A stretch of DNA of 64,000 bases from the NCBI GenBank assembly GCA_035569835.1, contig DATMMF010000028.1, forward strand, positions 40,071 to 104,070, read 5' to 3'. The notes below the pieces were generated by a model, which saw nothing but the letters and a program-made list of their open reading frames with translations, was not told the DNA's origin and did no database searches. A program made the position numbers and the translations under genes. This stretch comes from Solirubrobacteraceae bacterium (GTDB lineage: Bacteria > Actinomycetota > Thermoleophilia > Solirubrobacterales > Solirubrobacteraceae). Shown here piece after piece: positions 1 through 64,000 of the stretch (the stretch's first letter is position 1; each line of letters opens with the position of its first letter).

Positions 1-5
1 TCGGC

Positions 6-1100
<1,095 letters not shown>

Positions 1101-1129
1101 CTATCAGCGGCCGTGCGGGAGCCGTCAGG

Positions 1130-2080
1130 CTAGGCGCCGCGCGGGGCCTTGTCGATGTCGCGGTGCGCGACGCTCACGTCCAGGTCAGGCTCGTCGCTGT
1201 AGCGCGCAGCCAGGCGCTCTGCGATCGCCACGGAGCGGTGGCGCCCGCCGGTGCAGCCGACGGCGATCATCAGGTGTGCCTTGCCCTCGGCGACGTACTG
1301 CGGCAGCAGGAAGTCGAGCAGCGGGTCGAGCCGTTCGTAGAGCTCCTCCAGGCGCCCGTCGCGGCCGATGAACTCGACCACCTCGGGGTCGAGCCCGGTG
1401 AGCTCACGCAGATCTGCCTCGTAGTGCGGGTTTGCCAGGAAGCGGACGTCGAGGACGAGATCCTCATCGCGCGGCGGGCCGTGCTTGAAGCCGAAGGACA
1501 TGAACGTCACGGCGAGGCGCCCGACCGCCTTGCGCGGGAGCAGCTCGGCGGCGATCTTCTCGCGCAGGCTCGTCGCGGACATGCCGGTCGTGTCGATCAC
1601 GAGGTCGGCGCGCTCGCGCAGCTGCGTGAGCAGCTCGCGCTCGGCGGCGACGCCCGCGGCGACGCTGCCGTCCGGCGCGAGCGGGTGGCGGCGGCGCGTC
1701 TCCTTGTAGCGGTTCACGAGCGTCTGCTCGGAGGCCTCGAGGAACAGCACATGATGCTTGAGGCCGAGCGCGTCCAGATCGTCGACGACCGCTTGCAGGC
1801 CCTCGAAGTAGACGCCGCCGCGCACGTCGGAGACGACCGCAGCGCGCTCGACCTTGGTGCCCCGGTGCACGACGAGCTCGACGAGCGAGCGGATCATCTC
1901 CGGAGGGAGGTTGTCGACGCAGAAGTAGCCCGCGTCCTCGAACACGTTCATCGCCGTCGACTTGCCGGCGCCCGAGAAGCCAGTGATCACGACAAGGTTC
2001 TCGAGCCGGGACTCGAGCACGGGCTTCTCTTCTCGCTCGCCGGCCGCGCGCAGCGGTCGCAGGGGCCTCAACACGGCCAT
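1130..2080 (-). CDS. rapZ: RNase adapter RapZ/YvcJ P-loop protein
   Basis: VVITGFSGAGKS Walker A, CVDNLP, SFGFKHG and GCTGGRHRSV motifs; true start may be downstream. Confidence 0.95.
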   Translation of the reverse strand: MAVLRPLRPLRAAGEREEKPVLESRLENLVVITGFSGAGKSTAMNVFEDAGYFCVDNLPPEMIRSLVELVVHRGTKVERAAVVSDVRGGVYFEGLQAVVDDLDALGLKHHVLFLEASEQTLVNRYKETRRRHPLAPDGSVAAGVAAERELLTQLRERADLVIDTTGMSATSLREKIAAELLPRKAVGRLAVTFMSFGFKHGPPRDEDLVLDVRFLANPHYEADLRELTGLDPEVVEFIGRDGRLEELYERLDPLLDFLLPQYVAEGKAHLMIAVGCTGGRHRSVAIAERLAARYSDEPDLDVSVAHRDIDKAPRGA

Positions 2081-2146
2081 GACATCGTCATTGTGCCGCG
2101 CTTCGCGGACGCGCGGTGAAGATCTTGCGCTCGGAGGCCGTCGCGC

Positions 2147-4042
2147 TCAGCCCGCACGATGCAGGTATGCGTGCACATCCCGCCCGACCTTCGCCGGCAC
2201 GCCCGGCACCGACTGGAGCTCCTCCTGGGAGGCCGCCAGCACCGACTCGGGCGAGCCGAACCAGTTCAGCAGCGCGCGCTTGCGCGCCTCCCCCACTCCG
2301 GGCAGCCCGTCGAGCACCGAGCTCGTCATCGCTCGGTCGCGGCGCGTGCGGTGGTGGGTGATCGCGAAGCGGTGCGCCTCGTCGCGGACGCGCTGGAGGA
2401 GCTGCAGCTCGGGCGTGGAGTGGTCGAGGACCAGCGGCGTGGCCCGGCCCGGCTGGAACACCTCCTCGATTCGCTTCGCCAGCGAGACGACCGCGACGCC
2501 GCGCTCCCGAAAGCCCTGCAGCGGCCCGAGCCCGGCGCTCAGCTGACCCTTGCCGCCGTCGATCACGACGAGGTTCGGCAGCGCGGCGAAGCTCGGGTCA
2601 TACGACGGGTCGTGCGGGGAGATGTCGGCCTGGCGCTCCCACTGCGCGAACCGTCGTTCCAAGACCTCGGCCATCGCGGCGAAGTCGTCGGGCGCGCCCT
2701 CGGTGGAGCGGATCTTGAAGCGGCGGTAGTCCGATTTCTTCGGCGCGCCGCCCTCGAAGACGACCATCGAGGCGACCGTGTGCGTGCCGCCGAGGTTGGA
2801 GATGTCGAAGCACTCGATCCGCACCGGCGGCGCGTCGAGCGAGAGCGCGAGCTGCAGGCCTTCGAGCGCCTCGACGCGGCCCTGGCGCCGGCGCTCGGAG
2901 CGCAGCCGCTCCTGGTCGAGCGCGAGGCGGGCGTTGCGCTCGGCGAGCTCGAGGATGCGCCGCTTCTCGCCGCGCTCGGCGGCGCGCAGCTCGACCGGCC
3001 CGTCGCGCCGGCTCGCGAGCGCCACCTCCAGCGCCGGGCGCTCGCCGATCTCGCCCTGCACCACGAGCAGCGCCGGGATCGAGATCTGGCCGCTGTAGTA
3101 CTGGAGCATGAACTCCTCGGCGACCTCGCCCAGGTCGCGCTCGGTCTCGTTCGAGAGGTAGAACGACTGGCGGTCCGAGAGCACGCCGTCGCGAACCTGG
3201 AACACCTGCGCGTTGGCCTCGCGCCCGTCCAGCGCGACCGCGATCGCGTCGAAGGTGCCGACGGAGTCGCCGGTCACGCGCCGGCGTTCCAGCAGCGAGC
3301 GGACCGCCTGCAGCCGGTTGCGCTCGATCGTCGCCTGCTCGAACTCTTCTTGCGCGGCCGCCTCGCGCATGCGCCGCTCCAGGTCGCGCTCGATCTGCGA
3401 GAAGCGCCCGGAGAGGAAGTCGCGCACCCCGTCGATCGCCTCGCGGTACTCCTCGCGCGTGACGTAGCCGACGCAGGGCGCCCCGCAGCGCTTGATGTAG
3501 TAGTCCAGGCAGGGGCTGCCGCTGCGGCGCCCGGGCTCGACGCCGGTGCAGGAGCGGAACAGGAACACCTTGGCGAGCACCTCGAGCGTCGAGCGCACCC
3601 GTTTCGCGTTCGAGTACGGGCCGAAGTAGGCACGACCGGAGCGGTGGCGCTCGCGCGTGAAGTAGACGCGCGGGAACTCCTCGTCCAGGGAGATGCCGAT
3701 GAACGGATAGGACTTGTCGTCCCGCAGGCGGATGTTGAAGCGCGGCCGGTACTGCTTGATGAAGCTCTGCTCCGCCAGCAGGGCCTCGGCCTCGCTCGCG
3801 ACAACGACGGTTTCGACGTGCTCGGTGGCGGCGATCATCTCCGCGTGCCCGGGACTGCTCGGCACCTGCGCTTTGGAGAAGTGGGAGGCGACGCGCTTCT
3901 TCACCGACTTGGCCTTGCCGACATAGAGCACGCGCCCGGCGCCGTCGCGGAACAGGTACACGCCCGGCTGGTCGGGCAGCGCACGGCGCTGCGCAGCCAG
4001 CCCCTCGGGCTTCTCCTTCTTCTGCGTGTCCGTCGTTGCCAC
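2147..4042 (-). CDS. uvrC: Excinuclease ABC subunit C
   Basis: GIY-YIG (PGVYLF..VLYVGKAK), RIECFDISN, VVIDGGKGQL, RDEAHRFAITHHR and C-terminal HhH. Confidence 0.98.
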   Translation of the reverse strand: MATTDTQKKEKPEGLAAQRRALPDQPGVYLFRDGAGRVLYVGKAKSVKKRVASHFSKAQVPSSPGHAEMIAATEHVETVVVASEAEALLAEQSFIKQYRPRFNIRLRDDKSYPFIGISLDEEFPRVYFTRERHRSGRAYFGPYSNAKRVRSTLEVLAKVFLFRSCTGVEPGRRSGSPCLDYYIKRCGAPCVGYVTREEYREAIDGVRDFLSGRFSQIERDLERRMREAAAQEEFEQATIERNRLQAVRSLLERRRVTGDSVGTFDAIAVALDGREANAQVFQVRDGVLSDRQSFYLSNETERDLGEVAEEFMLQYYSGQISIPALLVVQGEIGERPALEVALASRRDGPVELRAAERGEKRRILELAERNARLALDQERLRSERRRQGRVEALEGLQLALSLDAPPVRIECFDISNLGGTHTVASMVVFEGGAPKKSDYRRFKIRSTEGAPDDFAAMAEVLERRFAQWERQADISPHDPSYDPSFAALPNLVVIDGGKGQLSAGLGPLQGFRERGVAVVSLAKRIEEVFQPGRATPLVLDHSTPELQLLQRVRDEAHRFAITHHRTRRDRAMTSSVLDGLPGVGEARKRALLNWFGSPESVLAASQEELQSVPGVPAKVGRDVHAYLHRAG

Positions 4043-4072
4043 GCTCCGAGGATAGGAGCGACGCCCGCCGCG

Positions 4073-4447
4073 TCAGGTCTTGGACTCGTTGAGCGCGACG
4101 GCCGCGCGGACCAGCGCCTTCAGCGCCTGCTCGTCGATCTCCTCGCCCTCGCCGATGTCGATCGCCCGGCGGGTGTTGCCCTCGAGGCTCGAGTTGAACA
4201 GCCCGGCGGGATCCGGCAGCGACGCGCCCTTGGCGAACGTCAGCTTGACGACGCTCTTGTACGTCTCACCGGTGGTGATGATCCCGTCGTGCGACCAGAC
4301 CGGGGTGCCGCGCCATTTCCATTCCTCGACGATGTCGGGATCGGCCGCTTTTACGATCGCGCGCACGCGGGCGAGCGTCTCGCCGCGCCAGTCGCCCAGC
4401 TCAGCGATCCTCGCGTCGATCCGCTGCGATGGAGTGTCATCGGTCAC
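4073..4447 (-). CDS. DUF1801 (YdhG-like) protein
   Basis: DWRGETLARVR..EEWKWRGTPVWSHDG..KLTFAKGASL pattern typical of the family. Confidence 0.8.
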   Translation of the reverse strand: MTDDTPSQRIDARIAELGDWRGETLARVRAIVKAADPDIVEEWKWRGTPVWSHDGIITTGETYKSVVKLTFAKGASLPDPAGLFNSSLEGNTRRAIDIGEGEEIDEQALKALVRAAVALNESKT

Positions 4448-4460
4448 GCCGGCTCTCAGC

Positions 4461-4826
4461 CTAGGAGTAGCTGCGGTAGTGCCGGTAGACCTCGAGGAAC
4501 CCGTACAGCACGAGCCCGACGAGCACGAACCACGCGAGCTCGCCGAGCCCCGTTTCCCACATCCGCGAGCGTCCCATGTAGCAGAACAGCGCGAGCGCGA
4601 TCGCGCCGTAGAGCATGCCGCGGTGACGGTCGCCGAGCGCGGACAGCCGGAACTGGTTTTCGCGGTACAGACGCAGTCCGAGGTAGCCGATCCCGATCCC
4701 GAACGCGGCCCACAGGAACGCGACGAAGCCGTCCGCTGCGCGTCCGCCGCCGGGGATGAAGTAGACGGCGGCGCCGAGCGCGACGATGATCGCGATGTTG
4801 CGAAACGCGCGCTGCCCGTCGGTCAT
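4461..4826 (-). CDS. Small integral membrane protein of unknown function (121 aa, about 4 TM)
   Basis: C-terminal part of ORF 4461..5735 starting MTDGQRAF; hydrophobic segments; TACACT -10 six nt upstream of the ATG. Confidence 0.8.
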   Translation of the reverse strand: MTDGQRAFRNIAIIVALGAAVYFIPGGGRAADGFVAFLWAAFGIGIGYLGLRLYRENQFRLSALGDRHRGMLYGAIALALFCYMGRSRMWETGLGELAWFVLVGLVLYGFLEVYRHYRSYS

Positions 4827-4858
4827 ACCCCGAGTGTAATCAGAGCGCGCCCGCCCGC

Positions 4859-6775
4859 TCAGTCGATGAGCGCCTCGAGGTCCGCGTAGGCGGTCTCGAC
4901 GGCGCGGCGCGCCGCCGTGTGCCGTGCCTCGGACTTGGCCGCCTCGTAGCGGGTGGCCCACGCCGCGGGGTCGGCGAGCTCTTGCTCCAGCGCCGCGAGC
5001 GCCGCTTCGGCCTCCTCCACGGCGTGCTCCGCCTTCTGCTGGGCGCCCAGCCGGTTCTTCGAGGGGCCCTTCGGCCGCTCGCTCCGCTTCTTGGGGGCCG
5101 CGGTCGGCTCCATGCCGGGCTCCCGCGCCGGCGGCGCGGGAGCCCGTTCGCCCGCGTCGTCCCGTTCCTCGCGGATGCGCCAGTAGTCGGCCCATCCGCC
5201 CTGGTAGGTGTGAAGCGTCCCGCTCTCCACGGCGACGGTCCGGGTCCCGACCGCGTCGAGCAGCGCCCGGTCGTGGGACACCAGCAGCACGGCGCCCGTG
5301 AAGGCCCGCAGGGCGTCCTCGAGCGCCTCGCGGCTCTCGATGTCGAGGTGGTTGGTGGGCTCGTCGAGGATCAGCACGTTCGCGCCGGACTGGACCAGGA
5401 TCGCCAGCGACAGGCGCCGGCGCTCGCCTCCGGAGAGCCCGGCCAGCGGTTTCTCGACCTCCTCGCCCGAGAACAGGAAGCGGCCGAGCAGCGCCCGCGC
5501 CTTGTTGGGGGTCAGCTTCGTCGCGCGCTGCGCCGCCTCCAGCACGCTCTGGTCGCGGTCGCCGCCCGAGCCGATCTCGTCCGCGTGCTGGGAGAGGTAG
5601 CCCAGCTTCACGTTGTGGCCGGTCGACAGTTTCCCCGCGGCCAGCGCGCGCCGCCCCTCGAGCGTCTCGATCAGGGTTGTCTTGCCGGTGCCGTTGGGGC
5701 CGACGAGCGCCACGTGCTCGCCGCGTTCCAGCCACAGCTCGGCCTGCTCCAGCAGCACGAGTGGCGGCTCGCCGACCTCCACGCGGCCGCCCTCCAGCTC
5801 GAAGATCACGCGTCCGCTGCGCTCAGGCGGCTTGAAACGGAACTCGAGCGCGTGCCCGTCCCGCGGATCGCGCTCGATGCGCTCGATCTTCGCGAGCTTC
5901 TTGACGCGCGACTGCGCCTGTTTGGCCTTCGTCGCCTTGTAGCGGAAGCGCTCGATGAAGCGTTCCATGCGCTCGATCTCGGCTTGCTGCTTGTCGATCG
6001 CCTTCCCGAGCGCGATGTCGCGCGCGGCCTGCTCCTTGCGCCACTGGGCCCACGACCCCGCGAAGAAGCGTGAGCGGCCGGCCTCGAGCTCGAGCACGGC
6101 CGTCCCGACGGCCTCGAGGAACCATCGGTCGTGGGCGACGAGCACGACCGCGGCGTCCAGCTCGGCGAGCGTCTGCTCCAGCCATTCCAGCGAGGCGATG
6201 TCGAGGTGGTTCGTGGGCTCGTCGAGCAGCAGCACGTCGGCGCCGGTCGCGAGCGCCCGGGCCAGCGAGGCGCGCGTGAGCTGGCCGCCCGAGAAGGTGT
6301 CCAGGCGCCGCTCCAGGTCCTCGTCGCGGAAGCCGAGGCCGTGGGCCATCGTGCTCGCGCGCGAGCGCCACAGGTAGCCGCCGCGCGCCTCCAGCCTGGC
6401 CTGCGCCTTGGAGTACCGCGCGAGCGTCGCCTCGTCGGTCTCTCCGGCCGCCATGCGCGCCTCCAGGCCGGCCAGCTCGGCCTCGATCGCGAGCTCCTCG
6501 GCGCAGCCGGAGAGCACGTAGTCGCCCAGCGCCACGTCGCGCTCGCGCGGCGGGCGCTGATCGTGCAGCGCGATCCGCACGCCCTTCGCGATCGAGAGCT
6601 CGCCGCGGTCGATCGACGTCTCCCCCGCGAGCATCCGCAGCAGCGTGGTCTTGCCGGCGCCGTTGCGTCCGGCGATCGTCATCCGTTCGCGGCGCTCGAG
6701 CTTGAACGAGACGCCGCGGAGCAGCGGCTCGCCCGCGATGTCCTTGTGCAGGTCGGATGCGATCAGCAGTGCCAC
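4859..6775 (-). CDS. ABC-F family ATPase (two NBDs, no TM, C-terminal coiled coil)
   Basis: GRNGAGKTT and GPNGTGKTT Walker A, FSGGQ/LSGGE signatures, two LDEPTNHLD motifs; start placed at GTG 6775. Confidence 0.95.
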   Translation of the reverse strand: MALLIASDLHKDIAGEPLLRGVSFKLERRERMTIAGRNGAGKTTLLRMLAGETSIDRGELSIAKGVRIALHDQRPPRERDVALGDYVLSGCAEELAIEAELAGLEARMAAGETDEATLARYSKAQARLEARGGYLWRSRASTMAHGLGFRDEDLERRLDTFSGGQLTRASLARALATGADVLLLDEPTNHLDIASLEWLEQTLAELDAAVVLVAHDRWFLEAVGTAVLELEAGRSRFFAGSWAQWRKEQAARDIALGKAIDKQQAEIERMERFIERFRYKATKAKQAQSRVKKLAKIERIERDPRDGHALEFRFKPPERSGRVIFELEGGRVEVGEPPLVLLEQAELWLERGEHVALVGPNGTGKTTLIETLEGRRALAAGKLSTGHNVKLGYLSQHADEIGSGGDRDQSVLEAAQRATKLTPNKARALLGRFLFSGEEVEKPLAGLSGGERRRLSLAILVQSGANVLILDEPTNHLDIESREALEDALRAFTGAVLLVSHDRALLDAVGTRTVAVESGTLHTYQGGWADYWRIREERDDAGERAPAPPAREPGMEPTAAPKKRSERPKGPSKNRLGAQQKAEHAVEEAEAALAALEQELADPAAWATRYEAAKSEARHTAARRAVETAYADLEALID

Positions 6776-6837
6776 GGCTGCTGATGGTAGGGCCGCGCCC
6801 AACCGGCTCGGAAGAACGATCGGGTAGGATCGCGGCG

Positions 6838-7110
6838 ATGCGCCGCCTCGCGATCCGGATCATCCCGTGCACGTTGCTGCTCACCCTCGCGCTCGCCTCT
6901 GTGGCGCACGCCGACAACGACGGCCGGGGCTTCTACGGTCCCACCAACGACAAAGCGATCACCAACATCATGTTCGGCGTGATCGTCTTCTTCCCGGTGT
7001 TCGTGTTCGCGATGAGCATGCTGCAGGGCCGCCTCGAGAGGCGCAAGGACCGCCGCAAAGCCGCCGAAAAGCAGATCGACAGCACCGCCGGCTGGCGCGG
7101 CGGCTGGTAG
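6838..7110 (+). CDS. Small exported/bitopic membrane protein of unknown function (90 aa)
   Basis: Signal peptide ending AHA, short ectodomain, TM helix and basic tail ending GGW; TAGGAT -10 seven nt upstream. Confidence 0.75.
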   Translation: MRRLAIRIIPCTLLLTLALASVAHADNDGRGFYGPTNDKAITNIMFGVIVFFPVFVFAMSMLQGRLERRKDRRKAAEKQIDSTAGWRGGW

Positions 7111-7129
7111 CGCCTGCGGGCAGCGGGCG

Positions 7130-7915
7130 ATGGCGGCCGAACCGAGCGGGCGCGACGCCGTCACCTATGAGCGCAGCGGCCCGGCCGCGCTGATCACGAT
7201 CGACCGCCCGCACCGCCGCAACGCGGTCGACGGGCCGACCGCCGAAGCGCTCTACGAGGCCTACCTGGAGTTCGAGCGCGATGACGACGCCCTGGTGCTC
7301 GTCGTCACGGGGGCGGGCGGGGTCGCGTTCTGCGCCGGGGCGGACCTCAAGGCGACCGAGACGATGGCCGGCCGGCTGATGAGCGCCGAGGGCCCGATGG
7401 GGTTCACCCGCCTGACCCCGTCCAAGCCGACGATCGCGGCGATCGCCGGGTACGCGCTGGCCGGCGGGCTGGAGATCGCCCTCTGGTGCGACCTGCGCAT
7501 CGCCACTTCCTCCTCGCAGCTCGGCTACCCCGAGCGGCGCTGGGGCGTGCCGCTGATCGACGGCGGCACGCAGCGCCTGCCGCGCATCGTCGGCCTCGGC
7601 CGCGCGCTGGATCTGATCCTCACCGGGCGCATCATCGATGCCTCCGAGGCGCTGGCGATGGGGATGCTGACCGAGGTCGTCCCCGACGGGGCGCACCTCG
7701 ACCGCGCGCTGGAGCTCGCCGAAGGTCTCGCCCGTTTTCCGCAGTCGACGATGCTCGCCGACCGCCGCGCGGCGATCGAGGGCTTCGGCCTGCCGCTCGC
7801 CGACGCGCTCGCGTTCGAGGCCCAGGCCGGGCCGGAGGTGTTCGAGGAAGGCGCGCGCGGCGCGGCGCGCTTCGCCGCCGGGGAGGGCCGCGGCGGCGCG
7901 GGCGCCGGCGCCTGA
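7130..7915 (+). CDS. Enoyl-CoA hydratase/isomerase (crotonase) family
   Basis: ITIDRPHRRNAV, FCAGADLK, GYALAGGLEIALWCDLRIA motifs. Confidence 0.93.
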   Translation: MAAEPSGRDAVTYERSGPAALITIDRPHRRNAVDGPTAEALYEAYLEFERDDDALVLVVTGAGGVAFCAGADLKATETMAGRLMSAEGPMGFTRLTPSKPTIAAIAGYALAGGLEIALWCDLRIATSSSQLGYPERRWGVPLIDGGTQRLPRIVGLGRALDLILTGRIIDASEALAMGMLTEVVPDGAHLDRALELAEGLARFPQSTMLADRRAAIEGFGLPLADALAFEAQAGPEVFEEGARGAARFAAGEGRGGAGAGA

Positions 7916-8338
7916 CTAGCGCCCCGCCGCCTTTTCCGATCCGCCCGTGTGCGCCGCCGCCTGCGCGTCGGCAAAGGTCGCGTAGGTGTCGATCCGCGCG
8001 AGCTTGCCGTCGAGCACCGTCCATACGCCGGCGTTGCGCTGCTCCACGATGATCCCGGTGAGCCTGCCCGTCGCGGTCATGCGCAGGCCGACCACGACGG
8101 CGTCCCCCGCGTCCTCGAGCTGCTCGACATGGAAGCGGATCTCGTCGAACGCCTCCCTGAACGAGTCGAAGTACCGGCGGATCCCCTCGCGGCCGCGATA
8201 GGTGTCGGGCTCCGCGGAGAGCTCCGGCGAGACGTGCCCTTCGAAGTCGGGGTGCATCAGCGAGTACAACCGCTCGAGGTCGCCCGTGTCGAACGTCTCG
8301 AGGGCTTCGCGCACGATCGCGACTGTCTGCTCTGACAT
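7916..8338 (-). CDS. SnoaL-like/NTF2 family protein
   Basis: MSEQTVAIVREA..YRGREGIRRYF..VWTVLDGKLARI pattern. Confidence 0.85.
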   Translation of the reverse strand: MSEQTVAIVREALETFDTGDLERLYSLMHPDFEGHVSPELSAEPDTYRGREGIRRYFDSFREAFDEIRFHVEQLEDAGDAVVVGLRMTATGRLTGIIVEQRNAGVWTVLDGKLARIDTYATFADAQAAAHTGGSEKAAGR

Positions 8339-8411
8339 CGTGAGTGGAGTATCGGCGATCGCATACGCAGCCCCGCGGCGACGGGGCGTTTGCGGATAGG
8401 CTTCGCGCACG

Positions 8412-10415
8412 ATGGCCTACTTCGTGACAGGAGCGACCGGCTTCATCGGGCGCCGTCTCGTGGAGGGGCTGCTCGGCAAACGCCAGGGGGACGTGTACGT
8501 GCTGGTCCGCGAGAACAGCCGCGGCCGCCTTGACGACCTGGTGGAGCGCTGGACGGTCGCAACGGGCGCCTCGGCCGCCGAGCGCGTCAAGCCGGTCGTC
8601 GGCGACCTGCGACGCCCCCTGCTCGGCGTCGACGGCGACGAGGTCGCCGAGCTCCACGGCAAGATCGATCATTTCTTCCACCTCGCCGCCGTCTACGACA
8701 TGACGGCTCCGCCCGAGCGCAACACGGCTGTCAACGTCGGCGGCACCACGCACGCCGTCGAACTCGCGCGCGCCGTCGACGCGGGCTGCCTGCACCACGT
8801 CTCCTCGATCGCCGTCGCGGGCACCTACCGCGGCGTCTTCGACGAGAGCATGTTCGACGAGAACCAGCGCCTGCCGTCGCCCTACCACCGCACGAAGTTC
8901 GAGTCCGAGCGGATCGTGCGAGAGCAGCTCTACGTGCCCTGGCGCGTCTACCGCCCGGGGATCGTCGTCGGCGACTCCAAGACGGGCGAGATGGACAAGA
9001 TCGACGGCCCGTACTACTTTTTCAAAGCGATCCAGCGCCTGCGCCGCGTCGTGCCCGAATGGGTGCCGCTGGTCGGGCTCGACCTCGGGTACACGAACGT
9101 CGTGCCGGTCGACTGGGTCGCGGGCGCGCTCGAGCACATCGCCCACGAGCCGAACCTCGACGGGCAGGCCTTCCACCTCACCGACCCGCGGGCGCAGAAG
9201 GTCGTCGACCTGATCAACGAGCTGGCCGTCGCGGCGCACGCCCCGCGCTTCGCCGCGAACGTCGACAAACGCCTGCTCGATCCGCTGCCGAGATGGCCGC
9301 TGGCGCTGGCGGCGGCGCTGCCGCCGTTCAAGCAGATCTCCGACCTCGCCCTGCACGAGCTCGGGGTCCCGCGCGAGGTGCTCGCCCACGTCGAGCTCGT
9401 GCCGCGCTTCGACGCGCACGAGGCGGGCCGCGCGCTCGCGGCCACGGCGCTCGAACAGCCGCCCCCGCTTCGCGAATACGCGCCGCGGCTGTGGGACTAC
9501 TGGGAGCGCGAGATGGAGCCGGCGACCGGCCGCGGGCGCACGCTGCACGAGGCGCTGAACGGAAGGCACGTGATGATCACCGGAGCCTCATCCGGGATCG
9601 GGCGCTCGACCGCGCTGAAGGTCGCCGCCGGAGGCGGCGTGCCGCTGCTCGTGGCCCGGAACGTCGACAAGCTCGAGGAGGTTCGCGCCGAGATCGTCGC
9701 CGGAGGCGGCACGGCCTACGTCTACGCCGCCGACATCTCCGATGTCGACTCGGTCGAACGCCTGCTCGAGCGCGTGCTCGCCGACCACCGCAACGTCGAC
9801 ATGCTCGTCAACAACGCGGGCCGCTCGATCCGGCGCTCGATCGCGCTCAGCTACAACCGCTTCCACGACTTTGAGCGCACGATGCAGCTCAACTACTTCG
9901 GCGCGATCAAGCTGATCATCGGCCTGCTGCCGCACATGCGCGAACGCGGCTCGGGGCACATCGTCAACGTGTCCTCGATCGGGGTGCAGACGAACCCGCC
10001 GCGCTTCTCCGCATACGTCGCCTCGAAGGCGGCGCTCGATGCGTTCACGCGCGTCGTCGCCTCGGAGGTGATCGGCGACGGCGTGACGTTCACGACGATC
10101 CACATGCCGCTCGTCCGCACGCCGATGATCGCACCGACGAAAATGTACGACGCCTTCCCCACTCTCAGCCCCGAGGAGGCGGCGGACATGATCTGCGAGG
10201 CGCTGCGCTCGCGCCCCAAGGAGATGGGCACCCGGCTCGGCAAGTTCGGCGAAGTCCTCTACAGCCTCTCGCCGAGCCTCATGGACCGCGTCCTGCACCT
10301 GGGCTATCGCGTGTTTCCGGACTCGGCGGCCGCGAAGGGCCAGAAGGAAGTCGAGGAACACGTCTCCTTCGAGCAGATCGCGATGGCCACGTTGACCCGC
10401 GGCGTGCACTGGTAG
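8412..10415 (+). CDS. Two-domain fatty acyl-CoA reductase (extended SDR + classical SDR, AcrA1-like)
   Basis: TGATGFIG...YHRTK N-terminal domain; TGASSGIG, NNAGRS and YVASK C-terminal SDR; 667 aa. Confidence 0.88.
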   Translation: MAYFVTGATGFIGRRLVEGLLGKRQGDVYVLVRENSRGRLDDLVERWTVATGASAAERVKPVVGDLRRPLLGVDGDEVAELHGKIDHFFHLAAVYDMTAPPERNTAVNVGGTTHAVELARAVDAGCLHHVSSIAVAGTYRGVFDESMFDENQRLPSPYHRTKFESERIVREQLYVPWRVYRPGIVVGDSKTGEMDKIDGPYYFFKAIQRLRRVVPEWVPLVGLDLGYTNVVPVDWVAGALEHIAHEPNLDGQAFHLTDPRAQKVVDLINELAVAAHAPRFAANVDKRLLDPLPRWPLALAAALPPFKQISDLALHELGVPREVLAHVELVPRFDAHEAGRALAATALEQPPPLREYAPRLWDYWEREMEPATGRGRTLHEALNGRHVMITGASSGIGRSTALKVAAGGGVPLLVARNVDKLEEVRAEIVAGGGTAYVYAADISDVDSVERLLERVLADHRNVDMLVNNAGRSIRRSIALSYNRFHDFERTMQLNYFGAIKLIIGLLPHMRERGSGHIVNVSSIGVQTNPPRFSAYVASKAALDAFTRVVASEVIGDGVTFTTIHMPLVRTPMIAPTKMYDAFPTLSPEEAADMICEALRSRPKEMGTRLGKFGEVLYSLSPSLMDRVLHLGYRVFPDSAAAKGQKEVEEHVSFEQIAMATLTRGVHW

Positions 10416-10489
10416 CCCGCGCCGGCGCACCGCCGCCCAGACCGGCTCGAGGAGCGAGACGGCACGCGGGGTGCTGAGATGATCCGAAC

Positions 10490-11353
10490 GTGAGCGAGCA
10501 CGCCCCGGCGATAGAGGTGCGCGCGTTGCGCAAGAGCTACGGCGACTTCGAAGCGCTGCGCGGGCTCGACATCACCGTGCGCCGCGGCGAGGTCTTCGGG
10601 CTGCTGGGCCCCAACGGGGCGGGCAAGACGACGACGGTCGAGATCCTGGAGGGCTACCGGGCACGCAGCGGGGGCGAGGTCTCGGTACTCGGGCACGACC
10701 CGGCGCGACGCGAGATCGAGCTGCGGCGGCGGATCGGGATCGTGCTCCAGTCGGGCGGCATCTACAGCCACATCACACCCCGCGAGGCCCTGGCCCAATG
10801 GGCGGCGTTCTATCCGAGTCCGCGCGGCGTCGGCGAAGTGCTCCTGCTCGCCGGCCTCGAGCCCGTGGCCGACGTGCGCTGCCGGCGGCTCTCGGGTGGG
10901 CAGCTGCGGCGGCTCGACTTCGCGCTTGCGCTCGTCGGCGACCCCGAGCTGATCTTCCTCGACGAGCCGACGACCGGTTTCGACCCGGAGGCGCGCCGCG
11001 CCGCTTGGGGCACGGTGCGCTCGCTGCGCGAGCTCGGTAAGACGATCCTGCTGACGACGCACTACCTCGACGAGGCGCAGGAGCTCGCCGACCGCGTGGC
11101 GATCGTCAAGGACGGCCGCGTGCTCGCGATCGGCCCGCCACGGGAGCTCGGCGGAGACGGCGCGGGCGAGCGCTACCGGGTCAGCTACCGCGACGCCGAC
11201 GGCGCGCTCGTCGAGCTCGACACGGACGACCCGACGGCGACGCTGCACGAGCTGACCGGCCGCGCGCTCGCGGAGGGCTGGCGCCTGCGCGAGCTGATGG
11301 TCGCGCGTCCCACGCTCGAGGACGTGTACCTGGAGCTGACCGCCGATGGCTGA
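10490..11353 (+). CDS. ABC exporter ATP-binding subunit (DrrA-like)
   Basis: GPNGAGKTT, LSGGQ, LDEPTTG, TTHYLDEA motifs. Confidence 0.93.
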   Translation: MSEHAPAIEVRALRKSYGDFEALRGLDITVRRGEVFGLLGPNGAGKTTTVEILEGYRARSGGEVSVLGHDPARREIELRRRIGIVLQSGGIYSHITPREALAQWAAFYPSPRGVGEVLLLAGLEPVADVRCRRLSGGQLRRLDFALALVGDPELIFLDEPTTGFDPEARRAAWGTVRSLRELGKTILLTTHYLDEAQELADRVAIVKDGRVLAIGPPRELGGDGAGERYRVSYRDADGALVELDTDDPTATLHELTGRALAEGWRLRELMVARPTLEDVYLELTADG

Positions 11354-12095
11354 GACGATCGTCCTCGGGTGGCGCCAGTACCGCCTCGAGCGCAAGATGT
11401 TCTGGCGCAACCCGAGCGCCGCCTTCTTCAACTTCGTGCTGCCGCTGCTGTTCCTCGCGGCCGGCGGCGCGATCCTCAGCGGCAGCCAGCGCGACCTGAA
11501 CAAGCTGCTCCCCGCGATCGGCGCGATGAGCGTGATGGCGACGACGTTCACGGCACTCGCCTACAACATCGTGTTCCTGCGCGAGCGCGGCGTGCTGAAG
11601 CGGATCCGGGGCACCCCGCTGCCGACGTTCTCCTACTTCTCCGGCGTCGCCGCGAACGCGGTGACCAACACCGCGTTGCAGATCGCGATCGTGATCATCG
11701 CCGGCGAGGTCATCTTCGGGATCGGCTGGCCGCGCGAATGGGTCGAGCTGATCGTGTTCGTGCTGGTCGGTGTCGTGAGCTTTGCCGCGCTCGGAGTCGC
11801 CTTCGCCCACGCGATCCCGAACTTCGAGTCGACCGCCGCCTACGTCAACGCGGTGTTCCTGCCCGTCGTGTTCGTCTCCTTCTACGTGTTCGACTCGGCC
11901 AGCGCGCCGGGCTTCCTGCGCAGCATCGCCGAAGCCCTGCCGCTCGAGCCGTTGATCGTCGGTCTGTCCGGAGCGATGGTGACCGGCAAGTCGCTCGCGG
12001 ACAACCTCGATCAGCTCGCCGTGATCGCGCTGTGGGGAGCCTTCGGCATGTTCCTCGCTGTGCGAGGCTTCACGTGGGAGCGCACCGGCGGATAG
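11346..12095 (+). CDS. ABC-2 type permease
   Basis: Six TM segments, LRERGVLKRIRGTP motif, overlaps the ATPase gene. Confidence 0.9.
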   Translation: MAETIVLGWRQYRLERKMFWRNPSAAFFNFVLPLLFLAAGGAILSGSQRDLNKLLPAIGAMSVMATTFTALAYNIVFLRERGVLKRIRGTPLPTFSYFSGVAANAVTNTALQIAIVIIAGEVIFGIGWPREWVELIVFVLVGVVSFAALGVAFAHAIPNFESTAAYVNAVFLPVVFVSFYVFDSASAPGFLRSIAEALPLEPLIVGLSGAMVTGKSLADNLDQLAVIALWGAFGMFLAVRGFTWERTGG

Positions 12096-12108
12096 CGGAG
12101 GGGGTCCG

Positions 12109-12798
12109 ATGAGAGAGCTGGCTGACGGCCTGTGGCAGCTGAGCGGCTGGCCGCGAAACGCGATCAACGTCTACGTCGCCGAGGACGTGCTGATCGACGC
12201 CGCGACGAAGCAGGCGCACCGTCGCATCTTCGCTCAGCTCGCAGGGCGGCAGCTGAGCGCCCACGCCCTCACGCACGCGCACCCGGACCATCAGGGTTGC
12301 TCGCACGCGGTCTGCGAACGGCTGGGGATCCCGCTGTGGTGCGGGCGCGGCGACGTGCGCGCGATGGAGACGCCCGGCGGGATCGCAAGCTCCCAGGTGC
12401 CCGGTTGGATCAACGCGCTGCAGCAGCGCTTCTGGACGGGACCGCCGCATCCGGTCTCGCGCGCGCTCGCGGAGGGCGACGAGGTGGCCGGCTTCACCGT
12501 GCTGGAGTCCCCCGGCCACTCGCCCGGGCAGGTCGCCTACTGGCGCGCGTCCGACCGCGTGCTGCTCCTCGGCGACGTGCTGAACAACATCAACGTTCGG
12601 ACCGGGCGCCCCGGCCTGCACGAGCCGCCCGACGTGTTCACGCCGGACCCCCCGCGCAACCGCGCCTCGGCGCGCCGCCTGGCCGAGCTGCGCCCGCGGC
12701 TGACCTGCTTCGGCCATGGCGCGCCGCTGCGCGACCCGGGCCGGCTCACCGAGTTCGTCGACTCCTTGCCGGTCGATCACACGGCCCCGCCGAGCTGA
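12109..12798 (+). CDS. Metallo-beta-lactamase fold hydrolase
   Basis: THAHPDHQG, PGHS, LGD and FGHG metal-binding motifs. Confidence 0.9.
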   Translation: MRELADGLWQLSGWPRNAINVYVAEDVLIDAATKQAHRRIFAQLAGRQLSAHALTHAHPDHQGCSHAVCERLGIPLWCGRGDVRAMETPGGIASSQVPGWINALQQRFWTGPPHPVSRALAEGDEVAGFTVLESPGHSPGQVAYWRASDRVLLLGDVLNNINVRTGRPGLHEPPDVFTPDPPRNRASARRLAELRPRLTCFGHGAPLRDPGRLTEFVDSLPVDHTAPPS

Positions 12799-12806
12799 GC
12801 ACCCGC

Positions 12807-13622
12807 GTGGGCGAGCCGATCTTCAGCGCCGCGGGCGCGTTCTTCGCGCCGAGCGAGCAGGCGCGCGGGCCGTGGGATCCGCGGGCGCTGCACGGCGGCG
12901 CTCCGGCGGCGCTGATCGCGAGCGAGTTCGAGCGCCACGAGCCGGTTCCCGGGGCGCAGATCGCGCGGCTCGGCTTCGAGCTGCTGCGGCCGATCCCGTT
13001 CGCGCCGCTGCGCGTCCTCACCCGCACCCTGCGCCCGGGGCGGCGCGTGCAGGAGCTCGCCGCCGAACTGTTTGCGGACCTGGGCGGCGGCGATGAGCAG
13101 CTCGTCTGCCGCGCCAGCGCGCTGCGCGTGCAGGCGATCCCCGAGCAGCTGCCGGAGCTCCCGGCCGGAGCGCTCGCCGGCGAGCGGATGCCTGGGCCGG
13201 ACGAGGCCGAGCCGATCTCCTTCGCGCTGGACCCGGAGAACGACCAGCCGAGCTTTGCCGCCACCGCGATGGAGATGCGCTGGCTCGATGACCCCTGGCG
13301 GCCCGGCCCCGGACGGGTCTGGCAGCGGCTTCGCTATCCGCTCGTCGACGACGAGCCCGCCAGCCCGCTCGCGCGCGTGGCCGCAAGCGCCGACTTCGGC
13401 AACGGGATCAGCGCGAGCCTGCCGTTCGACGGGTGGCTGTTCATCAACGCCGACCTGCACGTGCACCTGCACCGCCAGCCGCGCGGCGAGTGGATCGGGC
13501 TCGACGCCCGCACGCTGCTGCATGCCGGCGGGACCGGCCTCGCGGAGACCGTGCTGCACGACCTCGACGGTCCGGTCGGCCGCGGCTTTCAGACGCTCGT
13601 CGTGGCGCCGCGCGAGCAGTGA
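12807..13622 (+). CDS. Acyl-CoA thioesterase (double hotdog) family
   Basis: ARGPWDPRALHGGAPAAL, ADFGNG, INADLHVHLHRQP motifs; start GTG 12807 or CTG 12795. Confidence 0.85.
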   Translation: MGEPIFSAAGAFFAPSEQARGPWDPRALHGGAPAALIASEFERHEPVPGAQIARLGFELLRPIPFAPLRVLTRTLRPGRRVQELAAELFADLGGGDEQLVCRASALRVQAIPEQLPELPAGALAGERMPGPDEAEPISFALDPENDQPSFAATAMEMRWLDDPWRPGPGRVWQRLRYPLVDDEPASPLARVAASADFGNGISASLPFDGWLFINADLHVHLHRQPRGEWIGLDARTLLHAGGTGLAETVLHDLDGPVGRGFQTLVVAPREQ

Positions 13623-13676
13623 GCGAACCCATCGGGGGCGGCCGCACGTCTGCAGGCGCTCGCCGTCGTGGGGCGC

Positions 13677-14624
13677 CTAGCGGTAGACGACGTCGCCGAG
13701 CGCGGCGTCGATGCCGGCGAGCGTCTGCTCGTCGAGCGTGATGCCGGACGCAGAGGCGTTTTCGCGCACCTGCTCGGGGCGGCTCGCGCCCACGATCGCG
13801 GACGCCACGTTGCGCTGGCGCAGGACCCACGCGAGCGCGAGCTGGGCCATCGTCAGCCCGGCTGCCGCGGCGACGTCGCGCAGCCGCTCGACGGCCTCGA
13901 GGATCGGCTCGGTCATCAGCCCGCCGATGAAGCCGCCCATGCTCTCGCTCGCCGCGCGCGAGTCGGCCGGCGGCGCCTGTCCCGGGTGGTAGCGGCCGGC
14001 CAGCACGCCCTGGGCCAGCGGCGACCAGACGATCTGCGAGATCCCCTCCCGTTCGCAGAGCGGGATCAGCTCCGCCTCGGGTCCGCGGACGAGCATCGAG
14101 TACTGCGGCTGGCTCGAGACCCACCGCTGCACGCCAGGGATCGCGAGCGAGCGCTCGACCTCCTCGACGGGCCACTCGCTGAAGCCGATGTAGCGCGCCT
14201 TGCCTTCCCCTACGACCTCGGTGAGCGCGCCCATCGTCTCCTCGAGCGGCGTCTCGCGGTCGAAGCGGTGGCACTGGTAGAGGTCGACGTAGTCGGTCTG
14301 CAGCCGCTGCAGGGAGGCGTCGATCTGCTTGTGGATCTGCTCGGCCGAGAGCCCCTTGTCGGTGTCCGACATCGGGAAGTACACCTTGGTCGCGAGCACG
14401 TAGGAGGAGCGATCGCGGCCCGCGAGCACCTCTCCCAGCAGCGCCTCGGCGGCGCCGCGGCCGTAGACGTTGGCCGTGTCGATGAAGTTGATGCCCTCCT
14501 CGAACGCCGCCTCGACGCACGCCTTGGCCTGTTCCTGGCTCACGCCGCCGGAGTAGGTCAGCCACGAGCCAAGGCTGATCTCCGAGACCTCCAGGTCGCT
14601 CGTGCCGAGCCTGCGGTAATCCAC
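13677..14624 (-). CDS. Aldo/keto reductase (Kv-beta/Tas-like)
   Basis: RRLGTSDLEVSEISLGSW, DTANVYG, TDYVDLYQCH, WSPLAQG motifs. Confidence 0.93.
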   Translation of the reverse strand: MDYRRLGTSDLEVSEISLGSWLTYSGGVSQEQAKACVEAAFEEGINFIDTANVYGRGAAEALLGEVLAGRDRSSYVLATKVYFPMSDTDKGLSAEQIHKQIDASLQRLQTDYVDLYQCHRFDRETPLEETMGALTEVVGEGKARYIGFSEWPVEEVERSLAIPGVQRWVSSQPQYSMLVRGPEAELIPLCEREGISQIVWSPLAQGVLAGRYHPGQAPPADSRAASESMGGFIGGLMTEPILEAVERLRDVAAAAGLTMAQLALAWVLRQRNVASAIVGASRPEQVRENASASGITLDEQTLAGIDAALGDVVYR

Positions 14625-14649
14625 GCCGCCACACTACCCTGATCGGGGC

Positions 14650-15495
14650 ATGGCCACGATCGATCCGGCCCTGAGGATCCGCTCGGTGCGCCTCGCCGTC
14701 GCAGACCTGGCGAGGAGCGCGGAGTTCTATGAGCGCGTGCTCGGGCTGGCGCTCCTCGAGCAGGACGATGGGCGCGCGCTGCTCGGCGCGGACCCGGCGG
14801 ATCCCGCGCTCGAGCTGGTCGCGATCGACGGCGGCGCCCGTCCCGCGCCCCCTCGCAGCACGGGCTTGTTCCACGTGGCTTGGCTGCATCCCTCGCGCGA
14901 GGCGCTGGCCGACACGGTCCGCCGCATCGCCGCCTCGCGCTGGCCGCTGACCGGCGCCTCGGACCATGGCGTCTCCGAGGCGCTGTACCTCGACGACCCC
15001 GACGGGCTGGGGATCGAGGTGTACGCCGACCGCCCGCGCGAGCAATGGGGCCGCGGGCCCGGAGGCGGCTACGAGATCTTCACGGCGCCGCTCGACCTCG
15101 ACGACCTGATGAGCACCTCGACGTCCGCGCCCGAGCCGCGCGTCGCGCCCGGCACGGGGATCGGCCACGTGCACCTGAAGGTGGCGGAGGTCGATCGCGC
15201 GGCCCGCTTCTACGAGCGGCTCGGCTTCGACGAGCAAGCCCGCATCCCGGCTGCCTCGTTCCTCTCCGCCGGCGGCTACCACCATCACATCGGCGTCAAC
15301 ACCTGGCAGAGCGCGGGCGCCGCCCCGGCGCCGCCCCAGGCGCCGGGCCTGCGCCGGGTCGCGTTCGAGCTCAGCGGCCTCGCGGCACTCGACGAGCTCG
15401 CGGCGGCGGCCGCCGGCGACGCCGAGCGCCACGACGGCGAGCTGCGGCTCGCCGATGCCGACGGACAGGCGCTGAGCTTCTCCGCGCGGGCCTGA
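14650..15495 (+). CDS. VOC/glyoxalase family, CatE-like catechol 2,3-dioxygenase
   Basis: GLFHVA, GASDHGVSEALYLDDPDGLGIEVY, GHVHL and GYHHHIGVNTW motifs. Confidence 0.85.
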   Translation: MATIDPALRIRSVRLAVADLARSAEFYERVLGLALLEQDDGRALLGADPADPALELVAIDGGARPAPPRSTGLFHVAWLHPSREALADTVRRIAASRWPLTGASDHGVSEALYLDDPDGLGIEVYADRPREQWGRGPGGGYEIFTAPLDLDDLMSTSTSAPEPRVAPGTGIGHVHLKVAEVDRAARFYERLGFDEQARIPAASFLSAGGYHHHIGVNTWQSAGAAPAPPQAPGLRRVAFELSGLAALDELAAAAAGDAERHDGELRLADADGQALSFSARA

Positions 15496-15507
15496 CGCGG
15501 GCGGCGC

Positions 15508-16434
15508 TCAGCTCGTGGCGCTCGCGGCGCCGAGCAGCGCGAGCTCCTCGCCCGTGAGCTTCAACTCGGCGAACGCGAGCAGCTCACGCAGCTGCGCGGT
15601 CGTCCTCGCGCTCGCGATCGGCGCGAGCACGGTCGGCTGGGCGGCCAGCCAGGCGAGCGCGACGGCAGCGTCGCCCGAGGAGTGTGCGCGGCTGACCTCG
15701 TCGAGCGCGTCGAGCACGGCGGCGCCGCGCTCGTTGACGTAGCGCTCGAGCACTGCGGCGGCGCGCGGGCTCTCGACCTCCGGGCCGCCGCGGCGGTACT
15801 TGCCGGTCAGAAAGCCGCTCGCGAGCCCGTAGTAGGGAACGGACTCGACGCCGTGCGCGGCGCAGAGCGGCTCCAGCTCGCGCTCGTAGGAGCGCTCCAT
15901 CAGGTTGTACTGGTCCTGCAGGGCGACGTAGCTCGCCAGCTCTGCCTGGCGTCCCAGCTCCAGCGCCTGCTCGAGCCGCTGCGGGGAGTAGTTGGAGGCG
16001 CCCGCATAGCGGATCTTGTCCTCGGCGATCAGCGTGCCGAACGCGACGAGCGTCTCCTCGATCGGCGTATCGGGATCGTCCTTGTGCGCGTAGTAGAGAT
16101 CGATGCGGTCCGTCCCCAGGCGCGCGAGCGACTCCTCGCAGGCCGCGGCGATCGTCTGCGCCGAAAGCCCGCGCCGCGCCGCCGACATCCCGACCTTGGT
16201 CGCGATCACGAGCTCGTCGCGGTTGCCGCGCGAGGCCATCCACCGCCCGATGATCTGCTCGGAGAAGCCCGGGCCCGCGCCGCGGCCGCCGTACACGTCG
16301 GCCGTGTCGATGAAGTTGCCGCCCGCCTCTCGATACGCGTCGAGCACCGCGAAGGACTGCTCCTCGTCGAGCGTCCAGCCGAACACGTTGCCGCCGAGGC
16401 ACAGCGGGGAGACGTCGAGCTCGGTGTCGCCCAG
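15508..16434 (-). CDS. Aldo/keto reductase
   Basis: Homologous frame extends upstream of the ORF call (LGDTELDVSPLCLGGNVFG); DTADVYG and DRIDLYYAH; start uncertain, CTG 16434 proposed. Confidence 0.88.
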   Translation of the reverse strand: MGDTELDVSPLCLGGNVFGWTLDEEQSFAVLDAYREAGGNFIDTADVYGGRGAGPGFSEQIIGRWMASRGNRDELVIATKVGMSAARRGLSAQTIAAACEESLARLGTDRIDLYYAHKDDPDTPIEETLVAFGTLIAEDKIRYAGASNYSPQRLEQALELGRQAELASYVALQDQYNLMERSYERELEPLCAAHGVESVPYYGLASGFLTGKYRRGGPEVESPRAAAVLERYVNERGAAVLDALDEVSRAHSSGDAAVALAWLAAQPTVLAPIASARTTAQLRELLAFAELKLTGEELALLGAASATS

Positions 16435-16588
16435 TCGCGCGATTCCCCCACCCTAGTTGCACGAGCACGTTCATCAGGTCAGACGGGCGACCGGATGAGG
16501 GAACGGACACAGACTCTTAACCGGGGCTTGATGTTCCTCGGGCACGGTGGGCGTCGGAGGAGGGAATCTCGATTGGAAGGAGAGATTC

Positions 16589-16798
16589 ATGGCCAGGATC
16601 ATCGTGGCGGCCGACCCCGAGGCCACACGCGGACGTCCCCAGCCGGGAGACTCCGGACCGGTGCTGCTGGATGAGAGGGTGAGCTCCATCCACCTGTCGG
16701 ACGGCTACGCGGCCGAGCAGCTGATCGAGCGTCTCGCCTGGGCGGTCACAGACGCCGAGGAGACCGAGCGCGCGGGACCCGTGGCCGCCGCGCGCTGA
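16589..16798 (+). CDS. Small hypothetical protein (69 aa)
   Basis: Strong SD GAAGGAG before ATG 16589; plausible globular sequence. Confidence 0.7.
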   Translation: MARIIVAADPEATRGRPQPGDSGPVLLDERVSSIHLSDGYAAEQLIERLAWAVTDAEETERAGPVAAAR

Positions 16799-16812
16799 GC
16801 ACCAACCGGCGC

Positions 16813-16845
16813 GGCCGGCGCCCACCTCCCCCGGGGGCGCCGGCC
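16813..16845. terminator. GC hairpin between convergent genes
   Basis: GGCCGGCGCCC / GGGCGCCGGCC 11-bp stem. Confidence 0.5.
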
Positions 16846-16870
16846 GGCGCCGCGCCCGCAGCGCGAACGC

Positions 16871-17383
16871 TCAGAACGGCTCGCCCAGCACTTCGACCGC
16901 GCCGGGCGGCCAGCCCGCGCCGTCGCGCAGTGGCGCCCACATCGCGCGCAGCGGCATCTCGACTCGCCCCGCGGGCTGCTCGGCGGTGACGGGCGCGTCG
17001 ATCAGCAGGAAGCCGAACCCCTCGTAGAGCGAGACGAGCGGCTCGCGGCAGAACAGCATCGCGCGCTCCGGCCCGAGGCGGCGGGCGACATCGAGGCTGC
17101 CCTCGATGACGAGCCTCGCGAGGCCGCGGCCGCGCACGTCGGGCCGCACGATCACGCTGCCGATCCCGACCACGGGAAAGGGCGGCTGCGCATCCACCCT
17201 CACCTCGGCGATCAGCGCGCCGGCCAGCGCGAGCAGCTCGCCGTGCTCGGCGGGGACGCCGACGTGGTGGTGCTTCTCGGCCCACTCGAGCCCTTCCGCC
17301 TCGCCACCCCAGGGGTGCGGGTCATCGCCCAGCAGCGCACGCCGCTGGTCCGAGTCGACGACTGGCAGCTCGATCGCCCGCAC
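16871..17383 (-). CDS. GNAT family acetyltransferase
   Basis: IGSVIVRPDVRGRGLA acetyl-CoA motif and LYEGFGF. Confidence 0.9.
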   Translation of the reverse strand: MRAIELPVVDSDQRRALLGDDPHPWGGEAEGLEWAEKHHHVGVPAEHGELLALAGALIAEVRVDAQPPFPVVGIGSVIVRPDVRGRGLARLVIEGSLDVARRLGPERAMLFCREPLVSLYEGFGFLLIDAPVTAEQPAGRVEMPLRAMWAPLRDGAGWPPGAVEVLGEPF

Positions 17384-17415
17384 GCGGCGAGTCTAGTCTC
17401 GGCACCCCGCGGCCA

Positions 17416-21017
<3,602 letters not shown>

Positions 21018-21021
<4 letters not shown>

Positions 21022-21251
21022 CTCTGCACGTACCAGCGGCCGGTGTCGAGATCGTGGAAGACGACGATGTTCCGTCCCCGCACGCCGATCAGCTCCCAAT
21101 AGCGGCGGCGCAGCGGATGGGCGTCCCACCAGCGGTCCTCGACCAGCCAGGACTCGCGCATCGCCTCGACGGGTTCGCCGTCGACCTCGGCGGGAAGGCC
21201 CTCCCCCCAGCGCACACGGGCCGGTCTCGGGGCATTCAGCGCACGTGCCAC
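21018..21251 (-). CDS. Small WW-motif protein resembling DUF6504 and the ImuB C-terminal domain
   Basis: 77 aa, SWLVEDRWW..RRRYWEL; own SD GGAGG; ATGA overlap with dnaE2. Confidence 0.8.
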
Positions 21252-21281
21252 GAGGAGACGACCTCCATGCCGTCTTTACGA

Positions 21282-22529
21282 TCAGACATCCGCCACCGGC
21301 GCCAGTACCACGCGCCGCTCGGGAACGCGCGAGTCGGGGTCGACGAAGACGGCGCGCAGCGCCGCGTCACGTCCGGCGACGGCCCGCACCTGCGCGACCG
21401 CATCGCCAAGCCGCGAAAGGCGGGCTCCCCGGCCTTGGTCGAGCAGCGTGCCCTGCTCGCCCTGCGGCGGCCCGAAGCCCTCGACGGCCAGCCGCAGCGC
21501 CGCCGCGGGTGCGGGCAGCAGCTCCAGCCGCAGCGACAGGGCCAGCAGGATCCGCTCGGGGTCCGAGACGGGCTCGCGGAAGACGACGCGCTCGCTCCAG
21601 CTCCCTCCAGAGACGAGCTCGGCCGAGAGCGTCACCGCGCGCAGTGTCCGCCCGCGGCGCTCGGCCCGCGCGAGCACGCGGCTGACGAGCACCCCCAGCA
21701 CCCGCTTCAGCGCCGCTCCGCTGGCGGCATCGCCGACGCCCATCTCCTCCTCGAGCCGCTCGCGGGGAAGGCGCGGGCGCAGCGGGTGGTCCTCGCCGCA
21801 GGCCAGCCGGTGCGCCAGCCCACCGGCTTCGCCGAAGCGGTCGGTGAGCTCGCCGCGTCCGATCTTCGCCAGCTCGCCCAGCGTGAGCACGCCGAGACGC
21901 CTCAGCGGCGCCACGAGCGCGGCCGTGCCTTCGCGATGCTCCAGCAGATCGACCGGCCTGCCCGCCAGCCAGCGCCGCGCCTCGGCGGGCTCGATCGCGA
22001 GCGCGCGGCGCGAGGGCGCAGCCAGCGCGGCGGCGAGCGCACAGAAGCGCACCGGCGCGAGTCCGATCCGCGCGGGCCGGCCCAGCGCGCGCCGCGCGGC
22101 CGCGATCGTCCCCTCCCGCGTTCCGTGCAGACCGTTCAGCCCGCCCGTCTCGAAGAAGGCCAGCCCCCGGGCCGGCATGGAGCGCCGACCCGGTTCCAAA
22201 TCTCCCTCGGCCTGCTCCACGGCGGCACCGATCGACTCGAGCGCGCGCAGCGAGGACTCCCAGATCTCCTCGACACGAACGGGGTTACCAGGCAAGAGAA
22301 CCAGTTCGGGACAGCGCGCCAGCGCCTCCCCGAGCAGCATGCCCCGGCTGACGCCATGTGCTTCGGCGGCCCCGGATACCTCCCCCAGCCGCCCCGCTGC
22401 AGCCGCTCCGCCGGCGTTCACCGGCGGTGCGACCGCCAGCGCTCCCCCCGCCAGCGCCTGCCGCGCCAAGCTCGATCCCTCGGCGGCGGCCACGAGCTCG
22501 AAACGCGGCAGATACACGCAGGCGACCAT
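21282..22529 (-). CDS. imuB: ImuB-like catalytically inactive Y-family polymerase
   Basis: VACVYLPRF without catalytic Asp, GMLLGEALARCP, QGTLL clamp-motif-like sequence, PERR near the end; directly upstream of dnaE2. Confidence 0.88.
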   Translation of the reverse strand: MVACVYLPRFELVAAAEGSSLARQALAGGALAVAPPVNAGGAAAAGRLGEVSGAAEAHGVSRGMLLGEALARCPELVLLPGNPVRVEEIWESSLRALESIGAAVEQAEGDLEPGRRSMPARGLAFFETGGLNGLHGTREGTIAAARRALGRPARIGLAPVRFCALAAALAAPSRRALAIEPAEARRWLAGRPVDLLEHREGTAALVAPLRRLGVLTLGELAKIGRGELTDRFGEAGGLAHRLACGEDHPLRPRLPRERLEEEMGVGDAASGAALKRVLGVLVSRVLARAERRGRTLRAVTLSAELVSGGSWSERVVFREPVSDPERILLALSLRLELLPAPAAALRLAVEGFGPPQGEQGTLLDQGRGARLSRLGDAVAQVRAVAGRDAALRAVFVDPDSRVPERRVVLAPVADV

Positions 22530-22530
22530 A

Positions 22531-22544
22531 CGAACGTATGTTCG
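22531..22544. promoter_or_regulatory. LexA SOS box (Gram-positive type)
   Basis: CGAACGTATGTTCG matches CGAAC-N4-GTTCG, 1 bp upstream of the imuB ATG; TTGACT (22566-22561) lies 17 nt upstream of GAACAT. Confidence 0.9.
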
Positions 22545-22638
22545 CATCCGGCGGCGTCGTAGTCAAAACCGGGTGCTGTGCAGGGACTTCACGAGATGTC
22601 GCCCGCCTCTTGCACCGAGGCGCGCTAGCGTGACCGTC

Positions 22639-22946
22639 GTGCCGGCGCTGTTCGTCGTCGAGAACACCAAGGGCCCCGCCTACGATCGCTCGCGCGACGC
22701 CGTGAACAGGACGGCTGGGACGAGCACGCCAAGTTCATGGATGGCCTCCTCGAGCGGCGCATGATCGTGATGGGCGGACCGGTGGGCGACATCGACGAGG
22801 GCGAGAACACGCTGCTGGTCATGCGCGCCGAGGACGAGGCCGAGGTGCGCGCCGCGTTCGAGCCCGATCCCTGGCACGAGACGGTCCTGCACCTCGCGCG
22901 CGTCGAGCCATGGACGCTGTGGCTCGGCGAGCTCGACGGCGAGTAG
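22639..22946 (+). pseudogene. YciI-like protein with an apparent 1-nt frameshift near 22690-22697
   Basis: VPALFVVENTKGPAYDRS in one frame, RREQDGWDEHAKFMDGLL..GGPVGD..DPW in another. Confidence 0.7.
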
Positions 22947-23028
22947 AGGCCGCCGGGCGCCGGTCCGCTGTCAGAGCTCGAACATCTCAGCTTCGGAGCG
23001 TTCATCAAGCATCTTCCCCGCCCCGACG

Positions 23029-23448
23029 ATGCCCGTGGTGATGGACGGGAACTCCGACACGCCCGAGGCGAGCCAACCGCGCACGCTCAGCGACGGCACC
23101 ATCGCGACGGTGGCGACCGTGATCGGCGCGCTTGTCGCGATCCCCGCGCTGCTGGCGCTGCTCGGCACCGCCGCGATCCGGCTGGGCGGCTCCTCCACGG
23201 GCACCGGCATCGCCGCGATCTTCGACTTCGCCTACCTGCTCCTCGGCGTGGGCCTGATGATGCGCCGCGAGCTCGCGCGCCAGATCTACTGTGTGCTCGC
23301 CGTGATCAGCCTTGTCCTGGACCTGGGCGGCGTCATCCTGGGCGGCGGACACCACCTCGCCGGCTACCTCGCAGGCCTTCTCCTGACCGGCGCCCTGCTC
23401 TACTTCCTGACGCGGCCTGACGTCGCCCGCGCCTTCCACTCGGCCTAG
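23029..23448 (+). CDS. Hypothetical membrane protein (about 4 TM)
   Basis: 139-aa ORF with four hydrophobic segments. Confidence 0.65.
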   Translation: MPVVMDGNSDTPEASQPRTLSDGTIATVATVIGALVAIPALLALLGTAAIRLGGSSTGTGIAAIFDFAYLLLGVGLMMRRELARQIYCVLAVISLVLDLGGVILGGGHHLAGYLAGLLLTGALLYFLTRPDVARAFHSA

Positions 23449-24518
23449 AGCGCCGAGTCCGGAGGCCGCTTCGCCCACGAAGGCACACGTGGGCGCACCC
23501 GCAGCAGCGCGCGCCACGTCGGCGCGTCGAGGACGCCGGTGCGGGCCAGGCGGTGATGTGCCTGGAAGCGGACGAGCGCCCGCCCCGTCTGCGCGCCGAA
23601 GAAGCCGCCCGCGGGCAGATGCGCGCCCGCTCCGTTGAGCAGCTCCTGTGCCCACAGCACCTCGTCGCCGTCCGCGCCCGGCCTGACCGTCGCCGGCCGC
23701 GCCGCCAGCCGGATCGCGGGCGCGACGTGCGGGACGACCGCGGCGAGCAGCGCCGGTTCGGCGGAGTCGAGGTCGAAGAAGCTCGCGCCGGGCGATCCGT
23801 GCTCCGCCGCGAACGTCGCGAACTGCCCCACTTCCGCTGCGCCGACCCCGCCGTAGAGCTGGCCCACCGGCACGATCGGGCGGCCGTAGAGGGCGTTCTC
23901 GCCGATCGCGACGCTGACGGCGGCGCCCGGCGTCAGGCCGAGGTCGTGCCAGTAGGCCTGCGGCATGTCCAGCTGGAAGGCGCCGGGGCCCAGGAACACC
24001 GAGTACGGGAACTTGGGGTGCTGGAGTGTCTCCGCCTGGCCCGCCAGCGCGATCGGGAAGGCGCGTCCGAGCGCGCCTCGCAGCGAGCGCACGAACAGCT
24101 GCGCCTGCCCGTAGCGGCTGTCGTACTGGCCCTCGGCGTCGACGACCAGACATTGCGCGCCCGCGCGCACGGCCGCGACCGCGGCCGCCGCTTCACCCGC
24201 CGGGTCGGTGCCGTAGGCGAAGGTCCACGCGCACACGGACAGTCCCGAAGCCCGCAGCGCCGAGACGAGCGCCGGGGTGAACTGCGGGTCGGGCGTCGTG
24301 CCGTCAGCGGCCTTGACGAGCAGCGTGCGCACTCCAGCGGGCCTCGCCTGCGCCGCGATCGCCGCTGGTTCTCCGGCGTGGGCGATCCACAGGCTGGGGG
24401 CGCGCAGCGGCGACGGCTCGGCGCCCGCGGCCGGCGCGCAGAACGCGAGCAGCACGATCGCCGCGGCGCACGGCCTGCCCCGGCGCGCAGCGGCGCGCAG
24501 GCGGGTGCCGCGCCGCAC
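23445..24518 (-). CDS. Secreted putative GH25-like muramidase with C-terminal peptidoglycan-binding domain
   Basis: Signal peptide; VKAADG, VVDAE (DxE) and PQAYW; C-terminal GFFGAQTGRALVRFQ..TGVLDAPTW is PG_binding_1-like. Confidence 0.7.
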   Translation of the reverse strand: MRRGTRLRAAARRGRPCAAAIVLLAFCAPAAGAEPSPLRAPSLWIAHAGEPAAIAAQARPAGVRTLLVKAADGTTPDPQFTPALVSALRASGLSVCAWTFAYGTDPAGEAAAAVAAVRAGAQCLVVDAEGQYDSRYGQAQLFVRSLRGALGRAFPIALAGQAETLQHPKFPYSVFLGPGAFQLDMPQAYWHDLGLTPGAAVSVAIGENALYGRPIVPVGQLYGGVGAAEVGQFATFAAEHGSPGASFFDLDSAEPALLAAVVPHVAPAIRLAARPATVRPGADGDEVLWAQELLNGAGAHLPAGGFFGAQTGRALVRFQAHHRLARTGVLDAPTWRALLRVRPRVPSWAKRPPDSAL

Positions 24519-24524
24519 GCGGGC

Positions 24525-25421
24525 TCAGTCCATCGTCAGCGGACCCTCAGCCGAGCCGCTGAGGAACTGCCGCACGAACGCGTTGTCCGAGGAGAACATG
24601 CGCTCGGCATCGCCCGCTTCGACGATCCGCCCGCGCCACAGCACCGCGATGTACTCGCCGATCTGGCGCGCGGAGGCGATGTTGTGGGTGACGACGATGT
24701 AGGTGCCTTTGTAGATCTGGTGCATCTCCTGGATCAGTTCGCACAGCAGCGCGGTGCGTACCGGGTCCAGCCCCGAGTCGGGCTCGTCGAAGATCACGAC
24801 GTCGGGCTCCATCACGAGCGCGCGGGCGAAGCCGGCGCGCTTGCGCATCCCGCCGGAGAGCTGCGAGGGCGCGTCGTCCATCGCCTCACCGAGGCCCACG
24901 TCGCGCAGGCGCTGGACGACGCGCTCGGCGATCGCCCCCTCGGTCATGTCCGTGTGCTGCCGCAGCGGGAAGGCGACGTTGTCGTAGACCGACATCGACC
25001 CGAACAGCGCACCGTCCTGGAACAGAACGCCGATCTTCCTGCGCAGCTCGAGCAGGTCGTGCATGTTCAGCCGCCCGACTGACTGTCCTTTGACGACGAT
25101 CTCGCCCGCGTCGGGGAACATCAGCCCGATGATGTGCTTGATCAGCACGCTCTTCCCGGTTCCCGACGGTCCCAGCACGACGGTGATCGTGTCCTCCGGG
25201 AAGGCGACGTTCAGGCCGTTGAGCACCGGCACCCCGCCGAGCCGCTTGACCACGTCCTTGCAGCGGATCGACCAGTCGCCCTCCTTGCCGGCGAGTTCCA
25301 AGCCGGTCGAGTGGAACTCGAAGCTGTCGTCGCCAGCACCGGGTTCGCTGGTCGCTTGCCCTCCGGGCAGATCGCCCTGGGCGTCGGGGTCGGCGTTGGG
25401 ATCGTAGGGCTCGGACATCAT
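24525..25421 (-). CDS. mkl: Mkl/MceG/MlaF-type ABC ATPase
   Basis: GPSGTGKS, LFQDGALF, NVAFPLRQHT, LSGGMRKRAGFARAL, DEPDSGLDP; overlaps the last mce gene. Confidence 0.9.
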   Translation of the reverse strand: MMSEPYDPNADPDAQGDLPGGQATSEPGAGDDSFEFHSTGLELAGKEGDWSIRCKDVVKRLGGVPVLNGLNVAFPEDTITVVLGPSGTGKSVLIKHIIGLMFPDAGEIVVKGQSVGRLNMHDLLELRRKIGVLFQDGALFGSMSVYDNVAFPLRQHTDMTEGAIAERVVQRLRDVGLGEAMDDAPSQLSGGMRKRAGFARALVMEPDVVIFDEPDSGLDPVRTALLCELIQEMHQIYKGTYIVVTHNIASARQIGEYIAVLWRGRIVEAGDAERMFSSDNAFVRQFLSGSAEGPLTMD

Positions 25422-27013
25422 TTTCCTTCGAAGACCACGTGGGGGAACTGGCTGGATTTGCCGTTGAAGCTGTTGGGCCCCTGCTGCCTGCACGGCGGGG
25501 CGGGCACCGCGTTCACGCCCGCGGGCTGTTTCTCGGCCTTTTCGAGTTCTTCCTTTTCCGCGGGTTCTTTCGATTCGAAGCCCGTGAAGGTTTCGGGACG
25601 GTTCGCAACGTGGAAGTTGATCAGCCTCAGGATAAGAGGTGCCGGGATCGTTTCCGACGGCGGCCCGTCGGCGGACGGCGTCGCGTTCCCGCACGAGCTC
25701 GTGCTGAACATCGGCAGGCCGCCGCTGATCAGGTTGTAGGTCCCCGGCAGCGGGTACGCGTTGGAGCGGTTGTTGCCGATCTTGCTCGGGTAGAGCGCGA
25801 GGCTTTCGGTGTTGAGGGTCGCGAGCGTCATCAGCATGTGCTGCTTGGGCCCTTCCGGTTCGCCTTCCGCGTTGACGGGAAGGTTCCCGTTGCCCTGCTG
25901 GAAGTTGGAGGCGGCGGTGAGGTTCGCGAAGAACGCCTGGACCTCTTTCACGTAGGTGCCGGTGTACTGCAGGAACGGGTCGAGGTTGTGCAGCACCGGG
26001 CGGAAGTTTTCGAGCACCGGTTCGGTCAGCTTCAGCGACTTGCCGAGGTCGGGCAGGCCCTTCTTCGCGGCCTTCGTGAGCGGGCCGAGCGAGGTCAGGA
26101 ACTGATCGAGCTGGGGCGCGAAGGGCTTCGCCGCGGACAGCAGCGAGGACAGGCTGCGCTCGGCGGGCCTGAATTCTTCGAGGAACGGGTTCGCCACGAC
26201 CGCGAATTTGTCGATTTCTTTCAGCGCCGTACGGGAGTTGCGCTCGAAGGGCGGCAGCAGGCGCCACGTCTGTGCCCACGCTTCGCTCGCCGAGGCGGCG
26301 GCTTTGAAGGTGTGTTCGCCGTTGACGATCACGCCTTCGAGCTGGTGGTCGCGGCTGGCCAGGGCATTGAACACGACGCCAGTGTTCTTGACGAGATCCC
26401 GCAGCGCCCCCTCCTGCGTGACGAGGATGTTCAGCAGCTGGTTGGCGTGTTCGGTGAACGGTTCCAGGCGCGCGAAGGAGGCGTTGACCTGTTCGCCGCG
26501 CCCGTTGAGGCCTTCGGCCACCGATTGCTGCCAGATCTTGAACGCCGCGCGGGTCTTGGGATCGAAGGTCGCAAGGATGTCGTCGAGCGTGACAGACGGT
26601 TCGACGTTGCCGGGCGGAAGCCGCCCGCCGTCGGCGACGTAGGGGCCGACGTGCGCCTGCGGGATCAGCTGGATGTAGGTCTCGCCGAGCAGCGTCTTCT
26701 GGCGGATGATCGCGTGGACGTTGCGCCGGATCGGGGCGTACTTCTGGTTGATTTCAACCGTCGCGATCGTCTTGCCTTCGGAGCCCTTCTTGACGGAGAT
26801 CACGTGGCCGACGTCGACGCCGCTGATGCGCACGTCGGACTGTTCGGAGAGCGCCAGCACGCGCGGGAACGCGATCGCCATGCGGTAGCCCTTCGGTTTC
26901 AGGGGCAGCGGCCCGCCGAAGGACTCCCACAGGAACAGCAGCAGCCCGAAGCAGCTCAGCGCGAACAGGATGATCACGAGGATGTTGCCGAGCGTGGGCG
27001 CGCGCTTCTGCAT
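25418..27013 (-). CDS. Mce/MlaD family protein (6th in operon)
   Basis: N-terminal TM, SDVRISGVDVGHV MlaD domain, long helical region. Confidence 0.92.
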   Translation of the reverse strand: MQKRAPTLGNILVIILFALSCFGLLLFLWESFGGPLPLKPKGYRMAIAFPRVLALSEQSDVRISGVDVGHVISVKKGSEGKTIATVEINQKYAPIRRNVHAIIRQKTLLGETYIQLIPQAHVGPYVADGGRLPPGNVEPSVTLDDILATFDPKTRAAFKIWQQSVAEGLNGRGEQVNASFARLEPFTEHANQLLNILVTQEGALRDLVKNTGVVFNALASRDHQLEGVIVNGEHTFKAAASASEAWAQTWRLLPPFERNSRTALKEIDKFAVVANPFLEEFRPAERSLSSLLSAAKPFAPQLDQFLTSLGPLTKAAKKGLPDLGKSLKLTEPVLENFRPVLHNLDPFLQYTGTYVKEVQAFFANLTAASNFQQGNGNLPVNAEGEPEGPKQHMLMTLATLNTESLALYPSKIGNNRSNAYPLPGTYNLISGGLPMFSTSSCGNATPSADGPPSETIPAPLILRLINFHVANRPETFTGFESKEPAEKEELEKAEKQPAGVNAVPAPPCRQQGPNSFNGKSSQFPHVVFEGK

Positions 27014-28540
27014 CTAGCGCCTCCCCCCCTGTGCCGCCTTGGCGCGCTGGGTGGCCTTCGTGCCCCTCGCGGTGTGCCCGAACGGCGCGGAGCTGAGGTT
27101 GCCGAACGGCGCCGACGGGGTCTTCGCGCCGCTGCGCTCGCTCGCGCGGCCGCTCGAGGTCGTCGTGCTCGCGCCCTTCGGGATCACGCCGAGGCTTTCG
27201 CATTCCTGTTTGGTCGGCGGCTTCAGGAGCCCGACGAGCAGCGAGACGTTTTCGTTGACTTCGCTCGCCCCGACGAGGATCGGAAGGATGTGGCAGTTGA
27301 AGTAGATCAGGCTGCGCCCGACGGCTCCCCGCGAGTCCGCGGTGCTCACAACGCTGTTGAGGTTGTGGTTTGCCCAGGCGAGGAAGAAGTCGAAGCCGGC
27401 CTTGCCCTTGCCCGGGTTGAAGGCGAGCTCGTTGAAGAATTCGTTGAGCACGGAGAAGGCGCTCGACAGCTTCGGGAACGCTTCCGAGAGCGCTGTGGTG
27501 CTCGGCGCGAGTTCGTTGACCGTCGGCAGGATTTCCCGCGCGAACGGCCTGATCTCGTTCTTGATCACCGGCGTCGTGTTGATCGCGAGCTTCTTGCTCG
27601 CCCGCTCGGCCGGCGCGAGCGATTTCGCGAACGGGTTGAGCTTGGTCAGCGCCGGCGTCACCTGTTCCGAGGCGGTGCCCAGCTTGCCGAGCGCTTTGCC
27701 GGTCTTGTGCAACGCGCCGGGCAGCAGTTTCAGCGTGCTCTGGAGGTTCTGGTCCTCCTTGGCGAACGTCTGGAAGACGGCGTTCGAGGCGTTGACCAGT
27801 TCGGCGATCTGCGTGTCCTTGGTGCCGAGCGCTTCGGTCAGCAGCCGGAAGTTGTGGATCGAGCGGCTGATGTTGGCCGAGCGCTTCGACAGTTCGCGCT
27901 GGATCTCGTCGCCGTAGCGCGCGGCCGGCTCGAAGCGCTTGAGCGTCGCGGCGAAGGCCGTGCCGTTGTTTTCGAAGCCCTGCCCCGCGCCGGCGAGCAG
28001 CTCCTGCAGGTACGCGCGCGTTTCGGCATCGAGACCGGCGAGGAATTCGTCGAAGTTGACGTTCGGCGCCGTCTGCGACAGCGGGATCACTTCGCCGCTC
28101 TTCAGCTTTCCGGCCGACGGCGTCCCCGGGTTGACCTCGATCGTGATGTCCTGCAGCTGGGTCTTCGGCCTCAGCAGCAGCGTCGCGTTCTTGTAGAAGC
28201 GCGCGTATTTCGGGGTCACTTTCATGGTGACCACCGCGACCCCCTCGTGCAGCGACACGCTCGCGACTTCGCCGACTTTCGCGCCGGCGATCGTCACGGC
28301 CTGGCCCTGCCCCGGCGTGACGGCCTGCGCGGTCTGGAACTCCGCCTTCAGGTCGTAGTATTCGTGCCCGAGCACGGGCACCCAGCTCGGCAGATGCAGG
28401 TTCTCGTGCGCGAGGATGTAGCCGCCGACGACGGTCGCGATCACGACCATCGTCACCACCGCGATGAACGCCGTGCGGTAGCGCTCGATCTGCTCGCGGA
28501 CCGACAGGCCGCCTTCGTGGCTGTGATCGGCCGGGTTCAC
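27014..28540 (-). CDS. Mce/MlaD family protein (5th)
   Basis: N-terminal TM, VTIAGAKVGEV MlaD domain. Confidence 0.92.
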   Translation of the reverse strand: MNPADHSHEGGLSVREQIERYRTAFIAVVTMVVIATVVGGYILAHENLHLPSWVPVLGHEYYDLKAEFQTAQAVTPGQGQAVTIAGAKVGEVASVSLHEGVAVVTMKVTPKYARFYKNATLLLRPKTQLQDITIEVNPGTPSAGKLKSGEVIPLSQTAPNVNFDEFLAGLDAETRAYLQELLAGAGQGFENNGTAFAATLKRFEPAARYGDEIQRELSKRSANISRSIHNFRLLTEALGTKDTQIAELVNASNAVFQTFAKEDQNLQSTLKLLPGALHKTGKALGKLGTASEQVTPALTKLNPFAKSLAPAERASKKLAINTTPVIKNEIRPFAREILPTVNELAPSTTALSEAFPKLSSAFSVLNEFFNELAFNPGKGKAGFDFFLAWANHNLNSVVSTADSRGAVGRSLIYFNCHILPILVGASEVNENVSLLVGLLKPPTKQECESLGVIPKGASTTTSSGRASERSGAKTPSAPFGNLSSAPFGHTARGTKATQRAKAAQGGRR

Positions 28541-30039
28541 GGTGTCCCGTCCGCGGGTCCGTTGGCCAGCGGGCCGTTGACTTCAGACGGTGCCTGCGTG
28601 TCGCAGGGCACGAGCGGCTTGTACGGCGGCTCGGAGGCAGGGAACGCGGGGCGCGTTCCGAGCGGCTGCAGAGGCGAGCGTGTGAGCAGCTTCAGCCCGG
28701 TGCCCGTTTTCACCCCGACCGCCGAGACCGGCCGGGAGACGAGCGTCTGGCCGCTGTTGCCGACCAGGAACTGGGTGAACGGGCCGTTGCCGTCGAAGCT
28801 CTGCCCGATCCCGGCGAGGCCGACCAGGCTGTACCAGAATTCCTTGTAGTTTTCGACGCCCGAGGTCGCGTTGCCGTCCTGGAGCTTCGCGTTGCCGGTC
28901 GGATAGATCACCTTCGTCAGGCACTTGTTGAAGGCTTCGGTCTGCTTGAACAGCGGCACCTGTTCGGCACTGAGTTTGGCCAGCGCGGGCGTCGCTTCTG
29001 AGAGCCCCTTGGCGACGCCGCCGAGCTCGCTCGGCTGCAGCGAGGCCTCGACCTGTTCGATCCACGGAATCTGCGCCTTCACCGTTTCGGGCGTCAGCTT
29101 CACGCCCGGGAGGATGTCGTTCGCGAACGCCCGCGTCGGCGCGAAGGAGCGGCCGAGCTCGCGCAGGCCGTGGGTGATCCCGTGCAGCGAGCTCGGCAGC
29201 TCGTGCACGGTCGCGCTGAGGCTCTGGTTCTGGACGGCGAAGGCTTCGAAGAACGTGTTGAAGTTGCCGATCAGTTCGCCGAGCTGCTGCTCGTGGACGT
29301 TCAGCGCCGCCGTCACACGCCCGATGCTCGCGATCAGCTTGGAGAAGTCGTGCGGTTCGGTGCCCGTGATCGCCTGGTTGATGATCGCGCCGCCGCGAAG
29401 GGCTTCGGGCGCGAGGTGGTACGTCTTGTTGATCGCTTCGGCGCCCGAGAGCCCGCGGACCTCGGGCAGCTGTTCGGCGTCTTCGGCGGCGTTCGGCCTC
29501 TTCGTCAGGCCTTCGCCGTAGTAGATCAGGAACTTCTGCAGGTTCGCGCGCGTGTCGGTGTTGAGCGCATCGAGCACCTGGTCGAGCTGCACCGGGTTGG
29601 CCGTCTGCGTGATCGGGATCGTGTAGCCGGAGGAGACGGTCTTCGCCGATGGGCTGCCGGGCTGCAGTTCGACGAACCAGTTGCCTTCGAGGAAGATCCG
29701 GGGCCGGATCTTGACCGTCGCGTCGGTGTGGATCGGCAGCCCCTTTTCTTCGATTTCCATCGTCACGAGCCCGGTGTTGCCTTCACGCTTGATCGACGCG
29801 ACCTTGCCCACGTCGACGCCGGCGATCCGCACCGGCGACTTGGAGTGGACGTTCATCGCCGAGTTGAATTGCGCCTTGAGCTGGAAGCCGTGTTTGAACG
29901 GGATGTGCTTGGTGAAGCCGAAGTAGATCGCGACCGCGATGATGATCAGGAAGACAACCGCGAATTTCACCGCGCTGCCGCGCCCGAGCTCCGAGACCGG
30001 GGTCTCGTCGCGGCGCCTCCAGAAGCGCAGGCGGCTCAT
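28537..30039 (-). CDS. Mce/MlaD family protein (4th)
   Basis: Start ATG 30039 (MSRLRFW), TM, SPVRIAGVDVGKV. Confidence 0.92.
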   Translation of the reverse strand: MSRLRFWRRRDETPVSELGRGSAVKFAVVFLIIIAVAIYFGFTKHIPFKHGFQLKAQFNSAMNVHSKSPVRIAGVDVGKVASIKREGNTGLVTMEIEEKGLPIHTDATVKIRPRIFLEGNWFVELQPGSPSAKTVSSGYTIPITQTANPVQLDQVLDALNTDTRANLQKFLIYYGEGLTKRPNAAEDAEQLPEVRGLSGAEAINKTYHLAPEALRGGAIINQAITGTEPHDFSKLIASIGRVTAALNVHEQQLGELIGNFNTFFEAFAVQNQSLSATVHELPSSLHGITHGLRELGRSFAPTRAFANDILPGVKLTPETVKAQIPWIEQVEASLQPSELGGVAKGLSEATPALAKLSAEQVPLFKQTEAFNKCLTKVIYPTGNAKLQDGNATSGVENYKEFWYSLVGLAGIGQSFDGNGPFTQFLVGNSGQTLVSRPVSAVGVKTGTGLKLLTRSPLQPLGTRPAFPASEPPYKPLVPCDTQAPSEVNGPLANGPADGTP

Positions 30040-31559
30040 TTCTTCTTCCCCTTCTTCTTGGCCGTCTTGATGCCGAGGGCTTCGAGCGTGGAGGCCGGGT
30101 ACGGTTCGCCATAGAGGTCGGTGCCGCGACCTGTGAATTCGGTGCCGGATTCGACGCTGTTCACGTTGCCGAGCACCGCCTGGCCGGGGATGAACCGCTG
30201 CTTGCCCGCTTCGCAGACCTGCTTCTGCCCGGGCGCGCTGACGTTGGGGTACGGGTTCACGTGCAGGTGGTTGTTGTCGATGATCGCGCCGCCCTTGCCG
30301 CCGGCTCGTTCGGTCGAGCCGCCGTTCGCCGGCGCCGAGGAGGGGAAGCCCTCGTTGTTCGGGCCGGACGGTGCGAGCATGACGCCGGCGCGCGCGACGG
30401 TGCCGACGCCGATGCTCTCGGACTCGAGGCTCGCGACGTTGCGGAAGGCGAGCGTCCAGTAGTTGCACTTCGCCTGGGAGGGGGCGACGCCTTCGAGCAC
30501 GGGGTTGCCGATTTCGACGGTGTGGGTGAAGTCTTCGAAGGCAAGGTTGATCACCGGGTTGTTGCCGAACTTGGCGAGCGCTTCGGCGGATTCAGCGAGC
30601 GCGCTGTTGAGCTGGGTCGCCGCGGCGAGGTTCGTCTTGCCTTCCGCAAAGCCGTGGGCCAGCGGCGGCGCGACGGTGACGAGATCGGCCGCGGAGGGGC
30701 GCAGCAGGCGCATGAACTCAGTCGCGTTGTTGATCAGCGGCGCCTCGGCCGGCAGTGAGTGAATCGACTGTTCGAGCGAGGCGGGGCCTTCGGCGGTCGC
30801 TTCTTCGAGCTGCTTGCTGACGCCCGCCCAAGCGGTGAAGAACTTGTCGAGGTAGACGTACTGCGCGCCCAGCTGGTTGGCTACCGGCGCGCTCTCTTCG
30901 GCGGAGCGCAGCAGCCCTTTGAAGAACCCGCGAAAATCGGTCTGGGGCGAGGCGAGGTTGGCGAGCACCGGGATCGCGTGGTTCACCACCGGCCGCAGTT
31001 CGGCGATCGTCTTGTTCAGCCCGAGGCCGCGTCCGGCGAGCCCGTCGCCGAAGTTGTTGGTGTTGACCTTGATCGCCTGGCGGGTGTGCTTGTCGAACAT
31101 GTTGAAGAGTTCCTCGATGTTCACCGGTTCGCGGGTCTGGCTCGTGGGGATCGTCGCCCCGGCGTTCAGTTTCTGCGCGGAGGTCCCCTTTTCGAGTTCG
31201 AGGTACTTGAGGCCGATCGCCGAGACCGATTGCACGATCGCTTTGGTGTCGGCGGGCAGCTTTTCGACGCTCTTTTCGAGCTTCAGGTCGGCGATCGCCG
31301 TGACTTTGCCGGTGCGTGGGTTCTGCCTGGGCGACATCGAGCTCACGACGCCGACGCGCGTGCCGGCGATGCGGACCTGGTTGGAGACCTGCAGGCCGGA
31401 CGCCTCCGGGAGAGCGACCTTGATGTTGTAGGTCGGCACGAACGGCAGCCCGTTGTTCGCGTTGTAGGAGAGGAACACGGCCACGACGACGATCAGCGTC
31501 GTGACCGCCCCGATCAGCAGCGGGCTGGCGGCGAGCGAGTTGCGGCGGCGGCGGTCCAT
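30036..31559 (-). CDS. Mce/MlaD family protein (3rd)
   Basis: TM, NQVRIAGTRVGVV. Confidence 0.92.
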   Translation of the reverse strand: MDRRRRNSLAASPLLIGAVTTLIVVVAVFLSYNANNGLPFVPTYNIKVALPEASGLQVSNQVRIAGTRVGVVSSMSPRQNPRTGKVTAIADLKLEKSVEKLPADTKAIVQSVSAIGLKYLELEKGTSAQKLNAGATIPTSQTREPVNIEELFNMFDKHTRQAIKVNTNNFGDGLAGRGLGLNKTIAELRPVVNHAIPVLANLASPQTDFRGFFKGLLRSAEESAPVANQLGAQYVYLDKFFTAWAGVSKQLEEATAEGPASLEQSIHSLPAEAPLINNATEFMRLLRPSAADLVTVAPPLAHGFAEGKTNLAAATQLNSALAESAEALAKFGNNPVINLAFEDFTHTVEIGNPVLEGVAPSQAKCNYWTLAFRNVASLESESIGVGTVARAGVMLAPSGPNNEGFPSSAPANGGSTERAGGKGGAIIDNNHLHVNPYPNVSAPGQKQVCEAGKQRFIPGQAVLGNVNSVESGTEFTGRGTDLYGEPYPASTLEALGIKTAKKKGKKK

Positions 31560-32977
31560 CAGGGATGTTGGGCGGGGTCGCAGGTGAGCAGTTCTCCGTC
31601 GACGAACGGCGAGGAGCCGTCTGCGGCGGGCTGGGTCGCCGCGCCCGGGCAGCGCCGCAGCTGACCCGATTTCAACGGGGCCAGACCCTGGGTCGGGGAG
31701 GTGGGTTTGAGGGTGTCTTTTTCACCCAGGGAGAAGCTCGGGAAGACGGGGCTGACGCGCGCGTAGTTGCCGTCGGCGTCGTAGTAGGCGCCCGACTGGC
31801 CGAACGTGCGCAGCGTGCCGACGAGGTCCGGGGAGTACGGCCCGAAGAACGCGGTGATCGGCGCCGATTCCTTCTCGCCCTGGACGACTGCGGGCGACGC
31901 GGTCGTGAGCTGCTTGTAGAGCACCGGCAGGATCAGGGCGATGTCGGTGAGGTCGTTGTTCGGGCCCGGCCGGCTGAACGCGTTGTTGAAGTTCTTGATC
32001 GCCGGCGTGCCGGTAGTGACCAGCGAGTGCAGGTGGTTGAACAGCGTGATCAACGGCTGCGTCGTCGGTTTGGACGCCTCGACGAGCCGTTCGAGCGCCT
32101 GGAACGTGGCCGGCAGCTCGGCGAACGTCTTGTTGCCTTCGTGCAGCGTGCCCGGCAGCGCTTTCAGGCCCGCCGCGAAGTTCGCCTGCTGGTCGCCAAT
32201 TGCCGTGAACGTCGTGTTGGCGTTTTCGATCAGGCTCGAGAGCGCCGGCGCGCGGGCGCCGATCGTCGTCACGGCCTTGGCCGTTTCGATCAGGAACTTG
32301 GTGAACACCGGCTGGTCGCGCACCAGCTCTTCGAAGAAGTGGTCGGAGGCCGCCAGGAACGGACCGAAGTATTCGGTGGATTCGCCGAACTGCTTCCCGG
32401 CGCCGACGTACAGCGCGGCGTTGCCCTGGATGAACTCCGCGAGGCCCTGGCGCGTCTTCGGGTTCAGCGTGTTGAAGAGCTGGTCGAGGTCGGTGACTTC
32501 TTTGGTCGCGCTCGCCGGCAGCGTCGCACCGTCGTGCAGCGCCGCCGCGTTGTTCGGGCCGGGCGAGAGCTGGATGTAGCGGTTCGCGACGCTCGAGAGC
32601 GAGGGCGTTCGCACCTGCGCCGTCGTGCCCGCGTGCAGAGGCGTCAGCGAGCTGTCGACGTGGATCGTGACGTTCGCCTTGTCATTTGGGGTCAGCGAGA
32701 TGTCGGTCACGCTTCCGACCCGTACGCCGCCGACCTGGACTTCGTTGCCGCGGACGAGCTGCCCCGCTTCGGGGAAGATCAGGTGATAGGTGGCGCCCCC
32801 GCCGGTGCCGAACACGAGGTAGGCGATGATCAGCACGACGAGCGCCAGCGCGCCGATCGCGATGATGCGCGCGTTGGAGACACGCGAGCGCGTCACCGGG
32901 CCGCGCGCGGGCTGGCCGGCGGCAGGCGGCGGGGCGCCCGGAGGAGTCGGCTGGCTCGGGGGGCTAGTCGTGGCCAC
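31559..32977 (-). CDS. Mce/MlaD family protein (2nd)
   Basis: TM, GNEVQVGGVRVGSV. Confidence 0.92.
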   Translation of the reverse strand: MATTSPPSQPTPPGAPPPAAGQPARGPVTRSRVSNARIIAIGALALVVLIIAYLVFGTGGGATYHLIFPEAGQLVRGNEVQVGGVRVGSVTDISLTPNDKANVTIHVDSSLTPLHAGTTAQVRTPSLSSVANRYIQLSPGPNNAAALHDGATLPASATKEVTDLDQLFNTLNPKTRQGLAEFIQGNAALYVGAGKQFGESTEYFGPFLAASDHFFEELVRDQPVFTKFLIETAKAVTTIGARAPALSSLIENANTTFTAIGDQQANFAAGLKALPGTLHEGNKTFAELPATFQALERLVEASKPTTQPLITLFNHLHSLVTTGTPAIKNFNNAFSRPGPNNDLTDIALILPVLYKQLTTASPAVVQGEKESAPITAFFGPYSPDLVGTLRTFGQSGAYYDADGNYARVSPVFPSFSLGEKDTLKPTSPTQGLAPLKSGQLRRCPGAATQPAADGSSPFVDGELLTCDPAQHP

Positions 32978-35219
32978 CGGCTTCCTTTCCGCTCGCCGTC
33001 TGAACCGGGATCGCCGCAGCGGAGGGCTTGCGTGAGACCGAGGGGTCGGGGATCTCGCCCAGCCTCGCGATCAGGCGGCTCCATTGCTGCGGCGAGAGCG
33101 CCGAGGAGAACAGCCCGGCGATGCGCGCAAGGTCGGACTTCGGCGAGGCGAACACGACGCGGATCGCGTCGGCGGCTCCCGCGCTGGTTGCGGTCGCCGA
33201 GGCGTTCGGGTAGCGCATCTGGCTGACGATGCGGCGCGGGCGTGCGAGCCCTTGGAGCATCAGCAGCTTGCGCACGAGCGTGTCGGCGGCGCTCCCCTGC
33301 GTCTGGTGGCCGGCGACCGGCACGCCCCCGACGGCCGTGATCGACATCGCGTCGATCGCCGAGGCGGCTGCGGTGTTCGCGGCCTGCGCGGCGGGCGTCG
33401 CAGGCGCGCAGGGCATACCGGCGACGGTCGGGCGCAGGCCAGAGACCGACAGGTACTCGAGCGCCGCTAGCACGCGCACGTCCACGCGCCCAGAGGAGAC
33501 GTCCTCGCGGCCGCAGGAGCTCAGGCGGATGCCGCCGTCGCGGAGCACCTGCGGCTCGAGCTGCCGCTTGGTCTCCAGCAGCACCTGGCCCACGGTCGGC
33601 GAGGTGGCCAGGAACGGGTTCTCGCCCTTGGCGTGGAAGACCGAGCTGTTCTCGAGCGCCACCCAGCCGTCGAGCACGGGCTTCGGGTCGATCAGCGGAG
33701 CGCCCGGCCCCGCCGGGCGGATCTGGAAGACGATGTGCGGTTCTTCGCCGCCGGCGGCGCCGACGTGACCGAGCACCGTGCCCGCGATCACCTGCACGCC
33801 TTGGCGCAGTTCGTGGAGGTAGACCTCGTTGGCGCCTTCGCGGAACGCCTGTACGTGAGGCGCCACGGTCTGTGGCGCGTCCTGCTGCGCCGGCCGCGAC
33901 GTGGTGCTGTGCGCCGGGCGCGAGCTTTCCGGCGCCGCTTCCAGCCCCGCGGCCGCACCGAGCGCGAGGCCCGAGACGGCGGCGCCCTCCGAGACCGGCG
34001 AGCGCGGCTGCACGCCGGCCGTCGCGGGGCCGGACGGCGCCGGTTCGCGCCGGGCGGCACCGAGCGCGGGGTCGAGTTGGGAGTCGACGTGCGGCTCGAT
34101 CACCGGGTAGACGCGCTGGATGTCGCCGAGCCGCGCGTAGGTGTATTCGTTGCCGTAGGCGTCCCGCAGCGTCACGAAGCGCCCGAGCGTCGGCGAGTCG
34201 CCCGTCTGCACGACTTCACCGTCCTGGGAGGCGATCACAGGGGAGCCCGCGGCGGCGTAGATCGCCGTGCCGGGGATCGTCCGCGTGGCGCCCTTCGGCG
34301 TGCGCACCGTCGGGAACCCGTCGGCGAAGTGGGCGGCGGCGTAGACGGGGAAGCGCGCCTCGGTCAGCCCCGTGATCGCGCCCAGCAGTTCCGAGGGCGT
34401 GCCGGCGAGCAGCTGCGCACGCAGCATCACCGAGCTGACATACGCCTGCGAGTGGTTGTAGGCGAAGATCGCCGCGCGGATGTTGTTGTCCCCGCCCGCG
34501 GCGTGCAGGTACCTCGCCGCGGCGAAGATCGCGTCGGCCGGGTTGTACGGGTCCATGTAGCCGTCGCCGTTCGCGTCCACGCCGTAGGTCGCCCACGAGG
34601 ACGGCAGGAACTGCATCCAGCCCTCGGCCCCGGCGCTGGATACCGACAGGTCGCGGCCGTAGTCGGTCTCGACCTCGTTGATCGCGGCCAGCACCTGCCA
34701 GGGGATGCCGTACGCGGCGCCCGCCGCCTGGAAGATCGGGAGCAGGAACGGCGGGATCTCGAAGTCTTCGATGAAGAAGCTCGGCACGCCGAACGCCGCG
34801 CCGCGCAGCGCCGGCGGCAGCTGGGGCGTGAGCGAGGAGGGCGCCGCCGCCTTGTGCCCTCCGTGCGGCGTCGCGTTCGTGCTCTGAGTTTGCGATTCCC
34901 CGGCGCCGGCGGAGGGGCTCGCGGCGTGGCGCGGCTTCGAGGAGCCGCCGCTCGCGCTCTGCGGCTGCTGGGTCTGCACGCTCGGCGCTTCTTCGGTCGT
35001 CGTCGTCGTCGTCGTCGGCGCCGGCGGTTCGGCGGCCGGCGCCGGCGAGGAGGTCGAGGTCGTTTCGGGCTGCGGTTCGGCGACGGTGCTGGTGACCGAG
35101 GGCGGCGGCGCGATCGAGGTCGTTTCGGCTTCGGCGGCCGGGGCCGTCGCGGGCAGCGCCAGCACGATCGCCGCCGTCGCGCCGGCAGTGATCAGCAGGT
35201 GGACGCGAGCGGGACTCAT
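32964..35219 (-). CDS. Secreted lytic transglycosylase with P/T/S linker, degenerate split M23 domain and C-terminal domain
   Basis: VLAAINEVETDYG..SSAGAEGWMQF..DPYNPADAIFAAARYL; M23-like AGSPVIASQDGEV, YARL and PHIVFQIR. Confidence 0.88.
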   Translation of the reverse strand: MSPARVHLLITAGATAAIVLALPATAPAAEAETTSIAPPPSVTSTVAEPQPETTSTSSPAPAAEPPAPTTTTTTTEEAPSVQTQQPQSASGGSSKPRHAASPSAGAGESQTQSTNATPHGGHKAAAPSSLTPQLPPALRGAAFGVPSFFIEDFEIPPFLLPIFQAAGAAYGIPWQVLAAINEVETDYGRDLSVSSAGAEGWMQFLPSSWATYGVDANGDGYMDPYNPADAIFAAARYLHAAGGDNNIRAAIFAYNHSQAYVSSVMLRAQLLAGTPSELLGAITGLTEARFPVYAAAHFADGFPTVRTPKGATRTIPGTAIYAAAGSPVIASQDGEVVQTGDSPTLGRFVTLRDAYGNEYTYARLGDIQRVYPVIEPHVDSQLDPALGAARREPAPSGPATAGVQPRSPVSEGAAVSGLALGAAAGLEAAPESSRPAHSTTSRPAQQDAPQTVAPHVQAFREGANEVYLHELRQGVQVIAGTVLGHVGAAGGEEPHIVFQIRPAGPGAPLIDPKPVLDGWVALENSSVFHAKGENPFLATSPTVGQVLLETKRQLEPQVLRDGGIRLSSCGREDVSSGRVDVRVLAALEYLSVSGLRPTVAGMPCAPATPAAQAANTAAASAIDAMSITAVGGVPVAGHQTQGSAADTLVRKLLMLQGLARPRRIVSQMRYPNASATATSAGAADAIRVVFASPKSDLARIAGLFSSALSPQQWSRLIARLGEIPDPSVSRKPSAAAIPVQTASGKEAGGHD
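34996..35016. repeat. (GTC)7 trinucleotide run encoding a poly-Thr linker
   Basis: Read directly from sequence; encodes T7 in the transglycosylase linker. Confidence 0.9.
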
Positions 35220-35220
35220 C

Positions 35221-36777
35221 TCAGTTCCCGAGCAGGTAGTTGAGCAGCATGCCGTCGGCTTCCGGGCTTTCGTCCGAGGGCGAGTAGTAGGTCGTCCCGG
35301 ACGTCGAGCCCCCGACCGGCTGCGAGCTCGGTGCGCCGCCGGCGGAGTTCGAGGCCGGCGCCGGCGAGCTGCCCGGCGTTTCGCCCGGCGCCGGCGTGCC
35401 CGGGTATTTCGCGTTCGCCTGCGCGGGCGTGGCGCCTTTCAGCACCGCGAGCGTGCGCTCCATCACGAGTCCCGCTGGTTCGTGCGAAACGCTCGCCGCG
35501 CTCGCCTTGGCGCTCGCCGCGACCGTGCCGAGCCGGCGGTTGCAGCTCGGTTCCGTTTTGATGAAGTATTTGACGCACTGGTTGCCGACGCCCTCGGTGC
35601 GCAGGAAGTGCCCGAGCTGGTCGTAACCGTTCGCGGCGCCCGCGCCGAGGAAGATGAAGTCCATGATCCGCTCGAGCCCGCCGGTGTCGCGCAGGCTCGT
35701 GAACAGCGAGGCGAAGTTTTCGCTGAACGGCTTCGCCGGCGTGCCGAGCGCCTTGAGCTGTGCGAGCAGTTTTTTGCTCTGCGTCAAGGCGGGCCCGGAG
35801 CGCTTCGCCGTTTCGCCCGTGCTGATGAAGAACTTTTCAGAGCTCGCGGAGAAGCCGGGCAGGTTGACGAATGCCTTCGAGATCGACGGGGCCGCCTTGT
35901 TGAGGCTCGTGAACGTCGGCAGCGTCTGGTCAGCGAACCGTTCGAGGCGTTCCATCGCCGGGCCGAGCTGGCGCAGGAACGGCGGGAACAGCTGCAGGTT
36001 GCGCGCGAGCGCGCCCCGCTGAGCGGCGCTGGCCTTGGCGACCGTGTTGCTCTGCGCGAGGAAGTCGGCGACCTGCTGGCGCACGTGGGCGAACGGCGCG
36101 AGCGCGCGGTCGGAGTCTTCCGCGAGCTTCGTCAGCACCTGGTTCTCGCTCGCGAGGATCGAGAGCACCTTGTCGAATTCGCGCAGCGCGGGGTTCGCGC
36201 GCCGGATCACTTCGTGGAGGTCGCTGCCCCGCCCCGCGAGGCCGGCGCCGAGTTCGTTGAGGATGATCGTCAGCCGCTGCCGTTCGGGGAGGCGGTTGAT
36301 GTCACCCAGGAGGTCGACGTCGACGGGGCTGCTCGTGTTCTGGACGGGCAGCAGGTACTGGCCGGAGCCTTCGTGGCCGCCGGGGATTTTGTGCAGCGGC
36401 GGCGGCAGCGCCGTGCCGGGCACGCGGGGCTGCGTCGGCAGGCAGTCGACGTACTTCTCGCCGATCAGCGCCTGCGGGCGGATTTCGCAGCTCGCGTCGG
36501 CGCGGAAGTCCTTGAAGCCGTTGTTGTCGATGCTCAGGACGACGGCGGCCTTCGCAGCCGGCGTCGGCGTGACCGAGGTGACCTTGCCGACCTTGACGCC
36601 GGCGATCTTGACCTGCTCCCCGGGGATGATGTTGCCGGCGTCGTCGAAGATCGCCCGCACTTCGTAGCTGCCGTTGGAGCCGCCGGCGGAGAGGGCGAGC
36701 ACCACGAGCACGGCCACGGCGCATGCCGAGGCGGCCCCCACGACCGCCCTCCTGCGACCCACGCTCCTGTCTCTCAC
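35221..36777 (-). CDS. Mce/MlaD family protein (1st in operon)
   Basis: TM, GEQVKIAGVKVGKV; start placed at GTG 36777 after GAAGGA. Confidence 0.92.
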   Translation of the reverse strand: MRDRSVGRRRAVVGAASACAVAVLVVLALSAGGSNGSYEVRAIFDDAGNIIPGEQVKIAGVKVGKVTSVTPTPAAKAAVVLSIDNNGFKDFRADASCEIRPQALIGEKYVDCLPTQPRVPGTALPPPLHKIPGGHEGSGQYLLPVQNTSSPVDVDLLGDINRLPERQRLTIILNELGAGLAGRGSDLHEVIRRANPALREFDKVLSILASENQVLTKLAEDSDRALAPFAHVRQQVADFLAQSNTVAKASAAQRGALARNLQLFPPFLRQLGPAMERLERFADQTLPTFTSLNKAAPSISKAFVNLPGFSASSEKFFISTGETAKRSGPALTQSKKLLAQLKALGTPAKPFSENFASLFTSLRDTGGLERIMDFIFLGAGAANGYDQLGHFLRTEGVGNQCVKYFIKTEPSCNRRLGTVAASAKASAASVSHEPAGLVMERTLAVLKGATPAQANAKYPGTPAPGETPGSSPAPASNSAGGAPSSQPVGGSTSGTTYYSPSDESPEADGMLLNYLLGN

Positions 36778-36796
36778 CCCGTTCGATCCTTCCCTC

Positions 36797-36842
36797 AAGA
36801 CAAAGCGAGCGACCCCACCCGTGCTGCGGCGAGGTCGCCCGC
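36797..36842 (-). terminator. Intrinsic terminator/attenuator-like hairpin just upstream of the first mce gene
   Basis: Minus strand GCGGGCGACC..GGTCGCTCGC (10 bp, one G-U) followed by TTTGTCTT. Confidence 0.55.
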
Positions 36843-36894
36843 CTCACTATCCGTGGGAGCTTACGCCTTCCCTGGCATCAGCTCTCCGCTTGCC

Positions 36895-37677
36895 CTATTT
36901 CTTGCGCGGGCAGGGCGCGTGGTATTCCGCGGTCACGGTCTGTTCTGAAAGACCGCCGAGAGGCGCGAACGTGAGTTCGGTCTTGACCGGCAGATATTTT
37001 TTCGGGCACGACGTCGGCAGCGTGCCGTAGTAGATGGTTTTGCCGCCTTTCTTGACCGCCGAACCGCTCTTGACCTTGATCTTGCTGACCGAGGCGTCCT
37101 GAGCGCCGGGGACCGTTTCGACGAGCGGCACTTCGGCTTCGAACTTCTTGCTGAACAGCCCGCTCGCGCCCGTGAAGCGACCCTTCGAGAGGATTTCCAG
37201 CAGCACCGGTTCGTGGCCGAACGTGAAGAACGTCAGCCCGCCGCCGGGCGCGTAGAAGCCCTGGATCGTGACTTTCTCAGGCACGATTTCTTTGCCGAAG
37301 GCGACGAAGCCTTCACCTTCGCCGACCGGACCTGCGGTCGATCCTTTCGGGCAGCCTTTCGGACCCTTGCCGGACGGTTCGAGCGTCGAGACCGGGCACG
37401 TGGGGAACCCGGTCGGGTGCAGCTTCGTGCCGGCCGGCAAGTAGAAGTTGACGTGGATCAGCGGGGGCGGGAAGCCACCGTATTCGGTCCCCGAGATCTC
37501 GTATTCGGCTTCGACGGCCGCGCCGGCACCGAAGATGTTCCCTGTGTGCGGGAAGCCGGGGATTGGCACAGCCTTCGCTTTGAATTTCACCGTCGGCACC
37601 GCCGAGGCCACGCCGGGGAGCGCGAGCGCCAGGACGGCGAGGCCGAGAACGGCAAGACAGCAGGATGCTTTGCGCAT
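36895..37677 (-). CDS. Secreted protein of unknown function (260 aa, one Cys-pair domain)
   Basis: Signal peptide ending ASA; SD AGAGGAG; YLPAG..C..CPKGS.G motif. Confidence 0.85.
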   Translation of the reverse strand: MRKASCCLAVLGLAVLALALPGVASAVPTVKFKAKAVPIPGFPHTGNIFGAGAAVEAEYEISGTEYGGFPPPLIHVNFYLPAGTKLHPTGFPTCPVSTLEPSGKGPKGCPKGSTAGPVGEGEGFVAFGKEIVPEKVTIQGFYAPGGGLTFFTFGHEPVLLEILSKGRFTGASGLFSKKFEAEVPLVETVPGAQDASVSKIKVKSGSAVKKGGKTIYYGTLPTSCPKKYLPVKTELTFAPLGGLSEQTVTAEYHAPCPRKK

Positions 37678-37946
37678 CAGTTCTTCTCTCCTCTGTTGAT
37701 GGACAGGTCCGCCTCGATCCGGGTAGCTCCGGAGCCATTGCGGTCCGATGGCGGTCCGGCGACATCGAGATCCCCAGCGGGGGAACGTGGCGACTTCCAG
37801 GCGGAAACACTAACCGCACCGAACAAAGCGTTCAAGTCGCAACCGGCGCCTGAGGGCAGGCGCCGACGGCCGCCCGCGGAAGGGCATCCGTGCTGTTCGC
37901 TCGATGATCTTCTCTGCATAACACTCGACGTCAACCGGAGGGTGAG

Positions 37947-39056
37947 CTAGGCCGAGAGCTCCAGCTCGTCCCCCTCGAAGGCGACGCCGACCGGCTCGAT
38001 CATTACCCGGCGGGGACCTTTCTCAACTCGCCCGGCGACCAACGCCTCCAGGCCGAGCTCGGCCGCATACGCGACGACCGTCTCGCCGCTGCCCTGCGCG
38101 CAGTACACGGCGAAGCCGGCGCCCATGTTGAACGTGGCGTAGGCCGAGCGCGCGTCGAGACCCGCGCGCTCGACGAGAAACGAGAGGACCGGCGGCACGG
38201 GCGGCAGCTCGTCGATTTGGTATGTCAGCGCCCGGCGCGGGCGCATCAGCTTCATCAGCCCGTGACCGGTGATGTGGCTGAGGTAGGTGACCGGCACGCG
38301 ACGCTCGATCAGCGCCTGCACGAGCCCGACGTACATCAAGCTCGGCGCGAGCAGGGCCTCGCCGAACGCTTCGCCGTCTCCGAGGGGCGTCGCATAGCCG
38401 TCGGGCAGGCCGTCGGCGACCAGGCGGGCGAGCGACGCGCCGTTGGCGTGCAGGCCGCTGCTGGCGACGAGCACGATCTCATCGCCGACGGCGAGCTCCT
38501 CGCCGAGGATCGGCGCGGCGCCGGGCGGCACTGCCCCCACCGCGGCCCCGGCGAGCTCGATCTCATCCTCGGCGAGCAGCCCCGGAAGCGAGGGCGACTC
38601 GCCTCCCCCCCAGCTCGCGCCGGCGTCGCGGCACCCCGCCTCCCACCCCGCGAGCAGCGCCTCGGCGCGGTCGCCGCGCTCGTACCACGCGGAGGAGCCG
38701 GTCGCGAAGTAGGCGTTGATCACAAGCGGCAGCGCGCCCACGCAGCACAGGTCGTTGGCGATCGCCGCGACCGTGTCGTAGGCGACGTCGGCGAAGCGGT
38801 TCGAGCCGCTCTGCTCGAGCACCGCGCGCGCGATCATCGCCTTCGTCCCGAGCCCCTCGACCACGAAGCCGAGCGTCTGGCCGCCCAGCTCGAAAAGGAA
38901 CGCGGGCTCGCCGCGCGAGGCATCCAGGGCGTGAGCCCCGCGCAGCTCGAGCAACGGCGAAGTCGAGAGCGCGCGGGCCAGCGCCTGGCGCTTGCCGGCG
39001 TCGAGTACCTCGTAGTCGACCCCGGCCGCGCGGTAGGAGGCGCCGTCTGGGCTCAT
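37947..39056 (-). CDS. purM: Phosphoribosylformylglycinamidine cyclo-ligase (AIR synthase), divergent type
   Basis: [34 protein letters not shown] and TFNMGAG motifs. Confidence 0.88.
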
Positions 39057-39097
39057 CGGGGATGATCCTAAGCCCTGGTGGCAAACGAGGAGGACCG

Positions 39098-40312
39098 ATG
39101 GATTTCGAGCCGAGCGAGCGCTGCGTCGAGTTCCAGGAGCGTCTCGGCGCGTTCATGGACGAGCACGTGTACCCGGCCGAGCCGATCTACGAGCAGCAGC
39201 TCCGGGACTCGGGCGATCCGCACCACCAGCCGGCCGTCATGGAGGAGCTGAAGTCGAAAGCGCGCGCAGCCGGGCTGTGGAACATGTTCCTGCCCGACGA
39301 GGACCACGGCGCCGGTCTCTCCAACAGCGACTACGCGCCGCTCGCCGAGATGCTCGGCCGCTCCCCGATCGCCTCCGAGGCCTGCAACTGCTCGGCACCC
39401 GACACCGGCAACATGGAGGTGCTGCACGAATTCGGCTCCGAGGAGCAGAAACAGCAGTGGCTGATGCCGCTGCTCGACGGAGAGATCCGTTCCGCCTTCG
39501 CGATGACCGAGCCCGACGTGGCGAGCTCCGACGCCACCAACATCCAGTTGCGGATCGAGCGCGACGGCGACGAGTACGTGCTCAACGGGCGCAAGTGGTG
39601 GACCACGAACGTCACGCACCCCCACTGCAAGATCATGATCGTGATGGGCAAGACGACCGCCGAGGGGCCGCTCCACAAACAGCAGAGCCAGATCCTCGTC
39701 CCGGTGCAGACGCCCGGCGTGACGATCGTGCGCGACCTGCGCGTGTTCGGATACAACGACCAGGACGGTCACGGAGAAGTCGACTTCTCCGACGTGCGCG
39801 TCCCCGCGTCGAACCTGATCGCCGGCGAGGGCGACGGCTTCATGATCGCCCAGGCGCGGCTCGGGCCCGGACGCATCCACCACTGCATGCGGGCGATCGG
39901 CGCCGCCGAGCGCGCGCTCGAGGCGATGTGCCGGCGCGCCGTCTCACGGGTGACCTTCGGTCAGCCGATCGCGATGCGCGGCAACGTGCAGGACTGGATC
40001 GCCGAGTCACGGATCGAGATCGAGATGGCGCGCCTGCTGACGCTGAAGGCCGCCTGGATGATGGACACGGTCGGCAACCGCCACGCCCGCACCGAGATCG
40101 CCGCGATCAAGGTCGCCGCGCCGAACGTCGCGCTGAAGGTGCTCGACCGCGCGATCCAGGTGCACGGCGGCGGCGGCGTCTCGCAGGACTACGGGCTGGC
40201 CAGCGCCTACGCGCACCTGCGCACGCTGCGGCTCGCCGACGGGCCCGACGAGGTCCACAAGCTCTCGATCGCGCGCCGCGAGCTGGCGCCGTACATACCG
40301 CGCGAGCCGTAG
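39098..40312 (+). CDS. Acyl-CoA dehydrogenase (ACAD10/11-like)
   Basis: [50 protein letters not shown]. Confidence 0.95.
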
Positions 40313-40430
40313 GCCAGGGCGTCCAGCGGCACGGTTCCCCTGACTAGCTCGCCCGGAATCTGGGTAGGCCTCTGACACAGGCGCCCTCGCGCCCGACGTG
40401 CCAACGAGAGAGGAAGAGGCCCAGATCCGT

Positions 40431-43400
40431 ATGAAGATGCACCGCCGCACAGCTCTGCTCACGCTGATCTGCTGCCTGCTCGCCGTGGCAATCGCGGCGC
40501 CGGCGGCGCAGGCGTTGAAAGTCGCGGTGTGGGAAGCGGGGACCTGCGAAGAAAAGGAATGCACCTACGCGTCGGTCAAAGCCGACCACACCCGCGCGTA
40601 CACCACAGCGGCGGGGCACCCCGAATGGGGCATCACCTCCTTCGAAGTGGGGACGACCGGGTCCGGGTCCAGCCGCAAACCCGAAGAACAGGTGAAACGG
40701 ATCCGCGTGGACGTGCCGGAAGGGCTCGCCGCCGACCCTCAGGCGCTGCCGAGCTGCAGCCGCGCGGAATTCAACAGCAACCCGGTGTTGTGCGAAACCA
40801 AGGGCGCGAAAGTGGGCGAAACGTCGATCGAAGCCGCCCTCGAAGGCGAAGTGCTCGGCGTCCCCGTCACGGCCGACTCGCCCAACACCGGCAAGGTCTA
40901 CAACCTGACTCCGGAACCCGGCCTGCCGTTGCTGTTCGGGATCTCGATCGAACCGACCGGCGGGGCGCTCGTGTCCCCGATCCACCTGTTCCTGGAAGGA
41001 CACGTCAGCTGGGGGTTCGAACCATCGCTTGCGGCGCGCGGGATTCCCTCCGGAGACTTCCACGAGTGGTTCGAAATCAACAACGTGCCGCGCGAAGCTG
41101 AAGCGGAACTGCTCGGCGTCCACATCGCCAACGCGAAGCTCAGCACGATCAAGTCGAAGCTCTACTTCGAAGGCCGCAAAGGCGGCAACTTCCTGACGCT
41201 GCCGAGCGTCTGCTCGGCGTCGACGACCGAGTACCTCGAACTCGAAGCGTACGAAGGCGGCCACGCGAACGAAACCACGCACACGCCGGTCGGCGTCGAA
41301 GAATGCGACAAACCGCCGTTCAAACCGACGGCGCAGGTCACCGGCAAGCCGACGCAGTACGACAGCCCCGACGGCGCCGAAACCGTCGTGAAGGCCCCGC
41401 AGAACGCAGGGCCGACCGAACTCAACACGGGCGACATCAAAGATGCGACCGTCACGCTGCCGGAAGGCCTGACCCTCAACCCGTCGGCGGCGCACGGCCT
41501 CGAAGCCTGCACGTACGCGCAGCTCGGCAAGGAACCCGGCAAGCCGGCAACGGGCTCGGCCTCGTGCCCGGCCGGATCCAAGATCGGGACCGTCGACATC
41601 GAGTCGGACCTGCCCGCTCACTCTCTCACGGGCAACGTTTACCTCGGTAAGCCGAACGGCACCGGTGCGATCACCGGCCCGCCGTATCTGGTCTTCATCG
41701 ACGCCGAGAGCATCTACAACGTCTCGGTTCGGCTGATCGGGGAAGCCAAACCCGACCCCTCGACCGGACGCTTGACGGTCTCGTTTGCGAACAACCCGCA
41801 GTTGCCGTTCAGCGAACTCATCCTCGCCCTCAACGGCGGCCCGCGAGCGCCGCTCGCGAACCCGGTCACGTGCGGCGTGGGCGCGACGAACTACGCGTTC
41901 ACGACCTGGCTGACGGGCCACGCCGGCGCCGTCGGCGCGTCCCCGTTCGCGAGCACCGGCTGCCCGAACCCGGTGCCGTTCGCTCTTTCCCAGACCACCC
42001 AGGACTCCACGAACAAAGCCGGCGCCTTCACCAACTTCACCTTCAACCTCGCCCGCGCCGACGGCAACCAGAACATCTCGACGGTCCAGACCGTGCTGCC
42101 CGCCGGGCTCGCGGGCCTGATCCCGTCCGTGAAACTGTGCCCCGAACCTGCCGCTTCGACGGGCAGCTGCCCGTCCACGAGCCAGATCGGCACCGCCGGC
42201 GCGTCCTCCGGCGTCGGCCCCGAACCGTTCTCGTTCTCCGGCCCCGTGTACCTGACCGGGCCGACGAGCGGGCAGCCCTACGGCCTGTCGATCCCAATCG
42301 AGGCGGCCGCCGGGCCGTTCGACCTCGGGCGCGTGCTGACGCGGGTCTCGATCGGCGTCGACCCCCACACCGCGCGCGTGATCGCGACCGCGACGCTGCC
42401 CCGGATCGTCGGCGGCGTGCCGCTGCACCTGCGCACGCTGTCGGTGGCCATCAACAAGCCCAACTTCATGTTCAACCCGACCAACTGCGGCGCGCTCTCC
42501 ACGGACGGCCTGATCGGCGCGATCCAGGGCGCGAGCGCCCACACGACGAGCCCGTTCGCGGTGAGCTCGTGCTCGAGCCTTTCGTTCGGGCCGAAGTTCG
42601 AATCGGCCAGCCCGAGCGTGCCCTCGCGTGCCAAGGGAGCAAGCCTGCGCGTGACGCTGACGCAGCCCGATCACCAGGCGAACATCCACTCTGTCGTCGC
42701 CTCGCTGCCGAAGCAGCTGCCTTCGCGGCTGACGACGCTGCAGAAAGCCTGCACCGAAGCGGTGTGGGCCGGCGGCACCAACTACAAGAACTGCCCGAGC
42801 GGCTCGAAAGTCGGCAGCGTGACGGTCACGACGCCGGTGCTCCCCGAAAAGCTCACCGGTCCGGCCTACCTGGTCTCACACGGGGGCGCGTCGTTCCCCG
42901 ACCTCGACCTGATCCTCGAAGGCGACCACGGCGTCAAGGTGATCCTCGAAGGCAACACGAACATCAAAAAGGGAATCACGACCTCGACGTTCGCCTCGAT
43001 CCCCGACGTGCCGGTCTCGAAGTTCGAACTGAGCCTGCCGACCGGTCCCAACTCTGCACTCGGCAACGCCGAAAGCCTGTGCGCGAAGCCCCTCTACATG
43101 CCGACCACGATCACGGCGCAGAGCGGCAAGATCATCAAACAGAACACGCGCATGTCGATCGGCAGCTGCAAGATCAAGCTGGTCGGCAAGAAGGTGCGCG
43201 GGCACAAGCTCATCGTCCGCGTCAAAGTGTTCACAGCCGGGCGCGTGAGCGTCCAATCCCCGGGGCTCCACACGACCTACAAGAAGGTCTCCGGGCCGGG
43301 GATCGTGACGATCAAGGTGCCGCTCTCGAAAGGCGGCATGCGCACGCTTCGCTCAGGGCGGGCGCTGAAAGTGAAGTTCCGCGTCGGCTTCAACCCCGCG

Positions 43401-43454
43401 CACAAGGGCGAATACCACTCCGCCGTGTTCGCGAAGGTGGCGTTCAAGCACTAG
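40431..43454 (+). CDS. Large secreted protein with four internal Cys-pair repeats, function unknown
   Basis: Signal peptide ending AQA; four LP.GL..C..C..S.[IV]G units; basic C-terminal beta domain. Confidence 0.88.
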   Translation: MKMHRRTALLTLICCLLAVAIAAPAAQALKVAVWEAGTCEEKECTYASVKADHTRAYTTAAGHPEWGITSFEVGTTGSGSSRKPEEQVKRIRVDVPEGLAADPQALPSCSRAEFNSNPVLCETKGAKVGETSIEAALEGEVLGVPVTADSPNTGKVYNLTPEPGLPLLFGISIEPTGGALVSPIHLFLEGHVSWGFEPSLAARGIPSGDFHEWFEINNVPREAEAELLGVHIANAKLSTIKSKLYFEGRKGGNFLTLPSVCSASTTEYLELEAYEGGHANETTHTPVGVEECDKPPFKPTAQVTGKPTQYDSPDGAETVVKAPQNAGPTELNTGDIKDATVTLPEGLTLNPSAAHGLEACTYAQLGKEPGKPATGSASCPAGSKIGTVDIESDLPAHSLTGNVYLGKPNGTGAITGPPYLVFIDAESIYNVSVRLIGEAKPDPSTGRLTVSFANNPQLPFSELILALNGGPRAPLANPVTCGVGATNYAFTTWLTGHAGAVGASPFASTGCPNPVPFALSQTTQDSTNKAGAFTNFTFNLARADGNQNISTVQTVLPAGLAGLIPSVKLCPEPAASTGSCPSTSQIGTAGASSGVGPEPFSFSGPVYLTGPTSGQPYGLSIPIEAAAGPFDLGRVLTRVSIGVDPHTARVIATATLPRIVGGVPLHLRTLSVAINKPNFMFNPTNCGALSTDGLIGAIQGASAHTTSPFAVSSCSSLSFGPKFESASPSVPSRAKGASLRVTLTQPDHQANIHSVVASLPKQLPSRLTTLQKACTEAVWAGGTNYKNCPSGSKVGSVTVTTPVLPEKLTGPAYLVSHGGASFPDLDLILEGDHGVKVILEGNTNIKKGITTSTFASIPDVPVSKFELSLPTGPNSALGNAESLCAKPLYMPTTITAQSGKIIKQNTRMSIGSCKIKLVGKKVRGHKLIVRVKVFTAGRVSVQSPGLHTTYKKVSGPGIVTIKVPLSKGGMRTLRSGRALKVKFRVGFNPAHKGEYHSAVFAKVAFKH

Positions 43455-43506
43455 CCTGCGGCGGATCGCAGGGCGGGTCAGCAAGAGCACGTTCCGAGCG
43501 GCGGCC

Positions 43507-44940
43507 GTGGTGGCCGCCGCCGGCGCGGTCGCAGCGATCGCGACCGGCACCTCCCCGCGCGGGGAGGCGATCGCCGCGACGGCGCCGGAAGCGTCCGTCT
43601 CGCCCGCGGAGCTCACGCTCGGCACCGATGCGACGGTGAGCGGCCGGCTGGTGCCGCAGGACGCCGGCGCGGCGCTGGGCCTTGAAGCGAGCGCCTACCC
43701 GTATCGCTCCTGGAGCGCCGCCGGCAAGACCGCCGCGGCGCCCGACGGCAGCTTCGCCTTCCCGCCGCTCGCCGCCTCGGAGAACGAGCATCTGCGCGTC
43801 AGCGTGAACGCAGGCGGCTCGCGCAGCGCGGTCATGACGCTGACCGTCGACCCGCGGGTGGCCCTGTCCGCCGTGTCGCTCGGCCCGGGGCGCGTGCGGC
43901 TGGTGGCGAGGATCGCGCACGGCGCCGGGCTCCGGTCCGCGCCGGGCCCCGCCCGCTGGTACGTCGCCGAGCACGGCAGTCCCGTCTATCACCTGGCGGC
44001 GAGCACCATCACGCGCGAGCTGCCAGGCGGCGTCACCTACGCGAGCGCGATCGTCGACCCGCCGGCCAGGCGCTTCGCCTGGCGTGTGTGCCTGAACCCC
44101 GCGTGGGAAGCCGCGATGGGCCCGCCTGCCGCGCACGGGCCCTGCCCCCCGCGCGGCTTCCGTCTCTCGTTTGTCAGGCCCTCCTCGACGGGCCCACGCG
44201 CTCGCGCCGCGTTCGAGTACGGCGGCGAAGCCCACGGTCAGCCGCTTCCCCCGTTCCCCTCGCCGGCGGCGATCGCGGCTGCGAGCAGCTTCCTCGCGGG
44301 CAGGGCGGGGCGCACCTCCCTGGCGATCGTCGACAGCGCCGGGCGGCTGTCCGGGCTTCACCTGCGCGAGCACTTCGAGAGCGCAAGCGTCGTCAAGGTG
44401 ATGTTCCTGACGGCCTACCTGCAGATGCTCCAGGCGCACCACCGCGGCCTGACAGCGGGCGCCCGGGGACTGCTGTACCCGATGATCCACGAATCGAACA
44501 ACGACGCCGCGTCGGCGGTGCTGTCGATCGTCGGCGGCGGCGCCGTCGCCCGCGTGGCGCGCGAAGCGGGGATGCGCGACTACGCCCCGGGCGTCGGCTG
44601 GTGGGCGTTCACGCAGACCTCGGCAGCCGACCAGGCGCGCTTCTTCGCCGAGCTCCCACGGCTGATCCCCGCGCGCTATTACGGTTACGCGAGGTACCTG
44701 ATGTCGACGATCGAGCCGGAGCAGAGCTGGGGCATCCCGCCCGTCGCGCGCCCGCGCTGGCAGGTGTACTTCAAGACCGGCGCGCTCCCCTCGCAGGGCC
44801 TCTTCCACGAGGTCGCGCGGCTCGAACGGGGCGGTGTCAGCTTCACGGTCGCGGTGTTCACCGACGGCGACCCTTCGATGGCCTACGGAGAACAGACGAT
44901 CGAAGGGGTCGGCGAGCGCCTGCTCGGAGCCGCACGGTGA
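43507..44940 (+). CDS. Secreted class A beta-lactamase-like serine hydrolase with N-terminal beta-rich domain
   Basis: SVVK (SxxK), SNN and KTG motifs; true start possibly CTG 43456. Confidence 0.8.
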   Translation: MVAAAGAVAAIATGTSPRGEAIAATAPEASVSPAELTLGTDATVSGRLVPQDAGAALGLEASAYPYRSWSAAGKTAAAPDGSFAFPPLAASENEHLRVSVNAGGSRSAVMTLTVDPRVALSAVSLGPGRVRLVARIAHGAGLRSAPGPARWYVAEHGSPVYHLAASTITRELPGGVTYASAIVDPPARRFAWRVCLNPAWEAAMGPPAAHGPCPPRGFRLSFVRPSSTGPRARAAFEYGGEAHGQPLPPFPSPAAIAAASSFLAGRAGRTSLAIVDSAGRLSGLHLREHFESASVVKVMFLTAYLQMLQAHHRGLTAGARGLLYPMIHESNNDAASAVLSIVGGGAVARVAREAGMRDYAPGVGWWAFTQTSAADQARFFAELPRLIPARYYGYARYLMSTIEPEQSWGIPPVARPRWQVYFKTGALPSQGLFHEVARLERGGVSFTVAVFTDGDPSMAYGEQTIEGVGERLLGAAR

Positions 44941-45596
44941 CGCTCTCCTACGCCGAGCGCCCCGCCGCGGGCAACGCGGACGGCCTGCTGGTGTTGCACC
45001 ACGGCCGTGGGACCGACGAGCAGGACCTGATGAGGCTGGCCGACTTCCTCGACCCCGCCCGCCGGCTCCACGTAGTCGGGCCGCGCGCGCCGCTGACGGT
45101 GCCCGGCTCCCCGGGCCACCACTGGTATCTGGTGCCTCGCGTCGGCTACCCGGACCCCGAGACCTTCGCCGCCGCGCGGGCGGCCCTCGCCGAGCTGCAC
45201 GACGAACTTTGGGAGCGCACCGGCATCGCGCCGGCACAGACGGTGCTCGGCGGGTTCTCGATGGGCTGCGTGATCAGCTACGCGACAGGGCTCGACGCCG
45301 AACGCCCCCGGCCCGCCGGAATCCTCGCCTTCTCCGGCTTCATCCCCACCGTGCCCGGCTGGGAGCCGGACCTGGCCGACCGCGTGGGCCTCCCCGTACT
45401 GGTCGCACACGGACGGCAGGACCCGGTGATCTCGGTCGAGTTCGCGCGCGCGGCGGTCACGCGCCTGAAGGAGGGGGGCCTCGACGTCGACTACCGCGAG
45501 TTCGACGGCGGGCACTGGATCGATCCCTACGACATCGAGAGGGCTCAGCCCTGGCTCACCGCGACGCTGCCGCCGGGCCGCGCTGCGGCGTCCTAG
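44937..45596 (+). CDS. Phospholipase/carboxylesterase (alpha/beta hydrolase)
   Basis: LHHGRG, GFSMG, AHGRQD and GGH motifs; GTGA overlap. Confidence 0.9.
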   Translation: MTLSYAERPAAGNADGLLVLHHGRGTDEQDLMRLADFLDPARRLHVVGPRAPLTVPGSPGHHWYLVPRVGYPDPETFAAARAALAELHDELWERTGIAPAQTVLGGFSMGCVISYATGLDAERPRPAGILAFSGFIPTVPGWEPDLADRVGLPVLVAHGRQDPVISVEFARAAVTRLKEGGLDVDYREFDGGHWIDPYDIERAQPWLTATLPPGRAAAS

Positions 45597-45646
45597 CGCG
45601 CGAGCGCCCGAGGGCATATCGTTGGCGCCGGGGTGAGGGCACCAGC

Positions 45647-47167
45647 GTGTCGGTGACAGCGAACGGAAGAAGCGCGCCGCGCAGGATGCGCGTGCTGGTC
45701 ATCGGCGCCGGCTTCGGCGGCATCGCCACCGCGATCGAGCTGCGCCGCGCCGGGATCCGGGACGTGACGATCCTCGAGCGCGCGAGCGACCTCGGCGGCA
45801 CGTGGTTCTACAACACCTACCCGGGCGCCGCGTGCGACGTGCCGAGCCACCTCTACTCGTTCTCCTACGCGCAGCGCCGCGACTGGACGCGTCTGTGCTC
45901 GCCCCAGCAGGAGATCCACTCCTACCTGCACGAGGTCGCCGCGCGCTATGGCGTGGAGAAGCTCGTCCGTACTTCTCAGACGGTCACCGCCTGCAGCTGG
46001 GACGACGCGAGCGCCACCTGGACCGTCGAGACCTCCGAGGGCGAGCTTCACCAAGCCGAGGCGCTCGTGCTCGCGACGGGCCAGCTGCACCAGCCGCACG
46101 TGCCGCTGATCCAGGGCGCCGGCGAGTTCGCGGGCCACAGCTTCCATTCCTCGGCGTGGGACCACGACTACGACCTTCGCGGCAGGCGCGTCGGCGTGAT
46201 CGGGACTGGGGCGAGCGCGGTGCAGTTCGTCCCGGAGATCGCCCCGCAGGTCCGGCAGTTGACCGTCTTTCAGCGCACCGGGAACTGGTTCCTGCCGCGC
46301 AAGAACGGGCGGTATCCCACGCTGCTGCGGATGGCCTTCGAAAAAGTGCCGGGGCTACAGGACTGGCGCCGCCGCTTCGTCTTCGAGTACACCGAATCGC
46401 TCACGCTCATGATCCGCCACCCGCGCACCTTCGGACGCATCGGTGCCGCGCGCTCGGCGGCGTTCATGCGCTCGCAGCTCAAGGACCCCGAGCTTCGCGA
46501 GCGGGTCTGGCCCGACTACACGTTCGGCTGCAAGCGGATCCTGTTCAGCTCCGAGTTCCTGCCGGCGCTCGAACGGCCGAACGTCGAGCTCGAGACCGGG
46601 CGGATCGAGTCGATCGTGCCCGAGGGCATCCGCACCGGCGACGGGCGCGTGGTCCACCTCGACTGCCTGATCTGGGCGACCGGCTTCCGCACCAACGACT
46701 TCATGTTCCCGATGGCGATCACGGGCCGGGAGGGCCGCTCGCTCGAAGAGGTGTGGGCGAACGGGGCGCACGCGCACCTCGGCATGTGCGTCCCGTCCTT
46801 CCCGAACATGTTCATCCTCTACGGGCCGAACACGAACACCTCGGGCGGCTCGATCATCTTCTACCTCGAAAGACAGACCGCATACGTGCGCCAGGCGCTG
46901 CAGCAGCTTGGCGTGCGCGCGGCGGGCGCGATGGAGATCCGAGCAGAGGTCGAGGCCGCCTCAGACCACGAGACCCAGCACCGCTTCACGGGGACGGCAT
47001 GGACGCAGTGCGACTCGTGGTACCGCGACGAGAACGGGCGCATCGTCGCGAACTGGCCGGGCTACATGCGCGAGTACGGGCGGCGCACCGAGGCCCTCGA
47101 CGCCTCCGAGTTCAGCTTTGCGCCGGAGCCGGAGCGCACCGCGGTCGCGCAGGCGGCGGGCGAGTGA
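45647..47167 (+). CDS. Baeyer-Villiger-type flavin monooxygenase
   Basis: GAGFGG, GGTWFYNTYPGAACD, FHSSAWDHDY fingerprint, GTGASA and ATGF. Confidence 0.92.
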   Translation: MSVTANGRSAPRRMRVLVIGAGFGGIATAIELRRAGIRDVTILERASDLGGTWFYNTYPGAACDVPSHLYSFSYAQRRDWTRLCSPQQEIHSYLHEVAARYGVEKLVRTSQTVTACSWDDASATWTVETSEGELHQAEALVLATGQLHQPHVPLIQGAGEFAGHSFHSSAWDHDYDLRGRRVGVIGTGASAVQFVPEIAPQVRQLTVFQRTGNWFLPRKNGRYPTLLRMAFEKVPGLQDWRRRFVFEYTESLTLMIRHPRTFGRIGAARSAAFMRSQLKDPELRERVWPDYTFGCKRILFSSEFLPALERPNVELETGRIESIVPEGIRTGDGRVVHLDCLIWATGFRTNDFMFPMAITGREGRSLEEVWANGAHAHLGMCVPSFPNMFILYGPNTNTSGGSIIFYLERQTAYVRQALQQLGVRAAGAMEIRAEVEAASDHETQHRFTGTAWTQCDSWYRDENGRIVANWPGYMREYGRRTEALDASEFSFAPEPERTAVAQAAGE

Positions 47168-48741
47168 GCTACGACTACGTGATCGTGGGCGCCGGCTCGG
47201 CGGGCTGCGTGCTCGCCAACCGCCTCTCCGAGGACCCCAGCGCGCGCGTGCTGCTGCTCGAGGCCGGCGGGCGGGACCGCTCGCTGAAGGTGAAGATCCC
47301 CGCGGCGTTCCCGCAGCAGTTCCACACCAAGCTGGACTGGGACTACGCCACCGAGCCCGAGCCGTACGTCGACGGCCGCGAGCTCTACGTGCCGCGTGGG
47401 CGGATGCTCGGCGGCTCGAGCTCGATGAACGCGATGCTCTACGTGCGCGGGCGGCCGTTCGACTACGACGGCTGGGAGGCGCAGGGAGCGCCGGGCTGGG
47501 GATACCGCGACGTGCTGCCGTACTTCATCCGCTCGGAGGACAACGTGCGCGGCGCGTCGGAGTTCCACGGCGCGGGCGGCCCGCTGAAGGTCTCCGAGCA
47601 GCGTTCCCCGCGACGCGTGAACGGCCGCCTGCTCGCCGCCAGCGAGGCGGTGGGCATCCCCCGCATCGCGGACTACAACGGCCCCGAGCAAGACGGCGTG
47701 TCGATGTTCCAGGTCACGCAACGGAACGGCCAGCGATTCAGCGCGGCCGACGCGTACCTGCGGCCCGCGATGACGCGCCCGAACCTCGAGGTCCGCACCA
47801 AGGTCCAGGTCCGGGGCATCGAGATCGAGGGAGACCGTGCCGCGGGTGTTCGGATCTCCCGCCGCCGCGGCGCGCCCGAGGTCGTGCGCGCCGAGCGCGA
47901 GGTGATCCTGTCGGCCGGCGCGATCGGCTCGCCCCAGCTCCTGCTGCTCTCGGGGATCGGCGCGGGCGAGGAGCTGCGCGCCGCCGGCGTGGCAGCCCGT
48001 CACGAGCTCCCCGGCGTCGGGCGCAACCTGCAGGACCACCCGTTCGTGACGGTCATCTGGGAGGTCTCCGATCAGGACACGCTGTACGGAGCGGACAAGC
48101 CGAAGCCGCTCGCGGAGTGGCTCCTGCGCCGCAGCGGCAAGCTCAGCTCGACGGTCGCGGAGGTGTGCGCCTTCACCCGCACGCGCGGCGGCCTGCCGGC
48201 CGCAGACATCCAGTTCCACATGGGCGCGGCCTACTTCGAAGACCACGGCGCCGAGGAATACGAGGGGCACTGCGTCGTGATCGCACCCGTGCTCGTGTCC
48301 CCGAAGGCGCGCGGCCAGGTCTGGCTGCGTTCGGCCGACCCGGACGCGAAGCCCCGCATCATCACCAACACCTTCTCCGAGCCCGAGGACCTCGAGTCGA
48401 TGGTCGCCGGCGTCGAGCTCGCCCGCCGGATCGCCGCGTCCTCGCCGCTGGCCGAGATCGTGCTCGAGGAGCTCAAGCCCGGCCCCGGCGTCGCCGACCG
48501 GGCCGAGATCGAAGCCGACCTGCGGCGAAGGCTGATGCTGATCTACCACCCCGTCGGCACCGCGAAGATGAGCGACACGGACGCGCTCGCGGTCGTCGAC
48601 TCGCAGCTTCGCGTGCACGGCCTGCAGGGCCTGCGGGTGATCGACGCCTCGGTGATGCCGACGATCGTGGGCGGCAACACGAATGCCCCGACGATCATGA
48701 TCGCCGAGAAAGGCGCGGATCTGATCAGGGAAGCCGCCTGA
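47164..48741 (+). CDS. GMC oxidoreductase (choline/alcohol dehydrogenase-like)
   Basis: DYVIVGAGSAG, GRMLGGSSSMN, NLQDH, YHPVGT, GNTNAP. Confidence 0.95.
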   Translation: MSYDYVIVGAGSAGCVLANRLSEDPSARVLLLEAGGRDRSLKVKIPAAFPQQFHTKLDWDYATEPEPYVDGRELYVPRGRMLGGSSSMNAMLYVRGRPFDYDGWEAQGAPGWGYRDVLPYFIRSEDNVRGASEFHGAGGPLKVSEQRSPRRVNGRLLAASEAVGIPRIADYNGPEQDGVSMFQVTQRNGQRFSAADAYLRPAMTRPNLEVRTKVQVRGIEIEGDRAAGVRISRRRGAPEVVRAEREVILSAGAIGSPQLLLLSGIGAGEELRAAGVAARHELPGVGRNLQDHPFVTVIWEVSDQDTLYGADKPKPLAEWLLRRSGKLSSTVAEVCAFTRTRGGLPAADIQFHMGAAYFEDHGAEEYEGHCVVIAPVLVSPKARGQVWLRSADPDAKPRIITNTFSEPEDLESMVAGVELARRIAASSPLAEIVLEELKPGPGVADRAEIEADLRRRLMLIYHPVGTAKMSDTDALAVVDSQLRVHGLQGLRVIDASVMPTIVGGNTNAPTIMIAEKGADLIREAA

Positions 48742-48755
48742 GCGATGCGGCGGCG

Positions 48756-49580
48756 ATGACGATCCAGATCGAGTGCCACCGCGAGGGCCAGGGCCCGGCG
48801 CTCGTGATGCTGCACGGCGTGGGGCACCACTGGCAGGCGTGGCGGCCCGTGATCGAGCGGCTCGCGAGCGATTTCGACGTGATCGCCGCCGATACGCCCG
48901 GCTTCGGGACCTCGCCACCGCTGCCGTCGGGGATGGAGCCGACGATCACCTCGCACGCCGACGCGTTCGAGTGGTTCTTCGCCGAGGCCGGCCTGCAGCG
49001 CCCGCACGTGGCGGGCAACTCGATGGGCGGCGCGATCGCGCTCGAGCTGGCGCGGCGCAAGGCCGTCAGCTCCGTGACGGCGTTCTCCCCCGCGGGCTTC
49101 TGGACCGCCCCCGAGCGCCGGTTCACGCAGCTCTCGCTGCGCGCGCTCGGGACCACGCCGCGGGCGCTGCGTCCTGCGGTCACCGCCGCGTCGCGGACGC
49201 GCGCCGGGCGCGTCGCGCTGTTCTCGCAGACGTTCGGCTACCCGGCGCGGCTCCCCGCCGAGGAGGCCGCCGCGACGCTTCGCGACGCTTGGGCGTCACC
49301 GGTGCTCGCGGAGACGCTCGCCGCGTTCGACGACTACAGCTTCCAGCGGCCCGAGCAACTCCGCAGCGTGCCGGTGACGATCGCGTGGGGCAGGCGCGAC
49401 AGGCTGCTCCCCTACCGGCTGCAGGCGCCGCGGGCGCGCGCGATGCTGCCGTGGGCGACGCATCTCACGCTCGGCGCGGGGCACGTCCCCTTCTACGACG
49501 ACCCCGCGGCGTGTGTGGAAGCGATCCGCGCGACGGTCCGCGCGGTCGCCCCCCTGCCGGCCGCGCGCGCGGCCGGCTGA
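48756..49580 (+). CDS. Alpha/beta fold hydrolase
   Basis: LHGVG, GNSMGG and GHVP motifs. Confidence 0.9.
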   Translation: MTIQIECHREGQGPALVMLHGVGHHWQAWRPVIERLASDFDVIAADTPGFGTSPPLPSGMEPTITSHADAFEWFFAEAGLQRPHVAGNSMGGAIALELARRKAVSSVTAFSPAGFWTAPERRFTQLSLRALGTTPRALRPAVTAASRTRAGRVALFSQTFGYPARLPAEEAAATLRDAWASPVLAETLAAFDDYSFQRPEQLRSVPVTIAWGRRDRLLPYRLQAPRARAMLPWATHLTLGAGHVPFYDDPAACVEAIRATVRAVAPLPAARAAG

Positions 49581-49607
49581 GCGAGGGCGCAGCCCTGCCG
49601 GCGCGGC

Positions 49608-49635
49608 GGGGCGGCGGGTAACCTCCCGCCGCCCC
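49608..49635. terminator. GC hairpin after the hydrolase gene
   Basis: GGGGCGGCGGG-taacct-CCCGCCGCCCC 11-bp stem. Confidence 0.55.
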
Positions 49636-49726
49636 ACTGCTCGCCTCTCCCGGCCCGCTTGGCGCAGGCGCTGCGGGCGGACTCTAGTTCCCGAACGGCG
49701 GTCAAGTCTTGTACTCTCGGCAGGTC

Positions 49727-51007
49727 ATGGAGGGGGCAAGGTGGGGGCCGTTGTCGCCGGCGGACAACTCTGGGCGACTGACCGTCGCGGAGCCGCCGCA
49801 GGCGCCTCCGCGCGAGCTGCGCGACGCGCTCACTCCCGGCATTCCCGCGATCGTCGACGCAGCGGTCGCGGCGATCGCCGACCGCGGTGAGGTCGGGCGC
49901 TCCTCTCAGGCGGCGCTGGAACGGAACCTGCGCCTCGGCTTGACCGATGCGGTCGACCGCTGGTTCGAGCCCGGGCGCGGGAGCGCCGCGCCCGACCTGC
50001 ACTTCGCGCTTGGACGCGCGCACGCGCGCTCGGGCCGCAGCCTGGACGAACTGATGACCTTCTACCGGATCGCCGGGCAGACGATGTGGCGCCACGTCGC
50101 CGCGCTCGGCACGCAGCTGGGCGCGCCACCGCGGGATCTCTACCGCCTCGCCGAGACCGGGTTCGGCTGCGTGGACGAGATCTCCACGCAGGCCGCCGCG
50201 GGGTTCGCCGAGGAGCAGTCGCATCGCTCGGGCGCCTCGCACTCGCGCCGCAGCGAGTTCGTGCGGCTGCTGCTGCGCGAGCCCCAGCCGCCGGTCGAGG
50301 TCCTCGAGTCGGGCGCCGAGACGGCCGGCGTGCAGCTCTCCCCCACGCTCGCTCTGTTCGTCGGCCCGGGCGGAGCCTACGAGGAGTTCGCCCGCTCGGC
50401 GCACGACCAGGCCGTGCTCGGCCCCCGCGAGGGCGAGTTCGTCGGCGTGCTGTTCGACCCCGAGGGTCCCGAGCGAACGGCGCGCTTGCGGGCTGCGGCC
50501 GAACGCGCGGGCGTGCGACTGGCGCTGGGCCCTGCGGTCCCGCTGACGCAAGCGCGCCACAGCCTCGCCCGCGCCCGCGCGCTGCTCGAGCTGATGCTCG
50601 CCGGCCTGGCCGGCGAGGAGGCCTTGGCGAGCGCCGACCAGCACGAGCTCGCCCTGCTGCTGGGCGCCGAGCCGCTGCTCGCGCGCGAGTTCGCACAGCG
50701 GCGGCTCGCGCCGCTGGCGGGGGTCGCCGGCGAGGCGACGCGCGCGAACCTCGCGCTGACGCTGCGCGCCTGGCTGCGCGCGCCGGGACAGCGCAAGACG
50801 ATCGCGCACGAGCTGGGGGTCCACCCGCAGACCGTCCGCTACCGCATGTCACGCCTGCGCGAGCTGTTCGGGCTCGCGCTCGACGAACCCGATGGGCGCT
50901 TCGAGCTCGAGCTAGCGCTGCGGCTGCGGCCGTTCGCGGCGCTCGCCCGCGACGCCGAGCAGCCGGCTGAGCGGCGGCCGGCGGCCGGCGGCACGCTCAG
51001 GCGGTGA
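49727..51007 (+). CDS. PucR/CdaR family transcriptional regulator
   Basis: C-terminal HTH_30 IAHELGVHPQTVRYRMSRLRELFG; start ATG 49727 proposed. Confidence 0.9.
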   Translation: MEGARWGPLSPADNSGRLTVAEPPQAPPRELRDALTPGIPAIVDAAVAAIADRGEVGRSSQAALERNLRLGLTDAVDRWFEPGRGSAAPDLHFALGRAHARSGRSLDELMTFYRIAGQTMWRHVAALGTQLGAPPRDLYRLAETGFGCVDEISTQAAAGFAEEQSHRSGASHSRRSEFVRLLLREPQPPVEVLESGAETAGVQLSPTLALFVGPGGAYEEFARSAHDQAVLGPREGEFVGVLFDPEGPERTARLRAAAERAGVRLALGPAVPLTQARHSLARARALLELMLAGLAGEEALASADQHELALLLGAEPLLAREFAQRRLAPLAGVAGEATRANLALTLRAWLRAPGQRKTIAHELGVHPQTVRYRMSRLRELFGLALDEPDGRFELELALRLRPFAALARDAEQPAERRPAAGGTLRR

Positions 51008-51842
51008 CGGGGCTGACCGGCGCGCCGGCGACGGCGCTGCGAGCCCGCAGCACCATGCCGCCGCGGTCCGGGTCGACCGTGTTGTCGGCGGTGCTGAGGA
51101 GCACGTCGCGCATGTCCGCGCCGCCGAAGGAGATGCTCGAGACGAAGCTCGCCGGCATGTCGATGAGCTCGAGCAGCTCGCCGGCCGGGTCCAGGCGCGC
51201 GACGCCGCCGCCCTCGCCGAGCGCGAGCCACACGCACCCCTCGACGTCGACGGCCAGGCCGTCGGCCGAGCCCCGGGGAGAGGGCGCGAACCGCCGGGCC
51301 CGCCCTCCGGCGAGCGGGCACGCGAGCACCTCCCGGCGCGCGTAGTCGCTGACGTAGACGGTTTTCCCGTTCGGCGAGAGCCCGATCCCGTTCGGCCAGC
51401 GCACGCCGTCCCACAGCACGCGGACTTCGCCGTCCGGCGCCAGCGCCAGCAGTCGTCCGTCGCGCGGCTCCTCGTCGCTCATCGGCCGGTAGCGAAGCTC
51501 GCCCGCGAGCAGTTCGCCCGCGGGCGTCGAGAACAGGTCGTTGTAGCCCGGCACGCCCGGCTCTGAGAGCAGCTCGCGCTGGGCGCCATCAGGTTGCAGG
51601 TGCAGGACCGTGCGGCCGCTGAGCACCCAGCCGCCGTCGGCGTGCGGCACGATCCCCCCGATCCCGCGCCGGCGCGGCAGGAGCTCCTCGATCACCCCCT
51701 CGGGCGAGCAGCTGAACATGCCGCCCGCGATCACGTCGCTGTAGACGAGCTCGCCGCCGGGAGCGATCCGGGGCCCCTCGAGCAGCGAGTGCGGCCGGCG
51801 CAGGACAGCCTCCACAGGCTCCGGCGCCGAGAGCGCGCTCAC
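50997..51842 (-). CDS. SMP-30/gluconolactonase/LRE family protein
   Basis: LLEGP, YNDL, WPNGIGLSP, ADGLAVDVEG motifs; GTGA overlap with tetR. Confidence 0.9.
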   Translation of the reverse strand: MSALSAPEPVEAVLRRPHSLLEGPRIAPGGELVYSDVIAGGMFSCSPEGVIEELLPRRRGIGGIVPHADGGWVLSGRTVLHLQPDGAQRELLSEPGVPGYNDLFSTPAGELLAGELRYRPMSDEEPRDGRLLALAPDGEVRVLWDGVRWPNGIGLSPNGKTVYVSDYARREVLACPLAGGRARRFAPSPRGSADGLAVDVEGCVWLALGEGGGVARLDPAGELLELIDMPASFVSSISFGGADMRDVLLSTADNTVDPDRGGMVLRARSAVAGAPVSPVTA

Positions 51843-52432
51843 ACGGCGGGCGGCGCCGACGGCTCCGCGCGCATGCCCTCGATCACGAGATCGAGGTGCC
51901 GACGCCAGTCCCACCCGCCCTTGTCGATCGTGGCGCACACGCCGCACATCACCATCGGTATGTCGGCGGCCTGGAACCGAGGGTTCAGCTCGCCCGAGCG
52001 TCGCGCGCGCAGGACGAGCCGCCGCGCCAGGCGCAGGAACTCCTCCTTCTCCTCCCCCACGTACTCGAACACGCGCTCCCCGCCGCTCATCATCGCGAAG
52101 CGAGTGGCGGCGTCGCCCGCGACCGACGCGGCGTTGTCGCGCAGCGCCTCCGCCAGCGACTCGAACGGCTCGTCCTCCCCCTCCTCGACGGCCGTACGCA
52201 TGCGCTCGTTGAACAGCACGAAGCGCTCGCGGACCAGCTCGCCCATCAGGGCCTGCTTGTCGGGGAAGTGGCGGTAGACCGTGCCGACTCCCACGCCCGC
52301 GAGCCGTGCGACGTCGTCGATCTGGACATCGGGGCGCGACGCGGCGAACAGCTCGCGCGCGGCCGCGAGGATGCTTTCGCGGTTTCGGCGCGCATCGGCG
52401 CGCATCGGTCTGGTGGCTGTGGTGACGGTCAT
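51839..52432 (-). CDS. TetR/AcrR family regulator
   Basis: MRADARRNRESIL..IDDVARLAGVGVGTVYRHFPDK. Confidence 0.95.
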   Translation of the reverse strand: MTVTTATRPMRADARRNRESILAAARELFAASRPDVQIDDVARLAGVGVGTVYRHFPDKQALMGELVRERFVLFNERMRTAVEEGEDEPFESLAEALRDNAASVAGDAATRFAMMSGGERVFEYVGEEKEEFLRLARRLVLRARRSGELNPRFQAADIPMVMCGVCATIDKGGWDWRRHLDLVIEGMRAEPSAPPAV

Positions 52433-52439
52433 GCTCCCT

Positions 52440-52476
52440 CGGCTCACGTGAGCCGGAAACGGAATCCTAACTCCGT
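52440..52476. promoter_or_regulatory. Candidate TetR operator region
   Basis: Perfect 16-bp palindrome CGGCTCACGTGAGCCG (52440-52455) and ACGGA-N8-TCCGT (52459-52476) in the tetR/MFS divergent gap. Confidence 0.5.
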
Positions 52477-52619
52477 ATGATAACGTGCGCATAAGCGGAG
52501 ACGGAGTTCACCTTCCACGAAGCCGCAGCACTCGGAGGTGGAACCCGCAAATCGAGGACAGGAACTGGCCTCGACCGTCAATAGCTTCGATGTCGTACGC
52601 GCAACGAAAGGACGCAGCG

Positions 52620-54083
52620 ATGGACTCCCAGCCGAGACACGAGGTCAACAAGAACATCGCCCTGCTGCTGCTGGCGGTGACGCAGTTCGTGGTCGTGATC
52701 GACGCGTCGATCGTCAACATCGCCCTGCCGTCGATCGGCACGGCCCTGCACTTCTCCGAGAACGACCTCTCGTGGGTCGTCAACGCCTACACGCTCACCT
52801 TCGGCGGCTTCCTGCTCCTCGGCGGGCGCCTCGCCGATCTCATGGGACGCCGTCGCATGTTCATGATCGGCCTCGTGGTGTTCTCCCTGGCCTCGCTCCT
52901 CGGCGGCGTCGCGCAGTCTGAGGCGTGGCTGATCGGCGCGCGCGCCGTGCAGGGCCTTGGCGCCGCGATCGTGTCCCCAGCCGCGCTGTCGATCATCACG
53001 ACCACGTTCGCCGAAGGCGCGGAGCGCAACCGCGCGCTCGGCGTATGGGGCGCCGTCGCGGGCGCCGGCGGCGCGGCGGGAGTGCTGCTGGGCGGCATCC
53101 TCACGAGCGGCCTCAGCTGGCGGTGGGTCCTGTTCGTGAACGTCCCGATCGGGCTCGCGGCCGCGTTCGCCGCCCCCCGCGTCCTTGTCGAGAGCCGCGC
53201 CGAGGTCGAGACGCGCGACTTCGACATCCCCGGGGCGGTGACGGTGACGGCGGGGCTCTCCCTGCTTGTCTACGCGCTCGTGGAAGCGGTCAACGCCGGC
53301 TGGGGCTCGGCTGCGACGCTCGGCAAGATCGCCGGCGCGCTCGTGCTGCTGGCCGCGTTCGTCGCGATCGAGCGCACGCGTCGCGCGCCGCTGATGCCGT
53401 TCTCGATCTTCCGCCTGCGCACGCTGCGCGGCGCTGACGTCGTCGCGCTGCTGATCGGGATGTCCCTGTTCTCGATGTTCTTCTTCGTCTCGCTCTACAT
53501 GCAGCAGGTGCTGGGCTTCTCGGCGCTGAAGGCCGGGCTGTCCTACCTGCCGCTGGCGGTGGGGATCATCCTCTCGGCTGGCGCGGCCTCGGTGCTGGTG
53601 ACGCGGTTCGGCTTCAAGCCGGTGCTGCTCACCGGCCTGCTGTTCGTCGCGGGCGGGCTCCTGTGGTTCTCGCAGGTGCGCGTCCACGGGTCGTTCGCGG
53701 CGGATGTGCTCGGCCCCTCGCTGCTTGCCGCCATCGGCCTCGGGCTGTCGTTCGTCCCGGTGACCATCGCCGCAGTGACCGGGACCCGTCCGCGCGAGGC
53801 AGGACTCGCGTCAGGGCTTGTGAACACCGCCCAGCAGGTCGGCGGCGCGCTCGGCCTGGCGATCCTGGCGACGGTCGCGAACAGCCGCACGAAGGACCTG
53901 CTCGCCGCCGGCGGCCACTCGCACGCCGAAGCCCTGACCAAGGGTTTCGAGCGCGCGTTCTTGGTCGGCGCGGGGTTCGCGCTCGTCGGGGCCCTGCTGA
54001 CGGTGGTGCTGATCTCCTCGCGCGACAGCCGCGAGCACTCGGAGGCCGCGCAGGCCGGCGAGGTGGCCGTGCCCGCGGCCTAG
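52620..54083 (+). CDS. DHA2 (14-TM) MFS efflux transporter
   Basis: FVVVIDASIVNIALPSI, WVVNAYTL, GRLADLMGRRR, NTAQQVGG. Confidence 0.95.
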   Translation: MDSQPRHEVNKNIALLLLAVTQFVVVIDASIVNIALPSIGTALHFSENDLSWVVNAYTLTFGGFLLLGGRLADLMGRRRMFMIGLVVFSLASLLGGVAQSEAWLIGARAVQGLGAAIVSPAALSIITTTFAEGAERNRALGVWGAVAGAGGAAGVLLGGILTSGLSWRWVLFVNVPIGLAAAFAAPRVLVESRAEVETRDFDIPGAVTVTAGLSLLVYALVEAVNAGWGSAATLGKIAGALVLLAAFVAIERTRRAPLMPFSIFRLRTLRGADVVALLIGMSLFSMFFFVSLYMQQVLGFSALKAGLSYLPLAVGIILSAGAASVLVTRFGFKPVLLTGLLFVAGGLLWFSQVRVHGSFAADVLGPSLLAAIGLGLSFVPVTIAAVTGTRPREAGLASGLVNTAQQVGGALGLAILATVANSRTKDLLAAGGHSHAEALTKGFERAFLVGAGFALVGALLTVVLISSRDSREHSEAAQAGEVAVPAA

Positions 54084-54146
54084 ACGTCGTGCCGCCCGGG
54101 CGGATCCCCGCCGCCCGGGCGGACGCGCGCCGTCGCGCTGTTTCCG

Positions 54147-54176
54147 TTTACAGGAATGGTGCAGGTCCAGTACCTT
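54147..54176 (+). promoter_or_regulatory. Putative sigma70-type promoter for a leaderless glutamylase transcript
   Basis: TTTACA-N18-TACCTT, 8 nt before GTG 54185. Confidence 0.5.
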
Positions 54177-54184
54177 CTCCACGC

Positions 54185-55513
54185 GTGACCCTGGAGGAGC
54201 TGAGAGAGGCGGTCGAGCAGGGCACCGTCGACACGGTGCTCCTGGCGCTGACCGACATGCAGGGGCGCCTGCAGGGGAAGCGGCTCACGGCTAGCCACTT
54301 CCTGTCCGAGGTCGTCGAGCACGGCGCCGAGGGCTGCAACTACCTGCTGGCGGTGGACGTGGACATGTCGACGGTGGACGGGTACGCGATGTCCTCGTGG
54401 GAGCGTGGCTACGGAGACATGGTGCTCGCGCCCGACCTCGACACGCTGCGGCCGGTGCCCTGGCAGGAGGGCACCGCGATCTGCCTCGCCGACGTCGCGT
54501 GGCTCGACTCCTCGGAAGTGCCCGCCTCGCCGCGACAGATCCTGCGCCGCCAGCTCGCGCGGCTGGCCGAGCGCGGGTGGAGCGCGAATGCGGGGACCGA
54601 GCTGGAGTTCATGGTCTTCCAGGACACCTACGAGGAGGCGTGGCACAAGCACTACCGCGACCTGCGGCCCGCCAACCTCTACAACGTCGACTACTCGCTG
54701 CTCGGCACGGCCCGGGTCGAGCCGCTGATCCGCCGCATCCGCAACTCGATGGCGGCGGCGGGGATGGTCGTCGAGGACTCCAAGGGCGAGTGCAACTTCG
54801 GCCAGCACGAGATCAACTTCCGCTACGCCGACGCGCTGCGTACGGCCGACGAGCACGTGATCTTCAAGAACGGCGCGAAGGAGATCGCCGCACAGGAGGG
54901 GATGGCGATCAGCTTCATGGCCAAGTTCGACGAGCGCGAGGGCAACTCGTGCCACATCCACTTCTCGCTGGCCGATGCAGACGGCCCGGTCTTCGCCCGC
55001 GAGGAGAAGCTGTTCGAGTCGTTCCTCGCCGGGCAGCTCGCCTGCCTGCGAGAGATGACGCTTCTGCTGGCCCCGAACGTCAACTCCTACAAGCGCTACG
55101 CGGCGGCCAGCTTCGCGCCCACGACCGTCGCCTGGGGTTACGACAACCGCACCTGCTCGCTGCGCGTCGTGGGGCATGGGCCCTCGCTGCGCTTCGAGAA
55201 CCGCGCCGGCGGCGCCGACCTCAACCCGTATCTGGCGCTGAGCGCGATCATCGCCTCCGGGCTGCACGGAGTCGATGCCGGGCTGGCGCTCGAGCCGCCG
55301 CTCGAGGGCAACGCCTATGCGGACACGGAGCACCCGCGCGTGCCCAGCACGCTGCGCGACGCGCGCGAGCTGTTCGCCGCCGGCGAGGTCGCGCGCGAGG
55401 CCTTCGGCCAGGACGTCGTCGATCACTACCTCAACAACGCCGACGTCGAGCTTGCCGCGTTCGGCGCGGCCGTGACCGACTGGGAGCGCTTCAGGGGGTT
55501 CGAGCGGCTGTGA
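54185..55513 (+). CDS. Glutamine synthetase-like gamma-glutamylase (GlnA4/PuuA type)
   Basis: DMQGRLQGKR, GTELEF, GECNFGQHEINF, GNSCHIHFS, NSYKR, ENR; gene context. Confidence 0.88.
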   Translation: MTLEELREAVEQGTVDTVLLALTDMQGRLQGKRLTASHFLSEVVEHGAEGCNYLLAVDVDMSTVDGYAMSSWERGYGDMVLAPDLDTLRPVPWQEGTAICLADVAWLDSSEVPASPRQILRRQLARLAERGWSANAGTELEFMVFQDTYEEAWHKHYRDLRPANLYNVDYSLLGTARVEPLIRRIRNSMAAAGMVVEDSKGECNFGQHEINFRYADALRTADEHVIFKNGAKEIAAQEGMAISFMAKFDEREGNSCHIHFSLADADGPVFAREEKLFESFLAGQLACLREMTLLLAPNVNSYKRYAAASFAPTTVAWGYDNRTCSLRVVGHGPSLRFENRAGGADLNPYLALSAIIASGLHGVDAGLALEPPLEGNAYADTEHPRVPSTLRDARELFAAGEVAREAFGQDVVDHYLNNADVELAAFGAAVTDWERFRGFERL

Positions 55514-56277
55514 GCCAAAGCGGCGCGGCGACGGCCGGGGCGGCCGGCCACGGCGGCGGGGCCGGCACCGTCGCGCAGCCGGCGACCCTGTTCGCGCCGG
55601 TCCGCTCGCAGACGGCCTTCGAGGAGACGGTCGACCGCCTCGGGACGGCGATCAAGCTCGGCCTGCTGCCGCCCGGCTCGCAGTTGCCGGCCGAGCGCGA
55701 GCTGTGCGCCCGCCTCGGCATCGCCCGCTCGACGCTGCGCCAGGCGTTGACCGCGCTGACGCAGAGCGGACACGTCTTCGCGACGCGCGGCCGCGGCGGC
55801 GGCACCTTCGTGTCGGACCCGCAGCCGCCCGCCGACCCGCCGTCCGAGCGGATGCTCGCGGAATGGCGCGAGATCTGCGACCAGCGCCTGTCGGTCGAGC
55901 TGGGCGTCGCGGTGCTGGCCGCCCAGCGCGCCGAGGAGCCGGCGCTGGCGGCGCTCGACGAAGTCTGCACGGCGCTCGAGGACGCGATCGAGGACTTCCC
56001 GGCCTACCGCCAGGCCGACATCCGCCTGCACGTCGGGCTCGCCGAGGCGACCGGATCGACGCGTCTCGTGCGCGCCAGCACCGAGGCCCAGGGCGCGATG
56101 ACCGATCTGATCTCCTACATCGCGCACCCTCCCGAGGTGCTGGCGTCCTCGAATGCCCAGCACCGGCGCCTGCTGGCCGCGGTGCGCGAGGGCGACTCGA
56201 TGCGGGCCGCGAAGGTGATGGCCGAGCACCTGCAGGGCACCGAGCACGTGCTGGCCGGGCTGCTGCCGAGCGCATAG
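55510..56277 (+). CDS. FadR/GntR family regulator
   Basis: LPAERELCARLGIARSTLRQAL HTH plus FCD domain; GTGA overlap. Confidence 0.93.
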   Translation: MSQSGAATAGAAGHGGGAGTVAQPATLFAPVRSQTAFEETVDRLGTAIKLGLLPPGSQLPAERELCARLGIARSTLRQALTALTQSGHVFATRGRGGGTFVSDPQPPADPPSERMLAEWREICDQRLSVELGVAVLAAQRAEEPALAALDEVCTALEDAIEDFPAYRQADIRLHVGLAEATGSTRLVRASTEAQGAMTDLISYIAHPPEVLASSNAQHRRLLAAVREGDSMRAAKVMAEHLQGTEHVLAGLLPSA

Positions 56278-56340
56278 GCCGGACGCCGGCGGCGGCGCCA
56301 GGGCGTCTCGCAACGAGCGGCGGTTTTGCCCATCCCAGTC

Positions 56341-56370
56341 TTGACTTCCGTCCGCGTATGAGCGTATTGT
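56341..56370 (+). promoter_or_regulatory. Sigma70-type promoter upstream of the permease
   Basis: TTGACT-N18-TATTGT. Confidence 0.7.
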
Positions 56371-56422
56371 CACGAACGAAGGACGGGTGACCAAACCTTT
56401 AGCGAACTGGGGTGGAGGGCAG

Positions 56423-58039
56423 ATGAGCACAGCCGAAGGCAGCATGGGACGCGACGAGCAGAAGCTCGCCGACCTTGGCTACAAGCAGGAGCTGAACCGT
56501 CGCTGGAGCGGCTTCTCCAACTTCGCGATCTCCTTCGCGATCATCTGCATCCTCGCGGGGTGCTTCACCACCTACGGGCAGGCGCTGAAGAACGGCGGCC
56601 CGGTCGCGATCTCGATCGCGTGGCCGATCATCTCCGTGCTCATCCTCTTCGTCGCGTGGTCGATGTCGGAGCTCGCCTCGGCGATGCCGACGGCCGGCGG
56701 GATCTACTACTGGGCCTCGAAACTGGGGGGCGCCGGCTGGGGCTGGTTCACGGGCTGGTTCAACCTGATCGGCCTCGTCGCCGTCTCGGCCTCGGTGATC
56801 TACGTCTCGGCGACCTTCCTGATGTACACGCTGGGCCTCTACGAAGTGCACTTCATCTTCAACTTCACCAAGGCCGCGGCGGGCACGAACCTGCACTACA
56901 CGGCGCACGTCAACTTCGCGCTCTTCGGGCTGATCCTCCTGCTCGCGCTCTTCGTCAACGTGTTCCGCAGCACGATCGTGACCGCGCTCTACAACGTGTC
57001 GGTCTGGTGGAACATCATCGGCGTGCTGGCAATCGTGGTGCTGCTTCTCGCCGTCCCCTCCCACCACGCGAGCTTCTCCTACGTCTTCAGCCACAAAGCC
57101 AACGAATCCGGCTTCGCAGGTGGCGCGGTCACCGGCGCCAAATTCTGGCTGTACGTGCTGCCGCTCGGCTTCCTGCTGACGATGTACACGATCACCGGCT
57201 ACGACGCCTCCGCGCACGTCTCGGAGGAGACGCACGGCGCCGAACAGTCGGCCCCGCGCGGCATCTGGCTGTCGGTCCTCTACTCGGCCATCTTCGGCTG
57301 GATCGTCCTGCTCGCGATCACGTTCGCGATCCAGCACGCGCACGAAACCGAAATCTACAAAGCGGGCTTCCCGGCGGTGACGATCATCGAGACGGCGCTG
57401 AGCTCGTCCGCGGCCAAGGCTGTGCTGCTGATCTCCACGATCGGGCAGCTGTTCTGCGGCATGGCCTGCGTCACGAGCGCCTCGCGGATGACGTTCGCGT
57501 TCTCGCGCGACGGCGCGGTCCCCGGCCACAACCTCTGGCGCCGGCTCGGCAAGAGCCGCACGCCGACCTGGTCGGTGCTGTTCGTGGTCGTGTTCGCACT
57601 GGTCATCACGATCCCGGCGTACTTCCCGAACCACCTCGGCACCCCGGTGGCCTTCCTCGCCGTCACGTCGATCTCCGTGATCGGCCTGTACATCGCGTAC
57701 ACGATCCCCGTGTTCCTCCGCTGGCGCCAGGGCGACTCGTTCCAGGCCGGTTCCTGGACGCTCGGGCGCAAGTACAAGTGGATCAACCCGATCGCGGTGG
57801 TGTGGGTCGCGCTCTGCGTGATCATCTTCTCGCTGCCGTTCACGCCCGAAGGCGTGCCGTGGGAAAGCGCCTTCAGCTGGAACGCCGTCAACTACGCCCC
57901 GCTCGTCACGATCGCCGTGATCGCCGGGGTGACGATCTGGTACTTCGTGTCGGCGAAGCGCACGTTCAAGGGGCCGGTCCGGACGATCGACGAGCTGGAC
58001 TTCGAACAGGCGCTCCCGGCGATCGCCGAGTCGCCGTAG
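56423..58039 (+). CDS. APC family amino acid/amine permease
   Basis: LGYKQELNR, FSNFAISF, PTAGGIYYW, GYDASAHVSEET; about 12 TM. Confidence 0.93.
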   Translation: MSTAEGSMGRDEQKLADLGYKQELNRRWSGFSNFAISFAIICILAGCFTTYGQALKNGGPVAISIAWPIISVLILFVAWSMSELASAMPTAGGIYYWASKLGGAGWGWFTGWFNLIGLVAVSASVIYVSATFLMYTLGLYEVHFIFNFTKAAAGTNLHYTAHVNFALFGLILLLALFVNVFRSTIVTALYNVSVWWNIIGVLAIVVLLLAVPSHHASFSYVFSHKANESGFAGGAVTGAKFWLYVLPLGFLLTMYTITGYDASAHVSEETHGAEQSAPRGIWLSVLYSAIFGWIVLLAITFAIQHAHETEIYKAGFPAVTIIETALSSSAAKAVLLISTIGQLFCGMACVTSASRMTFAFSRDGAVPGHNLWRRLGKSRTPTWSVLFVVVFALVITIPAYFPNHLGTPVAFLAVTSISVIGLYIAYTIPVFLRWRQGDSFQAGSWTLGRKYKWINPIAVVWVALCVIIFSLPFTPEGVPWESAFSWNAVNYAPLVTIAVIAGVTIWYFVSAKRTFKGPVRTIDELDFEQALPAIAESP

Positions 58040-58097
58040 GTCCAGGACTTGCGCGCAGGACGATCTCTGCCGGCCCGCTGGCGCGGGAGGTAGGGCG

Positions 58098-59465
58098 CTG
58101 AGCGAGTCGCTGACAGTGCTCGAGCCCGCCACGGAGGCGGTGCTGGCGGAGGTCCCGCGCGCGGGTGTCGAGGAGGCAGACGGCGCCGTCGCCGCGGCGC
58201 GCGCGGCGCTGCCGGCGTGGCGGGCGCTCGCGCCCGGCGACCGCGCGGCGCTGCTGCGGGATCTCGCGGAGACCCTTGCCGGCCACGCCGAGGAGCTGGC
58301 GGCACTCGAGGCCCGCAACGCCGGCAAGGCGATCGCCGACGCCCGCGGGGAGATGGCGATGGTCGTCGAGACGTTCCGCTACTACGCCGGCGCGCCTGAG
58401 CGCCTGCTCGGGGACACGATCCCGGTCGCGGGCGGGCAGGCGTTCACGGTGCGCGAGCCGGTCGGCGTCGTGGCGCTGATCACGCCGTGGAACTTCCCCC
58501 TGACGATCGCCTCGTGGAAGCTCGCGCCCGCGCTCGCGGCCGGCAACACCGTCGTCCTGAAGCCCGCCGAGCTGACGCCGCTGAGCGCGCTGCGCTTTGC
58601 GGATCTCGCCGCCGAGGCGGGGATGCCCGAGGGCGTCGTCAACGTCGTCGTGGGCCCGGGCTCGACGGTCGGGCGGCGCCTCGTCGAGCACCCGCATGTC
58701 GACAAGATCGCGTTCACCGGCTCGACCGACGTCGGACGTTCGATCGCGGCCGGCGCGGCCGCCACGATCAAGCGCGTGACGCTCGAGCTCGGCGGCAAGT
58801 CGGCGAACATCGTGTTCGCCGACGCGAACCTCGACGCCGCCGCCGCGGCGGCGCCGCTCGCGATGTTCGGCAACGCCGGCCAGGATTGCTGCGCGCGCTC
58901 GCGGATCCTCGTCCAAGCCGAGGCGATGGACGCCTTCATGGCCGCGCTCGAGAGCGCCGTGACGGCGCTGCGCGTGGGGGACCCGCTCCGCGAGGACACA
59001 CAGATGGGCCCGCTGATCTCGGCCTCGCAGCGCGACGCGGTCGCCTCGTTCCTCGACGACGGCGAGCGGATCGCGTTCCGCGGCACGGCCCCCGACGGGC
59101 CCGGGTTCTGGTTTGCTCCGACGGTGCTCGCGCCTGTCGACCCGGGCTCCCGCGTCGCCCGCGAGGAGGTCTTCGGTCCGATCGCCGCCGTCATCCCCTT
59201 CACCGACGAGCAGGAGGCGATCGCCCTTGCCAACGACACGATCTACGGGCTGTCCGGCTCGATCTGGACACGCGACGGCGCCCGCGCACTGCGCGTCGCG
59301 CGGGCTGTGCAGACCGGCGTGCTCTCGATCAACTCGAACAGCTCGGTGCGCGTGGCGACGCCGTTCGGCGGCTTCAAGCAGTCCGGCTACGGGCGCGAGC
59401 TCGGCCCGCACGCCCTCGATGCCTACACCGAGGTGAAGACGATCTTCTACGCGACGGAGACCTGA
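58098..59465 (+). CDS. Aldehyde dehydrogenase (AldC/PuuC-like)
   Basis: ITPWNFP, FTGS, LELGGKS, catalytic Cys in NAGQDCC, EEVFGP; CTG 58098 after GGGAGG (GTG 58116 is the alternative). Confidence 0.93.
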   Translation: MSESLTVLEPATEAVLAEVPRAGVEEADGAVAAARAALPAWRALAPGDRAALLRDLAETLAGHAEELAALEARNAGKAIADARGEMAMVVETFRYYAGAPERLLGDTIPVAGGQAFTVREPVGVVALITPWNFPLTIASWKLAPALAAGNTVVLKPAELTPLSALRFADLAAEAGMPEGVVNVVVGPGSTVGRRLVEHPHVDKIAFTGSTDVGRSIAAGAAATIKRVTLELGGKSANIVFADANLDAAAAAAPLAMFGNAGQDCCARSRILVQAEAMDAFMAALESAVTALRVGDPLREDTQMGPLISASQRDAVASFLDDGERIAFRGTAPDGPGFWFAPTVLAPVDPGSRVAREEVFGPIAAVIPFTDEQEAIALANDTIYGLSGSIWTRDGARALRVARAVQTGVLSINSNSSVRVATPFGGFKQSGYGRELGPHALDAYTEVKTIFYATET

Positions 59466-59469
59466 GCCG

Positions 59470-60228
59470 ATGGCCGGAAGACTCGACGGGCGCGTCTGCG
59501 TCGTGACCGGGGCCGCGGGCGGCATCGGCGCGGCGACGGTCGCGCTGTTCCAGCGCGAGGGCGCGAAGGTCGCGGGCGTCGACGTGCTCGCCGACTGCCC
59601 GGGCGACATGGCGCTGCAGATCGACCTCACCAGCGACGAGCTCGTCGCCGACCTCTACCGCCAGGTGCGCGAGCGCTTCGGGCGCGTCGACGTGCTGTTC
59701 AACAACGCGGGCATCTCGCCGACCGACGACGGCTCGGTGCTCGACACGGCACTCGACGCGTGGGAGCGCGTCCAGGCGGTGAACCTGCGCAGCGTGTTCC
59801 TGTGCTGCAAGCACGGCATCCCCCACCTGCTCGAGAACGACGGGCCCGAACGCGGCTCGGTGATCAACACCGCCTCGTTCGTAGCGGTGATGGGCGCGGC
59901 GACCTCGCAGATCTCCTACACCGCCTCGAAGGGCGGCGTGCTCGCGCTCTCGCGCGAGCTGGGCGTCGAGTTCGCGCGCCGCGGGGTCCGCGTCAACGCG
60001 CTCTGCCCCGGCCCGGTCGACACGCCGCTGCTCAAAGAGCTCTACGCCAAGGACCCCGAGCAGGCGGCGCGGCGGCTCGTGCACGTACCGATGGGCCGGT
60101 TCGCGGAGGCCGATGAGATCGCGGCCGCGACGCTGTTCCTGGCCGGCCCGGAGTCCTCGTTCGTGACCGCCTCGACGTTCCTCGTCGACGGGGGTCTGAG
60201 CGGCGCGTACACGACGCCGCTCGACTAG
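59470..60228 (+). CDS. Short-chain dehydrogenase/reductase
   Basis: TGAAGGIG, NNAG, YTASK, NALCPG. Confidence 0.93.
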   Translation: MAGRLDGRVCVVTGAAGGIGAATVALFQREGAKVAGVDVLADCPGDMALQIDLTSDELVADLYRQVRERFGRVDVLFNNAGISPTDDGSVLDTALDAWERVQAVNLRSVFLCCKHGIPHLLENDGPERGSVINTASFVAVMGAATSQISYTASKGGVLALSRELGVEFARRGVRVNALCPGPVDTPLLKELYAKDPEQAARRLVHVPMGRFAEADEIAAATLFLAGPESSFVTASTFLVDGGLSGAYTTPLD

Positions 60229-60253
60229 CGCGGCGTCGGCGATACTGCCTGCG

Positions 60254-61051
60254 ATGGCTGCCACCGGCGAGCGGGGCGCGGATGCCGCGACATCTGCGGC
60301 CACCCTGTACGTGATCCCCGGCTCGCACGCCTGCGCCGCGGCGAAGTTGATGCTCGAGCGCAAGGGGATCGGCTACCGCGCGGTCGAGCTGCCTACCGGC
60401 CTGCACCCGCAGCTCGTCCGCCTGCGGGGCTTCCCCGGCAGCCCGGCCCCGATGCGGCTCATCGACGGCAAGCCGACTCGCATGAGCGCGATGCTCGACC
60501 GGCTCGGCACGGTCCCGGCGCTGAGCATCGGCTCCGAGAAGGTGCAGAGGAACCGCGAGATCGCGCGATACCTGGAGCGGACCGTCCCGGCTCCGCCGCT
60601 GTTCCCGAAGGACACCGAGCGCCGCGGCGCCGTCGAGGACGCGGAGGCGTGGGCGGACGAGCCGCTGCAGATGTTCGCCCGCCGGCTCGTGCTCGTCGCG
60701 GGCGCGCGCAACCTCGGCGAGATGTCCGAGCGCGGCGGGCGCGGACGGCTCGGCGCGCTGCTCGCCGGCAACGCCCCGCAGCGGCAGCTCGCGGCGAAGC
60801 TGGCCGCCCGCTCGACGTTCCGCGCGGACGCGGACGCAGAGCGACGGCTGCTCGCGGAGCTGGGAGACGTGCTCGACCGCGCCGACGGTTATCTCGCTGC
60901 CGGCGTGATCGGCGCGGCGGAGCCCAACGTCGCGGACATGATGATCGCGCCGTCGCTGGCACTGCTCGACTACCGGCTGGACATTCGCGATCAGCTGCGC
61001 GCGCGCCCGGCCTTCGCCGTCGTCGAACGGCTGCTTCCGGCACCCGCCTGA
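60254..61051 (+). CDS. Glutathione S-transferase-like protein
   Basis: LYVIPGSHAC, TVPAL and SxxIARYL-like GST-N motifs. Confidence 0.75.
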   Translation: MAATGERGADAATSAATLYVIPGSHACAAAKLMLERKGIGYRAVELPTGLHPQLVRLRGFPGSPAPMRLIDGKPTRMSAMLDRLGTVPALSIGSEKVQRNREIARYLERTVPAPPLFPKDTERRGAVEDAEAWADEPLQMFARRLVLVAGARNLGEMSERGGRGRLGALLAGNAPQRQLAAKLAARSTFRADADAERRLLAELGDVLDRADGYLAAGVIGAAEPNVADMMIAPSLALLDYRLDIRDQLRARPAFAVVERLLPAPA

Positions 61052-62037
61052 GCACGCTCGGGACGCGGTCCGCCAGCCGCCGCCTGCGACAGGCGCCGCG
61101 CCATCGCACGCAGCCTCGCGCGCAGCTCCGGTGAACCCTCGAGGAGCTCGAAGTCGACGTTCGGCGCGACGATCCTGAAGGCCAGCCAGTCGAGCTCGTC
61201 GTCGCTGGTCTCATACACGCACGCCCCTCCGCCGGGCTCCTCGCGCAGCTCCCCTCGCCCGAACGGCACGCGCCTGCGCACCTCGCCGGCGCCGACGAGG
61301 TAACGGACCCGCGCCTCGTGCCGGTAGACGACACCGGCCAGCGCCCGGGTGAGGTAGGTAGCCGCGTCGCCGCCGGGGATCGCGCGCCGCTCGAAGCGCG
61401 TGCCCGCTCCGGCCGGCCCCGAGACGCGGTCGACCCGGAACGTGCGCCAGCCGGTGCGCGACGGATCGAAGGCGAGCAGATACCAGCGCCGGCCGTGCGC
61501 GAGCAGCGCATGCGGCTCCACCATCCGGCGGCTGCGCTCGCCGTCGCGGCCGCGGTAGCCGAAGCGGAGCAGCTCGCCGTCGCGGCAGGCCGTGCCCAGC
61601 ACGGTCAGCACCGCCGCGTCGACGGTCGGGGCGCCGGCGCCGCCGACGACCTCGGCCGCGCCGAACGCCTGTACGCGCCGGCGCAGGTGCGAGGGCAGCA
61701 CCTGCTCGAGCTTGACGAGCGCGCGCAGCGCGGTCTCCTCAATGCCGGCGACCGCGGAGCGCGCCGCGGTGCGAAGCGCGATCGCGACCGCGAGCGCCTC
61801 CTCGTCGTCGAGCAGCAGCGGCGGCATCGCGGCGCCGGCGGTCAGCGAGTAGCCGCCGGCAGGACCGCTCGTCGAGTCGATCGGGTAGCCGAGCGCGCGC
61901 AGCCGCTCCACGTCACGGCGCACCGTCCTCGGCGAGACCTCGAGGCGCTGTGCCAGCAGCGTTCCGGGCCACTCGCGCCGGCCCTGCAGGAGCGAGAGCA
62001 GTGCGAGCAGGCGCCCGGCTGTCGGGGTCTCGGCCAC
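60991..62037 (-). CDS. YafY-type HTH-WYL-WCX transcriptional regulator
   Basis: RLEVSPRTVRRDVERLRALGYP HTH; RRWYLLAFD and WRTFRVDR; start GTG 62037. Confidence 0.95.
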   Translation of the reverse strand: MAETPTAGRLLALLSLLQGRREWPGTLLAQRLEVSPRTVRRDVERLRALGYPIDSTSGPAGGYSLTAGAAMPPLLLDDEEALAVAIALRTAARSAVAGIEETALRALVKLEQVLPSHLRRRVQAFGAAEVVGGAGAPTVDAAVLTVLGTACRDGELLRFGYRGRDGERSRRMVEPHALLAHGRRWYLLAFDPSRTGWRTFRVDRVSGPAGAGTRFERRAIPGGDAATYLTRALAGVVYRHEARVRYLVGAGEVRRRVPFGRGELREEPGGGACVYETSDDELDWLAFRIVAPNVDFELLEGSPELRARLRAMARRLSQAAAGGPRPERAQAGAGSSRSTTAKAGRARS

Positions 62038-62059
62038 GAGCACATGTTCCCGCACATCG

Positions 62060-62076
62060 AGGTCAGAACCTGACCT
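62060..62076. promoter_or_regulatory. Candidate WYL regulator operator
   Basis: Perfect inverted repeat AGGTCAG-aac-CTGACCT between the divergent WYL and VOC genes. Confidence 0.75.
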
Positions 62077-62120
62077 GAATCCTCCATACGGTGGGCACAC
62101 CCCAACGAGAGGAGCGACCG

Positions 62121-62495
62121 ATGGACTACCGGCTCGAGCTGATCACCGTCCCCGTCTCCGACGTCGACCGTGCGAAGACGTTCTACGCCGAGGCCGCAGG
62201 CTTCGTCGCCGAACACGACCACACGGTCGACGAGAACACGCGCTTCGTCCAGCTCACGCCCCCAGGCTCCGGCTGCTCGATCGCGATCGGCAAAGGGCTG
62301 ACCGAGGCCGCGCCCGGCTCGGCGCAGGGCCTCCAGCTCGTCGTGGCCGACGCCGATGCCGCCCACCGGGAGCTGAGCGCCAAAGGCGTGCAGGTCAGCG
62401 ACGTGCAGGAGTTCCCGTGGGGACGCTTCGTGTTCTTCGCCGACCCGGACGGCAACGGCTGGGCTGTACAGCAGCTGCCGCAGCGCGCCGCCTAG
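62121..62495 (+). CDS. VOC/glyoxalase family protein
   Basis: VPVSDVDRAKTFY, QLTPPGSGCSI, FADPDGNGWAVQ; SD GAGGAG. Confidence 0.92.
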   Translation: MDYRLELITVPVSDVDRAKTFYAEAAGFVAEHDHTVDENTRFVQLTPPGSGCSIAIGKGLTEAAPGSAQGLQLVVADADAAHRELSAKGVQVSDVQEFPWGRFVFFADPDGNGWAVQQLPQRAA

Positions 62496-63379
62496 AGCGT
62501 GACGGCCGCCTCGCGGCCCGATCGCGCGGCCCCGACCGACGCGACGATCACGAGTGCGATCCCGATCAACACCCGCCCGCCGAGGCGCTGGCCGAGCACG
62601 ATCAGGCCGGCCAGCGCTGCGACGGCCGGCTCGAGGCTCATCAGCACGCCGAACACCGCGGGCCTGATGCGCCGCAGCGCCTCGACCTCGAACGAATACG
62701 GGATCGCCGATGACAGCACGCCGACGGCGGCGCCCAGCGCGAGCGCTTCGCCGCTCACGAGCCCGCCCGCGCCTTCGACGATGCCGAGCGGCGCCACCGC
62801 GACCGTGCCGACGCACATCGCGAGCGCGAGGCCGGTACCGCCCTCGAATGCCTGGCCGAGGCGCGCATTGAGCACGATGTAGGTCCCCCACAGCGCGCCC
62901 GCGAGGAGCGCCAGCGCGACGCCGAGCGCATCGAGCCCGTGGCCGCCGCCGCGTGTCAGCGCGACGATCCCGACGGCCGCCAGCGCGACCCACACCAGGT
63001 CGAGGCGCCGGCGCGAGCCCGCGAGCGCCACGGTCAGCGGGCCCACGAACTCGAGCGCGACGGCGATGCCGAGCGGGATCCGGTCGATCGCGCCGTAGAA
63101 GCTCAGGTTCATCCCGGCCAGGACGAGCCCGAAGACGGCGGCAAGCTCGAGCTCGGCGCGCGTGCGCCCGGTCAGGCGCGGCCGCCAGACCGCGAGCAGC
63201 ACCAGCGAGCCGAACACGAGCCGCAGCAGCGCGGTGCCCGCAGGCCCCGCACGGTCGAACAGCGTCGCGGCCAGCGCGGCGCCGAACTGCACCGAGGCGA
63301 TCCCGCCGAGGACGAGCGCCGTCGAGGGCGTTCGCCCGAGCAGGCCGTCGGAGCGCGCTTTCTCGGGGGGAGCGGCCAT
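62492..63379 (-). CDS. EamA/DMT transporter (RhtA-like)
   Basis: SVQFGAALA, MNLSFY..RIPLGIAVALEFVGP, MSLEPAVAAL. Confidence 0.92.
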   Translation of the reverse strand: MAAPPEKARSDGLLGRTPSTALVLGGIASVQFGAALAATLFDRAGPAGTALLRLVFGSLVLLAVWRPRLTGRTRAELELAAVFGLVLAGMNLSFYGAIDRIPLGIAVALEFVGPLTVALAGSRRRLDLVWVALAAVGIVALTRGGGHGLDALGVALALLAGALWGTYIVLNARLGQAFEGGTGLALAMCVGTVAVAPLGIVEGAGGLVSGEALALGAAVGVLSSAIPYSFEVEALRRIRPAVFGVLMSLEPAVAALAGLIVLGQRLGGRVLIGIALVIVASVGAARSGREAAVTL

Positions 63380-63453
63380 GGGCGCCCGATCGTAGCCCGC
63401 GGCCGTCGCCGCTCGGGGTAGGATCCGCCGCCACCGAGCAGGGGGCAGGCGCG

Positions 63454-63900
63454 ATGGGCGAGACCAACCAGGCGATCACACCGCAGCTCAGCGTCGAGCG
63501 CCTCGCCGGCACCTTCCCCGGCGACCTCGGGATCGAGCTCACCGAGATCACCGACGAGCACGTGCGGGGGCGGATGTCCGTCGACCGCCGCCACCTGCAC
63601 CCGATGGGCTACGTGCACGGGGGGGCGTGGGTCGCATTCGCGGACACGGTCGCCGCGTGGGGCACGCTGCGCCACCTGCCCGAAGGCCGCGGCTTCACGA
63701 CCGTCGAGCTGAAGATCAACGTCATCACCTCGGCCGGCGAGGGCGACGAGCTGACGGCGGTCGGCGAGCCGCTTCACGTCGGCTCGCGCACGCACGTCTG
63801 GCAGGTCCGGGTGTACAAGGCCGGCACGGAGCGCCGGCCGACTTCCCCAATCGACGAGCACCTGGCGGCCAGCTTCACGTGCACGCAGATGGTGCTCTAG
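63454..63900 (+). CDS. PaaI family thioesterase
   Basis: HPMGYVHGGAWVAFAD and TVELKIN motifs. Confidence 0.9.
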   Translation: MGETNQAITPQLSVERLAGTFPGDLGIELTEITDEHVRGRMSVDRRHLHPMGYVHGGAWVAFADTVAAWGTLRHLPEGRGFTTVELKINVITSAGEGDELTAVGEPLHVGSRTHVWQVRVYKAGTERRPTSPIDEHLAASFTCTQMVL

Positions 63901-63998
63901 CGGGCTTCGAGCGCGGCCATCGCCGCGTTGCGACCGGGGATGCCGCTGATGCCGCCGCCGCGCCGCGCACCCGCCCCGCACAGCAGCACTGACGGGAT
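63897..63998 (-). CDS. 3' end of a phytoene-desaturase-like FAD oxidoreductase (partial)
   Basis: Minus frame reads IPSVLLCGAGARRGGGISGIPGRNAAMAALEAR*. Confidence 0.75.
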   Translation of the reverse strand: MPSVLLCGAGARRGGGISGIPGRNAAMAALEAR

Positions 63999-64000
63999 CT

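Follow-up and report, generated by a model that had tools for sequence, protein, structure and literature searches.

A probable split-ImuB mutasome operon with a standalone ImuB-C gene adjoining dnaE2 in Solirubrobacterales

The locus considered here lies within a 64-kb window (the whole stretch of DNA that was analysed) and comprises three genes, which are read from the minus strand in the order of a 415-aa Y-family gene (21282-22529), a 77-aa open reading frame (ORF; 21018-21251), and dnaE2 (17416-21021). The Y-family ORF runs from the ATG at 22529 to the TGA at 21284-21282, its C-terminal end reading ...PERRVVLAPVADV / ...DPDSRVPERRVVLAPVADV. It is followed by a junction (21252..21284, minus strand) composed of TGA, TCG, TAA, GGAGG, and a 10-nt spacer, the two stops being in frame with the small ORF; the GGAGG occupies 21262-21266, 10 nt 5' of the GTG at 21251 with which the 77-aa ORF starts. 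In the window the Y-family ORF and the small ORF share one frame and stand 30 nt apart, while the stop codon of the small ORF (TGA, 21020-21018) shares the tetranucleotide ATGA with the start codon of dnaE2 (ATG, 21021-21019). The TGA-TCG-TAA, the GGAGG, the 77-aa ORF, and its overlap with the dnaE2 ATG had been described in an earlier sequence-only reading, and each of them agrees with the window base for base. The G+C content of the window is 71%, many spurious ORFs occur in it, and 77 codons by themselves are unremarkable; the small ORF is regarded as real because it is conserved, not because of its length.

The 415-aa product of the first gene, designated iPolY, carries the Pfam domains IMS and IMS_C and corresponds to "ImuB minus its C-terminal domain". 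It is the orthologue of Conexibacter woesei ADB52665, which was classed as "other_inactive" in the 2019 tables. In the alignment with active DinB the catalytic D-M-D is replaced with Y-L-P and S-L-D-E with G-L-A-F, so that the catalytic Asp, Asp, and Glu face Tyr, Pro, and Leu/Ala. With these carboxylates replaced, iPolY is catalytically dead. A candidate β-clamp-binding pentapeptide of the Q-x-x-L-[LF] type, Q359-G-T-L-L363 (21441..21455, minus strand), was selected by conservation and alignment: of 71 aligned sequences (the window protein and 70 orthologues) at least 95% retain Q359 and L362, and the pentapeptide lines up with QPALF, TAQLF, and ATTLF of relatives, making a role as clamp motif plausible.

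Further towards the C-terminus, at approximately residues 367-394, a RecA-NT-like motif was recognized by alignment (RGARLSRLGDAVAQVRAVAGRDAALRAV; 21348..21431, minus strand). This segment aligns with the annotated RecA-NT-like motif of the C. woesei orthologue (ETARRARLREGVRQARAAAGPDAALRVL) and with M. tuberculosis ImuB, and at the sequence level it is conserved in the 70 iPolY orthologues. The protein ends with a conserved C-terminal tail (FVDPDSRVPERRVVLAPVADV; 21285..21347, minus strand), in which DPDSRVPERR is nearly invariant, and it is exactly after the "PER" of this tail that canonical ImuB and the fused relative P0220, described below, continue into the linker to ImuB-C. A 12-aa insertion is private to the window iPolY.

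The second gene (21018..21251, minus strand; GTG start) encodes a protein of 77 aa, which was characterized by BLASTP, profiles, hhalign, and an AF2 model. Its sequence contains MARALNAPRPARVRWGEG...SWLVEDRWWDAHPLRRRYWEL...GRWYVQR, with the landmarks MARALNAPRPA...SWLVEDRWW...RRRYWEL. In total 369 database homologues were found, nearly all of 75-100 aa; the best 120 of them are 75-103 aa long and, where named, belong to Solirubrobacteraceae. In an alignment of 39 sequences the homologues share the beginning M-A-R-x-L-N, and 30 columns are invariant, E33, W35-L-V-E-D-R-W-W42, P46-L-R-R-R-Y-W-E-L54, and W73 among them; the C-terminal Trp (W73) and the Arg cluster, which are hallmarks of ImuB-C, are invariant, as are R40, W41-W42, and R48-R50. 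BLASTP aligned the 77-aa protein with Sphaerobacter thermophilus ACZ39476 at 42% identity (E 4e-17), and this protein was named as the ImuB-C of a "DnaE2X-iPolY-ImuBC-RecA system" in the 2026 survey (PMC12926913).

The relation to the C-terminus of canonical ImuB was approached by profiles. An exhaustive profile search collected 779 proteins, mostly of 70-130 aa, together with proteins of 484-525 aa that were matched at the extreme C-terminus only. Two of these fused matches, P0220 and P0233, carry the IMS domain. The body of P0220 is 46% identical to the window Y-family protein and passes in one continuous frame from ...RVPERRTALA through a short Ala-rich linker to ...RPLQRPHPVAV...WVVEDAWW.... 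The hhalign comparison of 151 family domains with 12 canonical ImuB C-termini, taken from the 2019 supplement and including M. tuberculosis, P. aeruginosa, P. putida, and others, gave a probability of 95.4% and an E-value of 1.7e-8 over 73 columns, and thus the profile-profile comparison proposed with the sequence-only reading turned out positive. Deeper profiles for both partners were needed for this link: a shallow family alignment compared with single alphaproteobacterial ImuB C-termini yielded a probability of 2-8%, which is too weak. The family HMM matched P. aeruginosa ImuB with an E-value of 2.7e-9; for M. tuberculosis ImuB the deeper single-profile HMM gave E 12, and this protein is linked by profile-profile comparison only.

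The small protein had been called "DUF6504-like", a name that applies only indirectly. The Pfam family DUF6504 (PF20114) spans residues 431-504 of a canonical alphaproteobacterial ImuB, the gene of which adjoins imuA and dnaE2, and so it does cover the canonical ImuB C-terminus; however, the window protein has no match in Pfam or NCBIfam even at E<=10. Among 98 diverse members of the small-protein family only 5 matched PF20114 at E<=0.01, and weakly. The 77-aa protein falls short of the gathering threshold of PF20114, the current model of which misses this clade.

The AF2 model of the 77-aa protein is confident (pLDDT 87) and all-β with six strands. The earlier designation "WW domain" is a misnomer, since the Trp-Trp motif belongs to a six-strand β domain and not to the eukaryotic WW fold. 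Foldseek comparison of the model with the PDB gave nothing below E=1, in agreement with the published description of ImuB-C as a β-barrel with a novel fold (PMC12926913), and a PDB sequence search retrieved chance matches to the RuBisCO small subunit alone (E ~0.1). Features that define the ImuB-C superfamily are found here: similarity to recognised members, an all-β domain of about 80 residues, and a C-terminal Trp with basic residues. According to these sequence comparisons the 77-aa protein is assigned to the ImuB-C family.

The third gene encodes a 1201-aa homologue of the error-prone polymerase III α subunit with PHP, DNA_pol3_alpha, finger, and HHH_6 domains (17416..21021, minus strand). 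Against the NCBIfam model "error-prone DNA polymerase" it scored 908 bits, slightly under the cut-off of 939. In the supplementary table of the 2026 survey (PMC12926913) Conexibacter woesei and Baekduia soli are scored as DnaE2X=1, and by analogy with these two species the window DnaE2 would be placed in the DnaE2X group.

Upstream of the operon an exact LexA-type SOS box was found (CGAACGTATGTTCG; 22531..22544), a palindrome CGAAC-N4-GTTCG that ends 1 nt before the ATG of iPolY at 22529. Such a box alone is weak evidence, because the window contains 8 matches with no more than one mismatch while 4.5 are expected. The exact box is present in all 73 related loci with a readable upstream region, standing 1-3 nt 5' of the orthologous ATG in 72 of them and further upstream in one. 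By this conservation the operon is assigned a LexA-type box at its start and a putative place in the SOS (LexA) regulon of the Gram-positive/actinobacterial type.

The spacing of the box also bears on the start codon. An alternative start of iPolY at the ATG at 22547 was rejected, as in 15 relatives with a 3-nt distance between box and ATG the corresponding upstream ATG is out of frame; the start is thus fixed at 22529, as originally assigned to the 415-aa protein. The hexamer TTGACT (22561..22566, minus strand), located 22 nt upstream of the box, is a possible -35 element, and TTGAC is found at an equal distance from the box in 28 of 75 related boxes. This arrangement suggests that the transcript may start at or very near the iPolY ATG, with LexA lying over the -10/+1 region. 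The scan for a consensus sigma-70 promoter found none, and the terminator scan gave a single terminator-like match, which lies within dnaE2 and does not exceed the level of chance.

Scanning a collection with one genome for each species revealed at least 596 loci with a gene for a close relative of the 77-aa protein, and the best 80 of them, all from Solirubrobacteraceae or Solirubrobacterales genomes, were examined. The order Y-family gene, small gene, dnaE2 was found at all 80 loci, a stop codon separates the first two genes at every one, and none is fused. The Y-family and small-gene frames are the same in approximately 11 loci and different in approximately 68. In 22 loci the Y-family stop and the small-gene start overlap (by 4 nt in 13 and by 1 nt in 9), while the remaining distances between them are mostly below 30 nt. 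Compared with the window over the 80 genomes, the small protein has a median identity of 71%, the Y-family protein of 66%, and DnaE2 of 70%. The survey of the split suggested with the sequence-only reading thus gave a uniform result for these genomes, and the separation of the Y-family gene from the ImuB-C gene is real. Together with the hhalign result it bears out the view of a natural ImuB split, in which the C-terminal domain is separately encoded and coupled to dnaE2.

This arrangement, "iPolY-ImuB-C-DnaE2 (+RecA, no ImuA)", is already known, including in Solirubrobacterales, from papers of 2013, 2019, and 2026. Aravind 2013 (PMC3765255) described the ImuB-C superfamily. Timinskas & Venclovas 2019 (PMC6511836) reported an operon of inactive PolY, standalone ImuB-C, and DnaE2 without ImuA, and listed C. 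woesei ADB52665 as "iPolY->ImuB-C->{1}->DnaE2" (supplementary file 11). In the 2026 survey (PMC12926913) the combination was called split ImuB, was assigned to the DnaE2X group, and was proposed to be the ancestor of ImuA-ImuB-DnaE2. Since C. woesei, a species of the same taxonomic order, was already present in the 2019 tables, the window represents another member of a described system. Several features by which split ImuB is recognized are found in it: the catalytic carboxylates are lost, the RecA-NT-like motif and the tail are present, and imuB-C and dnaE2 lie in one putative operon. With good confidence, therefore, the window can be considered to carry an SOS-regulated three-gene operon for the described "split ImuB" translesion mutasome, consisting of iPolY, standalone ImuB-C, and DnaE2.

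The probable course of events can be outlined from the mycobacterial mutasome and the published AlphaFold models. DNA damage would lead to LexA cleavage and derepression of the operon, and translation would be coupled by stop and start codons that lie close together or overlap, so that the three proteins are made together. iPolY may then dock on the β clamp via its Q-x-x-L-L motif and bind RecA, in place of ImuA, via the RecA-NT-like motif, the role of RecA being proposed by analogy. The small β-barrel ImuB-C would connect the iPolY/RecA module with DnaE2 through the PHP domain of the polymerase, and DnaE2 presumably carries out the mutagenic bypass synthesis over lesions. The earlier description of this complex as a "three-part" mutasome is probably not correct, because the published model includes RecA as a fourth partner.

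Several other explanations of the locus deserve consideration. The separation of the genes could be an artefact or a recent pseudogenisation of a fused ImuB, caused by a sequencing or assembly error or by a nonsense mutation, and indeed the two ORFs of the window are in the same frame, merely 30 nt apart, and fused versions occur in the relatives P0220 and P0233. However, the presence of the stop in all 80 genomes, the restriction of a common frame to about 11 loci with different frames in about 68, and the 22 overlapping stop and start codons leave this explanation a practically negligible probability: an error of sequencing, against which the sequence-only reading had argued, and a nonsense mutation of recent date are both excluded. 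Besides, the small ORF is provided with a GGAGG and a start codon of its own, and its homologues share a common beginning. It is also conceivable that the small ORF and dnaE2 yield one ImuB-C-DnaE2 polypeptide by programmed frameshifting or read-through, for which the ATGA overlap of stop and start and the database protein P0235, running from ImuB-C into a PHP domain, may be cited. This is highly improbable: past approximately residue 140 P0235 resembles an out-of-frame translation from a poor assembly, ATGA overlaps are a matter of ordinary translational coupling, and the predicted distance between the small-ORF stop and the dnaE2 start varies among relatives, the extremes being an overlap of 13 nt and a gap of about 177 nt, so that there is no conserved frameshift site.

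A further question concerns the function of the separate domain, since in Aravind 2013 ImuB-C was viewed chiefly as a sensor of DNA lesions or structure that recruits polymerases, rather than as an adaptor binding DnaE2. ImuB-C genes are also located near genes of non-DnaE2 polymerases, Ku/ligase, or photolyase (PMC3765255), and the family is rich in Arg and has a mildly basic character (median pI 9.3; 8.4 for the window protein), which would suit such a sensor. On the other side, in mycobacteria the C-terminal region of ImuB has DnaE2 and ImuA' as binding partners, and a clamp motif recruits the complex, according to work cited in PMC6511836; published AlphaFold models place ImuB-C on DnaE2's PHP domain and the RecA-NT motif on ImuA or RecA (PMC12926913); and the small gene directly adjoins dnaE2 at 80 of 80 loci. 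A mainly sensory role in this operon is considered unlikely, and the DnaE2-binding role, which is proposed by analogy with mycobacteria and from structural models, appears to be the better description. The two roles are not mutually exclusive.

The preferred reading, a split-ImuB mutasome with ImuB-C as a likely DnaE2 adaptor, can be compared with related systems. The closest is the cluster of Conexibacter woesei DSM 14684 (ADB52665/ADB52664/ADB52662), which belongs to the same order, Solirubrobacterales, and includes an inactive Y-family protein, standalone ImuB-C, and DnaE2 without ImuA; its RecA-NT-like motif and "DPDSRVPERR" tail are near-identical to those of the window. C. woesei has one extra gene between ImuB-C and dnaE2, where the window has the ATGA overlap, and the 12-aa insertion of iPolY is unique to the window. 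The published split-ImuB systems, such as that of S. thermophilus (ACZ39476), have an equal component set and gene order; in several of these operons lexA is the first gene, whereas the window has the LexA box only, and no lexA gene was found adjoining the operon or in the 64-kb window. The participation of RecA is a model both for the window and for the published systems. A tblastn search, which is weak for divergent ImuA, detected homologues of RecA/ImuA neither in the 64-kb window nor in the 6-kb regions that flank the 80 loci.

The canonical ImuA(')-ImuB-DnaE2 mutasome of M. tuberculosis, P. aeruginosa, Caulobacter, and Myxococcus likewise possesses a dead Y-family protein with clamp and RecA-NT motifs, and a homologous C-terminal β domain (the 95.4% hhalign link); catalysis is left to DnaE2, and the system is under SOS control. 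In the canonical cassette, however, ImuB-C and the Y-family body form one protein, and the RecA-like ImuA is an obligatory third subunit, while in the window ImuB-C is a separate gene and imuA was not found nearby by tblastn. The Geobacter sulfurreducens lexA-imuB-C-polY operon (GSU0042-like) is similar in its standalone ImuB-C, damage inducibility, and Y-family polymerase, but there the polymerase is active and DnaE2 is absent. E. coli Pol V (UmuD'2C-RecA) resembles the system in a Y-family subunit with a RecA-binding motif, a small β-rich accessory subunit, and LexA control; it differs in that UmuC is an active polymerase and UmuD' is SH3-like, autoproteolytic, and unrelated to ImuB-C.

Damage-induced mutagenesis, which in mycobacteria extends to mutations for drug resistance, is driven by DnaE2 mutasomes. 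The consulted papers on the split type contain genomics and AlphaFold models, apparently with no experimental work. The window by itself is one further example, from an uncultured soil actinobacterium. What is added here is the uniformity of 80 Solirubrobacterales genomes with respect to the split, the order of the genes, and the LexA box, with at least 596 related loci, and the existence in the relatives P0220 and P0233 of what appear from their sequences to be stop-loss fusions of the Y-family and ImuB-C genes. It can tentatively be proposed, at somewhat less than even chances, that throughout the soil-dwelling Solirubrobacterales radiation the split iPolY/ImuB-C/DnaE2 operon is the standard SOS mutasome, and that sister lineages fused the genes by stop loss. 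If so, with at least 596 matching loci this type would greatly outnumber the "small" DnaE2X group known from complete genomes, and the split and fused forms would provide a natural series replaying the origin of canonical ImuB and a handle on which partner contacts require covalent linkage. Being naturally separate, ImuB-C is convenient, as a reagent of 9 kDa, for mapping the interface at which it meets the DnaE2 PHP domain and for testing whether RecA substitutes for ImuA.

As regards the surroundings of the operon, its neighbours are unrelated to it: upstream lie a peptidoglycan-binding protein and an mce/Mla cluster, and downstream a GNAT acetyltransferase gene, which is conserved in approximately the 14 closest loci only.

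Single-polypeptide genes that join the body of the inactive Y-family protein (iPolY) and the ImuB-C domain are present at four loci of relatives (L084:4947-6524, L085:376-1953, L086:6001-7455, and L087:6001-7455), and no imuA was called near any of them. The fused proteins comprise 525 aa in P0220 and 484 aa each in P0233 and P0251. Loss of a stop codon would seem to account for the iPolY/ImuB-C junction of P0220, where a short linker rich in Ala connects the two parts; the P0251 gene is located 1.5 kb from its dnaE2 and has an extra dnaN copy nearby. On the Thermomicrobium roseum megaplasmid NC_011961 (L002:1706-7171) a gene annotated as "recombinase A" is followed by a gene for a 416-aa reduced ImuB-like protein and then by dnaE2. 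In this protein IMS_C was matched and the IMS domain was not, and its C-terminal LWW...RR...W end resembles ImuB-C; the arrangement represents a fused variant in compact form, accompanied by a RecA paralogue of its own.

A fusion of another kind was suggested by the database gene call P0235 (635 aa), which was obtained in the ImuB-C profile search and in which the ImuB-C domain continues into the DnaE2 PHP domain. Because the sequence past about residue 140 resembles out-of-frame translation, P0235 most likely reflects an error of assembly or gene calling and not a genuine ImuB-C/DnaE2 fusion.

In the window the Y-family protein carries a 12-aa insertion, GDLEPGRRSMPA (residues 107–118; about 22176-22211), which is missing in about 70 orthologues and is located in the loop that stands in place of the lost catalytic S-L-D-E motif. 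A GNAT acetyltransferase gene (16871-17383, minus strand) follows dnaE2 at a distance of 32 nt; since it is kept in this position only in the roughly 14 closest genomes, it probably does not belong to the core of the operon.

A second exact CGAAC-N4-GTTCG palindrome in the window (36966-36979; CGAACGTGAGTTCG) could be either a second LexA site or a chance match. It lies within the 3' end of an ORF (36895-37677, minus strand) whose product is secreted-looking and has no Pfam match, and a Mce/MlaD-like gene (35221-36798, minus strand) is found shortly downstream. A long mce/Mla-type lipid-transport cluster occupies 24525-36798 on the minus strand, where an ABC ATPase gene (24525-25430, minus strand) is followed by genes for several large MlaD-domain proteins.

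What the first reader, a model, noticed from the sequence alone, without database searches (positions are those of the whole stretch)
23445..36777. Mce operon with two built-in peptidoglycan hydrolases and no YrbE permease: candidate cell-wall-spanning Mce conduit in a probable monoderm
Seen: nine co-directional, tightly coupled genes (gaps of 6 nt or less, or overlaps) in the order mce - lytic transglycosylase/M23 - mce x5 - mkl ATPase - GH25-like/PG-binding protein. No yrbE/mlaE permease and no recognisable mam gene lies in or next to the operon. Established: mycobacterial Mce systems are yrbEA/B + mceA-F heterohexamers spanning to the mycomembrane, with mceG encoded elsewhere, and cell-wall hydrolases are not canonical operon members. 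Inference: six paralogs form a heterohexameric needle, and the co-encoded hydrolases open the peptidoglycan for it, as dedicated transglycosylases do for T3SS/T4SS/flagella. If the host lacks an outer membrane, what the needle reaches is an open question.
Basis: partly seen in the sequence, partly recalled or inferred. Interest (0 to 1): 0.85.

Follow-up and report, generated by a model that had tools for sequence, protein, structure and literature searches.

The report
Mce operon with embedded wall-cutting enzyme
A soil actinobacterium (family Solirubrobacteraceae) carries a lipid-transporter-like Mce gene cluster that always has a peptidoglycan-cutting enzyme gene wedged between its first two genes and never has its membrane permease nearby. 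This suggests, without proving it, that the transporter's "needle" brings its own tool for getting through the cell wall.

Summary
On the minus strand, 23445-36777 holds nine tightly coupled genes: mce, SLT/M23, five mce, an MceG/MlaF-type ATPase and a PG_binding_1 protein. No MlaE/YrbE gene lies in the 64-kb window.

The core order (mce1, SLT protein, mce2-6, usually the ATPase) recurs in 80 related species genomes, all but one labelled Solirubrobacteraceae or Solirubrobacterales. None has MlaE within 10 kb.

Three points need correcting:
- **One core hydrolase, not two.** The GH25-like/PG-binding gene is adjacent only in the closest relatives (2 of 56 species loci). In another genome it lies about 65 kb away.
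- **Only the transglycosylase looks active.** Its catalytic motif is invariant. The M23 domain is degenerate (DipM-like), and a third, C-terminal LAS-peptidase-like domain has lost its zinc motifs here.
- **"No permease" holds at the locus, not shown for the genome.** Published counts for the order show MlaE elsewhere (Patulibacter: 12 MlaD, 2 MlaE on another contig). Seven of 70 loci also lack the ATPase.

Best reading: a modular Mce cassette served by a remote YrbE engine, with a recruited lytic transglycosylase acting as wall space-maker or anchor. This is a new variant of a known kind. I found no description in the searchable literature.

The parts
35221..36777 (-). mce1: the first MlaD-domain protein. 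It has an N-terminal TM helix, an MlaD domain and a helical region. The start is GTG 36777 (GGAAGGA upstream) or TTG 36798.
   Evidence: Pfam MlaD 2.9e-14 and NCBIfam Mtu_fam_mce 1.1e-28. Alternative starts are shown. An orthologue sits directly upstream of the SLT gene in 75/75 species loci.
32964..35219 (-). SLT-dLytM-LAS-like protein, 751 aa. It has a Sec-type signal peptide, a Pro/Thr/Ser-rich linker of about 110 aa, an MltB-like lytic transglycosylase domain, a degenerate split M23 domain and a C-terminal LAS-like domain whose zinc motifs are lost.
   Evidence: Pfam SLT_2 2e-16, SLT 8e-11 and M23 4e-11. There is a 1-nt gap to mce1 and a 14-nt overlap with mce2. The position is conserved in about 80 species.
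34425..34772 (-). Lytic transglycosylase catalytic domain (residues about 150-265). The motifs are NEVETDYG (catalytic Glu184) and GWMQFLP.
   Evidence: It aligns to the E. coli Slt35/MltB 'GVETRWG' region. The motifs are invariant in 119/119 homologues and present in 86/86 operon-embedded copies.
33705..34352 (-). Degenerate LytM (M23-like) domain (residues about 290-505), split by an insert of about 100 aa. The insert carries a subfamily-specific conserved motif, PATAGVQPRSPVSEGAAVSGLALGAAAGLE.
   Evidence: The best solved match is DipM, described in published work (my knowledge, not checked here) as a catalytically inactive LytM factor. The HxxxD aspartate is replaced by A/T/S, the HxH motif reads H-I-V, and the third His is variable.
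32967..33704 (-). C-terminal domain (residues about 506-751). It is homologous to a LAS/M15-like zinc-peptidase domain, but in this window both zinc motifs are lost (NTAAASAIDA and AADAIRVVF).
   Evidence: Stand-alone relatives carry S-x-H-x-x-G-x-A-V-D-I and D-H-x-D-H-I-H-V-G-F. Pfam gives weak Peptidase_M15_4 and Extensin-like_C hits. The AF2 model has pLDDT 83. The top Foldseek hits, not significant, are MepA and Hedgehog N-domain.
31559..32977 (-). mce2
   Evidence: MlaD 5.2e-16 and Mce4_CUP1 5.9e-11.
30036..31559 (-). mce3
   Evidence: MlaD 3.3e-13.
28537..30039 (-). mce4
   Evidence: MlaD 1.7e-13.
27014..28540 (-). mce5
   Evidence: MlaD 2.1e-7 and Mtu_fam_mce 1.3e-27.
25418..27013 (-). 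mce6
   Evidence: MlaD 7.2e-16.
24525..25421 (-). MceG/MlaF-type ABC ATPase, 298 aa, with an acidic N-terminal extension of about 50 aa.
   Evidence: The best PDB hit is M. smegmatis MceG, 2.9e-65. NCBIfam MlaF scores 2.3e-60. It follows mce6 in 63/70 species loci and is absent in 7.
23445..24518 (-). PG_binding_1 protein with a weakly GH25-like N-terminal domain. It is an adjacent gene, not a conserved member of the system.
   Evidence: PG_binding_1 1.1e-11. GH25 is sub-threshold at E 0.01-0.02. It is present next to the operon only in L004, L005, L011 and L012 (2/56 of the species loci). In the genome of L001 its homologue lies about 65 kb away.
36895..37677 (-). sec260: a conserved secreted all-beta protein of 260 aa encoded directly upstream. 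It is probably a separate, strongly expressed transcription unit.
   Evidence: It is upstream in 73/73 loci. It has no Pfam or NCBIfam hit. The AF2 model has pLDDT 78 and no PDB fold match. Three metatranscriptomes cover 36782-37713 at several-fold higher depth than the mce genes.
36806..36821 (-). Terminator-like hairpin followed by a T-rich tract, between sec260 and mce1.
   Evidence: Found by the consensus scan. Metatranscriptome contigs of sec260 end at 36782-36855. The evidence is weak.

Best explanation
Proposed mechanism: the locus is the wall-spanning half of an actinobacterial Mce-type ABC lipid or hydrophobic-substrate transporter in a monoderm Solirubrobacteraceae soil bacterium.

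The parts would work as follows:
- Six distinct Mce paralogues, each with one N-terminal membrane helix, an MlaD domain and a long helical region, form the heterohexameric ring and needle.
- The operon's MceG/MlaF-type ATPase powers the transporter.
- The YrbE/MlaE permease pair that must couple the two is encoded elsewhere in the genome and may be shared between cassettes. This mirrors mycobacteria, where the shared, remotely encoded part is MceG.
- The gene wedged between mce1 and mce2 encodes a secreted protein derived from a stand-alone three-domain wall hydrolase family (lytic transglycosylase, degenerate LytM domain, LAS-type peptidase).
- In this lineage only the transglycosylase keeps its catalytic motifs. 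Made in step with the Mce subunits, it would cut glycan strands locally so that the needle can be threaded through or seated in the thick peptidoglycan.
- The two dead peptidase-like domains would serve as a regulatory, wall-binding or docking module.

Shown here: domain content, motif states, gene order and its conservation, absence of MlaE at the locus, and in-situ transcription of parts of the locus.

Inferred: hexamer assembly, a remote permease in this particular genome, the space-maker role, and the substrate.
For: - Domains and tight coupling are established.
- Across 80 species loci from GTDB genomes, mce1 is upstream in 75/75, mce2 downstream in 74/76 and mce2-6 all present in 68/70. 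Each paralogue's best match is its positional counterpart.
- The SLT catalytic motif is invariant in 119/119 homologues and 86/86 embedded copies.
- The protein family is large (991 clusters at E < 1e-30). Its more distant members stand alone, outside mce operons, with intact LAS motifs. L007, L010 and L172 do so with full flanks. L009 is cut at its upstream end and matched only the second of my two LAS patterns.
- Of the embedded copies, 8 of 86 still keep the LAS motifs, so recruitment into the operon came before the decay.
- The dLytM domain's closest solved relative is DipM, which published work describes as a regulator of lytic transglycosylases and an amidase (my knowledge, not checked here).
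- The ATPase is closest to MceG and MlaF, which pair with YrbE/MlaE in the solved complexes.
- Grasekamp et al. 2023 report multiple MlaD and MlaE homologues in monoderm Solirubrobacterales. Patulibacter americanus has 12 MlaD in two clusters and 2 MlaE on another contig. Thermoleophilum album has 12 MlaD and 2 MlaE.
- Seven of 70 loci lack the ATPase too, which shows that the cassette and the engine are separable.
- Metatranscriptome contigs identical to the window fall inside mce1, mce3 and mce5.
Against: - No MlaE gene was shown in the genome that carries this window, nor in any Solirubrobacteraceae genome. The evidence is at order level and comes from a published table.
- Conserved gene order over a family-level clade also covers unrelated neighbours (ACAD, AIRS), so synteny alone is weak evidence of function.
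- No transcript spanning the mce1-SLT-mce2 junctions was found.
- No interaction or activity data exist.
- The SLT protein could be the cell's general autolysin that merely sits in the operon.
- I could not establish whether genomes with the embedded copy also keep a stand-alone copy.
Confidence: 0.55

Rival explanations
1. Hitch-hiker. The SLT-dLytM protein is an ordinary housekeeping autolysin for growth or division that became fixed inside the mce operon in one lineage. It has no Mce-specific role, and its co-expression is incidental.
For: - The same protein family occurs widely as a stand-alone gene away from mce operons (L007, L010 and L172 with full flanks; L009 is cut at its upstream end).
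- The whole 20-kb neighbourhood, including the unrelated ACAD and AIRS genes, is equally syntenic in the 80 loci, so this clade conserves gene order in general.
- No paralogue in the same genome has been shown.
Against: - The gene lies between mce1 and mce2 with a 1-nt gap and a 14-nt overlap, and it has stayed there in every locus with enough flank (75/75 and 74/76).
- The embedded subfamily has its own sequence signature in the dLytM insert, and in 78 of 86 copies it has lost the LAS zinc motifs. This points to a change of function after recruitment.
Confidence: 0.2
2. Permease-free machine. The six Mce membrane helices and the ATPase work without any MlaE/YrbE, or with an unrecognised membrane partner, so the locus is a complete new kind of Mce system.
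For: - No MlaE lies within 10 kb of the operon in about 85 loci, nor in the 64-kb window.
- The ATPase is encoded in the operon in 63/70 loci.
Against: - MceG/MlaF-type ATPases in every solved complex sit on MlaE/YrbE.
- Genomes of the same order do encode MlaE, apart from the mce clusters.
- Seven loci lack the ATPase as well. This fits shared remote components better than a self-sufficient locus.
- No multi-spanning membrane protein is conserved at the locus.
Confidence: 0.07
3. Wall-remodelling controller. The Mce ring and the ATPase act like FtsEX, using ATP-driven movements to switch the attached SLT/dLytM protein on and off. The output would then be controlled peptidoglycan cleavage rather than lipid transport.
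For: - A degenerate LytM domain is the hallmark of the adaptors controlled by FtsEX (EnvC) and of DipM (my knowledge, not checked here). DipM is the closest solved match here.
- The protein is encoded inside an ABC-type operon.
Against: - The stand-alone relatives carry the same dLytM domain without any ABC partner, so the domain's role predates the operon.
- Six different Mce paralogues with long helical regions (Mce4_CUP1 hits) are the signature of a transport tunnel.
- No precedent exists.
Confidence: 0.08

Closest known systems
Mycobacterial Mce1/Mce4 transporters (YrbEA/B + MceA-F + MceG; structure 8FED/8FEE)
   Same: Both have six tandem MlaD-domain paralogues with an N-terminal membrane helix and a helical needle region. 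Both use an MceG-type ATPase (best PDB hit). Both have modular genetics, with one component encoded away from the cassette.
   Different: - Here the permease is missing from the locus and the ATPase is usually present. In M. tuberculosis it is the reverse.
- There are no recognisable Mam/Mas genes.
- A lytic transglycosylase gene sits between the first and second mce genes.
- The host has no mycomembrane (order called monoderm in PMC10665443).
- Sequence similarity to Mce1A-F is low (best 8e-10), and no one-to-one orthology is visible.
Dedicated lytic transglycosylases of envelope-spanning machines (VirB1 of type IV secretion, EtgA/IpgF of type III secretion, FlgJ/SltF of flagella)
   Same: Both are goose-lysozyme/SLT-type enzymes with a catalytic Glu, encoded inside the operon of a large structure that must cross peptidoglycan.
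   Different: - No such enzyme has been described for any MCE system in the searchable literature.
- This one is a 751-aa three-domain protein with two inactivated peptidase-like domains and a long low-complexity linker.
- No interaction with the machine has been shown.
LytM factors (DipM, EnvC, NlpD)
   Same: Both have an M23 fold that has lost its zinc and catalytic residues. DipM is the closest solved match. DipM-type factors are reported to stimulate lytic transglycosylases and amidases (my knowledge).
   Different: Here the degenerate domain is fused in cis to the transglycosylase it might regulate. It is also split by an insert of about 100 residues.
LAS zinc peptidases (MepA/M74, VanX/VanY/M15, Hedgehog N-domain)
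   Same: Stand-alone relatives, and 8 of 86 embedded copies, carry S-x-H-x-x-G-x-A-V-D-I and D-H-x-[DN]-H-I-H motifs. The top fold matches are MepA and Hedgehog.
   Different: In the window both motifs are gone. The fold match is not significant (E 0.55), and the Pfam hits are far below threshold.
Streptomyces mce operon (a monoderm actinobacterium with mceG-yrbEAB-mceA-F; my knowledge)
   Same: It is an Mce system in an actinobacterium without an outer membrane, so 'what does the needle reach' is already an open question there.
   Different: The Streptomyces operon is complete (permeases and ATPase included), and no wall hydrolase has been reported in it.

Membership tests
Actinobacterial Mce ABC transporter (Mce1-4 type) | Six tandem paralogous genes, each with an N-terminal TM helix, an MlaD domain and a helical extension | tested here: met
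   Pfam MlaD is found in six of six proteins. Mce4_CUP1 is found in five of six, above Pfam's threshold only in mce2. NCBIfam Mtu_fam_mce scores 1e-25 to 4e-36, below its curated cut-off. TM helices are visible in the sequences.
Actinobacterial Mce ABC transporter (Mce1-4 type) | Two YrbE/MlaE permease genes at the head of the operon | tested here: not met
   There is no MlaE in the 64-kb window or within 10 kb in about 85 related loci. The genome-wide state was not testable here. Order-level literature shows MlaE elsewhere.
Actinobacterial Mce ABC transporter (Mce1-4 type) | MceG/Mkl-type ATPase | tested here: met
   The best PDB hit is M. smegmatis MceG, 2.9e-65, and NCBIfam MlaF scores 2.3e-60. 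It is encoded in the operon in 63/70 loci.
Actinobacterial Mce ABC transporter (Mce1-4 type) | Mce-associated membrane (Mam/Mas) genes downstream | tested here: inconclusive
   No such gene is recognisable. The downstream gene is the PG-binding protein or an unrelated gene. No dedicated Mam model was searched.
Actinobacterial Mce ABC transporter (Mce1-4 type) | Heterohexamer assembly and lipid transport | not testable with these tools
   This needs multimer modelling, purification or uptake assays.
Machine-dedicated lytic transglycosylase | SLT/MltB-type domain with the catalytic Glu | tested here: met
   SLT_2 2e-16. E184 in NEVETDYG aligns to Slt35 GVETRWG. The motif is invariant in 119/119 homologues and present in 86/86 embedded copies.
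Machine-dedicated lytic transglycosylase | Encoded within the operon of the machine | tested here: met
   It lies between mce1 and mce2, with mce1 upstream in 75/75 and mce2 downstream in 74/76 species loci. The junctions are a 1-nt gap and a 14-nt overlap.
Machine-dedicated lytic transglycosylase | Required for, or physically bound to, the machine | not testable with these tools
Active M23 metallopeptidase | HxxxD and HxH zinc/catalytic motifs | tested here: not met
   The Asp is replaced by A/T/S, HxH reads H-I-V, and the third His is variable, across the whole family.
LAS (M15/M74-like) zinc peptidase, C-terminal domain | H-x(n)-D and H-x-H zinc motifs | tested here: not met
   Both are lost in the window (NTAAASAIDA and AADAIRVVF). 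They are present in stand-alone relatives and in 8 of 86 embedded copies.
LAS (M15/M74-like) zinc peptidase, C-terminal domain | LAS fold | tested here: inconclusive
   The AF2 model has pLDDT 83. The top Foldseek hits are MepA and Hedgehog N-domain, but at E 0.55-1.4 and TM about 0.33.
GH25 muramidase (N-terminal domain of the last gene) | Match to the GH25 family model above threshold | tested here: not met
   It scores 15-17 bits against a cut-off of 27. Of 35 homologues, 25 give sub-threshold hits, the best at E 1e-3. A profile search of PDB hits only the PG_binding_1 part.
GH25 muramidase (N-terminal domain of the last gene) | Catalytic DxE motif in a TIM-like barrel | tested here: inconclusive
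   D127-A128-E129 is invariant in 35 homologues.

The most novel reading that the evidence does not exclude
The SLT-dLytM protein is a stoichiometric subunit that docks on the Mce needle through its two inactivated peptidase-like domains. ATP-driven movements of the Mce/YrbE/MceG engine gate its glycan-cutting activity, in the way FtsEX gates EnvC. The system would then be a peptidoglycan-embedded, self-excavating conduit in a bacterium without an outer membrane, or a wall-remodelling device rather than purely a lipid importer.
Probability: 0.1. Interest if true: 0.85.

Novelty: new variant of a known kind. Interest (0 to 1): 0.6.

Why it matters
**The open question.** How MCE needles pass the peptidoglycan layer, and what MCE systems do in actinobacteria that have no outer membrane, are both unresolved. 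The Mce1 structure paper does not mention peptidoglycan at all. The one phylogenomic survey that noticed MlaD/MlaE genes in Solirubrobacterales called their function unknown.

**What this locus adds.**
- It is a natural experiment. In a large, abundant soil lineage (at least 522 species genomes encode a relative of the enzyme), a lytic transglycosylase has been built into the mce operon and then stripped of its peptidase functions.
- It gives a concrete candidate for a dedicated wall-opening or anchoring factor of an MCE machine.
- It shows that mce cassettes can be genetically separated from both the permease and the ATPase.

**If confirmed.** MCE systems would join the secretion systems and flagella that bring their own transglycosylase. 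It would also prompt a search for a functional equivalent in mycobacterial Mce systems.

Tried and rejected
1. **Genome-wide MlaE search.** I could not reach whole genomes. A metagenome scan with an E. coli MlaE plus M. smegmatis YrbE1A alignment used patterns from the variable N-terminus. It returned only E. coli-like and M. smegmatis-like loci and was uninformative. The single genome-contig scan went to the SLT synteny question instead.
2. **Co-transcription.** No RNA run is indexed for the SLT gene. Metatranscriptome contigs are short and none crosses an mce junction. The promoter and terminator scans were not enriched over shuffles.
3. **One-to-one orthology with Mce1A-F.** A concatenated query against PDB gave only weak hits: Mce1B and Mce1A to mce2, and Mce1E to mce6. 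No assignment was possible.
4. **sec260 as a lipid carrier or Mam analogue.** The AF2 model is confident but has no significant fold match; the best was a Gram-positive pilin at probability 0.63. No function was assigned.
5. **First idea 'embedded copy = LAS-dead, stand-alone = LAS-intact'.** It was too simple, because 8 of 86 embedded copies keep the motifs.
6. **sec260 and the 1029-aa neighbour as one repeat family.** The similarity is only marginal, E 0.03.
7. **GH25 assignment of the last gene by profile search of PDB.** Only the PG-binding domain matched.

Full report
**What is in the sequence.** The window has about 70% G+C. Between 23445 and 36798 the minus strand carries nine genes whose boundaries I checked base by base. 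Successive stop-to-start distances are 1, -14, -1, -4, -4, 0, -4 and 6 nt. Pfam finds an MlaD domain in six of them (E 2e-7 to 5e-16). Five also have a weaker Mce4_CUP1 helical region, above Pfam's own threshold only in mce2. NCBIfam matches all six to the mycobacterial Mce paralogue family, with scores below that model's curated cut-off. Each has one N-terminal hydrophobic helix.

Gene 2 (32964-35219, 751 aa) has SLT_2, SLT and Peptidase_M23 hits. Gene 8 is an ABC ATPase whose best solved relative is M. smegmatis MceG from the Mce1 complex (2.9e-65), followed by MlaF proteins. Gene 9 has a C-terminal PG_binding_1 domain.

**The permease.** I inspected every ORF with coding-type codon bias in the 64 kb. 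I then took E. coli MlaE from K-12 and most of M. smegmatis YrbE1A from the PDB alignment. With these I searched the window and all fetched loci by tblastn, phmmer and a small profile. Nothing scored better than E = 0.16. The two probes detect each other at 6e-15, so a real MlaE should not have been missed. The absence at the locus is therefore solid.

**Relatives.** The SLT protein has thousands of homologues. Every organism name the sources attach to the 120 best is Solirubrobacteraceae. A scan of one genome per species found at least 522 species with a relative. I annotated the best 80 loci (53-74% identity) against the window's proteins.
- All 80 are MAGs labelled Solirubrobacteraceae or Solirubrobacterales, except one labelled Alphaproteobacteria (L016).
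- Where the contig is long enough, mce1 lies directly upstream of the SLT gene in 75/75 loci and mce2 directly downstream in 74/76.
- All of mce2-6 follow in 68/70 loci, and the ATPase follows in 63/70.
- Each Mce's best match is its positional counterpart, so the six are distinct, stably inherited paralogues.
- Seven loci end at mce6 with no ATPase. In several of them an FHA-domain-like gene (judged by eye) follows on the other strand.
- None of the loci has MlaE within 10 kb.

**The last gene.** The PG-binding protein follows the ATPase only in the window's nearest relatives, and there less tightly. In L004 there is a 93-nt gap. In L005 a gene on the opposite strand lies between them. L011 and L012 also carry the gene.
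- It is absent from the other loci (2/56 of the species loci).
- In the complete MAG chromosome that holds L001, its homologue lies about 65 kb away beside a PMT-type glycosyltransferase.
- Its N-terminal domain gives a sub-threshold GH25 hit, as do 25 of 35 homologues, and a D-A-E triplet is invariant.
- A family profile matches only the PG-binding part of solved structures.

It may well be a muramidase, but it is a neighbour, not a member of the system.

**Anatomy of the embedded enzyme.** After a Sec-type signal peptide and a Pro/Thr/Ser-rich stretch of about 110 residues comes an MltB-like transglycosylase domain. Its NEVETDYG and GWMQFLP motifs align to the catalytic region of E. coli Slt35 and are invariant in 119 homologues.

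The M23 domain is split by an insert of about 100 residues and has lost the HxxxD aspartate, the second His of HxH and the third catalytic His. Its closest solved relative is DipM, which published work describes as an inactive LytM factor (my knowledge).

The C-terminal 250 residues have no Pfam hit here. In more distant family members the same region carries S-x-H-x-x-G-x-A-V-D-I and D-H-x-D-H-I-H-V-G-F, the zinc signature of LAS/M15-type peptidases. Those members give weak Peptidase_M15_4 and Extensin-like_C hits. An AlphaFold model of the window's domain (pLDDT 83) has MepA and the Hedgehog N-domain, both LAS proteins, as its top fold matches. These matches are not significant. In the window both motifs are replaced (NTAAASAIDA and AADAIRVVF).

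**Evolution of the enzyme.** The family is large, with 991 clusters at E < 1e-30. I looked up five members at 36-53% identity.
- Three with full flanks (36, 39 and 45% identity) are stand-alone genes with no mce gene nearby and carry both LAS motifs. One of them comes from a MAG labelled Solirubrobacteraceae.
- A fourth (44%, L009) sits on a 5-kb contig that starts at the gene, so its upstream side is unseen. No mce gene follows it, and it matched only the second of my two LAS patterns.
- The 53% member lies between two mce genes.
- Of 86 embedded copies, 78 have lost the LAS motifs. Eight (L067, L070, L073, L077, L083, L084, L087, L090) keep them.
- The embedded group also has its own conserved segment in the dLytM insert.

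The simplest history is that a three-domain wall hydrolase was recruited into the mce operon, and its peptidase domain then decayed in the main lineage while the transglycosylase was kept.

**Is there a permease elsewhere?** I could not search a whole genome. The literature helps at order level. Grasekamp et al. 2023 found multiple MlaD and MlaE homologues in monoderm Solirubrobacterales and Thermoleophilales and called their function unknown. Their dataset lists the following:
- Patulibacter americanus has 12 MlaD in two clusters on one contig and only 2 MlaE, on another contig.
- Thermoleophilum album has 12 MlaD and 2 MlaE.
- Conexibacter sp. Seoho-28 has 56 MlaD and 14 MlaE.

Mce cassettes without their own permease, served by a pair encoded elsewhere, therefore appear normal in this class. 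The MceG/MlaF identity of the ATPase and the ATPase-less loci point the same way. This is inference for the window's own genome.

**Expression.** The window comes from a soil metagenome. Three soil metatranscriptomes contain contigs identical to parts of mce1, mce3 and mce5 at low depth. They cover the upstream gene sec260 at much higher depth, from a shared end at 37713 to ends at 36782-36855. Those ends lie near a weak hairpin plus T-tract at 36821-36796. sec260 therefore looks like its own strongly expressed unit, with at most read-through into mce1. No contig crosses an mce junction, so co-transcription of the nine genes remains untested.

**Comparison with what is known.** The locus works like the substrate-tunnel half of a mycobacterial Mce transporter. 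It fails one defining feature of the operon, yrbEAB at its head. The embedded enzyme fits the pattern of the dedicated transglycosylases of type III and IV secretion systems and flagella. Full-text searches found no paper linking an mce operon to a transglycosylase or other wall hydrolase, and the Mce1 structure paper does not discuss peptidoglycan. Mce systems in monoderm actinobacteria are already known from Streptomyces (my knowledge), so that part of the puzzle is not new.

**Verdict.** The feature is real, strongly conserved and apparently undescribed. It is a new variant of a known kind. The claims of two hydrolases, an active M23 domain and a permease-free system are not supported.

Noticed in passing
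window 36895-37677 (-), with hairpin 36806-36821: A 260-aa secreted all-beta protein with no family hit lies upstream of the operon in 73/73 related loci. Judging from pairs of its homologues that list the same longest-contig length, some genomes may carry two copies. In three soil metatranscriptomes it is covered at several-fold higher depth than the mce genes, with a shared end at 37713 and ends near a weak terminator-like hairpin. The AF2 model (pLDDT 78) has no significant PDB fold match.
   Followed up: partly
window 40368-43454 (+): A secreted protein of about 1000 aa with no Pfam hit is a conserved divergent neighbour in many loci. It carries repeated 'CP-GS-x-G' segments that weakly resemble sec260 (E 0.03).
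   Followed up: partly
L067, L070, L073, L077, L083, L084, L087, L090 (SLT gene at about 10001-12200 in each full-flank locus): This sub-clade has an operon-embedded SLT protein that still carries intact LAS zinc-peptidase motifs (SEHSTGDAVDI, DHYNHIHVGF). It is an evolutionary intermediate between the stand-alone enzyme and the window's peptidase-dead form.
   Followed up: partly
L072, L076, L078, L079, L081, L085, L086 (downstream of mce6, about 19700-20700): In these species the operon ends at mce6 with no MceG-type ATPase. In several, an FHA-domain-like gene (by eye) follows on the opposite strand. These genomes must encode both the ATPase and the permease elsewhere.
   Followed up: partly
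L016 (CAWJDW010000004.1): This record is labelled 'uncultured Alphaproteobacteria bacterium' but carries the same Solirubrobacteraceae-type operon at 69% identity with many frameshifted fragments. It is probably a mis-binned or mislabelled long-read MAG contig.
   Followed up: no
window 17416-22547 (-): Directly downstream of the PG-binding gene lie a Y-family polymerase-like gene (IMS domain, ImuB-like) and a second DNA polymerase III alpha gene (DnaE2-like). The arrangement looks like an SOS mutagenesis cassette.
   Followed up: partly
window 39062-40312 (+) and 45680-47167 (+): An acyl-CoA dehydrogenase is divergent from the operon region, at 77-93% identity in all related loci. A flavin monooxygenase of the FMO/Baeyer-Villiger type lies nearby. 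This is a weak hint that the substrate is a fatty acid or another hydrophobic compound.
   Followed up: no
window 33950-34040 (-) (SLT protein residues about 395-426): Inside the low-complexity insert of the degenerate M23 domain there is a segment, PATAGVQPRSPVSEGAAVSGLALGAAAGLE. It is highly conserved in the operon-embedded subfamily but is replaced by a different motif (KERLFAHPxR) in stand-alone relatives. It is a candidate docking element.
   Followed up: partly
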